A stretch of DNA of 64,000 nt. Source: Tubulanus polymorphus (lineage: Eukaryota > Animalia > Nemertea). The notes under the pieces were generated by a model. That model did not search any database and was not told where the DNA came from. It worked only from the letters and a program-made list of their open reading frames with translations. Positions 1 to 64,000 of this stretch are shown piece by piece. Positions within the stretch are counted from its first letter, which is position 1. Every line of letters begins with the position of its first letter. The stretch spans positions 10,726,001-10,790,000 of the forward strand of contig NC_134028.1 of assembly GCF_964204645.1 (NCBI RefSeq), given 5' to 3'. A program made the translations under genes and the position numbers.

Positions 1-127
1 CAAAAATTATGAGATATATATAATCCAGAGACAAAGAGACTAATTCAAGTAATTAGAGATGATACAAACTAAAGGAAAATTAACGTAGAAACAGTTACAC
101 GCTAAAATAGATTAAAGGGAAGCAAAC
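1..127 (-). mobile_element. Fragment of the same Penelope pLTR, inserted in the left Polinton copy
   Basis: Near-identical to ~29838-29968. Confidence 0.85.
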
Positions 128-491
128 CATATTAATAATATTCATAATTATTATTTGTAGTAATATCATTTAATGCACCATTATTATCTGGAGATAATTT
201 TGTTTCTGTTATACCTAAATCATCCAATTTTTTTCAATTTGAACATCACTATTTTTAGATTTTATTTTCTTTTCACCACCCATTTTTATAACAAAAAAAT
301 TAGTTGTGTTGTTGCAACTAGAATTCAACTAGAATGTAACTAAATTTAAACTAGATCAACAAGCTAGTTGAAATATTATTGTTTTTATTTATTTCTTGTT
401 GAATTTTATTTGATTTTTGTTTCAACTACCATTAACTAGAATTCAACTAGAATGTAACTAAAAATATACTAGATTAACAAGCTAGTTGAAT

Positions 492-1100
492 TTAAATAAA
501 TTCATATTTATATGGGTGTTGTAATCGAAATAGTAATTTTGATCTTTTATTATTTCTCAATTTATCCATATATTCATTATGTAAATCATGTGGAATAATA
601 TCACTTTCCTCAAGCGCATTTTTCATCGATTTTCTATCTTTATTGTGGAATTATACTAAAAATCTAATGTTTTCTCTAAAATCTTTAACAATTGAATTAT
701 ATTTTTGATATAAAACCCACGTTGTTATCCCAAAATGTCTACCAGAAAAAGCTAAATAACATAATTCACTTTCTCTAATTTATGAATCATGTAAATTTGC
801 ACAATCATCGATAATAAATAATGCATCTGTTCCTTTATATATATCAATTGCTATTTTAATACAATTATCTACATTTTCTATATCTGTTTTAGGATCTAAT
901 ATTATAAATTTATTATCTCTAGTAATATTTCTATCATAAGTTTGATTAAATTCATACGTTGGACAAAATAGTACTATATTATCAAAATAGTTTTTATAAA
1001 CAGTTTCTAATAAATTTAATATAAAATTAGTTTTTTCACAATTTGTTACACCAGAAATTAACATATTATGAGGTTCAAATATAAATAATTCCTTATTCAT
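492..1100 (-). pseudogene. Packaging ATPase (left copy), premature stop at ~780
   Basis: Homolog of 37013-37621. Confidence 0.85.
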
Positions 1101-1101
1101 T

Positions 1102-4100
1102 TATATATTTTTAATTTTACTTGATAATATCCATTCATTGAATTTATCTGGCCATCCAACCCATTTTACTAAAGGATATTTTTATCTTTTAACAGTTTTT
1201 GTTTTTAGTACTTTTTCAATTTTATATTCTTGTTCTAGATTTTCAGTAGTTAAACTTAATTCTTCTTCATAAAAATACCCATCAACTTCTTCACCATCTA
1301 AATCTTCTAATTCATAGACATATGGTTTTTTTGTTATTACCTTTTTTACTTTATATATTTCTCTAGTAAAATTACGATGGTATCCTTTGTCAAATATCTT
1401 TTTATACTTAGAAATTCTAACATTTTGACCAACTTTAAATATAGGTTCACCAAAATCATCTACAAGAAATGCCCCGTATAAATTATTCCAAACAATTTCA
1501 GCATTTTCAGGTTCTCTAGCATCAATAGGTTTTCATTCCAATAGAAGAATGATAAGAATTGTTATAACCTTCTATCAATTTTGGTAAAATATCAACCCAT
1601 TTATAAGTAATATGTCAAAGTCGAAACTTGGTGAAGCGCACAGCCAGTCTTAAGTTCTAATGAATAAATAGAGGCGAGTGCCCTTTCGGCAACTTATATA
1701 GAATTCTACATTGTAAAAAAACATGGTCAGTGGCCAAAAAAATCACCAAAAAAGTAGAAGATCTATTCGACCGAAGATTCGCCGTGATCAGATATATGTA
1801 TAGAAAAATAATTCATTTTTTTTTGCGGAAAAACATGCTTTGGGAGTGTTGATTACAAATTGAAAGCCTTGTTTGTGTTATCTTTCATACGACAATAAAT
1901 CTTTCTGTAACAGCTTTAACAGTTTTATATGTTTTACACAAGATATTTGTTCCCAAGTTCTACATTGTAAAAAATGTAGGTTTTGCTGAAGGAAGGCACC
2001 CGGTGGCGTGACCAAAGAAAATCACCCAAAATATAATAGACCTTCGAGCAAATTAAGGGACCCGTGATTAAATTTAAAAAAATCATTTTCTGCGAAAAAC
2101 AACGTTGGAATTTGGGAATGTTGATAACATATTGAGAGCCTATTGCTTTATCGATTACACGAGATTAAATTTTTCTGTAGTTAAAAAACGTCAGATGTCT
2201 ACAGTAAATCTCATGGCTTCAATAGTTTTATATGTTTTACACTTAAGATTTCTTCCTTAGTATTACAACGGGTTGCATGAGTACGGAATTAATGGAACAA
2301 CGGTATCTTAAATACAGATTCAAGCGTATACGAATTTTACTCGAAACGGAAAAGGGGAATAACGTTTGAAAAACGGGAGTTAAAAACATATAAAGATACG
2401 ATATGTTAAAAAACGCACGGCATTTTACTCCCAGGGATTGGCAAAATTACTTAATTGGCAAAGTTAATTACTCAGTACTTGTGTGGAGCGGGACGGTCAT
2501 TTTGTAACACGCGGACCGCGCACGCGCGTTTTCCCCAATGACTCGACCCTTAGTGATGCTGTGAAACCGGCGCGCTTGTTACTCTAAAAAATTCGACCCG
2601 TTGCTAAGGGACTGTGCTTTTTGTGGGATTCGAATCCAGTCTTCCAATCGGTTTCTACGGAGAAATACGAACTAAAAATTACTTTTTTTGACAATATTTT
2701 GTGAATATTCTTTGTAAATATTCTGAAAATTACACAAAATCATTTTGTTGTCCTTCATTCACCTATTTAAACTACCCGCGGGACGCGGCCCGCAAGTTTC
2801 GACGAAAGTCCGACCGTGACCGTCATTTTCGTTGCTGCGATTTAGCCAATGCCCATGTGTCCCGGATGTAAACTACACGTTTTGAGAAGGACGGTATGGA
2901 GAATTATAGAAAATTTGAGTTTGCCTCATACTCGCGATTAACTTAAGGAGCTTCCAGCCCGCGCCTTCGGCGCTCGCTGTGCGCTTTATATGTCAAAGTC
3001 GAATCTTGGTGAAGCGCACAGCCAGTCTTAAGTTTTAATGAATAAATAGAGGCGAGTGCCCTTTCGGCAACTTATATAGAATTCTACATTGTAAAAAAAT
3101 AGGTTTTGCGTGGGCACCTGTGTTCGGCGAGGTCCGTGGCCAAAGAAAATCACCCAAAATGTCGAAGATCTATTCAAGCGAAGATTCGCCGTGATCAAAT
3201 ACATGTATAGAAAAGGAATTCATTTTTGCGAAAAAAAACATGCTTTGGGAGTATTGATTACAAATTGAAAGCCTTGTTTGTTTTACGACAATAAATCTTC
3301 CTGTATCGTCAGATATGTTCTACGAACGGCTTTAACGGTTTGTATGTTTTACACAAGAAATTTGAAGATTAAAAAAGAAAAAAATCATTTTCTGCGAAAA
3401 ACAACGTGGGAGTTTGGGAATGTTGATTACATATTGTGGAACCTATTGTTTTATCGATTATACGAAAATAAATTTTTCTGTAGTTTAAAAACGTCAGATT
3501 TCTACATTAAATCTCATGGCTTCAATAGTTTGATATGTTTTACACTAAAGATTTGTTCCTAAGTATTACAACGGGTTGCATGGGTACGGAATTAATAGAA
3601 CAACGGTATTTTAAGTACGGATTATAGCGAATTTTACTCGATACGGAAAAGGGGAATAACGTTTGAAAAACGGGAGTAAAAAACACATAAAGATACGATA
3701 TGTTAAAAAACGCATGGCATTTTACTCCCAGGGATTGGCAAAATTTTGAGTTGATTATGCAAAATTTTGAGTTGATTATTCAGTTCTTGTGTGGAGCGGG
3801 ACGGTCATTTTGTAACACGCGCACCGCGCGCGCGTTATTCTCCGGGACTCGACCCTTAGTGATGTTGTGAAACCGGCGCGCTTGTTATTCTAAAAAATTC
3901 GACCCGTTGCTAAGGGACTGTGCTTTTTGTGGGATTCGAATCCAGTCTTCCAATCGGTTTCTACGGAGAAATACGAACTAAAAATAACATTTTTTGACAA
4001 TATTTTGAGGATATTCTTGGTAAATATTCTGAAAATTACACAAAATCATTTTGTTATCCTTCATTCACGTATTTAAACTACCCGCGCGACGCGGCCCGCA

Positions 4101-4920
4101 AGTTTCGACGAAAGTCCGTCCGTGACCGTCATTTTCGTCGCCACGATTTAGCCAATGCCCATGTGTCCCGGATGTAAACTACACTTTTTGAGAAGGACGG
4201 TATGGAGAAATATAGAAAATTTGAATTTGCCTCACACGCGCGATTAACTTAAGGAGCTTCCAGCTCGCGCCTTCGGCGCTCGCTGTGCGCTTATTATTTG
4301 CTGTGAAATATTTTGACATTCTTGTTCTTAATGTTCTTTTAAATCGTTCAACAACTGCTGCTTTTTTATCCGATCTTGTTGAAAAATATTTAATATTATC
4401 AAAATCTAAGAGACCATGAACAAATGAATTATCAAATTCTTTTCCATCATCAAATTGTATTTTTTTCTGGCTTTAGTTTACCACCTGAAAGAAATTTTCT
4501 TAAAACTAGTGATGTTAACATAGCATCTTTTCTATAATAAAGTGGGAAGCTCCATACGTAACGACTAAAAATATCAATTATATTTAATATCCACCAATAA
4601 TCATTATTATCTTTTTTAAGATTTCTCATATCAATTAAATCTCCCTGCCACCATTGATCTACATAACTTACTATAGTTTTACGAGTTTTATATTTTCTAA
4701 CGATTTTTTATGCGTTGTATATGTTGGTTGTTCTATCATAAAATCATTTACATCATTATATTTATGTAACTTTTGTGGTATTATCTTATCTAATTAATTT
4801 ATCATGTTTTACTTGGCGTCATATATTTTTGCTGAAGAATAAGCAACCGAACTCTCAGGGTTATAACATAAATATCTTAAATATTGTTCTTTAGTATTAG
4901 GAGTTTTTTTTATTCCCCAT
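1102..4920 (-). pseudogene. Integrase (left copy) interrupted by 2.7-kb insertion
   Basis: Homologous to 35887-37013 on both sides of 1610-4293. Confidence 0.85.
1610..4293 (-). mobile_element. Tandem dimer of a non-autonomous Helentron/Helitron2-like element
   Basis: Two ~1.35-kb units (1610-2987, 2988-4293). Asymmetric sub-terminal IR AAGCGCACAGC/GCTGTGCGCTT; hairpins GCGCC-TTC-GGCGC and AAGT-CGAA-ACTT; no long TSD. Confidence 0.6.
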
Positions 4921-4950
4921 TTATACATCGTTAATTTTAACTTTATATTT

Positions 4951-6199
4951 CTAATATTGAATACTATCTAATTGAGAATTTTTAATATTTAATTGCGCGT
5001 CAGATATAATATAAATATGCATTTTATAATTTAAACCTCCTTTCTTCTTTTTCATAAATAATTATATTCCATCTTTAGTGTTTTGTAATTTTTTCCCAGA
5101 ACCATGCAATAATTTATCTTCAGTTGTTCTAAAATCTAACCATAATGCAAATTTATTACCGGTATAATTATCAATTTGATTAATATTACAATCTTCAGAT
5201 GATTTTATTTTTTCATTCATAAAATGTTTTTTAATTTCTGCCCATTGATCTATCATTCTCATTCCCCGGCAAAATAATATATTTGCTTTACCTTCGATAG
5301 TTATTTCTTCTTTTGATATTTCAGGATTATAATAACTATCAACTTTTATTGCGCCATTAGAATATGTTGCAATGGTAAAAAATATTAATATACCTTTAAT
5401 AGATCTTCTTGGGAAGTTAATATTCTCATTAATTATTTTATCATTTGCATTAATCGTTACAGTTTTGAATTTATCAATATAATCATATAATAATGAATAT
5501 CCTTGATTGTATTGAGTTTGTGAATTGTGTTAGTAATATTTTGATCAGTTCTGTATCATATTCTAAGCATATATTTGATAATCTATTATCCATATCTTTA
5601 ACAACGCTAGATAATACAATTTCATTAAAAGGAGCAAATGTTATTTCGAATAAAATATCTTCTTCAATTGCATATTTATATAAAGGCGCATTATTATTTA
5701 TAAATTCAAAGTCTAATAGAATTTTATATTTGCTTCCATATATCTTTTTTATCAAATTATCTGCGGCACGAGTTACTATTGTGTCTTTAGCTCCCGATCT
5801 TAATGTATTATGGTTTTCTGATTGGATGCCTTGAAATATCATATTATTTCTATTTTCTTTTGTTAACCATAAATCTTTGTAATGCATAAATAAATTATAA
5901 TCATCCAATGAGAAAATTGTTTCTGGTCCAATCTTTATAGTTAATTTTTTAATCAAATATCTTCCAACATTATCAACAACATCATTATTATTATTAGCAG
6001 TTACTTTTATATCGGCTGATAAATAAATACTATTTGGAACATAAAAAGTATTTTGTGTTAATCGAGGAATTCTAACAGATAAAGTTTCATCGGGATTAAT
6101 ATTAGATGGATTATGAGTAATTATATGATGAGATCTTTCTGCTTTAATAGCATTAGATATTCTTGAATTCTTAGAAGGATTTATGTAACTCCCACTCAT
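4951..6199 (-). pseudogene. Major capsid protein (left copy), frameshifted
   Basis: Homolog of 34607-35856. Confidence 0.7.
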
Positions 6200-9100
6200 T
6201 TATTTAAGAGAAAAATTAATTATTTATTTTTTATTATATTCACTAATCCAAAAATAATTGCCCTTACAACTGTAATTAAAAATAAGATAATATGTTCAGC
6301 GGCAAAGTTAATAATATTTCCACAGATTTCAATATAAAACCAACAATCGATGCAATAATTCCGGGTAAAGCTGCTGCAGATTTTTTAGATAGTTCCCATA
6401 GATATTTTTCTAATTTTTTTTAAACCATCTTTCACTTTATCTTGTATAGAATTATTATTATTTGGCGGTTTACCCGGTTTATTTGGAGTAGGCGCAGATT
6501 TCAGTGAATTTGATATTGCTAAACCAATTGTTGTAAATAACATAGTTACAGCTGTTAGAATTGAAAGAATTGAATTGTTATACTTTCTTACTTAAATAAT
6601 AACTTTATTCTATCTTTTAATGATATATATCAGAATTTGGTTTTATTAACAAATCTTTAAAAATAACTTTTAATCTATTTATATTATAATCATATGATTT
6701 TCATGATAATTCAATTATAAATATATTCATTATATTATAAATATTGTTTTACTAAATCTGGATTTTCATTTTCAGCATTTATTCTCGATTTAGTTTTTAT
6801 TTTATCAGACTCGTCTGTTGAAGGGGCTTTAGAACCACTACCTGCTAAATTAGAATTATACGCTGATCCATCATCATTATCAAGATTAGTTTCATTAAAA
6901 TCAGGTTGTGGTTCATCAGGTATAATTCCTTCATTATTATTTCCCATTTCTCCCATTTCATGAGCTTCTCCACCTTCTACATCCATTTATATCTTATAAA
7001 AATTAAAATTAAAAATATAATATTCCCCCTATTACAATTCCTATACAAGTTATGGCTAATTTAGTATTTTCATGGGTTTATTATCATTATTAGTTTTAAT
7101 TATATCAGTTTTTATATTTTCTGATGTATTGTAATCTTTTATTTTAGAATCATTATTTAATTTAATATTCTTAGTTTTAGTTTCAGTTGATTGAATATAT
7201 TTTTTAATTTTTCCACCTTCCATTAGTTTTGGAGCTGTAATAATCTTTTTATTCATATCATTTAACCCAAAATTATTATCTATTGTTGCAGTTTTAATCA
7301 AATTATTATAACCGATTATATTCCCCATTTTTAATATTAAATCATCAGAAATAATCAATAAATTAGGACCCATACAATAGTCTAATCTTACATGTGATTC
7401 ATCTAAATAATATTGATATCTTACTATATTTTCTGGAATCGATCTATTTTTATCATTATGGATTGAATCTTCAAATCTTATTGTTCCAAGTTTCTAAAAT
7501 CAGAATTATTTATATCTATATTAAATTCATTACAAATTTTATAAAACTTTGATAAATCAATATTATTATCTAATTCTTTAAAAATCTAGATCCTGGTAAA
7601 GGGGTGTCTAATTCATTTAATATTAATCTTATTTGAAAGTATGTATGAAATCTAAATAAACTTTGAATTAATTTATATTTAGAATTATTCAAATGATCAT
7701 TCCAACTTATTCCACATCCTGTTGTTGCGCAATAAACTGCAAGATTTAATTGGTTCTGCCAATACTTCATATTAGATTTTAATAACCATTGTTTTTCATC
7801 TTTCAATTTTTTAAAATTTATCAAATATACATGAAATATATTTTCCATCTTTGCATTAAAATTATTAGTTTCAGTAATATAAATATCTAAATTAATTAAT
7901 GAATTTAAAACTTCATTTCTATATGTGATATTATTATTAAAATCTATTGCAGGAATATTATATTTAATTGATTAATTATATTGGAAAGCTTTTGGAAAAC
8001 AATCTGCCATTTATATATTTAGAAATTAATAATTAATTAATTCTTTTAATAATTTATCTTGTTCATCAATTGTTATATTACCATTTAAACTTATTATAGA
8101 ATCTAGTGTATTTTTTATTTTATTAATTTCTTTTATATTAGATTTTATTTTTTCATTATTACTTTTTATATTCAATTTTGAACTTATTCCGGTTAAAACA
8201 CTTGAACTTATAGTCCAGGAGCTAGCCCACATTTAATCAACAGTTTTAGTCAAGAAGGTTTGAGTTGTGGAATGTCAAGGGTGGCCCATATCTACTTAGG
8301 AAAGGAACGTCTTAAGTTTCAAAGCTGTGCCTGCGGGGGGTAGGTGGGCCCCAAAAATTCCCAAAAAATCGTTTTAATCAACAGTTTTTGTCCAGCATTA
8401 ATTTCAACATAAATCAGTACGGCATGGGCCAACTAAAATAAAATCATAACTTAAGACGAAATTTTCTGTGCCTAGGGTCCCTTAAGACCCTCTTTTTTCG
8501 GGGGCCTAGGGCACTTTTAATCAACAGTTTTTGTCCAGGTCTGATTCTACCTCAGAATCATAGTATTTTATGTGCTGATTCAGAAAATGTAACTTAAGAC
8601 GAGATTTTCCGTGCCTAGCCCCACTTAAGACACCCTTAAAACCCCCTAATGCCCCCTTTTGTCAAAAAACTGGCTTTAATCAACAGTTTTTGTCCAGCAT
8701 TAATTTCAACATAAATCAGTAGGGCATGGGCCAACTGAAATAAAATCAAAACTTAAGACGAAATTTTCTGTGCCTAGGGTCCCTTAAGACCCCCTTTTTG
8801 AGGGGCCTAGGGTACTTTTAATCAACAGTTTGTGTCCAGGTCTGATTCTACCTCAGAATCATAGTATTTTATGTGCTGATTCAGAAAATGTAACTTAAGA
8901 CGAGATTTTCCGTGCCTAGGTCCACTTAAGGGACCCTTAAAACCCCCTAATGCGGCTTTTTGTAAAAAAAAACTGGCTTTTGTCAACAGTTTTTGTCTAG
9001 ATTAATACAGCGTAAATCAATGATAGAACAATAACTTAAGATGACATTAATTGTGCCTAGAGCATTATTTATCTTTCATTCAACAGGTTCTGTCTGATTG

Positions 9101-9423
9101 TACCACGGAATTAGAAGTATTTCTTAAGACAGGAGCTGGCATGGTTAACTGTACTTAAGCCATGACCTATCCCTGTACAACCCAAGTTTTGATCAATTAT
9201 ATTGTTAGCCCACTACACTGCAGATGTCATATTGTTGTTATGAGAACCAGAATCACCAATTCAATATATGCATATCTTCAAGTTTAGATCATGAATGTTT
9301 AATGTGTGCTTAAATTAATGCTGTGTTTAATTCAAGCGCAGGATTAATTCCAGGCTTATTAAAAGGTAGGTTTTCTGTTTTATCTTTCAAGTAACATGAT
9401 TTAAAAATAAAGTACGAATATAA

Positions 9424-9570
<147 letters not shown>

Positions 9571-10328
9571 CGCTCCTTAGACAGTAAAAGTATACTTTGT
9601 GCAAAATGTACTAAGTCTCCAGTGCGGGGGTCGGGGCTGAGAAGTTTATGCAGCGTTATAATGACCTGTTACGCTGATCGTGTCATCCAATATGGAAGGT
9701 GTTAATTTTGATAATTCTATTCAAAAAAAATAACAGAACATCGAAATATTCTTGTTTTTTCCCCCGATTGACTAAATATGATTTCTTTATAGATGGAAGA
9801 ACAAAAGTCAGAAAGTAGTGGTCAGCATCAAGCGCTAGAAAGCATTGTGCAGCCTCAAGCACAAGAAAGCACTGAACAGCCTCAAGCAAGTACTATTAAT
9901 GGTGAGCTTTCATATTTCAAACATATATGTATATTTTTTCATATATGAGCATACATACATGTTCATAGTATTCCGACCCCCCAATTGTTAGACACGTTAG
10001 CATAAGGTTAGGTTTAGGGATAGGTTTAGGGTTGTCATTAGGGTTTAGCTTTAGGATTGGGGTTTGTTTATTTGTATGGAATGTGTGACATAGTTGTCGG
10101 ACTAGTGTGGTGTCATAATCATAATCACATGGAGGTACCACTAATATTGGCAAAATATATGACAATTAATATAAAACTAATTGCAGGTTCACATAAGAAT
10201 CATCTTATACTGAGTATCACATAGTTAGCAACAATGACCAGGTTTGACTTGGCCCTATCATAAACATTTATTACCCTGGTAAATAAAGTAATGTAAATTT
10301 GTTTTGTAGATGGTGGTTCTGAAATTGT

Positions 10329-13300
10329 ATGTGTGTTACATATCCCAATAGCAATTTCACAGCAATTCCAACCCAAGATCAGAAAAAAATTACTGATTCC
10401 TCGAAACATTTGCGTTCGCAGACTCCAACTACATCCATTGTGTCTGAAAGCGACACTAACAGGGGGATTTTTCCAAAATTGTGCGTATTCTGTAATCAGG
10501 CTCGCTCACGTAGAAGGAGAGGCAAGCCTGCCGAGACTTTGAGTACATGTGTGACAGAAACTACTGAGGAAAGCATCAGGAGGACAGCTGCTTATCTACA
10601 GGATGATGCAATGTTAGCAAAGATTTCAGGAGTGGATTTGATTGCCAAAGAATTGAAATATCACCAGTCGTGTAAAAACAATTATGTCAAATCAGCAGAA
10701 CGAAATAAAACTCAAGACGAAAACGTGACAACCCAGCATGCTCGTTCATCATTTGAAAATATCTGTAATTACATAAAGGAATCCGTTATTGAAAATAAGA
10801 GACCTGAACTTTTGAGTTCTATTTACTCACAGTATATATCTTTTTGTGATGATGTTGATGAAGAGCCATTGGCTAATGCTCAGACATTATCAAGGTCTGT
10901 CCTAGATAGGTTTCGTGGTCGTTTGAAGTCAATGCACTCAGATTCGAAGAAAAAGGGTGCCATCATTTATAGTTCTGACATGGCACAAGAAGCTATTAAA
11001 GCCGCGTACGATTTCACACAATCACAAGAAGCAGCAGTTATAATGGTAGCCTTGCTTCTCAGAAAGACTTTGAAAAAGGTAGTAAAATCACCATTTCCAG
11101 AATCTCCAACTGAAGATGATATAAATGCAGGTGAAGCTGCACCACCCGATCTCGTAAAAACATTCTTTAATATTCTATATGGTGGCCCAAATGTAAAAAA
11201 CACACTCGCAAAATTAAGCGCCTGGCTGAATCCTATTCTCAGGATGCCCTATTCAATGTACATGCTGGGCATATTAAACCTACTAAACATGTTCTGTTAG
11301 GTATTTCAGCAAAGTCCATGACTGGTAGTAAGAAATTAGTATCTTTTTTGAATAGGTTAGGTCATTCTATTAGTTACAGTTGTGTCGAAGAGAATGAGAC
11401 AGCATCGGGTTCAGCTATACTTTCTCGCCAAAACACATGCCCAGAAGACACACTAAAACATGTGTCAATGGGTCTAGCGTTCGACAATTACGATGAGTTG
11501 ACGAATACTCTTTCGGGTGCTGATACATTGCACGATACTATGGGTATATTGTATCAGAACATCAACGAAAGAGATGAGCCCTTACTTGCAGTTGCTAGAA
11601 ACAAAGGTGGTCGGATGGCCAAAAAGAGAAAGCTTGTGTTTGACGAGACAGACATTGAACTTTACCGAAAAAGACCAAAAATGACTTGCTTTCAATATGA
11701 TCAGACAGATGTATCTCCTTACAACAATGATAAAAGTGATTTGCTGGATTTGGTTTGGATGATGTCTCATGCATTAAAAGTTCCTAGCATGCCTATGTGG
11801 GTTGGATTCAATTCGAAGCTAGTTTTAGACAAATTGCCAATGCAGAAAGTTTCGTACATGGCGAACCTTCGGCAACCAATAACTGAGCTTGATGTAGTCC
11901 AGGAGACACTCAACATTACCAGACGCTGTGCAGATGAAGTTTCTCTTGATTATGGAATAGTCACTTATGATCTCAATGCAGCTAAGCCTGCCTTGCAAAT
12001 CCAGGCTACCGAAATGCCTAAATACAACAAAGTATTTGTTATGATTGGCCAGTTTCACACCGAAATGGCATTCTTTAAAGCACTTGGCAAATTAATGACA
12101 GAGTCTGGAGGCCCATCATTATTAACAGAAAGTGGTGTTTTGGCACCTGGTTCTCTCAAGGGCTTCTTGACTGCTAAAAACTTCAACCGCTGCAAACGAA
12201 TCCATCCACTCCTCGCACTTGCCATTGAAAGTCGTCACTTTCTTAAGTTCATTGAAAACTATGAAAGCCGCAGTGACGTGTTCAGAATAGTGTCCTCGCT
12301 GAAGGAATTTTGGCAGAGAATCTTGGGAATTAGTAGAGTCGTCTGATATAATCAAGGTATGTGTAGAAAAGTATTCCAAGTTCTGTGATGATACCAAGAA
12401 AGGACTACATGGTGCAACAGCTCAATTCTGGTTTATGTACGTGGAATATATACACTGATCCCACAGACTGGACAGGTCTATTCGAACTAATGAAGTTGAA
12501 GATTTCATTCGGGCTTTGTCACCAATTACCCACTTGTTCTTCATGACCAACCATGTTATCTACGCACGGTGGCTTACCAAATTTCAGATGGACTTGTTAA
12601 ACATTGATAGTTCACATCCCGGATTGCGTGATCAGCTAGATCAAGGTGCCTTTTTTGTTAGACGTACATGCCATGAATTCAGTAGGTTGCCTGTTGACCT
12701 CACACTCGAGCAAACAATAATGCAGATGCTGCTTCTAGGTCAACAGGTTGTGCATCAATAACTAATAACTATATTGCTAGACTCCGCTGGATGGTAACCA
12801 AAGCAAGCCGGGCATCAATCATTGAGAAGATGCAGGAAATGGTAGAAATTACATCAAAAGAAGATATCACAGCTGATCTGCGACAATCCAGACTGAAGCG
12901 AAATAATCTAGATCTCCAGAAATTGGTTGATCAGATTCAGAATACATTTGATCCATTCCAGGAAGTTGATAACCAAGAAGTTCTCTTCAATTTGTACACT
13001 GGTAGACCTGCATCCGATGATGTTAAGGACTTCTTGTTTAAAGGTTCCAGAAAAAGGAAAAGAAAGACACCAGAAATTTGTAAATGAATGTGTGGCGGAT
13101 CCTAGTAGGTTTGAACAAGCTATCAGTTAAGTTAAGCTAGTCACCTTTAAGAAGGAGTGTGCGCGAAATGTCCGAGGCATCGATAAAAAGGTAGATGAGC
13201 TTAGATGTACACGGGATTTGATGGGACGCCTGACAGTGATTGCAATGGACAAAAAGCTTGACCTTCAGGATATCATGAGCTATCCTCTCACGCCTGTTCC

Positions 13301-14676
13301 TCTAAGCATGTGTTCGACTGATGGATCAATGGTGAAAACTGACAAGAGTACGTTGTTTGCCGAGTTGGAAAAGAAAGTCCAGCCATCACAGCCGCAGTCA
13401 AAGAATGCAGTTATGGTTGATGGGAATTTCCTCCTCCATATGGTTGTAGCAAAGAAAGGAATGAGTTATGGCCAACTTGCCCGTGTAATTCTCATTCGAA
13501 TAACTGCTCTCTCCAGACATCGCGTGGACGTCCTTTTTGACACTTACCAAGAACCGTCCATCAAAGGCTCTGAAAGATTACGCAGGAATGCAAGTGACCG
13601 AGAGTTTCTGATAACGGGACCAGAACAAAGGTGCCCTCTCAACCTCAATGAAGCATTGAAGTCAAATACATTCAAACAGAGGCTACCACATTTCCTGGCT
13701 AACGAGTGGGAAAAAAATGAATACAGTGAAATTATTGGCAGTAAAGAGATCGACTTGGGATATGCTGAAACTTGCCATAAATATTTGGTTACTGCAGGAC
13801 GCATTATCAGGAACACGGTAGAGAATTTTGTGTGCAATCACTTCGAGGCTGACACCAGGATCTGTCTACATGCAAAGGATGCAGATAGGTCAAATGTTAG
13901 AGATATCATAATCCGTGCTTCAGACACTGATATAGCCATAATAATGATACACCATGCAAAAACTTTCAAAGCAAAATTATGGATGGATGTCGGAACGAGC
14001 AGTAGTAACAATCGAAGATATATTTGTATTTCTGACATTTCAAAAGACATTGGAGAAACGATGTGTGATGCTTTACCAGCATTCCACGCGTATACAGGAT
14101 CAGACTACACGTCTGCATTTACCAGAAAAGGCAAAATAAGGCCTTTCAGACATCTCGAAAAAAATTAGAAAATACAAAAAGCATTTGCTTCCCTCTGCTA
14201 TGAAGAAAGTCCAACCAGCAGTACCATAAAAGCCATTGAACACTTTACCAGCTCAATGTATGGATCCAAAAAGGATGACAGCTCATTGAATGATCATCGG
14301 TTTCAAGTTGTTCTCAAAGCGTATGGACCAAAACCAGGAGGAAATAATCCATTGGGTAATTTAAAGGGGGTTGATGGATCCAACATTCCACCATGTCTGG
14401 CTGAACTTACACCCCACATACAAAGAGTATCATTTGTCACTCGCATGTGGCACAGCGCTTATAGATGCCAGCTCGTTCAAAATCCAAAAGAGAACGATGG
14501 ATGGTATTGACAATGATAGGTATGATCTGGTGATGTTTCAAGGTAATCAATGTCTGGAAAATCCCATTGACAATAGTGACCTTGCGAGTGACGACGTAGG
14601 TGATGACGAATCTGAAGTTTATGAAACGGATGAGAGTGATTCATCTTCAGCCGAAGATGAATCCGATGATGACTGA
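10329..14676 (+). pseudogene. Academ transposase fused to XPG/FEN1-like nuclease, frameshifted
   Basis: C..C..YH..C finger; AFDNYD, VTYDL, GQFH, DLTLEQT (DDE-like); VDG, FDTY..SIK..ER, HFEADTRI, SDTDI, HAYTGSDYTSAF.RKGK (XPG/H3TH). Confidence 0.85.
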
Positions 14677-17149
14677 GATTTATTGATGGATTATGATACT
14701 GATTTAATAGTTTTCAGTTTACTAATATATAGCTGAAGCAGAATAAACAATTCGCGGTTCAAAGTCTATAGACAGCTACAAAATTTTAAGTTTGACCGAG
14801 ACACCCTATCTAGATCAAGATTTTTGTAAATATATCAAAAATTGAGAAATTTCAAATCACGAGGTGGCCCTTTAATGGCACAGTAGGTTACTGAAACCAA
14901 GCAATATTTTTGGGCTTGTCTGACAAATAAACACTGTGTAAAAGGATTGATTATTAATTGCAAATTTTAGTTACATGAAAAATTGAAAGAAACTATGCAG
15001 AAATACTTGTTCTTAAATTTAGTTTACTGTTTAATTAAATCATTGATTGGAGAGTTATGGAAGGAAAACCGCTGATAAAAGATGATTTTTCTCAAAGGGG
15101 GCATTAGGGGGTTTTAAGTGTGTCTTAAGTGGGGCTAGGCACGGAAAATCTCGTCTTAAGTTACATTTTCTGAATCAGCACATAAAATACTATGATTCTG
15201 AGGTAGAATCAGACCTGGACACAAACTGTTGATTAAAAGTGCCCTAGGCCCCCGAAAAAAGGGGGTCTTAAGGGACCCTAGGCACAGAAAATTTCGTCTT
15301 AAGTTCTGATTTTATTTCAGTTGGCCCATGCCCAACTAATAAATGTTGAAATTGATGCTGGACAAAAACTGTTGATTAAAGCCAGTTTTTTGACAAAAGG
15401 GGGCATTAGGGGGTTTTAAGGGTGTCTTAAGTCGGGCTAGGCACGGAAAATCTCGTCTAAAGTTACATTTTCTGAATCAGCACATAAAATACTATGATTC
15501 TGAGGTAGAATCAGACCTGGACAAAAACTGTTGATTAAAAGTGCCCTAGGCCCCCGAAAAAAAGAGGGTCTTAAGGGACCCTAGGCACAGAAAATTTCGT
15601 CTTAAGTTATGATTTTATTTTAGTTGGCCCATGCCGTACTGATTTATGTTGAAATTAATGCTGGACAAAAACTGTTGATTAAAACGATTTTTTGGGAATT
15701 TTTGGGGGCCCACCTACCCCCCGCAGGCACGGCTTTGAAACTTAAGACGTTCCTTTCCTAAGTAGATATGGGCCAACCTTGACATTCCACACCTCAAACC
15801 TTCTTGACTAAAACTGTTGATTAAATGTGGGCTAGCTCCTGGACTATTAATCCTAACACACCAATTGATATAGCTAAAGGAGTAAATGGACTGAATATTG
15901 CTAAAAATGTTATTACAGAACTTATTGTAACTGAACTACTAATAATAAAATGATATATAATTTTACTTTTTAAATATTTTTTCTTTTTAACTTTTAAATC
16001 ATTTTCAAATTCTAATATTTGTTTTTCCAAATATTATTTTGATTTAGTTTTATTTATATCATGATGAATAATATCAATATTATCAACTTTATCGTCCATT
16101 TATTTAGAAAAGAAATTACTTATTAGTAAATTTATAAGCAACAAATAATACAATAACTGTTCCACCTAAAATCCAAATGATTTCTTATTTTTGTTGTTCA
16201 CTACTTGGTGTATAATAATCCGATAATTTAGGTTTATATAGATTTAATTTTTCTTTATTTGGTACTGCGTTATATAAACTCATTGCATCATCGACTGATT
16301 GAAAATCTCTATGAGTAATTTTCTGATTATATAATTCTTTATTGATGTAATCCATATAGTTTTGTCTTTTTTCTCTATATTCTTCTGCAGCTTTATTATA
16401 TTTTTTTAATGGTAAGATATGTCTTATTTGTTCTCCTAATGAACTATTTTTATCAATATGTTTAAATAAATAACCCCCGCCTGTAAATGCTAAAGCGTTT
16501 ACAATTGCTGATCCTATAATAGTTATAATTGCAGATGCCATTTATTAAGTAAAAAAATTTTTTATATAGGAGGAATACATTTTTGTTTTTCTAAATAATC
16601 AATTGTTAAATTAGATAAAGTTACTGCTAACGTTAATTTTAAAATATCATTGATATCAAATCTATCAACATTAACACTTCCCATTTTAGATACTTTTTTT
16701 AATACCATTGTATAACCAACAGTTCCAACTGATAGTAATGCTCCATTATATTAACCAGTTATTATCCACTTATTATCACTCATTTATTTATCAAAAAATT
16801 ACTATCTTCAATATATTTAGTTAACTTAGTTATAATTATTTCAACATTTATTTCATTACTACTTTTATGATTATCATATATTTTGGATAAAACATTTTTA
16901 ATATCATCGATAATTCCATCTTCATTTAATTCATAATATTCTAAAGATGTTTTAATTAAATCAATTACTTTTTCTATATTATTATTTTCTTTGTTAATCA
17001 TTGATGCATTGTTAAATGATTTATTGACTTTTTATATCAGTAATTACATCATTTAGTTTAATCCTCATTTCTTGACCATGTTTAAAATCAAACCCAAAAC
17101 ATATACTCGGCCCAACAGTTATATTCATTTATATAGTGAAAAATTTACA

Positions 17150-17900
17150 CTTTACATCTTATAACTAATTCATAAATTACAGGAAAATTATTCAAATCAA
17201 TTATTTATCCATTATGATTTCTTACTTCTAATTTGAAATTATTAAATCGTGAAATACAAGGCTTAAAATCACATTCTGTTAAATTATAATTTATTTGCAT
17301 TCCAAATTATTTAACATTCTTCAATTGTAAAATATTTAATATACTAGAATTACAAGTTATATCTTTAGTTGCTTCGAATGCCTTTGTAGGATCAATTAAA
17401 TTGCAATAAATATAAAAATGCGTGTAAGGTATTAAGTTTGGCGCCGCATCAATATTTGTATAAGATCTGGAGGAATTCCTAACAGTTTAGCTATAGGTTT
17501 TTTTTACCATAAATTTATGTTTTTCACTATTAGACAACCTTATCTTTATTCTATCAGAACTCTCACTTTTTAAAAATCTAATACTAAACCCGGAATTACT
17601 ACCTAACTTGTGCCAGGCTTTTCTATTAATTTCTTGCGATAATGTATCTAAATTATATAACCCCGGTTTTAAATATATATAGGACCATTCATCTTTATTT
17701 TTATCAAAAATTAAAAAGGCTCTATGTTCAATAGATTTACCCGATATATTATAAAAAGAATTACATGAACTTACATCGACTAATTTTAAATCAACACAAT
17801 TTTTAAATTCTCTATCTAATTGTACTAGTAAATTATGTGATTTATAATTTGTAAGTCTTCTTGAATCAACAAATATTCTATATTCTTTTAATTCTACCAT
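17150..17900 (-). pseudogene. Penton-like gene (left copy)
   Basis: Homolog of 24765-25545. Confidence 0.65.
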
Positions 17901-17901
17901 T

Positions 17902-18259
17902 TATTTTACATATTTTCGTATTCAAAATCTATATCATGGTGCCCTTTTTCATTCTTACCTTTATATATGAAATAGAAATCACCAAAACATAATTCTTCTA
18001 AATCTTCACTTGATAATCTATGAAATCTATCTGGTAAATATGTTCTGAATTTATATTTATTTCCTTTCAATCCTTCATATGCTAAGTGAATAACTAATTT
18101 ATCTCCATATTTGTTAGTAACTGTATCAATATTAGTAATTAAATATTTCTTATGAATTGTTAGTTCATTTAACTTCTTAAATTTACAATCTACTGATTCG
18201 ACATTTGCAGTATCTTAAATTCTATTTAAGAATTAACTGTGTATTTGTTTACTCTCCAT
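17902..18259 (-). pseudogene. Small Polinton protein, possibly OB-fold ssDNA-binding
   Basis: FKKLNEL..KKYLITNI..V.NKYG..VI.L..FRTYLPDRF..FIYKG pattern; two stops near the 5' end; absent from the right copy. Confidence 0.4.
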
Positions 18260-18507
18260 TTTGATAACATATTTTTTATTAAAATTGATTTTAGAAGTTA
18301 TTCATATTCATATATATGAATATTATAAGAGTAATAGGAATTAGTTGTTCTAGATTAAAGGTTGAGAGGGCAAGTGAGTAAAAAATTGAAAAATTCATAA
18401 AAAATGAAAATAAATTCTCGCACACTCGAATTTATTGTTCATTTTTTATGAATTTTTTTATTTTCTGGCCAAGTTAGTGTTGGCTACGTATGTTTTTACA
18501 GGGAATG

Positions 18508-18592
18508 AGTAATTGGAAAAGTACGCTTTCAGATCAGAGTACGAGACACCACTCATCACCACAAGTAATTTTTTTTCCTAATAAATGGGAGA
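18508..18592 (+). repeat. Polinton left TIR (contains TAAATG start of the pPolB gene)
   Basis: Reverse complement of 40125-40217; begins AGT. Confidence 0.9.
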
Positions 18593-21500
18593 GAGTGAGT
18601 ACCAGACAGAAAACAATAATGTTAATAAAAATCAATATTATTGCCTATATTGTAAAAAAATACATCGATAAATCTAATAAATCTAAACATGAAAAATCTT
18701 CAAATCATATAAAAAATGTTATGGATTTTGAAACTCCAGAAAATTCCAATGAAAGAAAAGAACGATTAGAAAATATGAATGTGGATGAAATAAAATGTGA
18801 AGTTTGTAATGAATTTTTAGTAAAAAGGAATAGACATCTCGAATCACAAAAACACCACCAAAATTTGAGTAATAATGTTTAGGAAAAGATTATTTTGATG
18901 ATAAACCTCAAAAAGTAAAAAAACCAAATTCAAAAACTAAATCCATTTCAAATAAACCTTACATGGAAAATGTTAGAAATTATATTGATTCACTAGAAAT
19001 AAAAGATACAATTGAAATTTTAGAAACATTACGTAGTAAAATTGGTCCTGCAGCTATTATATTCAGATTTTTTAAAGGAACAACAATAGAAGATTATAGT
19101 AAATTTAATGAAATAATAGAAAAAATACTAGATTTGATAACAGATGTTGAATATCCAAAAATTAGTATCTCTGGGAAAGTAAGTTTTATAAAGTCAGAAG
19201 AAAAAATGGATTATAATATTCAAACACTCTCTGAAGAAATAATTTCAAAAAGACAAATAAAAGAGAAATTAGAAAAAATATTTAATGAATTTAAACGTCA
19301 TATTGAAGAAAGATATTTTGAGGGTTCTGGCTTAACATTGAATGAAATTATATATTAAGATTTAAATGATTTAAACATCAAAAAGTAATAAAATGTTTAA
19401 AAATGATTCAAACTTTACAACAGAAAAGGATATTAAAGCATCATCTTATATCAAATTACCATTTACAACAAAAGCAGTAATAAATATTCAAAATGAAGAT
19501 AATAAATGTTTTCTATGGTCAATTATTAGTTGCTTACATCCAACACAGGAAAATGTTTGTAGAATAACATATTACCGGAAATATGAAAAATTATCTAAAA
19601 TTGATCAATATCCAGTAACTATAAAAATGATACCCAAAATAGAAAAAATTGATAATTTAAAAATAAATGTATTCGAATTAATGCAATTACCAAATACAAA
19701 AGGTGAAAATATTAAAGATTATACATTGGAAGCTTTATATTTAACAGAATATTATGATGATGAAAATGCTATAGATTTGTTATATTACAAAAAAGAGGAA
19801 AATGAACATTATGTGTGGTTAAAACAAATTGATGTATTCTTTAGAACAGAAAATGATCACCATAATAGAATTTATCTATGTAGAAAATGTATATCTAAAT
19901 TTATGACTGAGAATACATTATTAAAACATAAAGAATTATGTGATAATAAAGATTTTTGTAAATTAATAATGCCAACAGAAAAAGATTATAAATTGAAATT
20001 TACTAATCATAAATTAAAAAATATTGTTCCATTTGTAATTTATGGGGATTTTGAATCGTTGAATAAAGAACTAACTGATCAAGATAGAAAAGAAATATAT
20101 AACAAAAAGCAATTACGAAAATCAATGGATAAAGGAATTGAACTAAATGAAGATATAATTCAAGACCCACCAATTATAAATACAATTAAAAAAGTTCATC
20201 AAAGAGCTGCTGCTTATGGAATTTACATAAAATCAAATTATCCCGAATTATATGAAAGTCAATATATTTCTTTTAGAGGTGAAAATGTAGTTAATGATTT
20301 TTGTAACAACATAATTGAATTAGAAAGTGATTTTGCAGAATTATTAAACAAAAATAAAAGAATAGTTATGACAAAAGAAGATGAAATTGATTTTAATTAT
20401 GCAGCTCATTGTTGTTATTGTGAAAAACGTTTTTATTCATTTGATAAAAAAGTTAGAGATCATGATCATTTAAATTCAAAATATCGTGGAGCTGCGCATG
20501 AAGATTGTAATTTACAAGCTAAAAAAGTAAATTTCGTTCCAATATTATTTCATAATTTATCAGGCTATGATACCCATCTATTTATAAAACAATTATCAGG
20601 GAAATTGGGCGCAATTAATCAAGAAATAGAAGAATATAATGCTATGAATGGTGTAAATGTAAGAAAATATGATTTTAAACTATTAGCCAAAACATCTGAA
20701 AATTATATTTCATTTCAATTTGGTTGCATTAGATTTTTAGATTCTTATAGATTTCTAGCAAGTTCATTAGATAATTTAGCAAAAAGTTTAGTTGATAATG
20801 ATTTTGTTATAACTCGATATTAATATCCAAATGAACAAGATTTTAAATTATTGAGATATAAAGGTGCAATTCCTTATTCATTTTATGATTTTAATGTAAC
20901 AGAATTATTAAAAGATCAATTTTATGATCAATTAAAAGAGGAGTATGTGAAAGATGAAGTGTTTAATAGAACATTAAATATTTGGAACCATTTTAAGATG
21001 AAAAATCATGGTGAATTAGTTGATTTATATTTAAAATCAGATGTGATGATATTGGCTGACATATTTGAAAAATTTAGAGAAGTGAATTTGAATCATTTTG
21101 ATGTTGATCCTTGTTATTGCTACTCTAGTCCTGGTTTAACCTGGCAATGTGGTTTAAAATACACAAATGTAGAATTAGATTTATTAAAAGAACCAGAAAT
21201 GGTTTTATTATTTGAAAAATAAATTAGAGGTGGAATTAGTGGTGTTATGGGATATAGGTATTTTAAAGCAAATGATGAATATAAATTATTATATATTGAC
21301 GCCAATAATTTATATGGTTGGGCAATGATGCAACCTCAACCATATAAAAGTTTTATATTAACAGAAGTTGAAAATGATGATAAAACTGATTGGGAAAGCG
21401 CAATTGCGAGTTTAAAAGATGAAGCACCAATTATATTGTTCATTATAGAATGTTATAATTTTATCTAAAGCAAGGAATGAAATTAAAGAAAGTACATAGA

Positions 21501-23410
21501 TATATTGAATTTAATCAATCGAAATGGTTAGAAAAATATATAGATTTCAATACTCAACAGAGAACCATATCAAAAACAGATTTTGAAAAAGATTTCTTCA
21601 AATTAATGAATAATAGTTTTTATGGTAAAACATGTGAAAATATTAGAAATAGAAATGATATTGAATTAGTAAATAATTCTGAACGATTAAGACATTTACA
21701 ATCAAGTCCTAGACATTTAGGAAATAAAAGATTTGAAGATTATTTAACAGCAGTTAAATTAAAAAGAACGTCAATGAAATTTAATAAACCTATATTCATT
21801 GGTTCAACTGTTTTAGAAGTATCAAAATTATTAATGTATGATTTTTATTATAATGTTTTACAACCACTTTTTGGGGAAAAACATATAGAAATCTTATATT
21901 TTGATTCTGTTACAGCTGACACCCCAATATTATTAAAATGTAATGATAAAATATTGATAAGAAGAATTTCAGAAATAATTCCAAAACAAAATGAATGTTA
22001 TATTTCATATGGTGAAAAAGAATTAATACAAATAAATGGTTTAATGGATGTTTGGACAAGAAATGGATGGAAAAAATTAAAGAATATTATTAGACATAAA
22101 ACAAATAAGAAAATCTATAGAGTTAGAACTAAATTAAAGTTTGTAGATGTTACAGAAGATCATAGTTTAATTAAACGAAATGGCGATGAAATAAAACCAA
22201 CTGATATAAAAATTGGAGATGAATTATTACATAAAAGATTTTTCCAAAGAATGAATCATATGTCATTTGATGAAATTATTGATAATATTTATAATACAGA
22301 ACCCGAAACATTAGAAGAAAAAGGATATTTTATCATAGGATTTTTCATGGGTGATGGTTCAGCAGGTGTGTATAAATATGTTAATCGCACTCAATATCGT
22401 TGGTATTTATGCAATCAAGATTTGAAATTATTAGAAAGAATTAAGAAATTCTGTGAAGAAGTTTATTCACATAAAACATTTAGAATCGTGGATCATATGA
22501 AATCATCCGCGGTTTATAGAATATTTGTAAATAATCCTAAAGATTTTGCTACAAAATATAATGATGAATTCTATATTCATGCAATAGTTAAAAGTAATAC
22601 TTCAACTAAAAAAAAGATAGTTCCAGATTATGTATTAAATGCAAAAGATAATTTAAGAAAATGGTTCTTCATTGGATTTTATGCTGCAGATGGTTCAAAA
22701 AGTTTCAATACAATATCTTTTAAGCTCAAAAAGGAAAAGTTGCTATATCAGGGTTAAATATATTATGTAGTTCATTAGGCTTCAATATGAATATTGGATT
22801 GATTAAATCTAAACCAAATTGCTTTAATTTAAGCCACACAGAAAAAGATTTAACTGAAGAAGTTAAAGATTTATTTGAAATATATAACCCAGCAGATTAT
22901 GTTTATGATTTATCAACTGAAGATGGTACATTTAACTGTGGATTTCCATTAATTGCGTTCAATACTGACAGTTACATACTAAAAATCAAGACAAATGACA
23001 TAACAAAAGACTTAAAAACATGAAAACATCATTTTGATTTTAGCAATTATCCCAAAGATCATGAACTATTTAGCAATGATAATAAAAAGATTCCTGGTAA
23101 ATTTAAAGATGAATTAGGGGGTGATGAAATGATTGAATTTGTTGGGATAAGAAGTAAAATGTATAGTTACAGAACAAAAGATCATGAAGCTAAAAAGTTA
23201 AAAGGAATAACAAAACATGTGGTTGATAAACATATAGAATTTCAAGATTATATAAAGTGTTTATATAACTCAATTGTAATGAAACACAAAATGAATTGTT
23301 TAAGATCAGAAGATTACGAGATGTACATTAATGAAGTTGAAAAAAAGTTTGAATCCATTTGATGATAAAAGGCATATTTTAGATGATGGTATAAAAACAT
23401 TACCGAAATC
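18585..23410 (+). pseudogene. Protein-primed family B DNA polymerase (pPolB) with N-terminal zinc fingers, vOTU-like protease region, exonuclease with HNH/EndoVII insert and an intein; disrupted
   Basis: Motifs: NKCFLWSI..HYVW (OTU-like), IYGDFES (Exo I), C..C..VRDHDH..YRGAAH..CN (EndoVII), FHNLSGYD, YIDANNLYG (A), KLMNNSFYGKT (B), YFD|TDS (C), PFDDKR. Stops, frameshifts and an internal deletion near 21428 split it into 7+ ORFs. Confidence 0.93.
21906..22963 (+). mobile_element. Intein with LAGLIDADG homing endonuclease inserted in pPolB motif C
   Basis: YFD|SVTADTPILL (block A), VDVTEDHSL (block B TxxH), FIIGFFMGDGS and FFIGFYAADGS (two LAGLIDADG motifs), YVYDLSTEDGTF (block F), IAFN|TDS (block G, +1 Thr). 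One frameshift at ~22721. Confidence 0.93.
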
Positions 23411-23653
23411 ACTATTGGCTTCTTCATTTTCATTTAATTGTTCTTGTATAATTTGTTTAGGTTCTTCCATTTCATTTTTCTCATTTAAATAAAGTTCTAT
23501 CTTGTACCACATTTCATCTCGCTCTCTTTGTTTCTTTTTGTTTGTTAATTCGTCAAATGGAATTATACTATCGATGTTTAAATAATTTACAATCTTATTT
23601 AAAAAGAATTCATAATTAATTGAATCTGTTATTCTATTTTCCAAATGATACAT
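23306..23653 (-). CDS. Polinton hypothetical protein
   Basis: 115-aa ORF, start overlaps stop of upstream ORF; convergent with pPolB. Confidence 0.45.
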   Translation of the reverse strand: MYHLENRITDSINYEFFLNKIVNYLNIDSIIPFDELTNKKKQRERDEMWYKIELYLNEKNEMEEPKQIIQEQLNENEEANSDFGNVFIPSSKICLLSSNGFKLFFNFINVHLVIF

Positions 23654-24294
23654 TAATATTTGTTTGAATGTTTTTTTATATTTTCCATATATTCTTCTGT
23701 TAATTTAGGTTTTTCATAATAATCATTAAATAATAAATATAAATACATTTTCTTTTGTTTTGTGTTAAATGTTGATGGAATAATTGTTTTTATAATATCT
23801 TTTTTAGTTATTTCACCATTTTTATTTTCTATCATTTTCATTTTTTCAAGCCATTGCATATATTCTGGTGTATGAACTTCTATAGAAAATATTTTAAAAA
23901 TTTCATCTAGATAATTTAATTTTGGTTCTATGAGAAAATCTCTAGTTTTTTCATCACCCCATAAATTCTTTTGCCATCCACATTCATTACAAAATAACAC
24001 AGTACCTTCTTGTCTTAAGGTCGCATAATTACATTGTGGGCATTTTTGTTTATAATTTATTGGTAATAGATCTTCATTAAGCTCCTGGTATTTTCTTATG
24101 TTTTCTTTATGTTTTACTGTTCTATTATGTAGATTTGAATTACATGTTGTAATAATCAATTTACAATATTTACAATAATATGTTTTTCTTGTTAATTCAT
24201 TATATTGTTTTTCTAACTTTTCAACTGTTTCTTTATTATCTGGTAACGTTTTCTCATATTTTATTTTTTCTAATTTATTTATTTCTAGTTTCAA
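23653..24294 (-). CDS. Polinton zinc-finger/zinc-ribbon protein
   Basis: YYCKYC..H..T.KH and CPQC..CNECG motifs. Confidence 0.6.
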   Translation of the reverse strand: MKLEINKLEKIKYEKTLPDNKETVEKLEKQYNELTRKTYYCKYCKLIITTCNSNLHNRTVKHKENIRKYQELNEDLLPINYKQKCPQCNYATLRQEGTVLFCNECGWQKNLWGDEKTRDFLIEPKLNYLDEIFKIFSIEVHTPEYMQWLEKMKMIENKNGEITKKDIIKTIIPSTFNTKQKKMYLYLLFNDYYEKPKLTEEYMENIKKHSNKY

Positions 24295-24697
24295 ATTTAT
24301 TAGAAATTTTATCTATATGTATTTTACGAAATTGATGATTCTCCCAAGCTTCTATATTTTCAGGACTAAATTTCATTCGACAAGGCTCGCAGAAATGATC
24401 TTTCATATTATCCTTGTCATAGAATAAGAAAAGTCTTTTCCAAATAATTTCAGGTTCAACTTCAACAGAATTAATATTACTTTCGTTACAATCAACATTA
24501 GCCGTTGCGCCATTAATTTTACACTTCTCTGAATGTTTTTTAACATAATTTCTTGAGAATAATTTATTACATTTTGGGCAGTTTATTTTAGGGGGTTTAT
24601 AATTTTCATCATGTTTTTTCATATGTCGAGCCATATTACTTGTTCTTAGAAGTTCACCACAAATTTCGCATGGTATCTTCTCATCTTCTCATCCATT
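24275..24697 (-). pseudogene. Polinton C2H2 zinc-finger protein (frameshifted 5' end)
   Basis: CEIC..ARHMKKH, CPKC..KKHSEKC, CEPC..H motifs; TAAATG start near 24695. Confidence 0.55.
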
Positions 24698-24764
24698 TAG
24701 TAAGGAAAAATTTTATTAAAATTAATTTTTAGTGATGAGCGGTAATTTTTTTATGTTATAAATA

Positions 24765-25545
24765 ATGGTAGAATTAAAAGAATACAGAATATTTGTTGAT
24801 TCTAGAAAACTTACAAATTATAAATCACATAATTTACTAGTTCAATTAGATAGAGAATTTAAGAATTGTGTTGATTTAAAATTAGTGAATATAAGTTTAT
24901 GTAACTCTTTTTATAATATATCAGATAAAACTGATGAACATAGAAGCTTTTTTATTTTTGATAAAATTAGTAGTAAATGGTTTCAACTTATGCTTACACC
25001 AGGATTATATAATTTAGAAACATTAGCGCAAGAAATTAATAGTAAAGCTCGGATTGGATTAGGTAGTGATTCTAAATTTAATATTAAATTCATAAAAAGT
25101 GAGATCTCTAATGAAATTAAAGTAAAGTTTGATGATGAAAATATTAATCCTGCTTTATTTACAAGAAAACATGCTTACGTGGTATAAAAAAACTTTTGCT
25201 AAACTGTTAGGAATTCTTCCAAATAAACTTAATGTCGGAAACATATACGGTATATCAAATTTAATACCTTTTACACATTTTTATATTTATTGCAATTTAA
25301 TTGATCCTACAAAAACATTTGAAGCAACTAAAGATATAACTTGTAATTCTAGTATATTGAATATTCTACCATTAAAAAATGTTAAACAATTTGGAACGCA
25401 AATAGATTATAAATTAGCTGAATGTGATTAAACCTTGTATACCACAATTTAATAATTTTAAATTAGAAATAAGAAATCATAATGGATATTTAATTGATTT
25501 AAATAACTTTCCTGTGATATATGAATTAGTTATAAGATGTATAGA
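24765..25545 (+). pseudogene. Minor capsid (penton)-like protein, frameshifted
   Basis: IFVDSR..NSFYNI..LTPGLYN..FYIYCNLID..ILNILP..LEIRNHNG.LIDLNNFP pattern resembles Polinton/PLV pentons; three ORF pieces. Confidence 0.65.
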
Positions 25546-25586
25546 GTATTTGTATAGAGTATGTATAGAATTTTTTCATTATATAA

Positions 25587-25943
25587 ATGAATATAACTGT
25601 TGGACCGAGTATATGTTTTGGATTTGATTTTAAACGTGAGAAAGAAATGAAATTTAACATTAATGATGTAATTACAGATATTAAAAATATTGCATTTTCT
25701 AATGAAACAACATTTGAGTATGAAACAACAATAGATAAAGAAACTTTAAATGTAGAAAAGATTACTAATTTAATTAGAGAATCTTTAAGATTTTATGAAT
25801 TAGAAGAAGATTTTATCATCGATGATATTAAAATAATAATAATTGAAATATATACAAATGAAACTAGTAATGAAATAAATGTTGATTTAATCATAAATAA
25901 GTTAAATAAATATTTTGATGATAGTAATTTTTTTGATAAATAA
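25587..25943 (+). CDS. Polinton hypothetical acidic protein
   Basis: 118-aa ORF with TAAATG start; homolog at ~16780-17128 (-). Confidence 0.6.
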   Translation: MNITVGPSICFGFDFKREKEMKFNINDVITDIKNIAFSNETTFEYETTIDKETLNVEKITNLIRESLRFYELEEDFIIDDIKIIIIEIYTNETSNEINVDLIINKLNKYFDDSNFFDK

Positions 25944-27062
25944 ATGAGTGATAATAAGTGGATAATAACTGGATTATATAATGGAGCATTACTATCAGTT
26001 GGAACTGTTGGTTATTCAATGGTATTAAAAAAAGTATTTAAAATGGAAGTGTTAATGTTGATAGATTTGATATAAATGATATTTTAAAATTAACATTAGC
26101 AGTTACTTTATCTAATTTAACTATTGATTATTTAGAAAAACAAAAATATATTCCTCCCATATAAATGCGTAATTATTTTACTAAATAAATGGCTTCTGCA
26201 ATTATAACTATTATAGGATCGGCAATTGTTAACGCTTTAGCATTTACTGGTGGTGGTTATTTATTTAAGCATATTGATAAAAATAGTTCATTAGGAGAAC
26301 AAAGAAGACATAACTTAGCATTAGAAAAATACAATAAAGCAGCAGAAGAATATAGAGAAAAGAGGCAAAACTATATGGATTATATTAACAAGGAATTATA
26401 TGATCAGTAGATTTCACATATAGATTTTCAATCAGTTGATGATGCAATGAGTTTATATAACGCGGTAACCAATAAAGAAAAATTACATCTACATAAACCT
26501 ACAATATCAGATTATTATACCCCAAGTAAAGAACAACAGAAATATGAAATAATTTGGATTTTAGGCGGAACAGTTATTGTTATATTTGTTGCTTATAAAT
26601 TCACTAATTAGTAATTTTTTTGCTAAATAAATGGAAGATTAAGTTGATAATATTGATATTATTCCTCATGATATAAATAAAACTAAATTAAAAATATATT
26701 TAGAAAAACAAATGTTAGAATTTGAAAATGATTTAAAAGTTAAAAAGAAAAAATATTTAAAATCTAAAATTATATATTATTTGATTATAAGTGGTTTGGT
26801 TCGGTTACAATTAGTTCTGTAATAACATTTCTAGCAATATTTTCGCCATTAACACCTTTAGCTATATCAATTGGCGTATTAGAATTAAGTTCAAGTGTTT
26901 TAACTGGTATAAGTTCAAAATTAAATATAAAAAGTAATAAAGAAAAAATTAAAACTAATATAAAAGAAATTAATAAATTAAAGAATACACTAGATTATAT
27001 ACTAAGTTTAAATGGCAGTTGAAGAACAAGATAAATTATTAAAAGAATTAATAAATTATTAA
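25944..27062 (+). pseudogene. Cluster of three small predicted membrane proteins (MSDNKW.., MASAIIT.., MED.VDN..)
   Basis: Each starts at TAAATG and has hydrophobic stretches; stops/frameshifts present; homologs in the left copy. Confidence 0.6.
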
Positions 27063-27078
27063 TTTTTTAATTATATAA

Positions 27079-28467
27079 ATGGTAGATGGTTTTCCAAAAG
27101 CTTTCCAATATAATAAATCAATTAAATATAATATTCCAGCAATAGATTTTAATAAAGATATTACATATAGAAATGAAGTTTTAGATTCATTAACTAATTT
27201 AGAAATTTATGTTACTGAAACTAATAATTTTAATGCAAAGATGGAAAATATATTTCATGTATATTTAATTAATTTTAAAAAATTGAAAGATGAAAAACAA
27301 TGGTTATTAAAATCTAATATGAAATATTGGCAGAACCAATTAAATTTTGCTGTTTATTGCGCAACAACAGGTTGTGGAATTAGTTGGAATGATCATTTGA
27401 ATAATTCTAAATATAAATTAATTCAAAGTTTATTTAGATTTCATACATACTTTCAAATCAGAATAATATTAAATGAATTAGAGTGCGCTTTACCAGGATC
27501 TAGATATTTTAAAGAATTAGATAATAATATTAATTTATTGAAGTTTTATAAAATTTGCAATGAATTTAATATAGATATAAATAATTCTGATTTTAGAACA
27601 AAAATTGGAACAATAAGATCACTTCCTTGCCTTAAAAAAATTGTAGAATATTGTGCACTTCCCATACCATCTAATAGCTTTTATAATATCTATAATAATA
27701 AATTAGGTTATGGTAAAATAGAAACAAAGGATTTAGAAACATTAAATTTCAATAAATTACCGAAATTTTATGATCAATCAAAACAAGAAAACAATAATGG
27801 TTGGGTTAATTTCATTTTAGAAAATAATGAAGGTTTTACAAAATCAGGTATACAAAGAATAAATCAATCTATTAGAACTTATTTGATATGTATTCTAGGA
27901 TCACAGGTTGAAACAAGATCCCCAATAATTGGAAATTTAAATACATCATTTGATACACAGAAACAATTCAAAGTATTATTTGAAGATTCAATTCATAATG
28001 ATAAAAATAGATCGATTCCAGAAAACATTGTAAGATATCAAAATTATTTAGATAAATCACATATTAGATTAAATTATTGTATAGGTCCTAATCTATTAAT
28101 TATTTCTAATGATTTAGTTTTAAAGATGGGAAACATAATTGGTTATAATAATCTAATTAAAACTGCAACAATAAATAATTCATTTGGATTAAATGATATA
28201 AATAAAAAGATTATTACTGCTCCAAAATTAATGGAAGGTGAAAAAAATAAAAAACATATTCAATCAACAGAAACTAAAACTAAGAACATTAAATTAAATT
28301 ATGATTCTAAAATGAAAGATTATAATACATCAGAAAATATTAAAACTGATAATATTCAACATGATATAATTAAAACTGATAATGATAATAAATCCCATGA
28401 AAATACTAAATTAGCTTTAACTTGTATAGGAATTGTTATAAGAGGAATATTATATTTTAAATTTTAA
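27079..28467 (+). CDS. Polinton conserved hypothetical protein (462 aa, C-terminal hydrophobic anchor)
   Basis: Intact ORF; internally deleted homolog at ~7004-8010 (-). Confidence 0.75.
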   Translation: MVDGFPKAFQYNKSIKYNIPAIDFNKDITYRNEVLDSLTNLEIYVTETNNFNAKMENIFHVYLINFKKLKDEKQWLLKSNMKYWQNQLNFAVYCATTGCGISWNDHLNNSKYKLIQSLFRFHTYFQIRIILNELECALPGSRYFKELDNNINLLKFYKICNEFNIDINNSDFRTKIGTIRSLPCLKKIVEYCALPIPSNSFYNIYNNKLGYGKIETKDLETLNFNKLPKFYDQSKQENNNGWVNFILENNEGFTKSGIQRINQSIRTYLICILGSQVETRSPIIGNLNTSFDTQKQFKVLFEDSIHNDKNRSIPENIVRYQNYLDKSHIRLNYCIGPNLLIISNDLVLKMGNIIGYNNLIKTATINNSFGLNDINKKIITAPKLMEGEKNKKHIQSTETKTKNIKLNYDSKMKDYNTSENIKTDNIQHDIIKTDNDNKSHENTKLALTCIGIVIRGILYFKF

Positions 28468-30138
28468 TTTTTTTATTATATAAATGGATGTAGAAGGTGG
28501 AGAAGATATTGGAATGGATACTTTTGATGAACCCGGCATAACTGAAGAACAACCGCCTGATTTTAGTGAAACAAGTTTTAATGACGGTAATGAGCCAGAA
28601 TATAATAATAATTTAAATATGCCTGATTATATTAAAAATGCAGAATCACAATTAAATCCTGAAAATTTAGACCCAGATTTAGTAAAACAAGATTTAGATA
28701 ATTTAAACAAAATACCTCAATTAGAACGTATAATTGAAAAGTCTAAACTTAACATAAATGATGAAGACGTTGGACTTTTAGCAGATCAATTAAAATCTTT
28801 AGATAATGGTAAATGGTATTATCATTTGAAAGGTATTTATTATATTGATATCACTTATAAAAATAATAAAAATAAAATATTAACAAAATCAACTTTGAGT
28901 GATTTAGATCCAGATAGAATTAAAAGAATTAGTAATAGTAATGTAATAACTGATGTTATAAAACAAGAATTAACTGGTAATGATATAGACGTATTTAAAC
29001 AAAGAATTAATGAATTATTTGAAATAATCAAAAAGAAATCAGAAACAGAAACAACTTCTGAACAGAATATAACTTTCAAAACTAGTAAACTTAAATCAAA
29101 TAAAGTTCCAATTGAAAAACTTTTACCGAATGGATTAATTGATGCAACAGATCAACAATTAGAAGATTTTAATATATTTTCTGATGAAGCAATTAGAGAA
29201 ATTATTAGTATAAGAAATGAAGCTGATAAAATTACACATAATAAAAGTATAAGAGATTTTAAAATTAGATTTTTAGAAAAGAATTAACTGATAAAAATAA
29301 AGAAATAGAACAATTAAAGTCTGATTTAGATCATCAAGTAATTGATGAAACAGAATATAGGCAAAAAGAATTACGATTAGAAAAAGAAATTAATGATTTA
29401 AAAGATAATTTAGAAGTACAGAAAGAAGAAATTGAATTATTAAAATCATATGATTATAATATTAATAGATTAAAAGTTATTTTTAAAGATTTGTTGATTA
29501 AACCAAATTCTGAAATATCATTAAAAGATAGAATAAAGTTATTATTTGAATTAGAAGGAATAACAATTCTTTTAATTCTAACAGCTGTAACTATGTTATT
29601 TACAACAATTGGTTTAGCAATATCAAATTCTTAGAAATCTACTCCTACTCCCAATAAACCGGATAAACCCCCCGAGTGATAATAATTCTATACAAGATAA
29701 AGTAAAAGATGGTTTAAAGAAGAGGAGGGAATCCCACAATGATAATAAAAAGTCCGAAAATGAAACTTCGAGATAGTAGTTTATTTCAACGTTTCTACTA
29801 TATCCTAATAGTCATCTTCAGGAATAATGAGATACTACAGAAATTATGAGATATATATATACAATCCAGAGACAAAGAGACTAATTCAAGTAATCAGAGA
29901 TGATACAAACTAAAGGAAAATTAACGTAGAAACAGTTACACGCTAAAATAGATTAAAGGGAAGCAAACTAAGGGGTGATTATAAACAACAATAGTGAGTA
30001 TAAATATAAATGAAACTTAAAGTCAGTAGTAAAAAGAAAGACAAACTAAGGGGCACTTAAATTAAAACAAAGGTGAATACAAGTTAAGTCAGAGACGAAA
30101 TTGATGAGAGAACAAATAACAAATAATCAAAGGGGAAA

Positions 30139-31563
30139 TCAAGTGTTGAATTTAACCAGTTTACAGAGGAATTTTGATATAAGTTTATTATGGGGTGAAA
30201 AACCATTGTTAAGGTTTACAACGTTGTTCGAATTTTCAATAATTAATGCAGATTCCAAAATATGTCTTCTAGTTTTATCGCTGCAAGGGTAAACTAATTC
30301 AGCATTAGCAAAATCAAAATTGTGTGAAGTCTGAAAAACATGACTAGCAACTCCGCTTTCAGGTTTAAAGTTTTTTACATCTAATTTATGCTCTTTTATG
30401 CGTTGATTAAGATTCCGACCTGTTTCTCCTATATATACTTTGTCGCAAACTTTACAAGGTATTTTATAAATTCCACAGTTTAGGGATTCGGTTTTCGGTT
30501 TGTTGTTAATCAATATGTTACTAAGTTTATTATTGTATTTAAAGATAAGTTGTTTATTTAGTGACCGAAGAGAAACTTTAGAATTCTCGAGGAAAGGTAC
30601 ATACGGTACAATGATAGGCTGTTTATCGGTAGCCAACGTAGGAGTTCTAAGGTTGTTATTTCTAAAATGCGTAGTACGAGCTTTAAGTAGAGCTTTTTTC
30701 AATAGGAAATCGGGGTAGGCAAGTTTTTTGAGAGATTGGTTAATATGGTGAATCTCATCGGGTAGAAATGAGGGGTCGCAAATTCTCAAAGCGCGAAGAA
30801 ATAATCCTTGAGCTAAACCGAGTTTAATATCCGGAGAAGTAAAAGAGAAGTAATGGAGGTAGGATTCAGCGTTGGTAGGTTTCCTATAAACCGCGAATTT
30901 CAAAAAGGATCCACAGTTAAAAATCAAAACATCCAGAAAAGGTATTTTACTATTAGATTCCCATTCATACGTAAAAGCCAGAGACGGGTAAAGGGAGTTT
31001 AAATATATAAGAAAGTTATCAACATTGAAGTCAAAGGGAACCAAAGCCAGAACATCGTCAACATATCTGAGCCAGATTTTAGGGTGAATATCAGTGTAAA
31101 GAGGCAATATTTCAGATTCAACATGTTCTAGGAATAAATTAGCTAGAATAGGACTAAGAGGATTTCCCATAGCGATACCGAATGTCTGTTCGTAAAAACA
31201 ATTGTTGAATTCAAAAAAGGAGTCCGTCGTACAAATAGAGATAAGGTCGATGATACAATCCGTAGGAATGCCGAAGTTAATGTTAAGTGATGGTAATCTG
31301 CGTTTTAAGAAATCAAGAGTAGGTCCAAGAGGAACATTGGTAAAAAGGGAAGTAACATCAAATGATATGAATTTGTCGTTGCCAGGGATAATATTCTTAA
31401 TACGTTCAAGTAAGTGTTGATTATGGCGAAGGTGCGACGGAGAGAACGAACCGAGCACCGGAGATAACTGTTTCGCGAGAAATTTAGATAACCGGTATGT
31501 AGGAGAATTACAATTGGAGACTATAGGGCGCAGTGGAACATTATCTTTATGAATTTTAGGCAA
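30139..31563 (-). CDS. Inverted partial duplicate of the Penelope RT/GIY-YIG ORF
   Basis: Near-identical to the C-terminal 474 aa of 31935-33908 (about 4 aa differences). Confidence 0.9.
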   Translation of the reverse strand: MPKIHKDNVPLRPIVSNCNSPTYRLSKFLAKQLSPVLGSFSPSHLRHNQHLLERIKNIIPGNDKFISFDVTSLFTNVPLGPTLDFLKRRLPSLNINFGIPTDCIIDLISICTTDSFFEFNNCFYEQTFGIAMGNPLSPILANLFLEHVESEILPLYTDIHPKIWLRYVDDVLALVPFDFNVDNFLIYLNSLYPSLAFTYEWESNSKIPFLDVLIFNCGSFLKFAVYRKPTNAESYLHYFSFTSPDIKLGLAQGLFLRALRICDPSFLPDEIHHINQSLKKLAYPDFLLKKALLKARTTHFRNNNLRTPTLATDKQPIIVPYVPFLENSKVSLRSLNKQLIFKYNNKLSNILINNKPKTESLNCGIYKIPCKVCDKVYIGETGRNLNQRIKEHKLDVKNFKPESGVASHVFQTSHNFDFANAELVYPCSDKTRRHILESALIIENSNNVVNLNNGFSPHNKLISKFLCKLVKFNT

Positions 31564-31934
31564 TCCATAGATATTATGATATACGTGGTTGAAGACAAAT
31601 TTACTATGTTTTCGGTGTTGCTAAATCTAGTCCAAGGGCTGGAATCAATGAGTTTATTCAGTTGGTTGGTAAGATCCACGGACTTTCTGTGCTGATGATA
31701 TTTTCCAGAGCCTTGAACAATAGTGGAGAGCGATTTCCAGAGGAATAGGTCCGGTACGTGTGACTTCAAATAATTTTGAGATTGACGGAATTTGTAGAAC
31801 TGATAGTTACAGTCTTCCTTAGCACGATCTATAGCGAATTTGAGTTGCTTGTTAGCTTCGGGTGGAAACGCAGAGCTGGATTCGATTTAAGTTTCTTATA
31901 AACACCAGGATTATCCAAGAGAGATTGAATTTTA

Positions 31935-33908
31935 ATGTATTGCATTTTAATGTATTGCATTTTAATTTACATAGTAAATTTGTCTTCAACCACGTTATCT
32001 TCTACTCAGTGTCAACTTCTCGGCTACGGTTTGAATTTTTCTCTTCCTCATCAAGATAAACATGTTTTAGACTTTGTCACCCAATTGGAATATCGCAAAT
32101 CATCTCCGAACAGTTTGGACTATAACTTTATATTCATGAATCTACAGGCTATATGCGATCAACTCAACAAGAACCTTTTTGAATATCTACCTCGTCGATT
32201 TCGGCTCGCCCTCCAAGAACTACGGAAGTTAAAGACTATTAAAATATCTAAGGCTGACAAAGGTGGCAAGATTGTGATTTTAGATCTGGATAATTATAAT
32301 GTTAAAATGCAATCTCTCTTGGATAATCCTGGTGTTTATAAGAAACTTAAATCGAATCCTCTTCCTCGTATGCAAGCTAATTTCAACAGAAGTCTTTCGG
32401 ATATTATTAAACGTTTCCCCTCCGCTAAAGAAACTCTGAATAAGTTCCATTCACGTCTTCCCTCTTTACCATATATCTATGGATTGCCTAAAATTCATAA
32501 AGATAATGTTCCACTGCGCCCTATAGTCTCCAATTGTAATTCTCCTACATACCGGTTATCTAAATTTCTCGCGAAACAGTTATCTCCGGTGCTCGGTTCG
32601 TTCTCTCCGTCGCACCTTCGCCATAATCAACACTTACTTGAACGTATTAAGAATATTATCCCTGGCAACGACAAATTTATATCATTTGATGTTACTTCCC
32701 TTTTTACCATTGTTCCTCTTGGACCTACTCTTGATTTCTTAAAACGCAGATTACCATCACTTAACATTAACTTCGGCATTCCTACGGATTGTATCATCGA
32801 CCTTATCTCTATTTGTACGACGGACTCCTTTTTTGAATTCAACAATTATTTTTACGAACAGACATTCGGTATCGCTATGGGAAATCCTCTTAGTCCTATT
32901 CTAGCTAATTTATTCCTAGAACATGTTGAATCTGGAATATTGCCTCTTTACACTGATATTCACCCTAAAATCTGGCTCAGATATGTTGACGATGTTCTGG
33001 CTTTGGTTCCCTTCGACTTCAATGTTGATAACTTTCTTATATATTTAAACTCCCTTTACCCGTCTCTGGCTTTTACGTATGAATGGGAATCTAATAGTAA
33101 AATACCTTTTCTGGATGTTTTGATTTTTAACTGTGGATCCTTTTTGAAATTCGCGGTTTATAGGAAACCTACCAACGCTGAATCCTACCTCCATTACTTC
33201 TCTTTTACTTCTCCGGATATTAAACTCGGTTTAGCTCAAGGATTATTTCTTCGCGCTTTGAGAATTTGCGACCCCTCATTTCTACCCGATGAAATTCACC
33301 ATATTAACCAATCTCTCAAAAAACTTGCCTACCCCGATTTCCTATTGAAAAAAGCTCTACTTAAAGCTCGTACTACGCATTTTAGAAATAACAACCTTAG
33401 AACTCCTACGTTGGCTACCGATAAACAGCCTATCATTGTACCGTATGTACCTTTCCTCGAGAATTCTAAAGTTTCTCTTCGGTCACTAAATAAACAACTT
33501 ATCTTTAAATACAATAATAAACTTAGTAACATATTGATTAACAACAAACCGAAAACCGAATCCCTAAACTGTGGAATTTATAAAATACCTTGTAAAGTTT
33601 GCGACAAAGTATATATAGGAGAAACAGGTCGGAATCTTAATCAACGCATAAAAGAGCATAAATTAGATGTAAAAAACTTTAAACCTGAAAGCGGAGTTGC
33701 TAGTCATGTTTTTCAGACTTCACACAATTTTGATTTTGCTAATGCTGAATTAGTTTACCCTTGCAGCGATAAAACTAGAAGACATATTTTGGAATCTGCA
33801 TTAATTATTGAAAATTCGAACAACGTTGTAAACCTTAACAATGGTTTTTCACCCCATAATAAACTTATATCAAAATTCCTCTGTAAACTGGTTAAACTCA
33901 ACACTTGA
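31935..33908 (+). CDS. Penelope RT + GIY-YIG endonuclease (5'-truncated)
   Basis: KADKG, YGLPKIHK..PLRPIVS, SFDVTSLFT, GIAMGNPLSP, RYVDD, GIYKIPC..C..YIGETGR. Confidence 0.95.
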   Translation: MYCILMYCILIYIVNLSSTTLSSTQCQLLGYGLNFSLPHQDKHVLDFVTQLEYRKSSPNSLDYNFIFMNLQAICDQLNKNLFEYLPRRFRLALQELRKLKTIKISKADKGGKIVILDLDNYNVKMQSLLDNPGVYKKLKSNPLPRMQANFNRSLSDIIKRFPSAKETLNKFHSRLPSLPYIYGLPKIHKDNVPLRPIVSNCNSPTYRLSKFLAKQLSPVLGSFSPSHLRHNQHLLERIKNIIPGNDKFISFDVTSLFTIVPLGPTLDFLKRRLPSLNINFGIPTDCIIDLISICTTDSFFEFNNYFYEQTFGIAMGNPLSPILANLFLEHVESGILPLYTDIHPKIWLRYVDDVLALVPFDFNVDNFLIYLNSLYPSLAFTYEWESNSKIPFLDVLIFNCGSFLKFAVYRKPTNAESYLHYFSFTSPDIKLGLAQGLFLRALRICDPSFLPDEIHHINQSLKKLAYPDFLLKKALLKARTTHFRNNNLRTPTLATDKQPIIVPYVPFLENSKVSLRSLNKQLIFKYNNKLSNILINNKPKTESLNCGIYKIPCKVCDKVYIGETGRNLNQRIKEHKLDVKNFKPESGVASHVFQTSHNFDFANAELVYPCSDKTRRHILESALIIENSNNVVNLNNGFSPHNKLISKFLCKLVKLNT

Positions 33909-34217
33909 TTTCCCCTTTGATTATTTGTTATTTGTTCTCTCATCAATTTCGTCTCTGACTTAACTTGTATTCACCTTTGTTTTAATTTAAGTGCCCCTTA
34001 GTTTGTCTTTCTTTTTACTACTGACTTTAAGTTTCATTTATATTTATACTCACTATTGTTGTTTATAATCACCCCTTAGTTTGCTTCCCTTTAATCTATT
34101 TTAGCGTGTAACTGTTTCTACGTTAATTTTCCTTTAGTTTGTATCATCTCTGATTACTTGAATTAGTCTCTTTGTCTCTGGATTGTATATATATCTCATA
34201 ATTTCTGTAGTATCTCA

Positions 34218-34265
34218 TTATTCCTGAAGATGACTATTAGGATATAGTCGAAACGTTGAAATAAA
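34218..34265 (+). ncRNA. Minimal hammerhead ribozyme motif in Penelope pLTR
   Basis: CTGAAGA (34224-34230), stem II GACTAT/ATAGTC, GAAAC with palindromic AACGTT stem III; inverted copy at ~29780-29827. Confidence 0.75.
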
Positions 34266-34606
34266 CTACTATCTCGAAGTTTCATTTTCGGACTTTTTAT
34301 TATCATTGTGGGATTCCCTCCTCATCGCGTCAACACGGATATTGTGTTCTACCTATCGTGATGGTTTAAAGAAATTAGCAAAATATTTATGGGAACTATC
34401 TAAAAGATCTGCTGCAGCTTTACTAGGAATTATTGCATCAATTGTTGGTTTTCTGCAGGTAATATTCTTAACTTTGCTGCTGAACATATTATTTTATTTT
34501 TAATTACAGTTGTAAGTGCTATTATTTTTGGGTTAGTGAATATGATATCAAAAAGATATCAAGAAAAAATGATAAAAAATAAATAATTAATTTTTTTGTT
34601 AAATAA

Positions 34607-35856
34607 ATGAGTGGGAGTTATATAAGTCCTTCTAAGATTTCTAGAATATCTAATGCTATTAAAGCAGAAAGATCACATCATATAATTACTCATAATCCTT
34701 CAAATATTAATCCCGATGAAACTTTATATGTTAGAATTCCTAGATTAACACAAAATACTTTTTATGTTCCAAATAGTATTTATTTATCAGCCGATATAAA
34801 AGTAACTGGTCATGATAATAATTATGTTGTCGATAATGTTGGGAGATATTTGATTAAAAAATTAACTACAAAGATTTGTCCAGAAACAGTTTTCTCATTA
34901 GATGATTATAATTTATTAATGCATTATAAAGATTTATGGTTAACTAAAGAAAATAGAAATAATATGATATTTCAAGGCATTCAATCGGAAAACCATAATA
35001 AATTAAGATCAGGAGGTAATGACGCAATAGTAACTCGTGCCGCAGATAATTTGATTAAAAAGATTTATGGAAGCAAATATAAAATTCCATTAGACTTTGA
35101 ATTGATAAATAATAATGCACCTTTATATAAATATGTAATTCAAGAAGATGTTATATTTGAGATGTTTGCTCCTGTAAATGAAATTGTATTATCTAGCGTT
35201 GTTAAAGATATGGGTTATAAATTATCGAATATATGTTTAGAATATAACACAGTAACTAATGAAAATATTGCTAACACAATTCAAACTCAATACAATCAAG
35301 GATTTTCATTATTATATGATTATATTGATAAATTTAAAACTGTAACTATTAATGCAAATGATGAGATAATTAATGAGAATATTAACTTCCCAAGAAGATC
35401 TATTAAAAGTATATTAATATTTCTTACCATTGCAACATATTCTAATGGCGCAATAAAGGTAGATAATTATTATAATCCTAAAATAACAAAAGTAGAAATA
35501 ACTATAGCAAAGGAATAGCAAATAAAATATTTTGTCAAGGAATGAGAATGATAGATCAATGGCCAGAAATTAGAAAACATTTTATGAATGAAAAAGTGAA
35601 ATCATCTGAAAATTGTAATATTAATCAAATTGATTATTATTATACCGGTAATAAATATGCATTATGGTTAGATTTTAGAACAACAGAGGATAATTCATTA
35701 CATGGTTCTGGGAAAAAACTACAGAACACTAAAGATGGAATACAATTATTCATGGCAAAGAAAAGAGGAGACAAAAATTTCAAAATGCACATTTATATTA
35801 TATCTGACGCACAATTAAATATTGTAAATTCACAATTAGATAGTATTCAATATTAG
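34607..35856 (+). pseudogene. Major capsid protein (double jelly-roll, inferred), premature stop near 35518
   Basis: ~410-aa beta-rich product located between the structural cluster and integrase; homolog at 4951-6199 (-). Confidence 0.7.
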
Positions 35857-36062
35857 AAATATAAAGTTAAAATTAAGGATATATAAATAGGCGGTATTAA
35901 ACTCCTAGTACTAAAGAACAATATTTAAGAAATTTATATTACAACCCTGAGAGTTCGGTTGCTTATTCTTCTGCCAAAAATATGTGGCGTCAAGTATAAC
36001 AAGATAAATTAGATAAGATAATCCCACAAAATTTAGTTAAATATAAAGATATAAATGAATTT

Positions 36063-37013
36063 ATGTTAGAACAACCAACATACACAACACATAAAAAAAT
36101 TGTTAGAAAATATAAAACTCGTAAAACTATGGTACGTTATGTAGATCAACAGTGGCGAGGAGATTTAATTGATATGAAAAGTGTTAAGAAAGATAATGAT
36201 GATTATTGGTGGATATTGAATATAATTGATATTTTCAGTCGTTATGTATGGAGCTTCCCACTTTACCGAAAAGATGCTGTACAAACATCAAATGTTTTAA
36301 GAAAATTTCTTTCGGATGATAAACTAAAACCAGAAAAAATACAATTTGATGATGGAAAAGAATTTGATAATTCACTTGTTCATGAACTCTTAGACAATCA
36401 TAATATTAAATATTTTTCAACAAAATCGGATAAAAAAGCGGCAGTTGTTGAACGATTTAATAAAACATTAAGAACAAGAATGTGGAAATATTTTACAGCA
36501 AATAATACTTTTAAATGGATTGATGTTTTACCAAAATTGATAGAAGGATATAATAATTCTTATCATTCTTCTATTGGAATGAAACCTATTGATGCTAGAA
36601 AACCTGAAAATGCTGAAATTGTTTGGAATAATTTATATGGAGCATTTCTTGTAGATGATTTTGGTGAACCTAAATTTAAAGTTGGTCAAAATGTTAGAAT
36701 TTCTAAGTATAAAAAGATATTTGATAAAGGATACGATCGAAATTTTACTAGGGAAATATATAAAATAAAAAAGGTAATAACAACAAAACCATATGTCTAT
36801 AAATTAGAAGATTTAGATGGTGAAGAAGTTGATGGCTACTTTTACGAAGAAGAATTAAGTTTAACTACAGAAAATCTAGAACAAGAATATAAAATTGAAA
36901 AAGTATTAAAAACAAAAACTATTAAAAGAAAAAAATATTCTTTAGTAAAATGGGTTGGGTGGCCAGATGAATTCAATGAATGGATATTATCAAGTAAAAT
37001 TAAAAGTATATAA
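36063..37013 (+). CDS. Retroviral-like (RVE) integrase with C-terminal chromodomain (true 5' end ~35887 mutated)
   Basis: WRGDLIDM, IDIFSRY, QFDDGKEF, VERFNKTL (DDE); YKIEKVL..LVKWVGWPDEFNEWI (chromo). Confidence 0.93.
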   Translation: MLEQPTYTTHKKIVRKYKTRKTMVRYVDQQWRGDLIDMKSVKKDNDDYWWILNIIDIFSRYVWSFPLYRKDAVQTSNVLRKFLSDDKLKPEKIQFDDGKEFDNSLVHELLDNHNIKYFSTKSDKKAAVVERFNKTLRTRMWKYFTANNTFKWIDVLPKLIEGYNNSYHSSIGMKPIDARKPENAEIVWNNLYGAFLVDDFGEPKFKVGQNVRISKYKKIFDKGYDRNFTREIYKIKKVITTKPYVYKLEDLDGEEVDGYFYEEELSLTTENLEQEYKIEKVLKTKTIKRKKYSLVKWVGWPDEFNEWILSSKIKSI

Positions 37014-37621
37014 TGAATAAGGAATTATTTATATTTGAGCCTCATAATATGTTAATTTCTGGTGTAACAAATTGTGAAAAAACTTATTTTATATTAAATT
37101 TATTAGAAACTGTTTATAAAAACTATTTTGATAATATAGTATTATTTTGTCCAACATATGAATTTAATCAAACTTATGACAGAAATATTACTAGAAATAA
37201 TAAATTTATTATATTAGATCCTAAAACAGTAAAAGAAAATTTAGATAATTGTATTAAAATAGCAATTGATATTTCTAAAGAATCAATTACATTATTCATT
37301 ATAGATGATTGTGCTAATCTACATGATTCAAAAGTTAGAGAAAGTGAGTTATGCTATTTAGCTTTCTCTGGGAGACATTTTGGGATAACAACATGGGTTT
37401 TAAATCAAAAATATAATTCAATTGTTAAAGACTTTAGAGAAAACATTAGATTTCTAGTTTTATTCTACAATAAAGACAGAAAATCGATGAAAAATGCACT
37501 TGAGGAAAATGATATTATTCCACATGATTTACAAAATGAATGTATGGATAAATTGAAAAATAATAAAAGATCAAAATTACTATTTAGATTACAACACCCA
37601 TTTAAATATGAATTTATTTAA
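37013..37621 (+). CDS. A32/FtsK-like DNA packaging ATPase
   Basis: ISGVTNCEKT (variant Walker A), LFIIDD (Walker B), SGRH.GIT.WVL.Q. Confidence 0.88.
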   Translation: MNKELFIFEPHNMLISGVTNCEKTYFILNLLETVYKNYFDNIVLFCPTYEFNQTYDRNITRNNKFIILDPKTVKENLDNCIKIAIDISKESITLFIIDDCANLHDSKVRESELCYLAFSGRHFGITTWVLNQKYNSIVKDFRENIRFLVLFYNKDRKSMKNALEENDIIPHDLQNECMDKLKNNKRSKLLFRLQHPFKYEFI

Positions 37622-37900
37622 ATTCAACTGACTTGTTAATCTAGGTGAATTCTAGTAACATTCTAGTTGAATTCTAGTTATTAGTAGTTGAAACAAAAAT
37701 CAAATAAAATTCAACCATATTTTAACTAGCTTGTTAATCTAGTATATTTTTAGTTACATTCTAGCTGAATTCTAGTTATTAGTAGTTGAAACAAAAATCA
37801 ACTAGATTTAACAAGAAATAAATAAAAACAACAATATTTCAACTAGCTTGTTAATCTAGTTGAATTCTAGTTACATTCTAGTTGAATTCTAGTTGCAACA
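37622..37900. repeat. Intergenic array of CTAGTT/GAATTC-rich 11-12-bp repeats
   Basis: Repeated TTCTAGTTGAA/TTCTAGTTACA units; also present at ~300-490 in the left copy. Confidence 0.7.
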
Positions 37901-37926
37901 ACACAACTAATTTGTTTGTTATATAA

Positions 37927-38517
37927 ATGGGAGGTGAAAAGAAAATAAAATCTAAAAATGGTGATGTTCCAATTGAAAAAACTTTAGATGATTTAGGAAT
38001 AACAGAAACAAAATTAATTCCAGATGATGGTGCTTTAATTAATGTTACAACAAATAATAATTATGAATATTATCTTTATTGTAAACATCAATTAGAAATA
38101 TTAATAGCATCTGGAAAATGTAAAAATTTTATCGGTAAAAATTTAACTTATAATGAATTAGATACAATGAAATCAGATGAAATTATTCGATTATTTAAGA
38201 TTGATGAAACCGCGAGAACAGCTAGAATTAATGACGCGATATCAGAAAATGTAGTAAAAGGTTATAGTAAATTATGTAATTATATGCTGCCAATTCAAGA
38301 TGAAAATAGATTATATGCTGATTTAAAAAATGATTATTTAGTTATGATCGAATTAAATAAATGGATTGGATATTTATCATTTCAATTAGGTGGATTTATG
38401 ACATTATTATCAACTGGAGTTATAACATTTTTAAATATTGAAAGTAAAAATATTTCTATAATAAATGAACAAGGTGGAAGAAGTGAAGAAAAAACCGAGA
38501 TCACAGAAACAAATTGA
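37927..38517 (+). CDS. Polinton hypothetical protein (196 aa)
   Basis: TAAATG start; homolog at 136-283 (-) truncated by Penelope. Confidence 0.65.
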   Translation: MGGEKKIKSKNGDVPIEKTLDDLGITETKLIPDDGALINVTTNNNYEYYLYCKHQLEILIASGKCKNFIGKNLTYNELDTMKSDEIIRLFKIDETARTARINDAISENVVKGYSKLCNYMLPIQDENRLYADLKNDYLVMIELNKWIGYLSFQLGGFMTLLSTGVITFLNIESKNISIINEQGGRSEEKTEITETN

Positions 38518-39239
38518 ATGGTCTCGGCAATTAGGAATTAAATCACAAGAATATAAAAAAGCTGTAAAAGAAAAATAAGTAATAAAAATGTTAATAAAAA
38601 TGGTGAAAATATTGTTATTTCTACTCCTTCTAATAATAGAATATTTGATAAATGTCTATATTTTACAGTTGGATTTGTAATTGTATTCATTTTGATTGGG
38701 TGTAATTGGTATAAGAAATCTAATAAAATTCATGATATTTATAATTCTGAAACAACTGCTATCAAAAATGAAAATACTTCTGAAATTCCAAAATTGATAA
38801 TAAAAAAAATCGATTAATATTTTAGAAAAAAAGCAAAAAAATAATTGAATATCTCACTACTTTTGTCTATCTATGCGGAGCAATTAAATTGTCCAGATAA
38901 GTCATTTCGGATTCTAGATATTCATTGTTTTTATTAATTCATTTTGTTTTTTTAATTTGAAGTTTTTACTTGAATATTGTATTACAGTCGTTTCTTATTA
39001 TTAGTTTTTTCTTAAATTGAAAGATGGCAGCACTGGGCGTGATGCTAAATGTATATTTGAATTTGAATTTGTTAATCAATTAACATGGTAATTGATTACT
39101 AATTTGATTAAAAATTATATCATAATTAAGTTAAAAATCCATAATTCATTCATCAGTTTTCATTCCTATATTCTTTTCATTCGGAATAATTTATAATTTC
39201 AAATTTCATATATTTCTTTAGTAAACACCAACAACATTT

Positions 39240-39531
39240 ACCGCCGCCGGGCTTGGCTTGCAGGGGCATTTCGAAAATGCACCTTTGTCCACCCTCCGTG
39301 GTTCTCCTTCAGTTTCGACTTTCGATGCTCCTTTCGGGGATAAGGGGTTGATAGGAAATGCATTAGGCGCCTTTAATATAATGTGTTTCCTGTCAACCAT
39401 TGAAGGAGAATTGGTGAGGTGTGGGTCACAGGGGTGTAAGTAGAAATGCTTGGGGATAGGTATCTCGTGGCGCCTCTCACTAACGGGATGCTTATCCCCT
39501 AAAAACTCTGCGAGTCAAGTCGGGTGGTTTT
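39240..39531 (+). ncRNA. Putative structured non-coding RNA inside the Polinton
   Basis: Six long helices with ~17 G-U pairs and no A-C pairs, a UUCG hairpin, two GGCGCC loops and a terminal TTTT. Confidence 0.65.
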
Positions 39532-40124
39532 GCTAAAACTTACCTTGAAAACTGAATTCCTTTTAATCACTAGAGAGAGAATGTATCCTGTGTGTGTTGT
39601 ATGTATTGCGTGCTTATTATATAACTGCTAGCTATCCAATATAACAACAACGTTGAATTGCAACACCTTTTTGATCGATCAATATTCAAATGAAGCACTC
39701 TCTTATAATAACATGTAACAGATGTTTGACTGGTATGATTGTAGTTGTTCGTAAAACGACTAAGGTCATTTTGGATTCTAGATATTCATTATTTTTATTT
39801 TTTATTTAATCAACAATTTCTAAATCATGATGACCGTCTTCCTTTTTTCCATGATAGATTATTTTAAATCCTTCTAAATCTTTTAATTCCTCTGTACTCA
39901 ATGAAACCCATTTATCAGGTCAAATAATTTAAATTCTTGCGATGTACTAACATTGCAGTAGCTTAAATTAGAAGATACTTTCTCTCCATATTTAGTTTTT
40001 ATCTTTTCTAATTTCAATATTTTATGTTCAATTTCTTTTGTAACATCAACTAACTTTTTTATTTCAAATTTTTTTGTTTGCTGGTTTTATTCTGTTATTT
40101 ATTATTGCTAAGAATGCTTTTCTA

Positions 40125-40217
40125 TCTCCCATTTATAAGGAAAGAAAATTACTTGTGGTGATGAGTGGTGTCTCGTACTCTCGTACTCTGATCTGAAAGC
40201 CTACTTTTCCAATTACT
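40125..40217 (-). repeat. Polinton right TIR
   Basis: Matches left TIR apart from an 8-bp duplication (CTCGTACT) and a few substitutions; ends ACT. Confidence 0.9.
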
Positions 40218-41173
40218 GGAATGTATTGACGGGAATATTAATTACATCAATATTAGCCTTACTGCATATTCATGTAATCCTCATTTCTGAGCAACTTCAT
40301 AAGACAAATCCCAATGCCCTGACACTGCCACAAAGAAATAAGACACGGCTACCTTTACAATACCATGACTAATTGTTAATTTTCCTAAATTTTAGTCAAG
40401 GTGTTGAATATGCAGTTATCTTATTTGACTACTACTTAACACTAATTGCACCCATTTGGGGTGACTCGGGATGCGATATGGTGTCACTTGGGACGTCCCA
40501 AGTCACTCCAAATGGGTGCATACTTCTGTAAGGTTGGGATACACAAATTATGGTTAGAAACCCAGGTTCTAGATATTTTTCTATTTATGTAAGAGTTTAT
40601 ACAATTGCGAGATTGAGAATTTTTTTGCTTACTTCATTGAACTAGTGAAGTAGGAATTTTCCGATATTTCTTTTTTACATATTTCCTTCCATTTTTTGCC
40701 TTTACTATTTAACCACCATAAGATTGTCTGATAGTTATTTATCATGAAGTCATTATGTTTATGGTCTAGAACGTCCCGAAAGCATTATAAATCCGGAAAC
40801 ACGTGCTACATCTACTTGCCTTATTGTAATATGAAGTCAGCCATCTTTGTCTCGAGTCACCCAGTTGTCCCAAGTCAACCCATTTTATGGCATGCTTTGT
40901 AGAGCGATGCAACGCGGTACTGGAATGTCCCACCTACGATACGGGTACATATATTAGTGTTTAACGTTTATAACCTTTACGGAAAGAGGTCATGGTCAAG
41001 TGAAGCGCTTAGCAGCAGCTGCTTGAGTCTCCTCAAAGATCGCCTGTTTTCTACTTTCTGTGATCTTGTAATGTGCTAAGTGATAAGGATATCAGTGTTA
41101 CTTTTTTGGCAGACTCAAATGGATTACTGTTAGACTGATCTGTTACATTTTCTGGTTTCAATTTCTGGATATA

Positions 41174-44100
41174 GTGTCAGCCATGTTTTGGTGTATATAC
41201 AATTCAGCTATGCACCAGTATACAAGAACTGAGCTATTGAACTTGAAGAGGTCAAAAGGTGCAGACACTATACCTGATGATGTGTTTGCCTATTTGAAGG
41301 TGTTAACGTGCAAAAGGCAGTCAACAAGGCGTGGAACAAGGGGTGGAAGACATGTAAAGAATTAATTGAATTGAATTGAATTGTGAAATTGTTCATGAAA
41401 CTGTTAGTGTGGAATGCTAGATCATTGAGTGATAAAGTGACACCATTATGTGAAGTAGTTAAATATTACAAAACTGATATAATAGCTTTGACTGAAACAT
41501 GGCTAAAGGGAAATGAAAGTGACAATGTTACTCTGTCTGCTTTGGAGACTGAATTGCCTGGTTTAACCTTCATTCATAGGCCTCGCAAAACAAAGTGTGG
41601 AAGCGGTGTTGCAGTCTTAACCCACCAAGGATTACATGTAAAGAAACTCAAGACACCAAGCTTCAAATATTTTGAATGTCTGGATCTCTCTGTGACCTGT
41701 GGCCCTGAAACTATTCGTTTCATTACCATTTACAGACCTGATCCACATCCCCGTCACTTATCTGAGTTTTTTTAGGAATTTAGTTCATTACTAGAGCAAG
41801 TTGTGATTTCCACGAAGCATGTAGTGATAACTGGGGATTTCAACATCCACATGGATAAAGTTACTGACACTTATGTTATAAGGATGAACGATTTGCTGGA
41901 TCGGTTTAATTTTACTCAGCATGTTGGTATACCTACCCATATACGAGGTCACACACTTGATCTTATTTTGACACGGAGTGATGATAAGTTCGTTGGTGGT
42001 ATATCTTCAGATCAATCACTTCCAACCGACAATTTTGCACTAATCAGTTCTATGAGATTGGCAAAACCGCTGGTCCCGAAGAGAACTGTAACTTATCGTA
42101 GAATAAATAAGATCGACAACCCAAGCCTTGCTGAGAGTATTGAGAAATCAAAGCTTGTGACTGAGCCAAGTGATGATCTGAATACCCTTTTTGAACAATA
42201 TGATTCAATCTTAGGCAAAAAAAAATTGATACCTTGTTTCTCCGCTCTGCTGAGCTTAAATGTTGACCCGGCCGGCCGCCTATCTACCCTATACATTACT
42301 TTTTTTTAAATCGTGATCAATTTCACCATAACAGATCCGGCCGCTATAGAAATGAACTGTTTATAAATTTTATCATATTTTACAAAAATGACCCGGCCGC
42401 TGCGGAGAAACAAGGTATCATTTTTGTTTAGCCTTAAGGAGCGTTTTAGACACTCATGCACCTGTAGTCAGTCGCACTGTGGTCGATAGAAATGATACCC
42501 CATGGGACACCGACGAAATTCACCAAGCTAGGAGAATCCGGCGTCGTCTTGTGAGAAAATGGAGAAAACAGCGAACAGAGATATCGAGACAGCTGTACCG
42601 TGAACAGAGTCGTGTTGTCTGTGATCTTGTCTACAGCGCTAAACAAAGTTTCCACAGAGCTCGCATAGATAATAGCTCGGATAAGGATTTGTTTAAGATA
42701 GTGAATGATCTTCTTGGGAAGAAATCAGTTTCACCCCTTCCTGACCATTTGGACGATAAGGAGCTGGCAGATAGGTTCAACAAGTTCTTTCAGGAGAAAG
42801 TTCTGAATATATGTTCTCGTTTTGACTCCATCGAGACAAGGAGTGTAGATGCTTTAAATGATTGTGAAGAGTTAAATGTTTTTACTCTCTGTACTGAGAG
42901 TGAGGTCAGAAAGATTGTTGTCTCTCTTCCTCCTAAGAGTTGTGCACTTGATCCAATCCCGACGGCTTTGTTGAAAAAATGTCTCGATTGTCTTCTGCCT
43001 GTCCTGGTTAGAATTATTAATCTATCGACGCAGTGTGGCCGCTTTCCCGCTCAATTCAAGTTCGCCTTAGTAAAACCACTGCTGAAAAAAGCCAACTCTT
43101 GACAAGGAAGTGCTTGGTAACTATAGACCGGTGTCTAATTTATCATTTTTGTCAAAACTTGTCGAACGTGTTGTCGCAGTACGTCTGTACACTCGAGGAA
43201 TATGTTGAGGAATGATTTATTCGATCCTCGTCAATCCGCATATCGTCAAAATCACAACACGGAGACTGTGATGCTGAGTGTTGTAGACCAGATTCTTACA
43301 GCCTTGGATGCTGGTGATGAGATCATTCTTGTTCTATTAGACATGTCTGCAGCTTTCGACTGTTAACCATAAAATTCTCGGTGATCGGCTTCGATCCCGG
43401 AATCGTTTGAGTGGGCCAGTGTTACGATGGTTTGGATCTTATCTGTCTGGACGTAATGTTGCGGTGTCCATAGCCAGTAGTGTTTCTGAATGTATATCGC
43501 ATATTCATGGCGTACCACAAGGTTCTGTGCTGGGACCTCTTTTATTCACGGTATACACGCGTCCATTGGGGGACCCCATTGATGCCCATAGTGTATCTCG
43601 TCATTAAACGTGGTGATTCAAAGTTGAAAGTTGAACAGGTAGAATCGTGTATCGTTGATGTTGGTTCCTGGTTGCATAACAGTTCTCGTGCTTTGAATGC
43701 TCCTAAGACTGATATGTGCAACATAGTGTCACGTCGTAGAACAGGTTCGGTTCCATCTATTGTGATTAGTGATGTTCCAATCCTCGAGTCGGACTCAGTG
43801 AGGGACCTTGGTGTCTTGATTGACAAGAACATGAATATGCAAGTGCCTATCCAATCTTTGTGTAGAGCTGCATATGCGAAGCTGTTCGGCAACTCGCGGA
43901 TCCGTAAATTTTTGGATACGGCTTGCCTACAACGTTTGGTTCATGCATTTGTGAGTTAGCTTATTGATTACAACAATGGTAAACTTTATGGTCTCCCGGC
44001 AAAATAAATCGCTCAACTACAACGCGTCCAGAATTCGGCTGCACGATCGATATGTTGCAAGAGAAAGTATGATCATGTCACGCCACTGCTTATTCAATTA

Positions 44101-44490
44101 CATTGGTTGCCAGTCAGTGCCCATATCAAGTTCAAAATATTACTCACTGTATTCAAGTGTGTAAATGGCTTGGCACCACAGTATTTGCAGGACATTTTGA
44201 CAAGACCGGAACCAGTCCGAATTACCAGATCAGTTTATTCTGACAATTTTATGGTTCAGCGCACAAAAACTTGCCTTGGTGACAGGGCCTTTTCAGTGTG
44301 CGGCCCTAAACTGTGGAACAGTCTTCCATCGGAACTTAAGTCTGCCAAATCCGTTGACAGTTTCAAAACCATGTTAAAGTCCTGGCTGTTTAAAGAACAC
44401 TTCACCACCAAGAGATAGCGCTTTGAACACGTATATTGTGGAAAGGCGCTATAGTTAAAAGACACTATAAGTATGTATATGTGTATTTGA
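41174..44490 (+). mobile_element. Decayed non-LTR retrotransposon (L2/CR1 group), APE endonuclease + RT
   Basis: WNARSL, LTETWL, GDFNIH, GHTLDLI, GVPQGSVLGPLLF, LHWLP..KFK, GDRAFSV.GPKLWNSLP; YADD region deleted; many stops. Confidence 0.88.
42214..42433. mobile_element. PIF/Harbinger-type MITE inserted in the LINE
   Basis: TIR GGC..AAAA.TGATACCTTGTTTCTCCGC; TSD TTA; removal restores LINE frame DSILRSVLDTHAP. Confidence 0.88.
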
Positions 44491-45999
44491 ATTAATGCTC
44501 TACCTTTTCTTTCTACAATCATGTCTTAAGTTTATTCGCTGAAAAAGAAACGTTGCAGAGATGTACGTCTGACGATTTGAGGTAAACTGCAGTGATTCGT
44601 GATATCTAACGCATTTTTCATGTACGTAAGGTAGGAGCACAAAACAGAAAAGTCATGTATACTGATCCACAGCTAGATTTTCGTAGTATTTGAAAATATT
44701 TCGTAGTATTTAGAAATGTTCTTAATGTTGTTTCCGTATGCGTGGGGGTTACGTTAAAGCCGTCAGACAAGAACGTACTAGTAGTAAGAATTACGAAAGT
44801 TCTTGTTTGATGCTTTCATCTACCAACGCAAACCATAAATCAGTCTATAAACAACAATTCTTTCTCGGTTCTTCTGCTGTGAGATATGGCAAACATTCAG
44901 AAAATCTTTATATAAAACTTTTAAATAGTTGGAACCATATTTGGTTGGGTCGGAACAATGGAGTGTATTTATAATGAGGCTCGTGAAGGGATCACGCTGA
45001 TACTTGATGATATTCCCGGCTACTTTCCGTAAAAGGAAAAACCGGAAGTTTAGGAAGATGTGGTTGTTTTGCTTATCCTGTATTAAAATAGAATTAGTTA
45101 AATTGTAGATAAAATAATTAGTATAAGTATTTCAAATAATTTAAGAATTGATAATCAATCACAATGTATTCCGAATCGTAGTTAATTATAATAATTAAAA
45201 AAGAAACAATGAATTTGTACTGTAATTAGAAAAGAAAACAAAGTTTTGAAAAGATATTTAATTTGAGTAATCTAGATGTTGTTTAAGAACAAATTGTTAA
45301 TAATCGCTAATGTTTTAGAAAAATTAATTTGTGTTAAATGTTAAAACTAGCTGTCTGAAGTTTCTGTTGTCTGTATGCGCTCGTTGGTAATTCACAGACA
45401 ATAGCTGCTCTCTCAACAACGACTAGCAAGGAGTGAGTAAATCACAACGCGTCATGACAGGAGGGTTGGAAGGAAATAGTTAGTTTAGCAAATCAGTTTT
45501 GAAAATAATTTTAGATCAGCGAATCATTAAGGCCAAATTCTATATGACCAAAACAGTAAGGTTGCTGCTCCTTGCCAAAAGTCGAGTGGGAGAGTCGGTA
45601 TTTTAAGAATGCAGATTCTTTCTATAAAAGGGACCCGCATCTTGAGAGAGCAGTCAATCGGGAGAATCTGTACCTTAGTAAGACGAGTGTCGACAGCAGG
45701 ACAGGAGAAGCTTCGGAACGATAGGGATTCATATACAATAGGGATTAGGAAAATCATTCTTTGTTCAAGGTAAATAAAATATATTATCTTCAATATTATC
45801 ATCCGGTATTTCAATTTATTCATTCGGATTTGTGCACGGACACGTTCTCTCGCCAGGGCCTTACTCAAGTATTTTATAGATAACGATTAAAGAGAGGATT
45901 GTGACCGGTGTATCAATACAAAAGGTAAGACCTCAAAATTGTTGTCATTTTCATGCGTACATACTTTATGGACGGCCCCTTATTCGATGAACCTTCAAC

Positions 46000-46410
46000 T
46001 TCCTTAGCAATGACCTCCTTGTACAACTATATAAGAGCCTCATGCGTCCTATACTTGAGTACGGACACACTTGTGTGACAGCATCACAAAACCCTTTGTA
46101 GTGAGGTGCAGGACGTTCAGGGAGGCAACCAGGCTGTTGGCAACCTTCAGGGATATGATGTTAACAGGATGGATTATTAAGTCGTACCCCGAAAGACTGG
46201 CGATACTGTGACTACCCACCCTTTAAAGCAACGCAGGCACAGAAGTGATATGATTGATCTCTATAAGTTTATATATGGGGATATACGATTCAGATCAACC
46301 ATACTTCGAGATCATCGGTGACCCCATAACCAGGAAGAACAGTCTCAGGATCACCAAACAATACTGTAGGTTAGTCCTTCACCGCGGAACTTTCTCTTGG
46401 TGGTTGGTTA
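46000..46410 (+). mobile_element. 3' fragment of a CR1-like LINE
   Basis: LVQLYKSLMRPILEYG and SYPERLAIL motifs. Confidence 0.6.
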
Positions 46411-46414
46411 ATAT

Positions 46415-47204
46415 CACTGGGGTTTGGCGATGGGCTTGGATTTTATTTCCGGGTTGTTGATAATCTCGCGCGAGAATGGTGCTAAATATGAACTGCGAAT
46501 AAATTCAAGATATCACGGAAATACCTTGTGTTTATATTGTTTATTTATCCGCTATAAAGTTTCGATAAACAATTGGTCGTTAAGAATCATTATCAGACGG
46601 TCGTCACGCTTTACTATATAAAATCACAAGGGATGAAACGCCAGGCCTCCGCTGTACTTAAATTTTCAGCCAGAAAGTTGGGACAGTCACGTGACATTCT
46701 GATGACGTCATCGCATTTAAAACTTCAACACGAAAAGTTAACATATTCACAGACCGATATCAATTGTCAGATTATAATTCATATGAAATAAATTATTTAT
46801 AAGGAATAAATTATGATGAAATATATAATTCATAGTAAAAAAATGCATTTGAATGTAAGTTATTCTCAAATATTTTTCGTATCATAGTTTCCATCTTATA
46901 TCTCAGCTTCGCGTTCAGTCAAATAAGAAGCGTTAAGTCACGTGACTGTCCCAACTTTCTGGCTGGCACAATTCTGAAGGCGTTTCATCCCTTGTGATTT
47001 TATATAGTAAAGCGTGACGACCGTCTGATAATGATTCTTAACGACCAATTGTTTATCGAAACTTTATAGCGGATAAATAAACAATATAAACACAAGGTAT
47101 TTCCGTGATATTTTGAATTTATTCGCAGTTCATATTTAGCGCCATTCTCGCGAGATTATCAACAACCCGGAAATAAAATCCAAGCCCATCGCCAAACCCC
47201 TGTG
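46415..47204. mobile_element. Foldback/MITE with ~280-bp TIRs
   Basis: 46415-~46695 is the reverse complement of ~46937-47204; CAC(T/A)GGGG termini; no clear TSD. Confidence 0.75.
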
Positions 47205-47372
47205 CTCAGGGCTGCATTCAATTTCAGCTGGGATTTCTTCAGATATAATATACTAGAAAACCATCCACACGAAAATACAACAAAAGTCTATTAGAATAAA
47301 TAGTAATTTAATTTCAGATGAAATTCACAATATATACATGTAATTGTTACATTACATAACTAACCCCAGTAA

Positions 47373-47592
47373 GGCTAAACAAAAATGATACCTTGTTTCT
47401 CCGCAGCGGCCGGGTCATTTTTGTAAAATATGATAAAATTTATAAACAGTTCATTTCTATAGCGGCCGGGTCTGTTATGGTGAAATTGATCACGATTTTA
47501 AAAAAAGTAATGTATAGGGTAGATAGGCGGCCGGCCGGGTCAACATTTAAACTCAGCAGAGCGGAGAAACAAGGTATCAATTTTTTTTGGCC
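47373..47592. mobile_element. Second copy of the same 220-bp MITE (opposite orientation)
   Basis: Near-identical to 42214-42433; TSD TAA; related terminus at 62396. Confidence 0.88.
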
Positions 47593-48656
47593 TAAGCTCT
47601 GGTGCATACTCGGAAGTAGAATAAAAGGTGATAGCTTGAAGGAAGTTCAGTGTAACCAGTGTAAATAAGGACCCAGTTGCAGTTTGTGAAGGAGTTAAAT
47701 AATTGTAAATTAACTACGTAATTTAAACACTAGCCTGAAAAACATAGCCTAACCGAGAACTCAGGAACTGGATCCTGGTTACTTCGTACTTGGTAATTTC
47801 TGCAGGTGAATTGAGAAACATAATGGCAAAACAGCTTGTATTACGGACAGTTTTTTTTTCCCTAGGTTGAAAGGAGGATGGTATAAAAAGCTTTCGACAA
47901 TTTTTTGAGACAAGTTTCAGTGACAAGCCAAAGGAGGAGGATGAAATAATGAAAGTAGAATTGTGCCTAAATTCTTGGAGGAGCAAAAAATGAAAATAAC
48001 ATTAAGCTTTTTTCAGGAAGGAGCAGAAAAAATAAATATAAATAAAGATAAAATATATGGATATTTCATAAGGAATCCATCTGGCCATATACGGTGGCAA
48101 ATGTATAACATTTTAATTGTTGTGGTTTGATTAAATTTCGTAAATGTTTTTCATAGTCAAGAGATTCATTTGTACAGCAGGGTCAATGAATAGAGGGTCA
48201 AATACTCGAAAACTTCATCGTAGATTGCTATGAAAATAAAAATGTTTAGGCTAATTCAGCCGCTTCCCTACCTTGTAATCTACAACAGAGTCTTTTACAG
48301 AGATCATCCTCATTCCGGAAATTCCCGGAGACGGTGTCCATAATTCAAGCTTTTTCTAAAAATGGGCCTTATTCAGAAATAAATTTCATGAAAAACTCAG
48401 CTGAGAAATTTTTTGGGGGATAATAAAGTAGGGAGTAGAAAACATAAAATACAGAATAAAAAATAAATCTTCCGAAAGTGTCATCCTATAGAAAACATAA
48501 AATGGTGATTTTCAAACTGGAAGAGTTAACTCCTAACATGATTGACACCTGAACCACCAATAGATACTGATTGCCACAGAAACCAACAGAAATCTGCATG
48601 AGATATTACTCAACATCAACAACTTTAACCGCTGATATTTTAACATGTTATATAAC

Positions 48657-48838
48657 TACAGTAGTCAACCCCGATACACCACCCATATTGGTGCAGAACA
48701 ATTTTGGCGGTATGAAGAGTATGGGGATATATTGGGGGTGTTTTATTTTGTATTTGTATTGAGACGTACATTGAGAAAACCTGGCGATGGGCAGGGGTGG
48801 CGGTACATGGGAGGGCGGTATATCGGGGGTTGACTGTA
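48657..48838. mobile_element. Tc1/pogo-type MITE
   Basis: AGTCAACCCCGATA / TATCGGGGGTTGACTG TIRs with TA flanks. Confidence 0.55.
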
Positions 48839-51333
48839 CTACTGTATAATATTAATTCTAATTTGTCATAGTTTCTTTGAAAAAAAAAAATTAGTTCTGT
48901 CTGAGACAGATACAGACTAGAGAACCTGCTACAGCAACAGCCAGGATACAGATAGACATCTGCCAGATACAAACAGGAGTCATTAGGCCACTTTGAAGTT
49001 GATGCATAGTTTCTCACAAAAAATTTTTGAAAATGTGACAAGGGTAGGTAAAAATATCCTTCCACTATGACGTTATTTCCATCGAAAAAATCATTACAGC
49101 CATTCGAAGAGGCTGTACAACGTTCGATTCTTTCACCACTAACACTAAGGAAATTGCATCCAGCAAACGACTCCAAAACATTGGTGTGGGCAGATTTTAA
49201 TTTTGATAAAAGAGGCGAGTTACTATTTTTCAATGCACGAGTGCGAATTCTATTTATTTCATTTCATTGGATTATTTGAGTGACACGTGCAGTTTCAGAA
49301 TTGACGAGAAACTAGGAATCAACTTTCAGTGGCCTACGATCCTGGGAGGAGCAATGTAGTTTACGAATTTGACAAGTGTAGCCTATTAGATTTTTACTTT
49401 CTACCACCTTATTGTATATATTACGTACAGAACTGCGTATATTATGGTATGAAGTTACCTTTAGACATATGCATCTGTCAGCGTTACACATTGACTAGAA
49501 TTTCAACTTATTACCGAAAGTCTTATAACCAAAGAATGATATAATAAAGTTAATTTTATGATCAACAGTGCTGAGCTCCAATATTTTCAGTACAACTATT
49601 ACAATCAAGTTTTGGTTCTTAGAATTAAGTTATGCCAAAGTACAACCAAGTATGTATTATCTCACAGTACTCACATTATTTACAGTCAACCTCGGTTAAT
49701 CAAACACCAGTTAAACCACATAAGTGCTTATTTCATATAAATTGGTCCCACTTAAAGTTATTCCCTTTAAATTTCTGTGTCTAATTCTTACCCCATAATC
49801 AGCATTTTCACTTATTCTGTCTGTACAATGGGGACCATATTCATTTGAGAAACTCTGCAAAACACTGAAACTAATCGATCAAGTCATTATCTCTGGCTTT
49901 TTTTAATAATGCTGAGTCTGTTATTCTAAGACTCTTCTCGAGTCCATAAGTTTTTTTGGTCCAGACACTAAAAGCATCCTATGCAGAAGCAGCTCTATAT
50001 GTTAATAGCAGATAGACCAGCAGAGACCAGTGTGTACTTGTAATTCTAAGACACATAATAACACATGCTGACTGTCTTAAACCTCCCACCTCTATTTAGC
50101 CTAATGATGGTGCATAGCTCAAAGGGCATATGCCATCAAAATTGTAATTACCGTGATTACTTAACCACATGGAACTTCAGCAACCTGAGATGTAACTGAT
50201 CGAAAAAAAGTTTATCTTACCCCCGGTATTAGCCGTAAATTAGTCATTTATTTATCCTTCACTTTGTGTATGTAGTTCACATACAACCCGTAGTGGCGCT
50301 ATTTATGATGTTATCTATGACAATCAACACAAGCACGTGTGTGTCCGTGTTTATCACCTCAAGTATAACAGTAGCAACAGTATACAATGGCAACAGTTTA
50401 TCAATTCAACACACTTCTAAAAGGATAAAATACCCTATGAAATTTCAAGTGAAATGACTGGAAACCGTGGAGCGCTTGTCAGAGATGACGTCAGAAATAC
50501 GCACCTGCTGACATTACAGTGAGCACTTGCTGAAATTGCCAATTTAGAAGTCATATTTCTCTGTAATGACTAAACTCAAATTCAAACCAAAAGCATATTT
50601 GATATTTGTGAATATATCACATTTGAAAATAACTTTTAAACAATATGCTATTTTTATGGCATAAACCCTTTTAGATTGCTTTCCTGTGTCCCAAGTTGTT
50701 GACGAGAGGCAATATAAACACTGGTCAATCGGATATTGTACATCTTTTAACCAGATATAGTACTGGTTTGCCCTTAAACCATTGTTATTACAGGTTTTAT
50801 ATTAAATTTTAGAATTACGGATTATCTGTTTTCCATACATCCGTATCTGTACTAAAAAGGCCTGCAGTGATACGTATTAACCGAGGTTATGAATAAACGC
50901 CACAATTTAGTGAAGTAGAATTTGCCAGTTTTAACATTAACAGATAAATCAGCAGTTGTATACCAGTTATGTACTATGTGGCTCATAATAAACATCTTAT
51001 GTAGTTTTCCTTCTGAAAAATATGTAAATGGCAAAATTATAAAATCATGTAAACATAGATATACTAATACAGGGTATATTGGAAATCAATAAAACACCAA
51101 GGGCAGATTTAGGGGCCCCCTACTTTTTGCCAAGATAACATAATAGAAAGGTAATTTTGTTTTAGAATCACTCTAAATATTCAGAAAATTTTTTTTCTTC
51201 AAATTTCCTCGAATACACTTTACACATTTGTCACATGTTGTTCGCATACTAAAATATATATACAACTTGGTCTAGTAAGTTTTGGGCAAAACTATTCTTA
51301 TTCTGGATCCGCCCTGACCACTAACCTTTTAAT

Positions 51334-60439
<9,106 letters not shown>

Positions 60440-63400
60440 CTTTAACAAAGAAATCGTTATTATATTTTCTTTCTTCATTAGGGTAAGTTATCATACACTA
60501 TCGCACACTAATGTTAAACCTGTAAGATGAATATTCAGGTCTCCAGATATGATGAACTAGTGTATGGCTACAGCGTGACACATACAGATGCAAACTGAGT
60601 ATTCAAGAACTGCTAGTGTATGTTAACCCTAATAGTACCATTGATCCACCAGAATCCTACTTAGTGCTAGTTCTAATTGCAGAGCAAAATTATATTCTCA
60701 ACTAAAACACTTAGCAAATTATGGCATGAGTGAACGTTCAATGTCTCTCTGTTTAATGTTGCTTGAATATAGCCCACATATTCAAACGAAAGTCACCTAA
60801 TTCTTTAAAGGGTGGTGTTACTTAAGATTACTTGCCCCTTATAAAGGTCAACATAAGCGGGAAATAAAACTGCAAATCAGTTTCATTAGCTGAAAATCAA
60901 GCAGAGCAATGCTACACCGATTGGTTTTTCGTCACTTGCATCCGTATGTATCACGCTATCGGAGCCTGACATAACCTATGGCTAGTGGATATACTGTCCA
61001 AATCATTATGACCCTTTTATTTAAAATTTGGTCAAAAGCTATTCATTTGCCCCTTTTGATAGTTGGCATCCCTGGATCCATTATTGTCCCTTATTGTTCT
61101 CATTGTAATTGGTCATAGGTAGTTATCAGAGTGAATTGATCATGATAGTGTTTGGGGACTACCTTCAAATCCTAAGCTATCGGGCTATATAAAACATAAA
61201 ATATATGTCACACCTACCATGAAATGAGATAATTAATAGAGACTGTATCACATCAATTCTGACAATATAAAATTTTTACACCCCAAACCAGTTGTCAGAA
61301 ATGGAAAATAGCTTTTTACATATTAAACTAGCAGTCCAGGGAAGCCAAGCCCATTTGGGAAGTGCCCGAAAATCTGACCATTTCAATATTCAACGAATCC
61401 CATTGAACACAATGACCTTGAAACTCGCCACTATCATAAAGCATAAGCCACAACTTGTCAATGGGGTACCCATAACGCTACTGCGGCAATCGAAGATTCC
61501 ACGTATGGCAGGCGAGGATCTGCCAGTGATTGCTCGGTTACCGCACTTCAATTTCTTCTACATTTTCAAATAAATTTGGGTTATTTTTTCTCATTAGTAA
61601 ATCAGTTTCTAATGAAACCATTCATACACTTATTGGGAACGTCAATCTTATATCTATTTGATGACTTATTTGACATTTCCATTTGGGAGCCTAAAAATCC
61701 AGTTCAAAGTTCATTGAAAATGAACTAATTTTCATTACTTATAACTGAGAGTATTGTAGCGCCATCTGGTTTGTGCCGATACCCCATTGAATGTTGTAAC
61801 AAAATATGAACTTAATTCCATCATTCGCCAATGACCGAAAATCACCAAAATCATAGAAAGTTTCATGATCTCCAACTTCACCATTCATTTTGATCACAAA
61901 ATATGCATACCGGTAGGTACCAATATAAATTGAATTATCCATACTATCAAGGGGGAAACTCCCATTGTTTCCTATGCAGTTTGTGGGAAATCTATCCATT
62001 GTTCACTGATAAAATTTGGCATGTACATAGAGGAAGAGTTTGTCATATTGGAGATAATAGTTTTATTTTGGTCCTGGGTCCGAATCTACCTTAATTTAGT
62101 CACTCAAATTCCCAGCATATTCCTGATATTGCCAGCAGATGGCGATATGTATGAGTGTACTGCATGTCACTAAGTGACTGCGTTGCTGTGTTGTGTAGGA
62201 TGTTGGACTTTGACACAGTAATTGTATACATTGCACCCAATTCTTTTGAACCAAAAGGGTCACAAGACAGCCGGCTTGATTCTAGTCGACCCAATATCTT
62301 TTGTGGTGCTAGGTGATACATATACATACCAAACTTCAAGATAATTGATCAAAGCAATTCAAAATTTCCCATGAAAACTTAAAATGTATACATAAGGCCA
62401 AAAAAAAATTGATACCTTGTTTCTCGTTCCCCAGCGGGGTTGATAAATCGACGGCAAAACTCGTAGAAATAAAATTCTATTCTAGGCCTAGAGTTAATAC
62501 CTTCTTTTTATGATGAAATAAAAACAGGCCGGTGGGTCAGTTTAAGTAGTATATCATAACGATCGATGCGGAATAGCGCAAGGTCCAACTACAACACTCC
62601 CAGTCCAGTATTAAGCTGTTGTTCCGGAACCCATAACAACAACAAATTGTATATAAGTACTGATTTTTCCGAAAGTCATTGGCCAAGTTGACTATCTTGA
62701 CTCGGATCGGGCCAGCAGGCCTCTAGGGAAGATGCATACATAAATAAATCGATACAAGGCCATACATCAAAGCAGATTGAAGACTTCCCAAGGAAACCAG
62801 ATTCTGTCTACAGTGGAATGGATAGACTTCCCAAAGAAACTAAATTCTGTGTACAGATGAATGGATAGATAGACAATGGCAAAAAATGAACACAATAGCC
62901 TGCTGGGGCTTTGCCCAAAGTGGGCTAAAATGTTCCAAATAAAAGTTTGTTACTAATGTTATGATTGTGACAGTATATGTGTGCCATAGACATTTAATCT
63001 TGCCCATAAGTGACAGCTGAAATAGAAGAAAGGTTTCAGAAAGAAGTCATGGGGACCTGAAGATATTATGTCATGCTGTCATAAAACCTATCATGACATT
63101 TGTATATAATTACAAATTACCACAAAGAAAGTTGTAAGTAAATTAGAAATTATTGCTTTTGCTTTTAGGTTGCCACCAGAGGCGTTAATATCAATCCAAC
63201 TACCATGAGTAAGCAGTATTTAATCATCTATATCTATGACTTATAGATTAGAGCCCTTCAAACCGAACAATTGAGAGCCATTCACTGAGTACCTTTTTCT
63301 GATCCCGGTTTTATGTCAACGTCTGTAAATATTTGATAACAAGAAACAAAATTCTTAATATGAACATTCCCAAATTTACATGGTGCATGTTTAATCCATA

Positions 63401-64000
63401 CTATCAAGATTATAACATCAGTGGGTATACTTACCTTTCTATTTAAAAGTTTTTGACATTGAGAATTCATGAAGAAATTGGAATTTTCAAACATTTGGGA
63501 AAAAAGAACTGTAAGCCTCAGGCTGGAGAGTTATAGCTTGAGTTATCATATTCCAGTATGAACAATATCTTATGGTAGCACAAACATTAATAAATACTTC
63601 CAATTTATCGATAAGTCTCAATCACTTGCTTCATTATCGAATAAAATTTAATTCAACTAAATTTGTATTTTTGAATGTAATAAAATCGAAATTGAATTGG
63701 AATATATGAAAGCATCAAAAGAATTGAGCAATTACAGATAATTTTGTGACGTTGTGATGATTAAAGGTTCATTAATGATAGGAGGTGGGTGTGATATTTA
63801 CTTAAACGTTTAAAAAAAAAAAACGAAAAAAATTTCCCGCATTTTGAATTTAAATGAAATATGTAACATTTCTGGAAAAAAACAGTGTTGTAACGTTTCA
63901 GACAGCTTTAAGTCGGAAAATTGGCTCAGTCAGCAGAAATTCTAAGGTCCAGATTTTTTCAGTTCTTTTTTCTATCAAAATCTGCCTCAAAGTCAGATTC

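Follow-up and report, generated by a model that had tools for sequence, protein, structure and literature searches.

The window that we analysed is a 64,000-nt stretch of the Tubulanus polymorphus genome, and it contains a complete integrated Polinton of 21.7 kb (18508 to 40217). The element is bounded by a target-site duplication (GGAATG, the left copy at 18502..18507 being identical to the right copy at 40218..40223) and by terminal inverted repeats at 18508..18595 (forward strand) and 40122..40217 (reverse strand), which are 87.5% identical over 96 columns. On the forward strand it carries a protein-primed DNA polymerase B (pPolB) pseudogene (18664..23405, delimited by tblastn with the intact polymerases P0531 and P0001), a gene that likely encodes the major capsid protein and is spread over two frames (34607..35856), a retrovirus-like integrase with a chromodomain (36000..37013; Pfam rve E 2.2e-9, Chromo E 2.3e-4) and an A32-type packaging ATPase (37004..37621; Pfam Pox_A32 E 4e-12). 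The capsid gene has a DNA match of 88-92% to a sister copy at 5486-6199 that itself has a weak Capsid_N match (E 0.002), and no adenain-type maturation protease was seen among the 30 ORFs of the window scanned with Pfam. Inverted ends, a 6-bp duplication, a pPolB, an rve integrase, a packaging ATPase and a likely capsid gene are what the element has in common with Polinton/Maverick elements (adintoviruses) as described in the main text of Starrett et al. 2021 (PMC8502044), where the word intein does not occur. A host gene is present in the same window; a reverse-strand frame at 58763..58984, 18 kb past the right end of the Polinton, contains an exon of GFAT that is 98% identical to Tubulanus GFAT (P0271), the other 119 listed matches reaching at most 81%, which by itself marks the host as an animal, likely a nemertean.

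Several further repeats lie in and around the element. Positions 29719-34326, inside the Polinton, are occupied by a Penelope-like retroelement (reverse transcriptase and GIY-YIG) that forms an inverted duplication with 1725-nt arms of 100% complementarity, and three 89-nt imperfect direct repeats (37615-37926) separate the ATPase gene from the one that follows, an arrangement that is mirrored in a second, related Polinton. This second element (135-18214) is on the minus strand, head to head with the first, and is 83-92% identical to it across capsid, integrase and ATPase. It may be truncated or non-autonomous; tblastn with intact polymerases found no second pPolB in the window. It is interrupted at 8210-15847 by an insertion with ~750-bp inverted ends (97%) and three long frames (10323-14168), none of which matches Pfam; the insertion is likely a DNA transposon. 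At 41380-44418 there are fragments that resemble, by eye, a decayed LINE (endonuclease and reverse transcriptase); the one frame scanned there had no Pfam match.

The polymerase gene is split within catalytic motif C by an insert of 1058 nt (21906..22963, forward strand), and this insert is a real intein. Translation gives the junction peptides IEILYFD/SVTADTPILL and CGFPLIAFN/TDSYILKIK (slashes mark the edges of the insert), such that motif C reads YFD/TDS, with YFD (21897..21905) ending the N-extein and TDS (22964..22972) starting the C-extein and supplying both the Thr+1 nucleophile and the second catalytic Asp; in empty relatives the motif is YFDTDS. These boundaries had been called in the initial annotation of this DNA and are exact, as judged by translation and by sequencing reads that skip the same 1058 nt (see below). 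The HINT and endonuclease motifs it listed are also all present: block A (SVTADTPILL, with Ser1, 21906..21935), block B (DVTEDHSL, TxxH, 22146..22169), two LAGLIDADG motifs in a central endonuclease (IIGFFMGDGS, 22332..22361, and FFIGFYAADGS, 22665..22697) and blocks F and G (DYVYDL...GFPLIAFN, with a penultimate Phe, 22895..22963). DVTEDHS in block B, VYD in block F and the acidic residue of each LAGLIDADG motif are found in 7/7 pPolB inteins. Furthermore, the window copy has the canonical residues of a class 1 intein, namely Ser at position 1, a terminal Asn and Thr at +1.

Profile searches are consistent with the motifs. The N-terminal 272 residues match TIGR01445 (intein_Nterm) with E 1.7e-7 and, at 32.2 bits, exceed its curated cut-off of 24.5; the initial annotation had held that a lack of any HINT/LAGLIDADG profile match would refute its call. 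Pfam matches of the window intein fall below their cut-offs (Intein_splicing E 1.5e-5; LAGLIDADG_3 E 6e-4), whereas intact relatives lie above them (P0002 at 37.7 against 35.8 for Intein_splicing; P0001 at 30.1 against 22.5 for LAGLIDADG_3). The C-terminal piece by itself, whether in an 80-aa or a 99-aa version, gave no family match in profile searches, but the 80-aa piece is 69% identical to intact relative P0001 in alignment, and the window intein as a whole is 62% identical to P0001. A structure model was made for intact P0001 rather than for the broken window copy (pLDDT 94), and its Foldseek matches include TliVMA, PI-PkoII, PI-PfuI and PI-SceI (E 7e-18 to 4e-11) and also PhoVMA, with 7qsu, 2cw7, 1dq3 and 1vde among the PDB entries. 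P0001 is thus predicted to have a HINT plus LAGLIDADG fold like that of archaeal intein-homing endonucleases; a PDB search by sequence returned only PI-PkoII (E 4e-4). A HINT domain of the Hedgehog type was rejected, as the best structural matches of the P0001 model are intein-endonucleases.

The penultimate Phe had been singled out in the initial annotation as a departure from the usual His. The residue is there, but it is nothing special; among 105 related inteins, extracted with a pattern that fixes the first and last residues, the penultimate position is His in 33, Lys in 50 and Phe in 4. Phe was rejected as the mark of a special mechanism, given that 72/105 lack His, and the inteins described here add a Ser1/Thr+1 family in which the penultimate His is mostly missing.

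The window copy itself is dead. The predicted frameshift near 22721 is a single frame change, located at ~22722-22723 within the endonuclease domain, and both resulting pieces are free of stop codons. What the initial annotation overlooked is that the host polymerase of this copy is also broken. Compared with P0531 and P0001 it has five frame changes and five in-frame stops, at 19356, 20821, 21220, 21456 and 23021, and its match to Pfam DNA_pol_B_2 (E 1.7e-4) is below cut-off. With intein and polymerase both broken, the window copy can neither splice nor home. At three of the polymerase stops, 92-99% of the reads from other copies differ from the window, and the decay is therefore largely private to this copy. 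Relatives P0001, P0002, P0003, P0005 and P0006 have kept intein and host protein in a single open frame.

Evidence for full and empty alleles in the same species comes from sequencing reads, for which we compared four of 11 listed runs with positions 20800-24000. In raw-read run X6, at least 63 reads with 45 different start points skip exactly 1058 nt at the intein boundaries, and at least 33 further reads skip the insert and have variant codons just past the site. The empty joint was present in this one run of the four, none being listed in the three contig runs; marine metagenome run X5 yielded only scattered short pieces of the region and was left out. Mean depth was 203x in the intein, 399x in seven flanking polymerase bins and ~4x in three single-copy GFAT-exon bins, which corresponds to roughly 50 intein-bearing copies among roughly 100 Polinton polymerase copies, numbers that are rough because the thresholds were unequal (85 vs 90%) and because the flanks gather more diverged subfamilies. 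Both the intein-bearing and the intein-less alleles that the initial annotation had proposed to score are present in same-species reads, with copy numbers estimated from read depth. As the intein is in about half of the Polinton copies and cleanly absent from the others, it has likely spread among Polintons by cutting and converting empty copies, a reading drawn from sequence patterns.

Related inteins occur at the same site in seven other protein-primed polymerase lineages, or eight with the window. Among 120 listed intein matches, six are in pPolBs (P0001, P0002, P0003, P0005, P0006 and P0028, ranked 1, 2, 3, 5, 6 and 28), and the seventh, L018, was found in metagenome contigs by a junction pattern. 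The best 150 representative matches also include three short fragments of a Polinton-type intein. The residues before the insertion point vary among pPolB inteins (YFD, YMD, YSD, YLD and YGD), P0001 having the exact YGD/TDS. An animal host is established for the window element only and not for the other intein-bearing families. The host polymerases match PF03175 and not the PF00136 of RNA-primed family B polymerases. Searches for near relatives in their genomic context, and in further collections, brought little: the junction pattern, tuned to Polinton-type flanks, matched only L018 in metagenome contigs and nothing in prokaryote genomes or viral contigs; a locus scan of viral contigs with the window intein gave one weak locus, and with P0008 one distant locus (25%); a scan of metagenome contigs with P0001 kept 0/597 candidates; phage records gave two weak matches; and the ESM Atlas holds intein/LAGLIDADG clusters and intein-less pPolB clusters, with none joining both among the matches listed.

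The distribution across polymerases is patchy. The closest relatives of the extein have an uninterrupted YFDTDSYILK (P0151-P0154; P0151 is 92% identical over 149 query residues), and among the 119 other polymerases listed as closest to the extein none has the intein junction, 111 have an intact site and eight do not show the site. On an N-extein tree of 32 hand-chosen rows (24 empty and 8 full), presence and absence require seven changes, a count that depends on sampling, of which five are forced by starred branches, and presence is no more clustered than shuffled labels.

Two clusters of sequences at least 90% identical contain both states, in each of which 15 members are listed of 40 read, and these members may share one assembly and so be non-independent. 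In the cluster of 136, seven of the 15 are full, five are empty and three are uninformative, on contigs of up to 1.0 Mb. Here full and empty members differ at 11-18 of ~55 residues within -15..+40 of the site but at only 0.4-1.7% of residues elsewhere (~5% for P0134), and the patch has a binomial p of 4e-5 to 9e-12 in the five pairs tested. In each of the five empties the site is altered, to YFDTDA in three and to YGDTDA and YTDCDS in one each, compared with YMD/TDS in the full members, and the flanks of the full members resemble P0003. The empties with DTDA or DCDS motifs (P0129, P0130, P0131, P0133 and P0134) are otherwise 95-99% identical, open polymerases. The patch looks like either a co-conversion tract from a sister family or a cleavage-resistant site, and either way an active endonuclease would be implied. 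In the cluster of 121, five of the 15 are full or partial, one is empty and nine are uninformative; full and empty flanks are identical, with no conversion tract.

With regard to the age of the association, intein identity tracks extein identity within the polymerase class of the window (64/62, 51/51, 48/45 and 50/45%), a sign that the intein was acquired early and has been resident for a long time. The GC content of the intein (25%) matches that of the extein (24-26%), and composition thus gives no sign of a recent foreign origin. P0006 breaks this pattern; its intein is 46-49% identical to the others, compared with 24-31% for the polymerase beside the site, and falls inside the other pPolB inteins (95/83 in a 38-row tree). 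This suggests that the intein jumped between polymerase classes, the two classes ('Alpha' and 'Beta'), like the VSR-like segment in P0006, having been assigned by eye from published descriptions. An AU test did not reject a grouping of the five class-mates without P0006 (p 0.11), and the indication of a between-class jump therefore comes from the identities. The comparison of intein with extein, proposed in the initial annotation, thus gave concordance within the class of the window and a departure in P0006.

We favor a model, which we consider probable, in which these inteins form a Polinton-specific clade that likely goes back to a single, ancient acquisition of a pol-c intein from large DNA viruses, homing into empty sister elements having likely maintained it since; the window has a broken copy. 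The acquisition was likely old and Polinton-wide, with homing to follow and no recent jump into the window element. A different possibility is that inheritance has been purely vertical since an early Polinton ancestor, that the empty alleles arose by repeated precise loss and that the endonuclease no longer homes. The concordance of intein and extein within the class agrees with this, as do the AU test, which does not force a jump, and the cluster of 121 with its identical flanks. We nevertheless think it unlikely, for several reasons: (i) with none of the 119 listed close polymerases showing the junction and 111 intact, very many precise losses would be needed; (ii) the endonuclease is about as conserved as the splicing domain (46-70% and 45-70% identity, respectively, among five class-mates), which together with the acidic residues kept in 7/7 argues for continued selection on cutting; (iii) the differences between full and empty members cluster at the site in one family; and (iv) the P0006 intein is more similar to the others than its extein. 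The initial annotation had allowed that inteins of this kind might turn out to be widespread and vertically inherited in pPolBs, which would remove both novelty and transfer; half of this was borne out, as the inteins are old and mostly co-diverging, but they are also patchy, polymorphic and apparently unreported.

It could also be that the endonuclease is kept not just for homing but as a weapon, cutting the polymerase genes of empty Polintons or of co-infecting large viruses, in which case the altered sites would be escape alleles. There is precedent for the idea, as an interference role has been proposed for giant-virus inteins (10.1101/299784), and the altered site in 5/5 empties of the cluster of 136 would agree with it. 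However, a match in the DNA that surrounds giant-virus sites is improbable, and the same pattern is expected from co-conversion out of a sister family, given the resemblance of the flanks to P0003. We regard a weapon role as quite improbable.

The initial annotation had also proposed that the intein homed from a large DNA virus into a protein-primed polymerase, which would imply co-infection. Its premise of kinship stood up well. Of the best 150 representative matches, 135 lie in RNA-primed PolBs and two in topoisomerases, the other 13 lacking a reference match. The PolB inteins of giant-virus metagenome-assembled genomes are among the nearest outside Polintons, at 35-41% to the window intein (L016 40.5%, L015 40.6%). 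They share with it the ending FN(C/S)GFPLI, and all 15 pattern matches in viral contigs read xYGD/.../TDS, 13 being named GVMAG. The site is also the same pol-c site, as far as the accessible text of PMC549080 goes. A recent and direct homing from a co-infecting giant virus into the window element or its immediate ancestor is nevertheless largely refuted, and we consider it very unlikely. The six pPolB inteins (44-62% to the window intein) are closer than any giant-virus intein (at most 41%), they belong to a Polinton-specific clade that spans eight pPolB lineages, and within the class of the window the inteins co-diverge with their exteins. In careful trees of 38 and 16 chosen rows the six full-length pPolB inteins group together (100/99), and the clade recurs in a quick 96-row tree (SH 99), from which nine short inteins of the 105 were left out. 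In the quick tree the clade is nested among RNA-primed PolB inteins with P0008 as sister (SH 93), whereas in the careful trees, which are unrooted, its position is left as an open fork and the midpoint falls on the stem of the clade. P0008, the sister in the quick tree only, lies in a polymerase that is Pol-delta-like and weakly matches a C4 zinc finger. These relationships likely record that Polintons and large DNA viruses exchanged genes long ago at the active site of the polymerase.

That the fusion is an artefact, a misassembly or contaminating giant-virus sequence joined to a Polinton, as the degraded state of the window copy might suggest, has next to no credibility given deep coverage of the intein and both junctions by independent reads, intact fusions elsewhere (P0001, P0002, P0006), a GC content like that of the extein and intact element ends with a target duplication.

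According to the old-acquisition model with continued homing, splicing of the 340-355 residue insert out of intact copies would be carried out by Ser1, the His of block B, the Asp of block F, the terminal Asn and Thr+1. The route would be a Ser1 acyl shift, attack by Thr+1 and Asn cyclisation, restoring the DTD motif, which is the standard splicing chemistry as set out in the available text of PMC7765530. As the insert separates the two motif C aspartates, a working polymerase should arise only after splicing; going by established intein chemistry, the polymerase would be inactive before then. The freed endonuclease would cut the motif C DNA of an empty, related Polinton, which would then be converted, sometimes together with flanking sequence, as an intein-bearing copy served as the template for repair. 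Homing might occur between integrated copies or during episomal replication, both of which are conceivable because there are many copies per genome. The first entry would likely have been from a large DNA virus, on grounds of diversity. Direct homing between distant PolBs has been called implausible (Ogata 2005, PMC549080, in the accessible text), so the first entry would need a non-standard route, probably microhomology or illegitimate repair at the shared YGD/TDS word.

A stronger version of this model would be that a living intein gene drive exists in animals, that is, an intein competent for splicing and homing that converts one empty Polinton polymerase gene after another within animal cells, has jumped between the two deep polymerase classes and is met by cleavage-resistant alleles of the active site. 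We raise this tentatively, as the patterns in the sequences suggest it to us without persuading us. If true, this would give the first demonstration of a mobile canonical intein at work in an animal nucleus.

There is ample precedent for inteins at this position. As described by Ogata et al. 2005 (PMC549080) and Green et al. 2018 (PMC5784728), the pol-c (position III, YGD/TDS) inteins of Mimivirus, other Nucleocytoviricota and archaeal PolB are like that of the window in their position in motif C, their length of ~350 residues, their two LAGLIDADG motifs and their Ser1/Asn/Thr+1 residues. These, however, sit in RNA-primed PolBs, whereas the host in the window is the protein-primed PolB of an integrating 20-kb element, and the Polinton inteins further differ in their variable site word, their own clade and their tens of chromosomal copies in an animal. 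The LAGLIDADG intein at the pol-c position of an animal-integrated Polinton pPolB, the central call of the initial annotation, is confirmed in its site, its ends and the target duplication of its carrier; it is a known type of intein in a new class of host, here within an animal genome, and the population of copies gives evidence for homing.

Eukaryotic inteins have been surveyed in fungi, algae, protists and large DNA viruses and are described, in the parts of the surveys at hand, as mostly limited to microbes (PMC5784728, PMC10710043, PMC7765530). Gallot-Lavallee et al. 2023 (PMC10710043) report that in algae and protists (Klebsormidium, Tetrabaena and Anaeramoeba) inteins sit in DNA polymerases of endogenous viral origin and in nuclear genes. 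Their cases, to judge from the text available, resemble ours in placing a viral-type DNA polymerase with an intein on a eukaryotic chromosome, with virus-mediated spread invoked, but the hosts are not animals, and in the window the carrier is self-synthesising and multicopy, full and empty alleles coexisting in one species. The words 'animal', 'metazoa' and 'polinton' do not occur in the main text of that paper. HNH and VSR nuclease inserts are known from Polinton pPolBs (Jeong et al. 2023, PMC10748475; Krupovic et al. 2024, PMC11071308) and are likewise nuclease domains within Polinton polymerases. In the accessible text, however, they are described as nuclease domains at other positions, as opposed to the splicing blocks, LAGLIDADG motifs and exact empty alleles at the catalytic motif seen here. 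One speculative sentence in the available part of Krupovic et al. derives the HNH/VSR inserts from intein invasions, and 'intein', 'HINT' and 'LAGLIDADG' are not used in that of Jeong et al. The Hedgehog/Hog domains of animals also place a HINT fold in animal genomes, but, unlike the window intein, they are described in the accessible text of PMC7765530 and PMC5784728 as being without a homing endonuclease, extein ligation or an empty allele. In the published text on inteins and Polintons covered here, we found no intein of the HINT/LAGLIDADG type described from a protein-primed polymerase or from an element integrated in an animal, which does not prove its absence from print.

With a full intein and its endonuclease at tens of loci in an animal genome, beside empty targets, events of homing, co-conversion and resistance can be tallied for each copy of a single genome in a natural setting. 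The same setting allows a direct test of why animals otherwise lack inteins; it may be that inteins can splice and home there and that access is what has kept them out.

Inteins of the same family are found beyond polymerases, in type II topoisomerases and an ADP-ribosylglycohydrolase-like protein (P0004, P0093, P0099, P0103, P0105-P0108, P0114, P0116 and P0025), where the insertion is always after Asp and mostly before Thr-Asp. This suggests that non-allelic spread of the intein may be keyed to the short word D/TD.

Follow-up and report, generated by a model that had tools for sequence, protein, structure and literature searches.

A predicted Pol III-type small-RNA gene with twin palindromic loops in a Polinton lineage of Tubulanus polymorphus

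The carrier Polinton and its copies

The window, i.e. the whole 64,000-nucleotide stretch of DNA analysed, contains a decayed Polinton/Maverick on the + strand (Table 1). A preliminary description had placed a structured RNA of about 290 nt in this element, and an integrase gene, an A32-type packaging ATPase gene and a terminal inverted repeat were indeed found around it. The RNA-like unit is located 1.6 kb from the ATPase gene and about 600 bases from the right terminal repeat. A frameshifted, intein-bearing ORF is taken to be DNA polymerase B; this label and that of the capsid gene are presumptive, being based on motifs and gene order rather than on a library match.

Table 1. Features of the carrier Polinton and of the predicted RNA gene (window coordinates).
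Feature	Position	Strand	Basis
Decayed Polinton/Maverick, host of the RNA unit	18508..40217	+	Inverted repeat 18508-18595/40122-40217, gene content
Integrase with chromodomain, rve PF00665	36063-37013	+	Pfam match
A32-type packaging ATPase, PF04665	37013-37621	+	Pfam match
Conserved ORF	37927-38517	+	Related in 8 loci
Left 35-nt direct repeat bounding the cassette	38901..38935		33/35 identical to right repeat
Predicted external promoter region	39190..39242	+	TATA-like words at 39192 and 39209; read joints
Predicted RNA gene, 289 nt, beginning with G and ending in the U4 terminator; paired bases 75%	39243..39531	+	Fold; copy homology starting at 39243
Terminal stem P1, closes 5' and 3' ends, one G-G	39243-39265 with 39506-39528	+	Fold
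P2, 7 bp, stacked on P1	39266-39272/39443-39449	+	Fold
Long arm: P3 (11 bp), P4 (4+4 bp), P5 (15 bp, 39299-39313/39399-39413)	39278..39438	+	Fold
Two small, weakly defined junction hairpins in the long arm	39315-39325, 39328-39339	+	Fold
Hairpin P6, 20 bp, 13-nt loop 39366-39378 opening with GGCGCCU	39346..39398	+	Fold; copy variants
Hairpin P7, 17 bp, 14-nt loop 39469-39482 opening with GGCGCCU	39452..39499	+	Fold; copy variants
TTTT, predicted Pol III terminator	39528..39531	+	Only T-run of at least 4 in the unit; diverged copies similar
Right 35-nt direct repeat bounding the cassette	39765..39799		33/35 identical to left repeat

A sister Polinton, 83-92% identical and interrupted by insertions, is arranged in inverted head-to-head orientation (135-17906 versus 24760-38073). 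It stops at the window edge, in a Penelope-like piece, before the position of the RNA is reached. Its integrase gene is interrupted by a tandem duplication of about 1.3 kb (1610-4292; 91% identical, GC-richer), and a 7.6-kb element (8210-15847) with terminal inverted repeats of about 750 nt (97% identical, composed of subrepeats of about 300 nt) is inserted elsewhere in the sister Polinton; the ORFs of this element are fragmented (10329-14676) and gave no convincing Pfam match. The RNA-bearing Polinton is itself interrupted at 29719-34326 by a Penelope-like retroelement, present as a 1856-nt, 99.4% identical inverted pair with an ORF (31935-33908) for 657 aa containing RVT_1 and GIY-YIG.

For the search for relatives, 430 candidate stretches from a metagenome scan were reduced to eight Polinton loci (L001-L008) with 53-67% identity to the ORF at 37927; protein-led scans of viral contigs and of prokaryote genome contigs yielded no related locus. 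In none of the eight was the RNA matched by blastn or nhmmer, none contained GGCGCC, and no comparable folded island was present; in L006 and L007, the windows of low energy fall partly on the beginning of the coding region used as query. Only L001 keeps the gene order of the window past the gene, and its matching interval has 18.6% GC and lacks the RNA. Gene order differs in L003-L007, and L002 and L008 break off before this point, so that the absence is firm for the syntenic interval of L001 and for the stretches examined. With none of the eight related loci carrying it, the RNA is therefore not a core part of the element, and on these sequences it would be an accessory specific to one lineage, with the cassette as the unit of gain or loss.

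Further features of the Polinton genes were recorded. The polymerase intein (21477-22757) has a LAGLIDADG-like stretch, with PF14890 and PF14528 both below the curated cut-off, and the L004 polymerase aligns across the intein site without an intein (window 21908->22949 = L004 3534->3517). AT-rich 11-nt near-palindromic repeats lie between the ATPase gene and the ORF at 37927 in both copies (37623-37894 and 316-490), and in L003, L005 and L008, too, the ATPase is followed by AT-rich windows of low energy. The genes at 26164, 26606, 27054, 28459 and 34582 all start within one AT-rich motif, which ends in TAAATG and may be a promoter or start context specific to the element.

Copy analysis was based on raw genomic reads of a different sample with the same species label (X5), covering about 12% of that run. 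Read depth was 480-703 over the RNA; the Polinton genes on its left had 258-676, with a mean of 419. It fell to host level in bin 40199-40319, with about 6 beyond 40320. Relative to host depth, the RNA was thus covered 77-112x and the Polinton flanks 67x. Contigs of set X4 had depths of about 1700 and 919 versus 36-45, which points to about 40 copies for the main form and about 20 for a second one. The RNA shares the depth of the Polinton family and has no second copy in the window, so that the signature of a dispersed SINE or MITE, named beforehand as an alternative, was not seen; the window copy likewise has neither a poly(A) tail nor a short target-site duplication at the RNA ends. Low-copy dispersal is possible, since X4 includes diverged contigs of single-copy depth, some with other flanks.

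The unit is contained in a cassette of about 864 bp bounded by two 35-nt direct repeats (Table 1). A cassette-less joint (38922 -> 39798) was present in eight X5 reads, one X1 contig and one X4 contig, i.e. in a minority of copies. The main subfamily has the cassette's own sequence on both sides of the unit, and in the diverged subfamily the first bases behind the terminator are still shared.

Fold and pair conservation

Folding of 39243-39531 gave a minimum free energy (MFE) of -154.7 kcal/mol for the + strand (z -11.6, equalled by 0 of 200 shuffles) versus -95 kcal/mol (z -5.0) for the - strand, in keeping with the closed multibranch + strand fold drawn in the preliminary description. The six helices listed there (P1, P2, P3, P5, P6 and P7) are all present, and its hand count of 17 G-U and no A-C pairs was reproduced: the 90 listed positions comprise 72 Watson-Crick pairs, 17 G-U, 0 A-C and one G-G. 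The whole MFE structure has 108 pairs, 20 of them G-U; because its sole 1x1 mismatch is G-G, it hides no A-C pairs. Under an even split, the excess of G-U over A-C has a P of about 8e-6. The majority of MFE pairs had a pair probability of at least 0.9. Two details required revision. P2 exists as a helix but has 7 bp, not 9, as its first two bases pair in P1 (about 0.9) rather than in P2 (0.04-0.10). For the proposed UUCG hairpin, the register 39329-39340 received a pair probability of only 0.11-0.14 versus 0.47 for a shifted register, and is thus a minor one.

The unit is a GC-rich island, as had been stated, with a GC content of 50%; the adjoining Polinton DNA has 24% and host DNA 37%. In a scan of 150-nt windows (275, 117 and 159 windows; Polinton DNA exclusive of the Penelope-like and 8.2-15.8 kb insertions), the lowest energy fell on the RNA island (-66.2); the minimum within 15851-29700 was -38.2, and an insertion in the sister copy reached -51.6. 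Elsewhere, a stretch of 15-23% GC at about 9300-9750 equalled the fold strength of the RNA island when 300-nt windows were used (-104.9 kcal/mol); it is probably an AT microsatellite palindrome. The longest ATG-led frames in the unit encode 24 aa (+) and 52 aa (-).

Known RNA classes were searched with Infernal against Rfam, as the preliminary description had proposed. The unit matched no family at E<=10, including SRP, 7SK, RNase P/MRP, ribozymes and group I introns, the three chance matches (E 2-6) lying outside it. At gathering score there was no hit over the window and six of the eight related loci, and thus no snRNA gene in the window. ARAGORN detected no tRNA. Several candidate motifs were rejected. 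No hammerhead core was found on the + strand; on the - strand, a strict match (39150-39156) lies outside the unit and is changed in most copies, and a relaxed match at 39312 was dismissed. The only telomerase template-like word is a 6-nt CCCTAA at 39497, beside a position varying in 39% of reads. A scan of viral contigs for the twin-loop pattern returned six loci, all tandem-repeat or ordinary sequence without hairpins, and the junction pattern occurred in 0 viral contigs and 0 genome contigs.

For scoring of pair conservation, variants were taken from reads and contigs of the same species label, the window copy being the only full-length sequence. Of the 55 variant rows (at least 4% of reads), 40 were classified: 10 were unpaired, 6 formed three two-sided changes, 17 were one-sided and kept the pair, and 7 broke it. 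All three two-sided changes are in P6 (39351/39393, 39355/39389 and 39358/39386; A-U>G-C, G-C>A-U and A-U>U-A), which has two further one-sided changes and no broken pair; P7 has five one-sided changes, all with pairing kept. Together, 13 of the 13 changes listed for the two hairpins keep pairing, a result matched in 5 of 200,000 random trials (null P 2.5e-5), and they affect 8 of the 40 stem positions of P6 and 5 of the 34 of P7. The diverged subfamily makes up about 30% of reads and retains every scored pair in P6 and P7. Many of the differences among copies are switches between G-U and Watson-Crick pairs. Phasing of the two-sided pairs relied solely on their having much the same read counts (188-210 of about 650). 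Since they come from about two or three subfamilies of one host species, the changes do not count as independent.

P1 has one-sided, pair-keeping changes at 39511-39513, 39517, 39518 and 39525. Seven of the 30 rows at paired positions (39410, 39416, 39419, 39449, 39521, 39526 and 39527) break pairing with the base opposite in the window copy. The partners of all seven are located in 39244-39302, a region to which reads of the diverged subfamily did not align (at 39346, depth rises abruptly, from about 440 to about 640); these rows are therefore unscorable, and covariation is limited to P6 and P7, with P1-P5 unproven. The covariation that was to be tested among Polinton copies was accordingly found as compensatory changes in P6 and P7, and the eight related loci contributed no homologue.

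The structure of 39243-39531 is real. That the unit acts as RNA is likely, and the copy variants argue that in P6 and P7 pairing is under selection while the letters of the stems change.

Gene ends and twin loops

Copy homology starts sharply at 39243, the first paired G, where 351 reads end loosely. At the other end, the sole T-run of at least 4 within the unit coincides with the 3' end of P1, exactly as reported before, and in diverged copies a T4 or T5 directly follows the terminal stem (loose read ends). Upstream of the start, the window copy has a TATA-like word at -34, in an AT-rich background where such words are common. A similar word at about -30 is present in most copies (the X5 main set and two X4 contigs), weak evidence in DNA of 20-25% GC, and the upstream letters differ between these three sources (main set, X4 contigs and window copy). 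The window copy is unlike most copies in the approximately 21 bases before the start, with a joint 39221->39243 in 45 reads. External-promoter (type 3) Pol III genes have a TATA box about 30 bases upstream of the start. The weak A- and B-box-like motifs suggested at about 39254 and 39312 did not stand up: scored against consensus boxes, the best matches were 6/8, 6/9 and 6/7 at scattered sites, and 39254 was outside the top four. Of the earlier Pol III assignment, Pol III-like gene ends are supported (a sharp G start and a U-run, with the TATA-like word as a candidate upstream element) and the internal promoter is not. We consider it rather likely that Pol III transcribes the unit from an upstream promoter of TATA type. 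A short GC-richer patch (39021-39050) with CTCF-like and octamer-like words was also observed; it precedes the start by about 200-220 bases, which is where a distal promoter element would be placed.

Both long hairpin loops open with GGCGCCT, whose core is self-complementary (39366 and 39469), as originally noticed; the hexamer occurs 4 times in the 64 kb. The after-the-fact chance that two loops share seven letters of which the first six are palindromic is about 1e-6. In the window copy, the palindrome of the P6 loop was 0.97-1.0 unpaired and that of P7 partly occluded (three positions 0.30-0.51 unpaired, including the first two G's at about 0.3). In both, it begins right after the stem, is followed by U and has no flanking purines. 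The 3' end of the P7 loop has the same four letters as that of P6 in 772 of 794 reads. None of the 14 GGCGCCT positions is changed among the listed rows, and 8 of the 46 unpaired positions vary (P about 0.04). With drifting stems and fixed loop starts, the loops therefore look like the working part and the stems like a scaffold.

The loop-loop duplex was calculated at -14.1 kcal/mol in all three combinations. Co-folding of two molecules gave a strand-swapped duplex 13 kcal/mol below two monomers, by a program that does not model kissing, and was set aside. If the unit is an RNA, it is fairly probable that the twin loops kiss, between molecules or within one. A fold-back could close internally, because P7, a 6-bp kiss and P6 add up to 43 bp and match the P2-P5 arm of 41 bp plus internal loops. 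By the rules for three-way junctions, on the other hand, the long A-rich P7-P1 linker would lay P7 beside P1; the loops would then be at opposite ends, which favours dimers, rings and chains. Use of the same palindrome twice points to like-with-like pairing.

Interpretation and comparison with known systems

On the evidence of the fold and its variants, the unit is a structurally selected, undescribed RNA-like unit in an animal Polinton, and it is predicted to belong with the small Pol III RNAs of viruses, as a variant whose design, with two palindromic hands, is unusual. Our preferred explanation, held tentatively, is a small-RNA gene of one Polinton lineage, read by Pol III into a 289-nt branched rod with kissing loops. 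Host RNA polymerase III would read the Polinton unit into a 289-nt RNA that folds into an end-closed, mostly double-stranded branched rod. Each of its two long hairpins would display the same self-complementary GGCGCC loop, and the loops would pair with each other, closing one molecule or linking several. During an active, virus-like phase, this abundant, end-protected mimic of dsRNA could tie up dsRNA-binding defence proteins of the host. Such a decoy function, with kissing adding valency or compaction, would be the likeliest role, of an accessory kind, though it is proposed purely by analogy with adenovirus VA RNA and its probability is fairly low.

Less probable still is a self-assembling building block, in which a rigid Pol III transcript with two palindromic sticky ends would form rings, chains or a gel-like network. 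As a scaffold or condensate, the network would concentrate the machinery of the element or trap host dsRNA sensors. If so, engineered kissing-loop assemblies would have an equivalent in nature, in the form of a free-standing viral RNA that serves to multimerise.

It is about equally improbable that the RNA is real but that its loops bind a host protein or RNA, as a two-handed sponge in which the palindrome is incidental. The shared seven 5' letters and, in most copies, four 3' letters of the loops would fit a common ligand, as would the lack of the flanking purines needed by the HIV dimerisation site (DIS). A protein site, however, need not be self-complementary, and a palindromic 6-mer has a chance of 0.014 at this composition. 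In a variant of the sponge, the loops would mimic a retroviral primer-binding site, which holds the same GGCGCC. The last four bases of a tRNA alone are unpaired, which counts against such mimicry. The longest word shared between the unit and the rest of the Polinton is 11 nt, so that no antisense target was found in the element. According to excerpts of PMC4264320, the primer-binding site of MMTV includes GGCGCC, but the same hexamer is itself implicated in dimerisation there.

Likewise doubtful is the capture of a small-RNA gene from the host, or the entry of a small mobile unit of Pol III type, with later copying along with the Polinton in its cassette. Structural selection would then have acted in the host or in the small unit and not for the Polinton. 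The direct repeats and empty-site copies, the absence of the RNA at the syntenic place in L001 (18.6% GC), the composition of the unit (50% GC versus 24% for the Polinton and 37% for host DNA) and the diverged X4 contigs of single-copy depth with other flanks all agree with a capture. Against it stand the lack of an Rfam match at E<=10 or at gathering score, the window copy's RNA ends without poly(A) tail or short target-site duplication, the read depth equal to that of the Polinton family, the main subfamily within its cassette flanks and the first post-terminator bases shared by the diverged subfamily.

That the structure acts as ssDNA is quite unlikely; in this reading, the strand that protein-primed replication displaces would use it as a signal for replication, packaging or integration. 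Polintons replicate by strand displacement, the unit is near the right terminal repeat, and folding with DNA parameters still favours the + strand (-62.0 vs -45.3 for the - strand). However, one pair in five would be G-T, and the many copy changes between G-U and Watson-Crick pairs suit RNA. The TATA-like word at about -30 and the T-run at the stem end need no explanation in DNA, and some copies and close relatives lack the structure.

There is little to recommend the idea that Pol III makes a precursor from whose long hairpins microRNAs or siRNAs are cut, as happens in BLV and foamy viruses. P5 and P6 form a 35-bp stack, P6 is a hairpin of 53 nt, and viral Pol III pre-miRNAs exist (PMC4378190, excerpts), but varying stems (8/40 in P6, 5/34 in P7) with fixed loop starts are the reverse of the expectation, and the element holds no target word longer than 11 nt. 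The structural ring RNA of a DNA-packaging motor suggested by comparison with phi29 pRNA is very improbable: the two loops could link molecules and the packaging ATPase gene is 1.6 kb away, but the loops are identical palindromes instead of complementary, non-palindromic ones as in pRNA, and relatives with an ATPase of the same family (up to 80% identity) have no such RNA in the stretches examined. Nothing that connects the unit with the packaging motor was found. The ATPase is of A32 type, a class that is not known to have an RNA cofactor.

Polintons are widespread endogenous DNA viruses related to adenoviruses. If the Pol III small-RNA reading is right, they carry VA-like accessory RNAs and met antiviral RNA sensing while active, and the transcript would be a simple marker of Polinton activity. 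A 289-nt RNA with two identical kissing hands would also be an easily made test object for RNA structural biology.

In the largely open-access literature covered, no dedicated regulatory or counter-defence RNA is described for Polintons. Polinton-like viruses have tRNAs, rRNAs, group I introns and matches to snRNAs, snoRNAs and miRNAs, some of them host-derived (PMC12220804, excerpts). These are known classes in elements of protists, whereas the present unit is neither a tRNA nor a match to any Rfam family.

Known viral Pol III RNAs are abundant and highly structured and end in U-runs, and some viruses have Pol III pre-miRNAs (PMC4378190, excerpts). VA RNA is about 160 nt long, with intragenic boxes A and B and a GGGU-ACCC central stem (PMC7589676, excerpts). 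The Polinton unit resembles VA RNA I/II and EBER1/2 as a stand-alone ncRNA unit in a dsDNA virus-like genome with a G start, a terminal stem, four 3' U's and long dsRNA-like stems (PMC7589676, PMC4378190). It differs from VA RNA in length (289 nt), in the lack of an Rfam VA match (E<=10), in having a TATA-like upstream word instead of a convincing box A/B, and in the lack of a paired GGGU-ACCC: one ACCC (39291) and four GGGT are present, and the ACCC is used in P4, its pairing with the nearest in-register GGGT (39423) being 0.0. Unlike VA RNAs and EBERs, it has two identical palindromic loops and has been found only in Polinton subfamilies of one host. Membership of the VA RNA family was therefore not upheld by length, boxes, central stem or Rfam, the terminal stem and U4 being shared.

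Six-nucleotide GC-rich palindromic loops drive kissing in the HIV-1 DIS (PMC7357161, excerpts), where purines flanking the palindrome are required, and in the 3' UTR of oskar RNA (PMC11567897). Both have in common with the Polinton unit such a palindrome in the apical loop of a long stem, but they are single sites in a genome or mRNA, whereas the unit has two per free-standing small RNA. In contrast to the DIS, its palindrome is placed at the 5' edge of loops of 13-14 nt and lacks flanking purines.

Natural RNA oligomers are rarely reported (PMC12990946). One of them, phi29 pRNA, has two complementary, non-palindromic loops and is essential to the packaging motor (PMC7357161, excerpts). Like pRNA and the multimers of bicoid RNA, the predicted Polinton RNA has two loop hands per molecule and could build rings or chains; theirs are complementary, non-palindromic and joined head-to-tail, whereas both hands of the Polinton RNA are the same palindrome.
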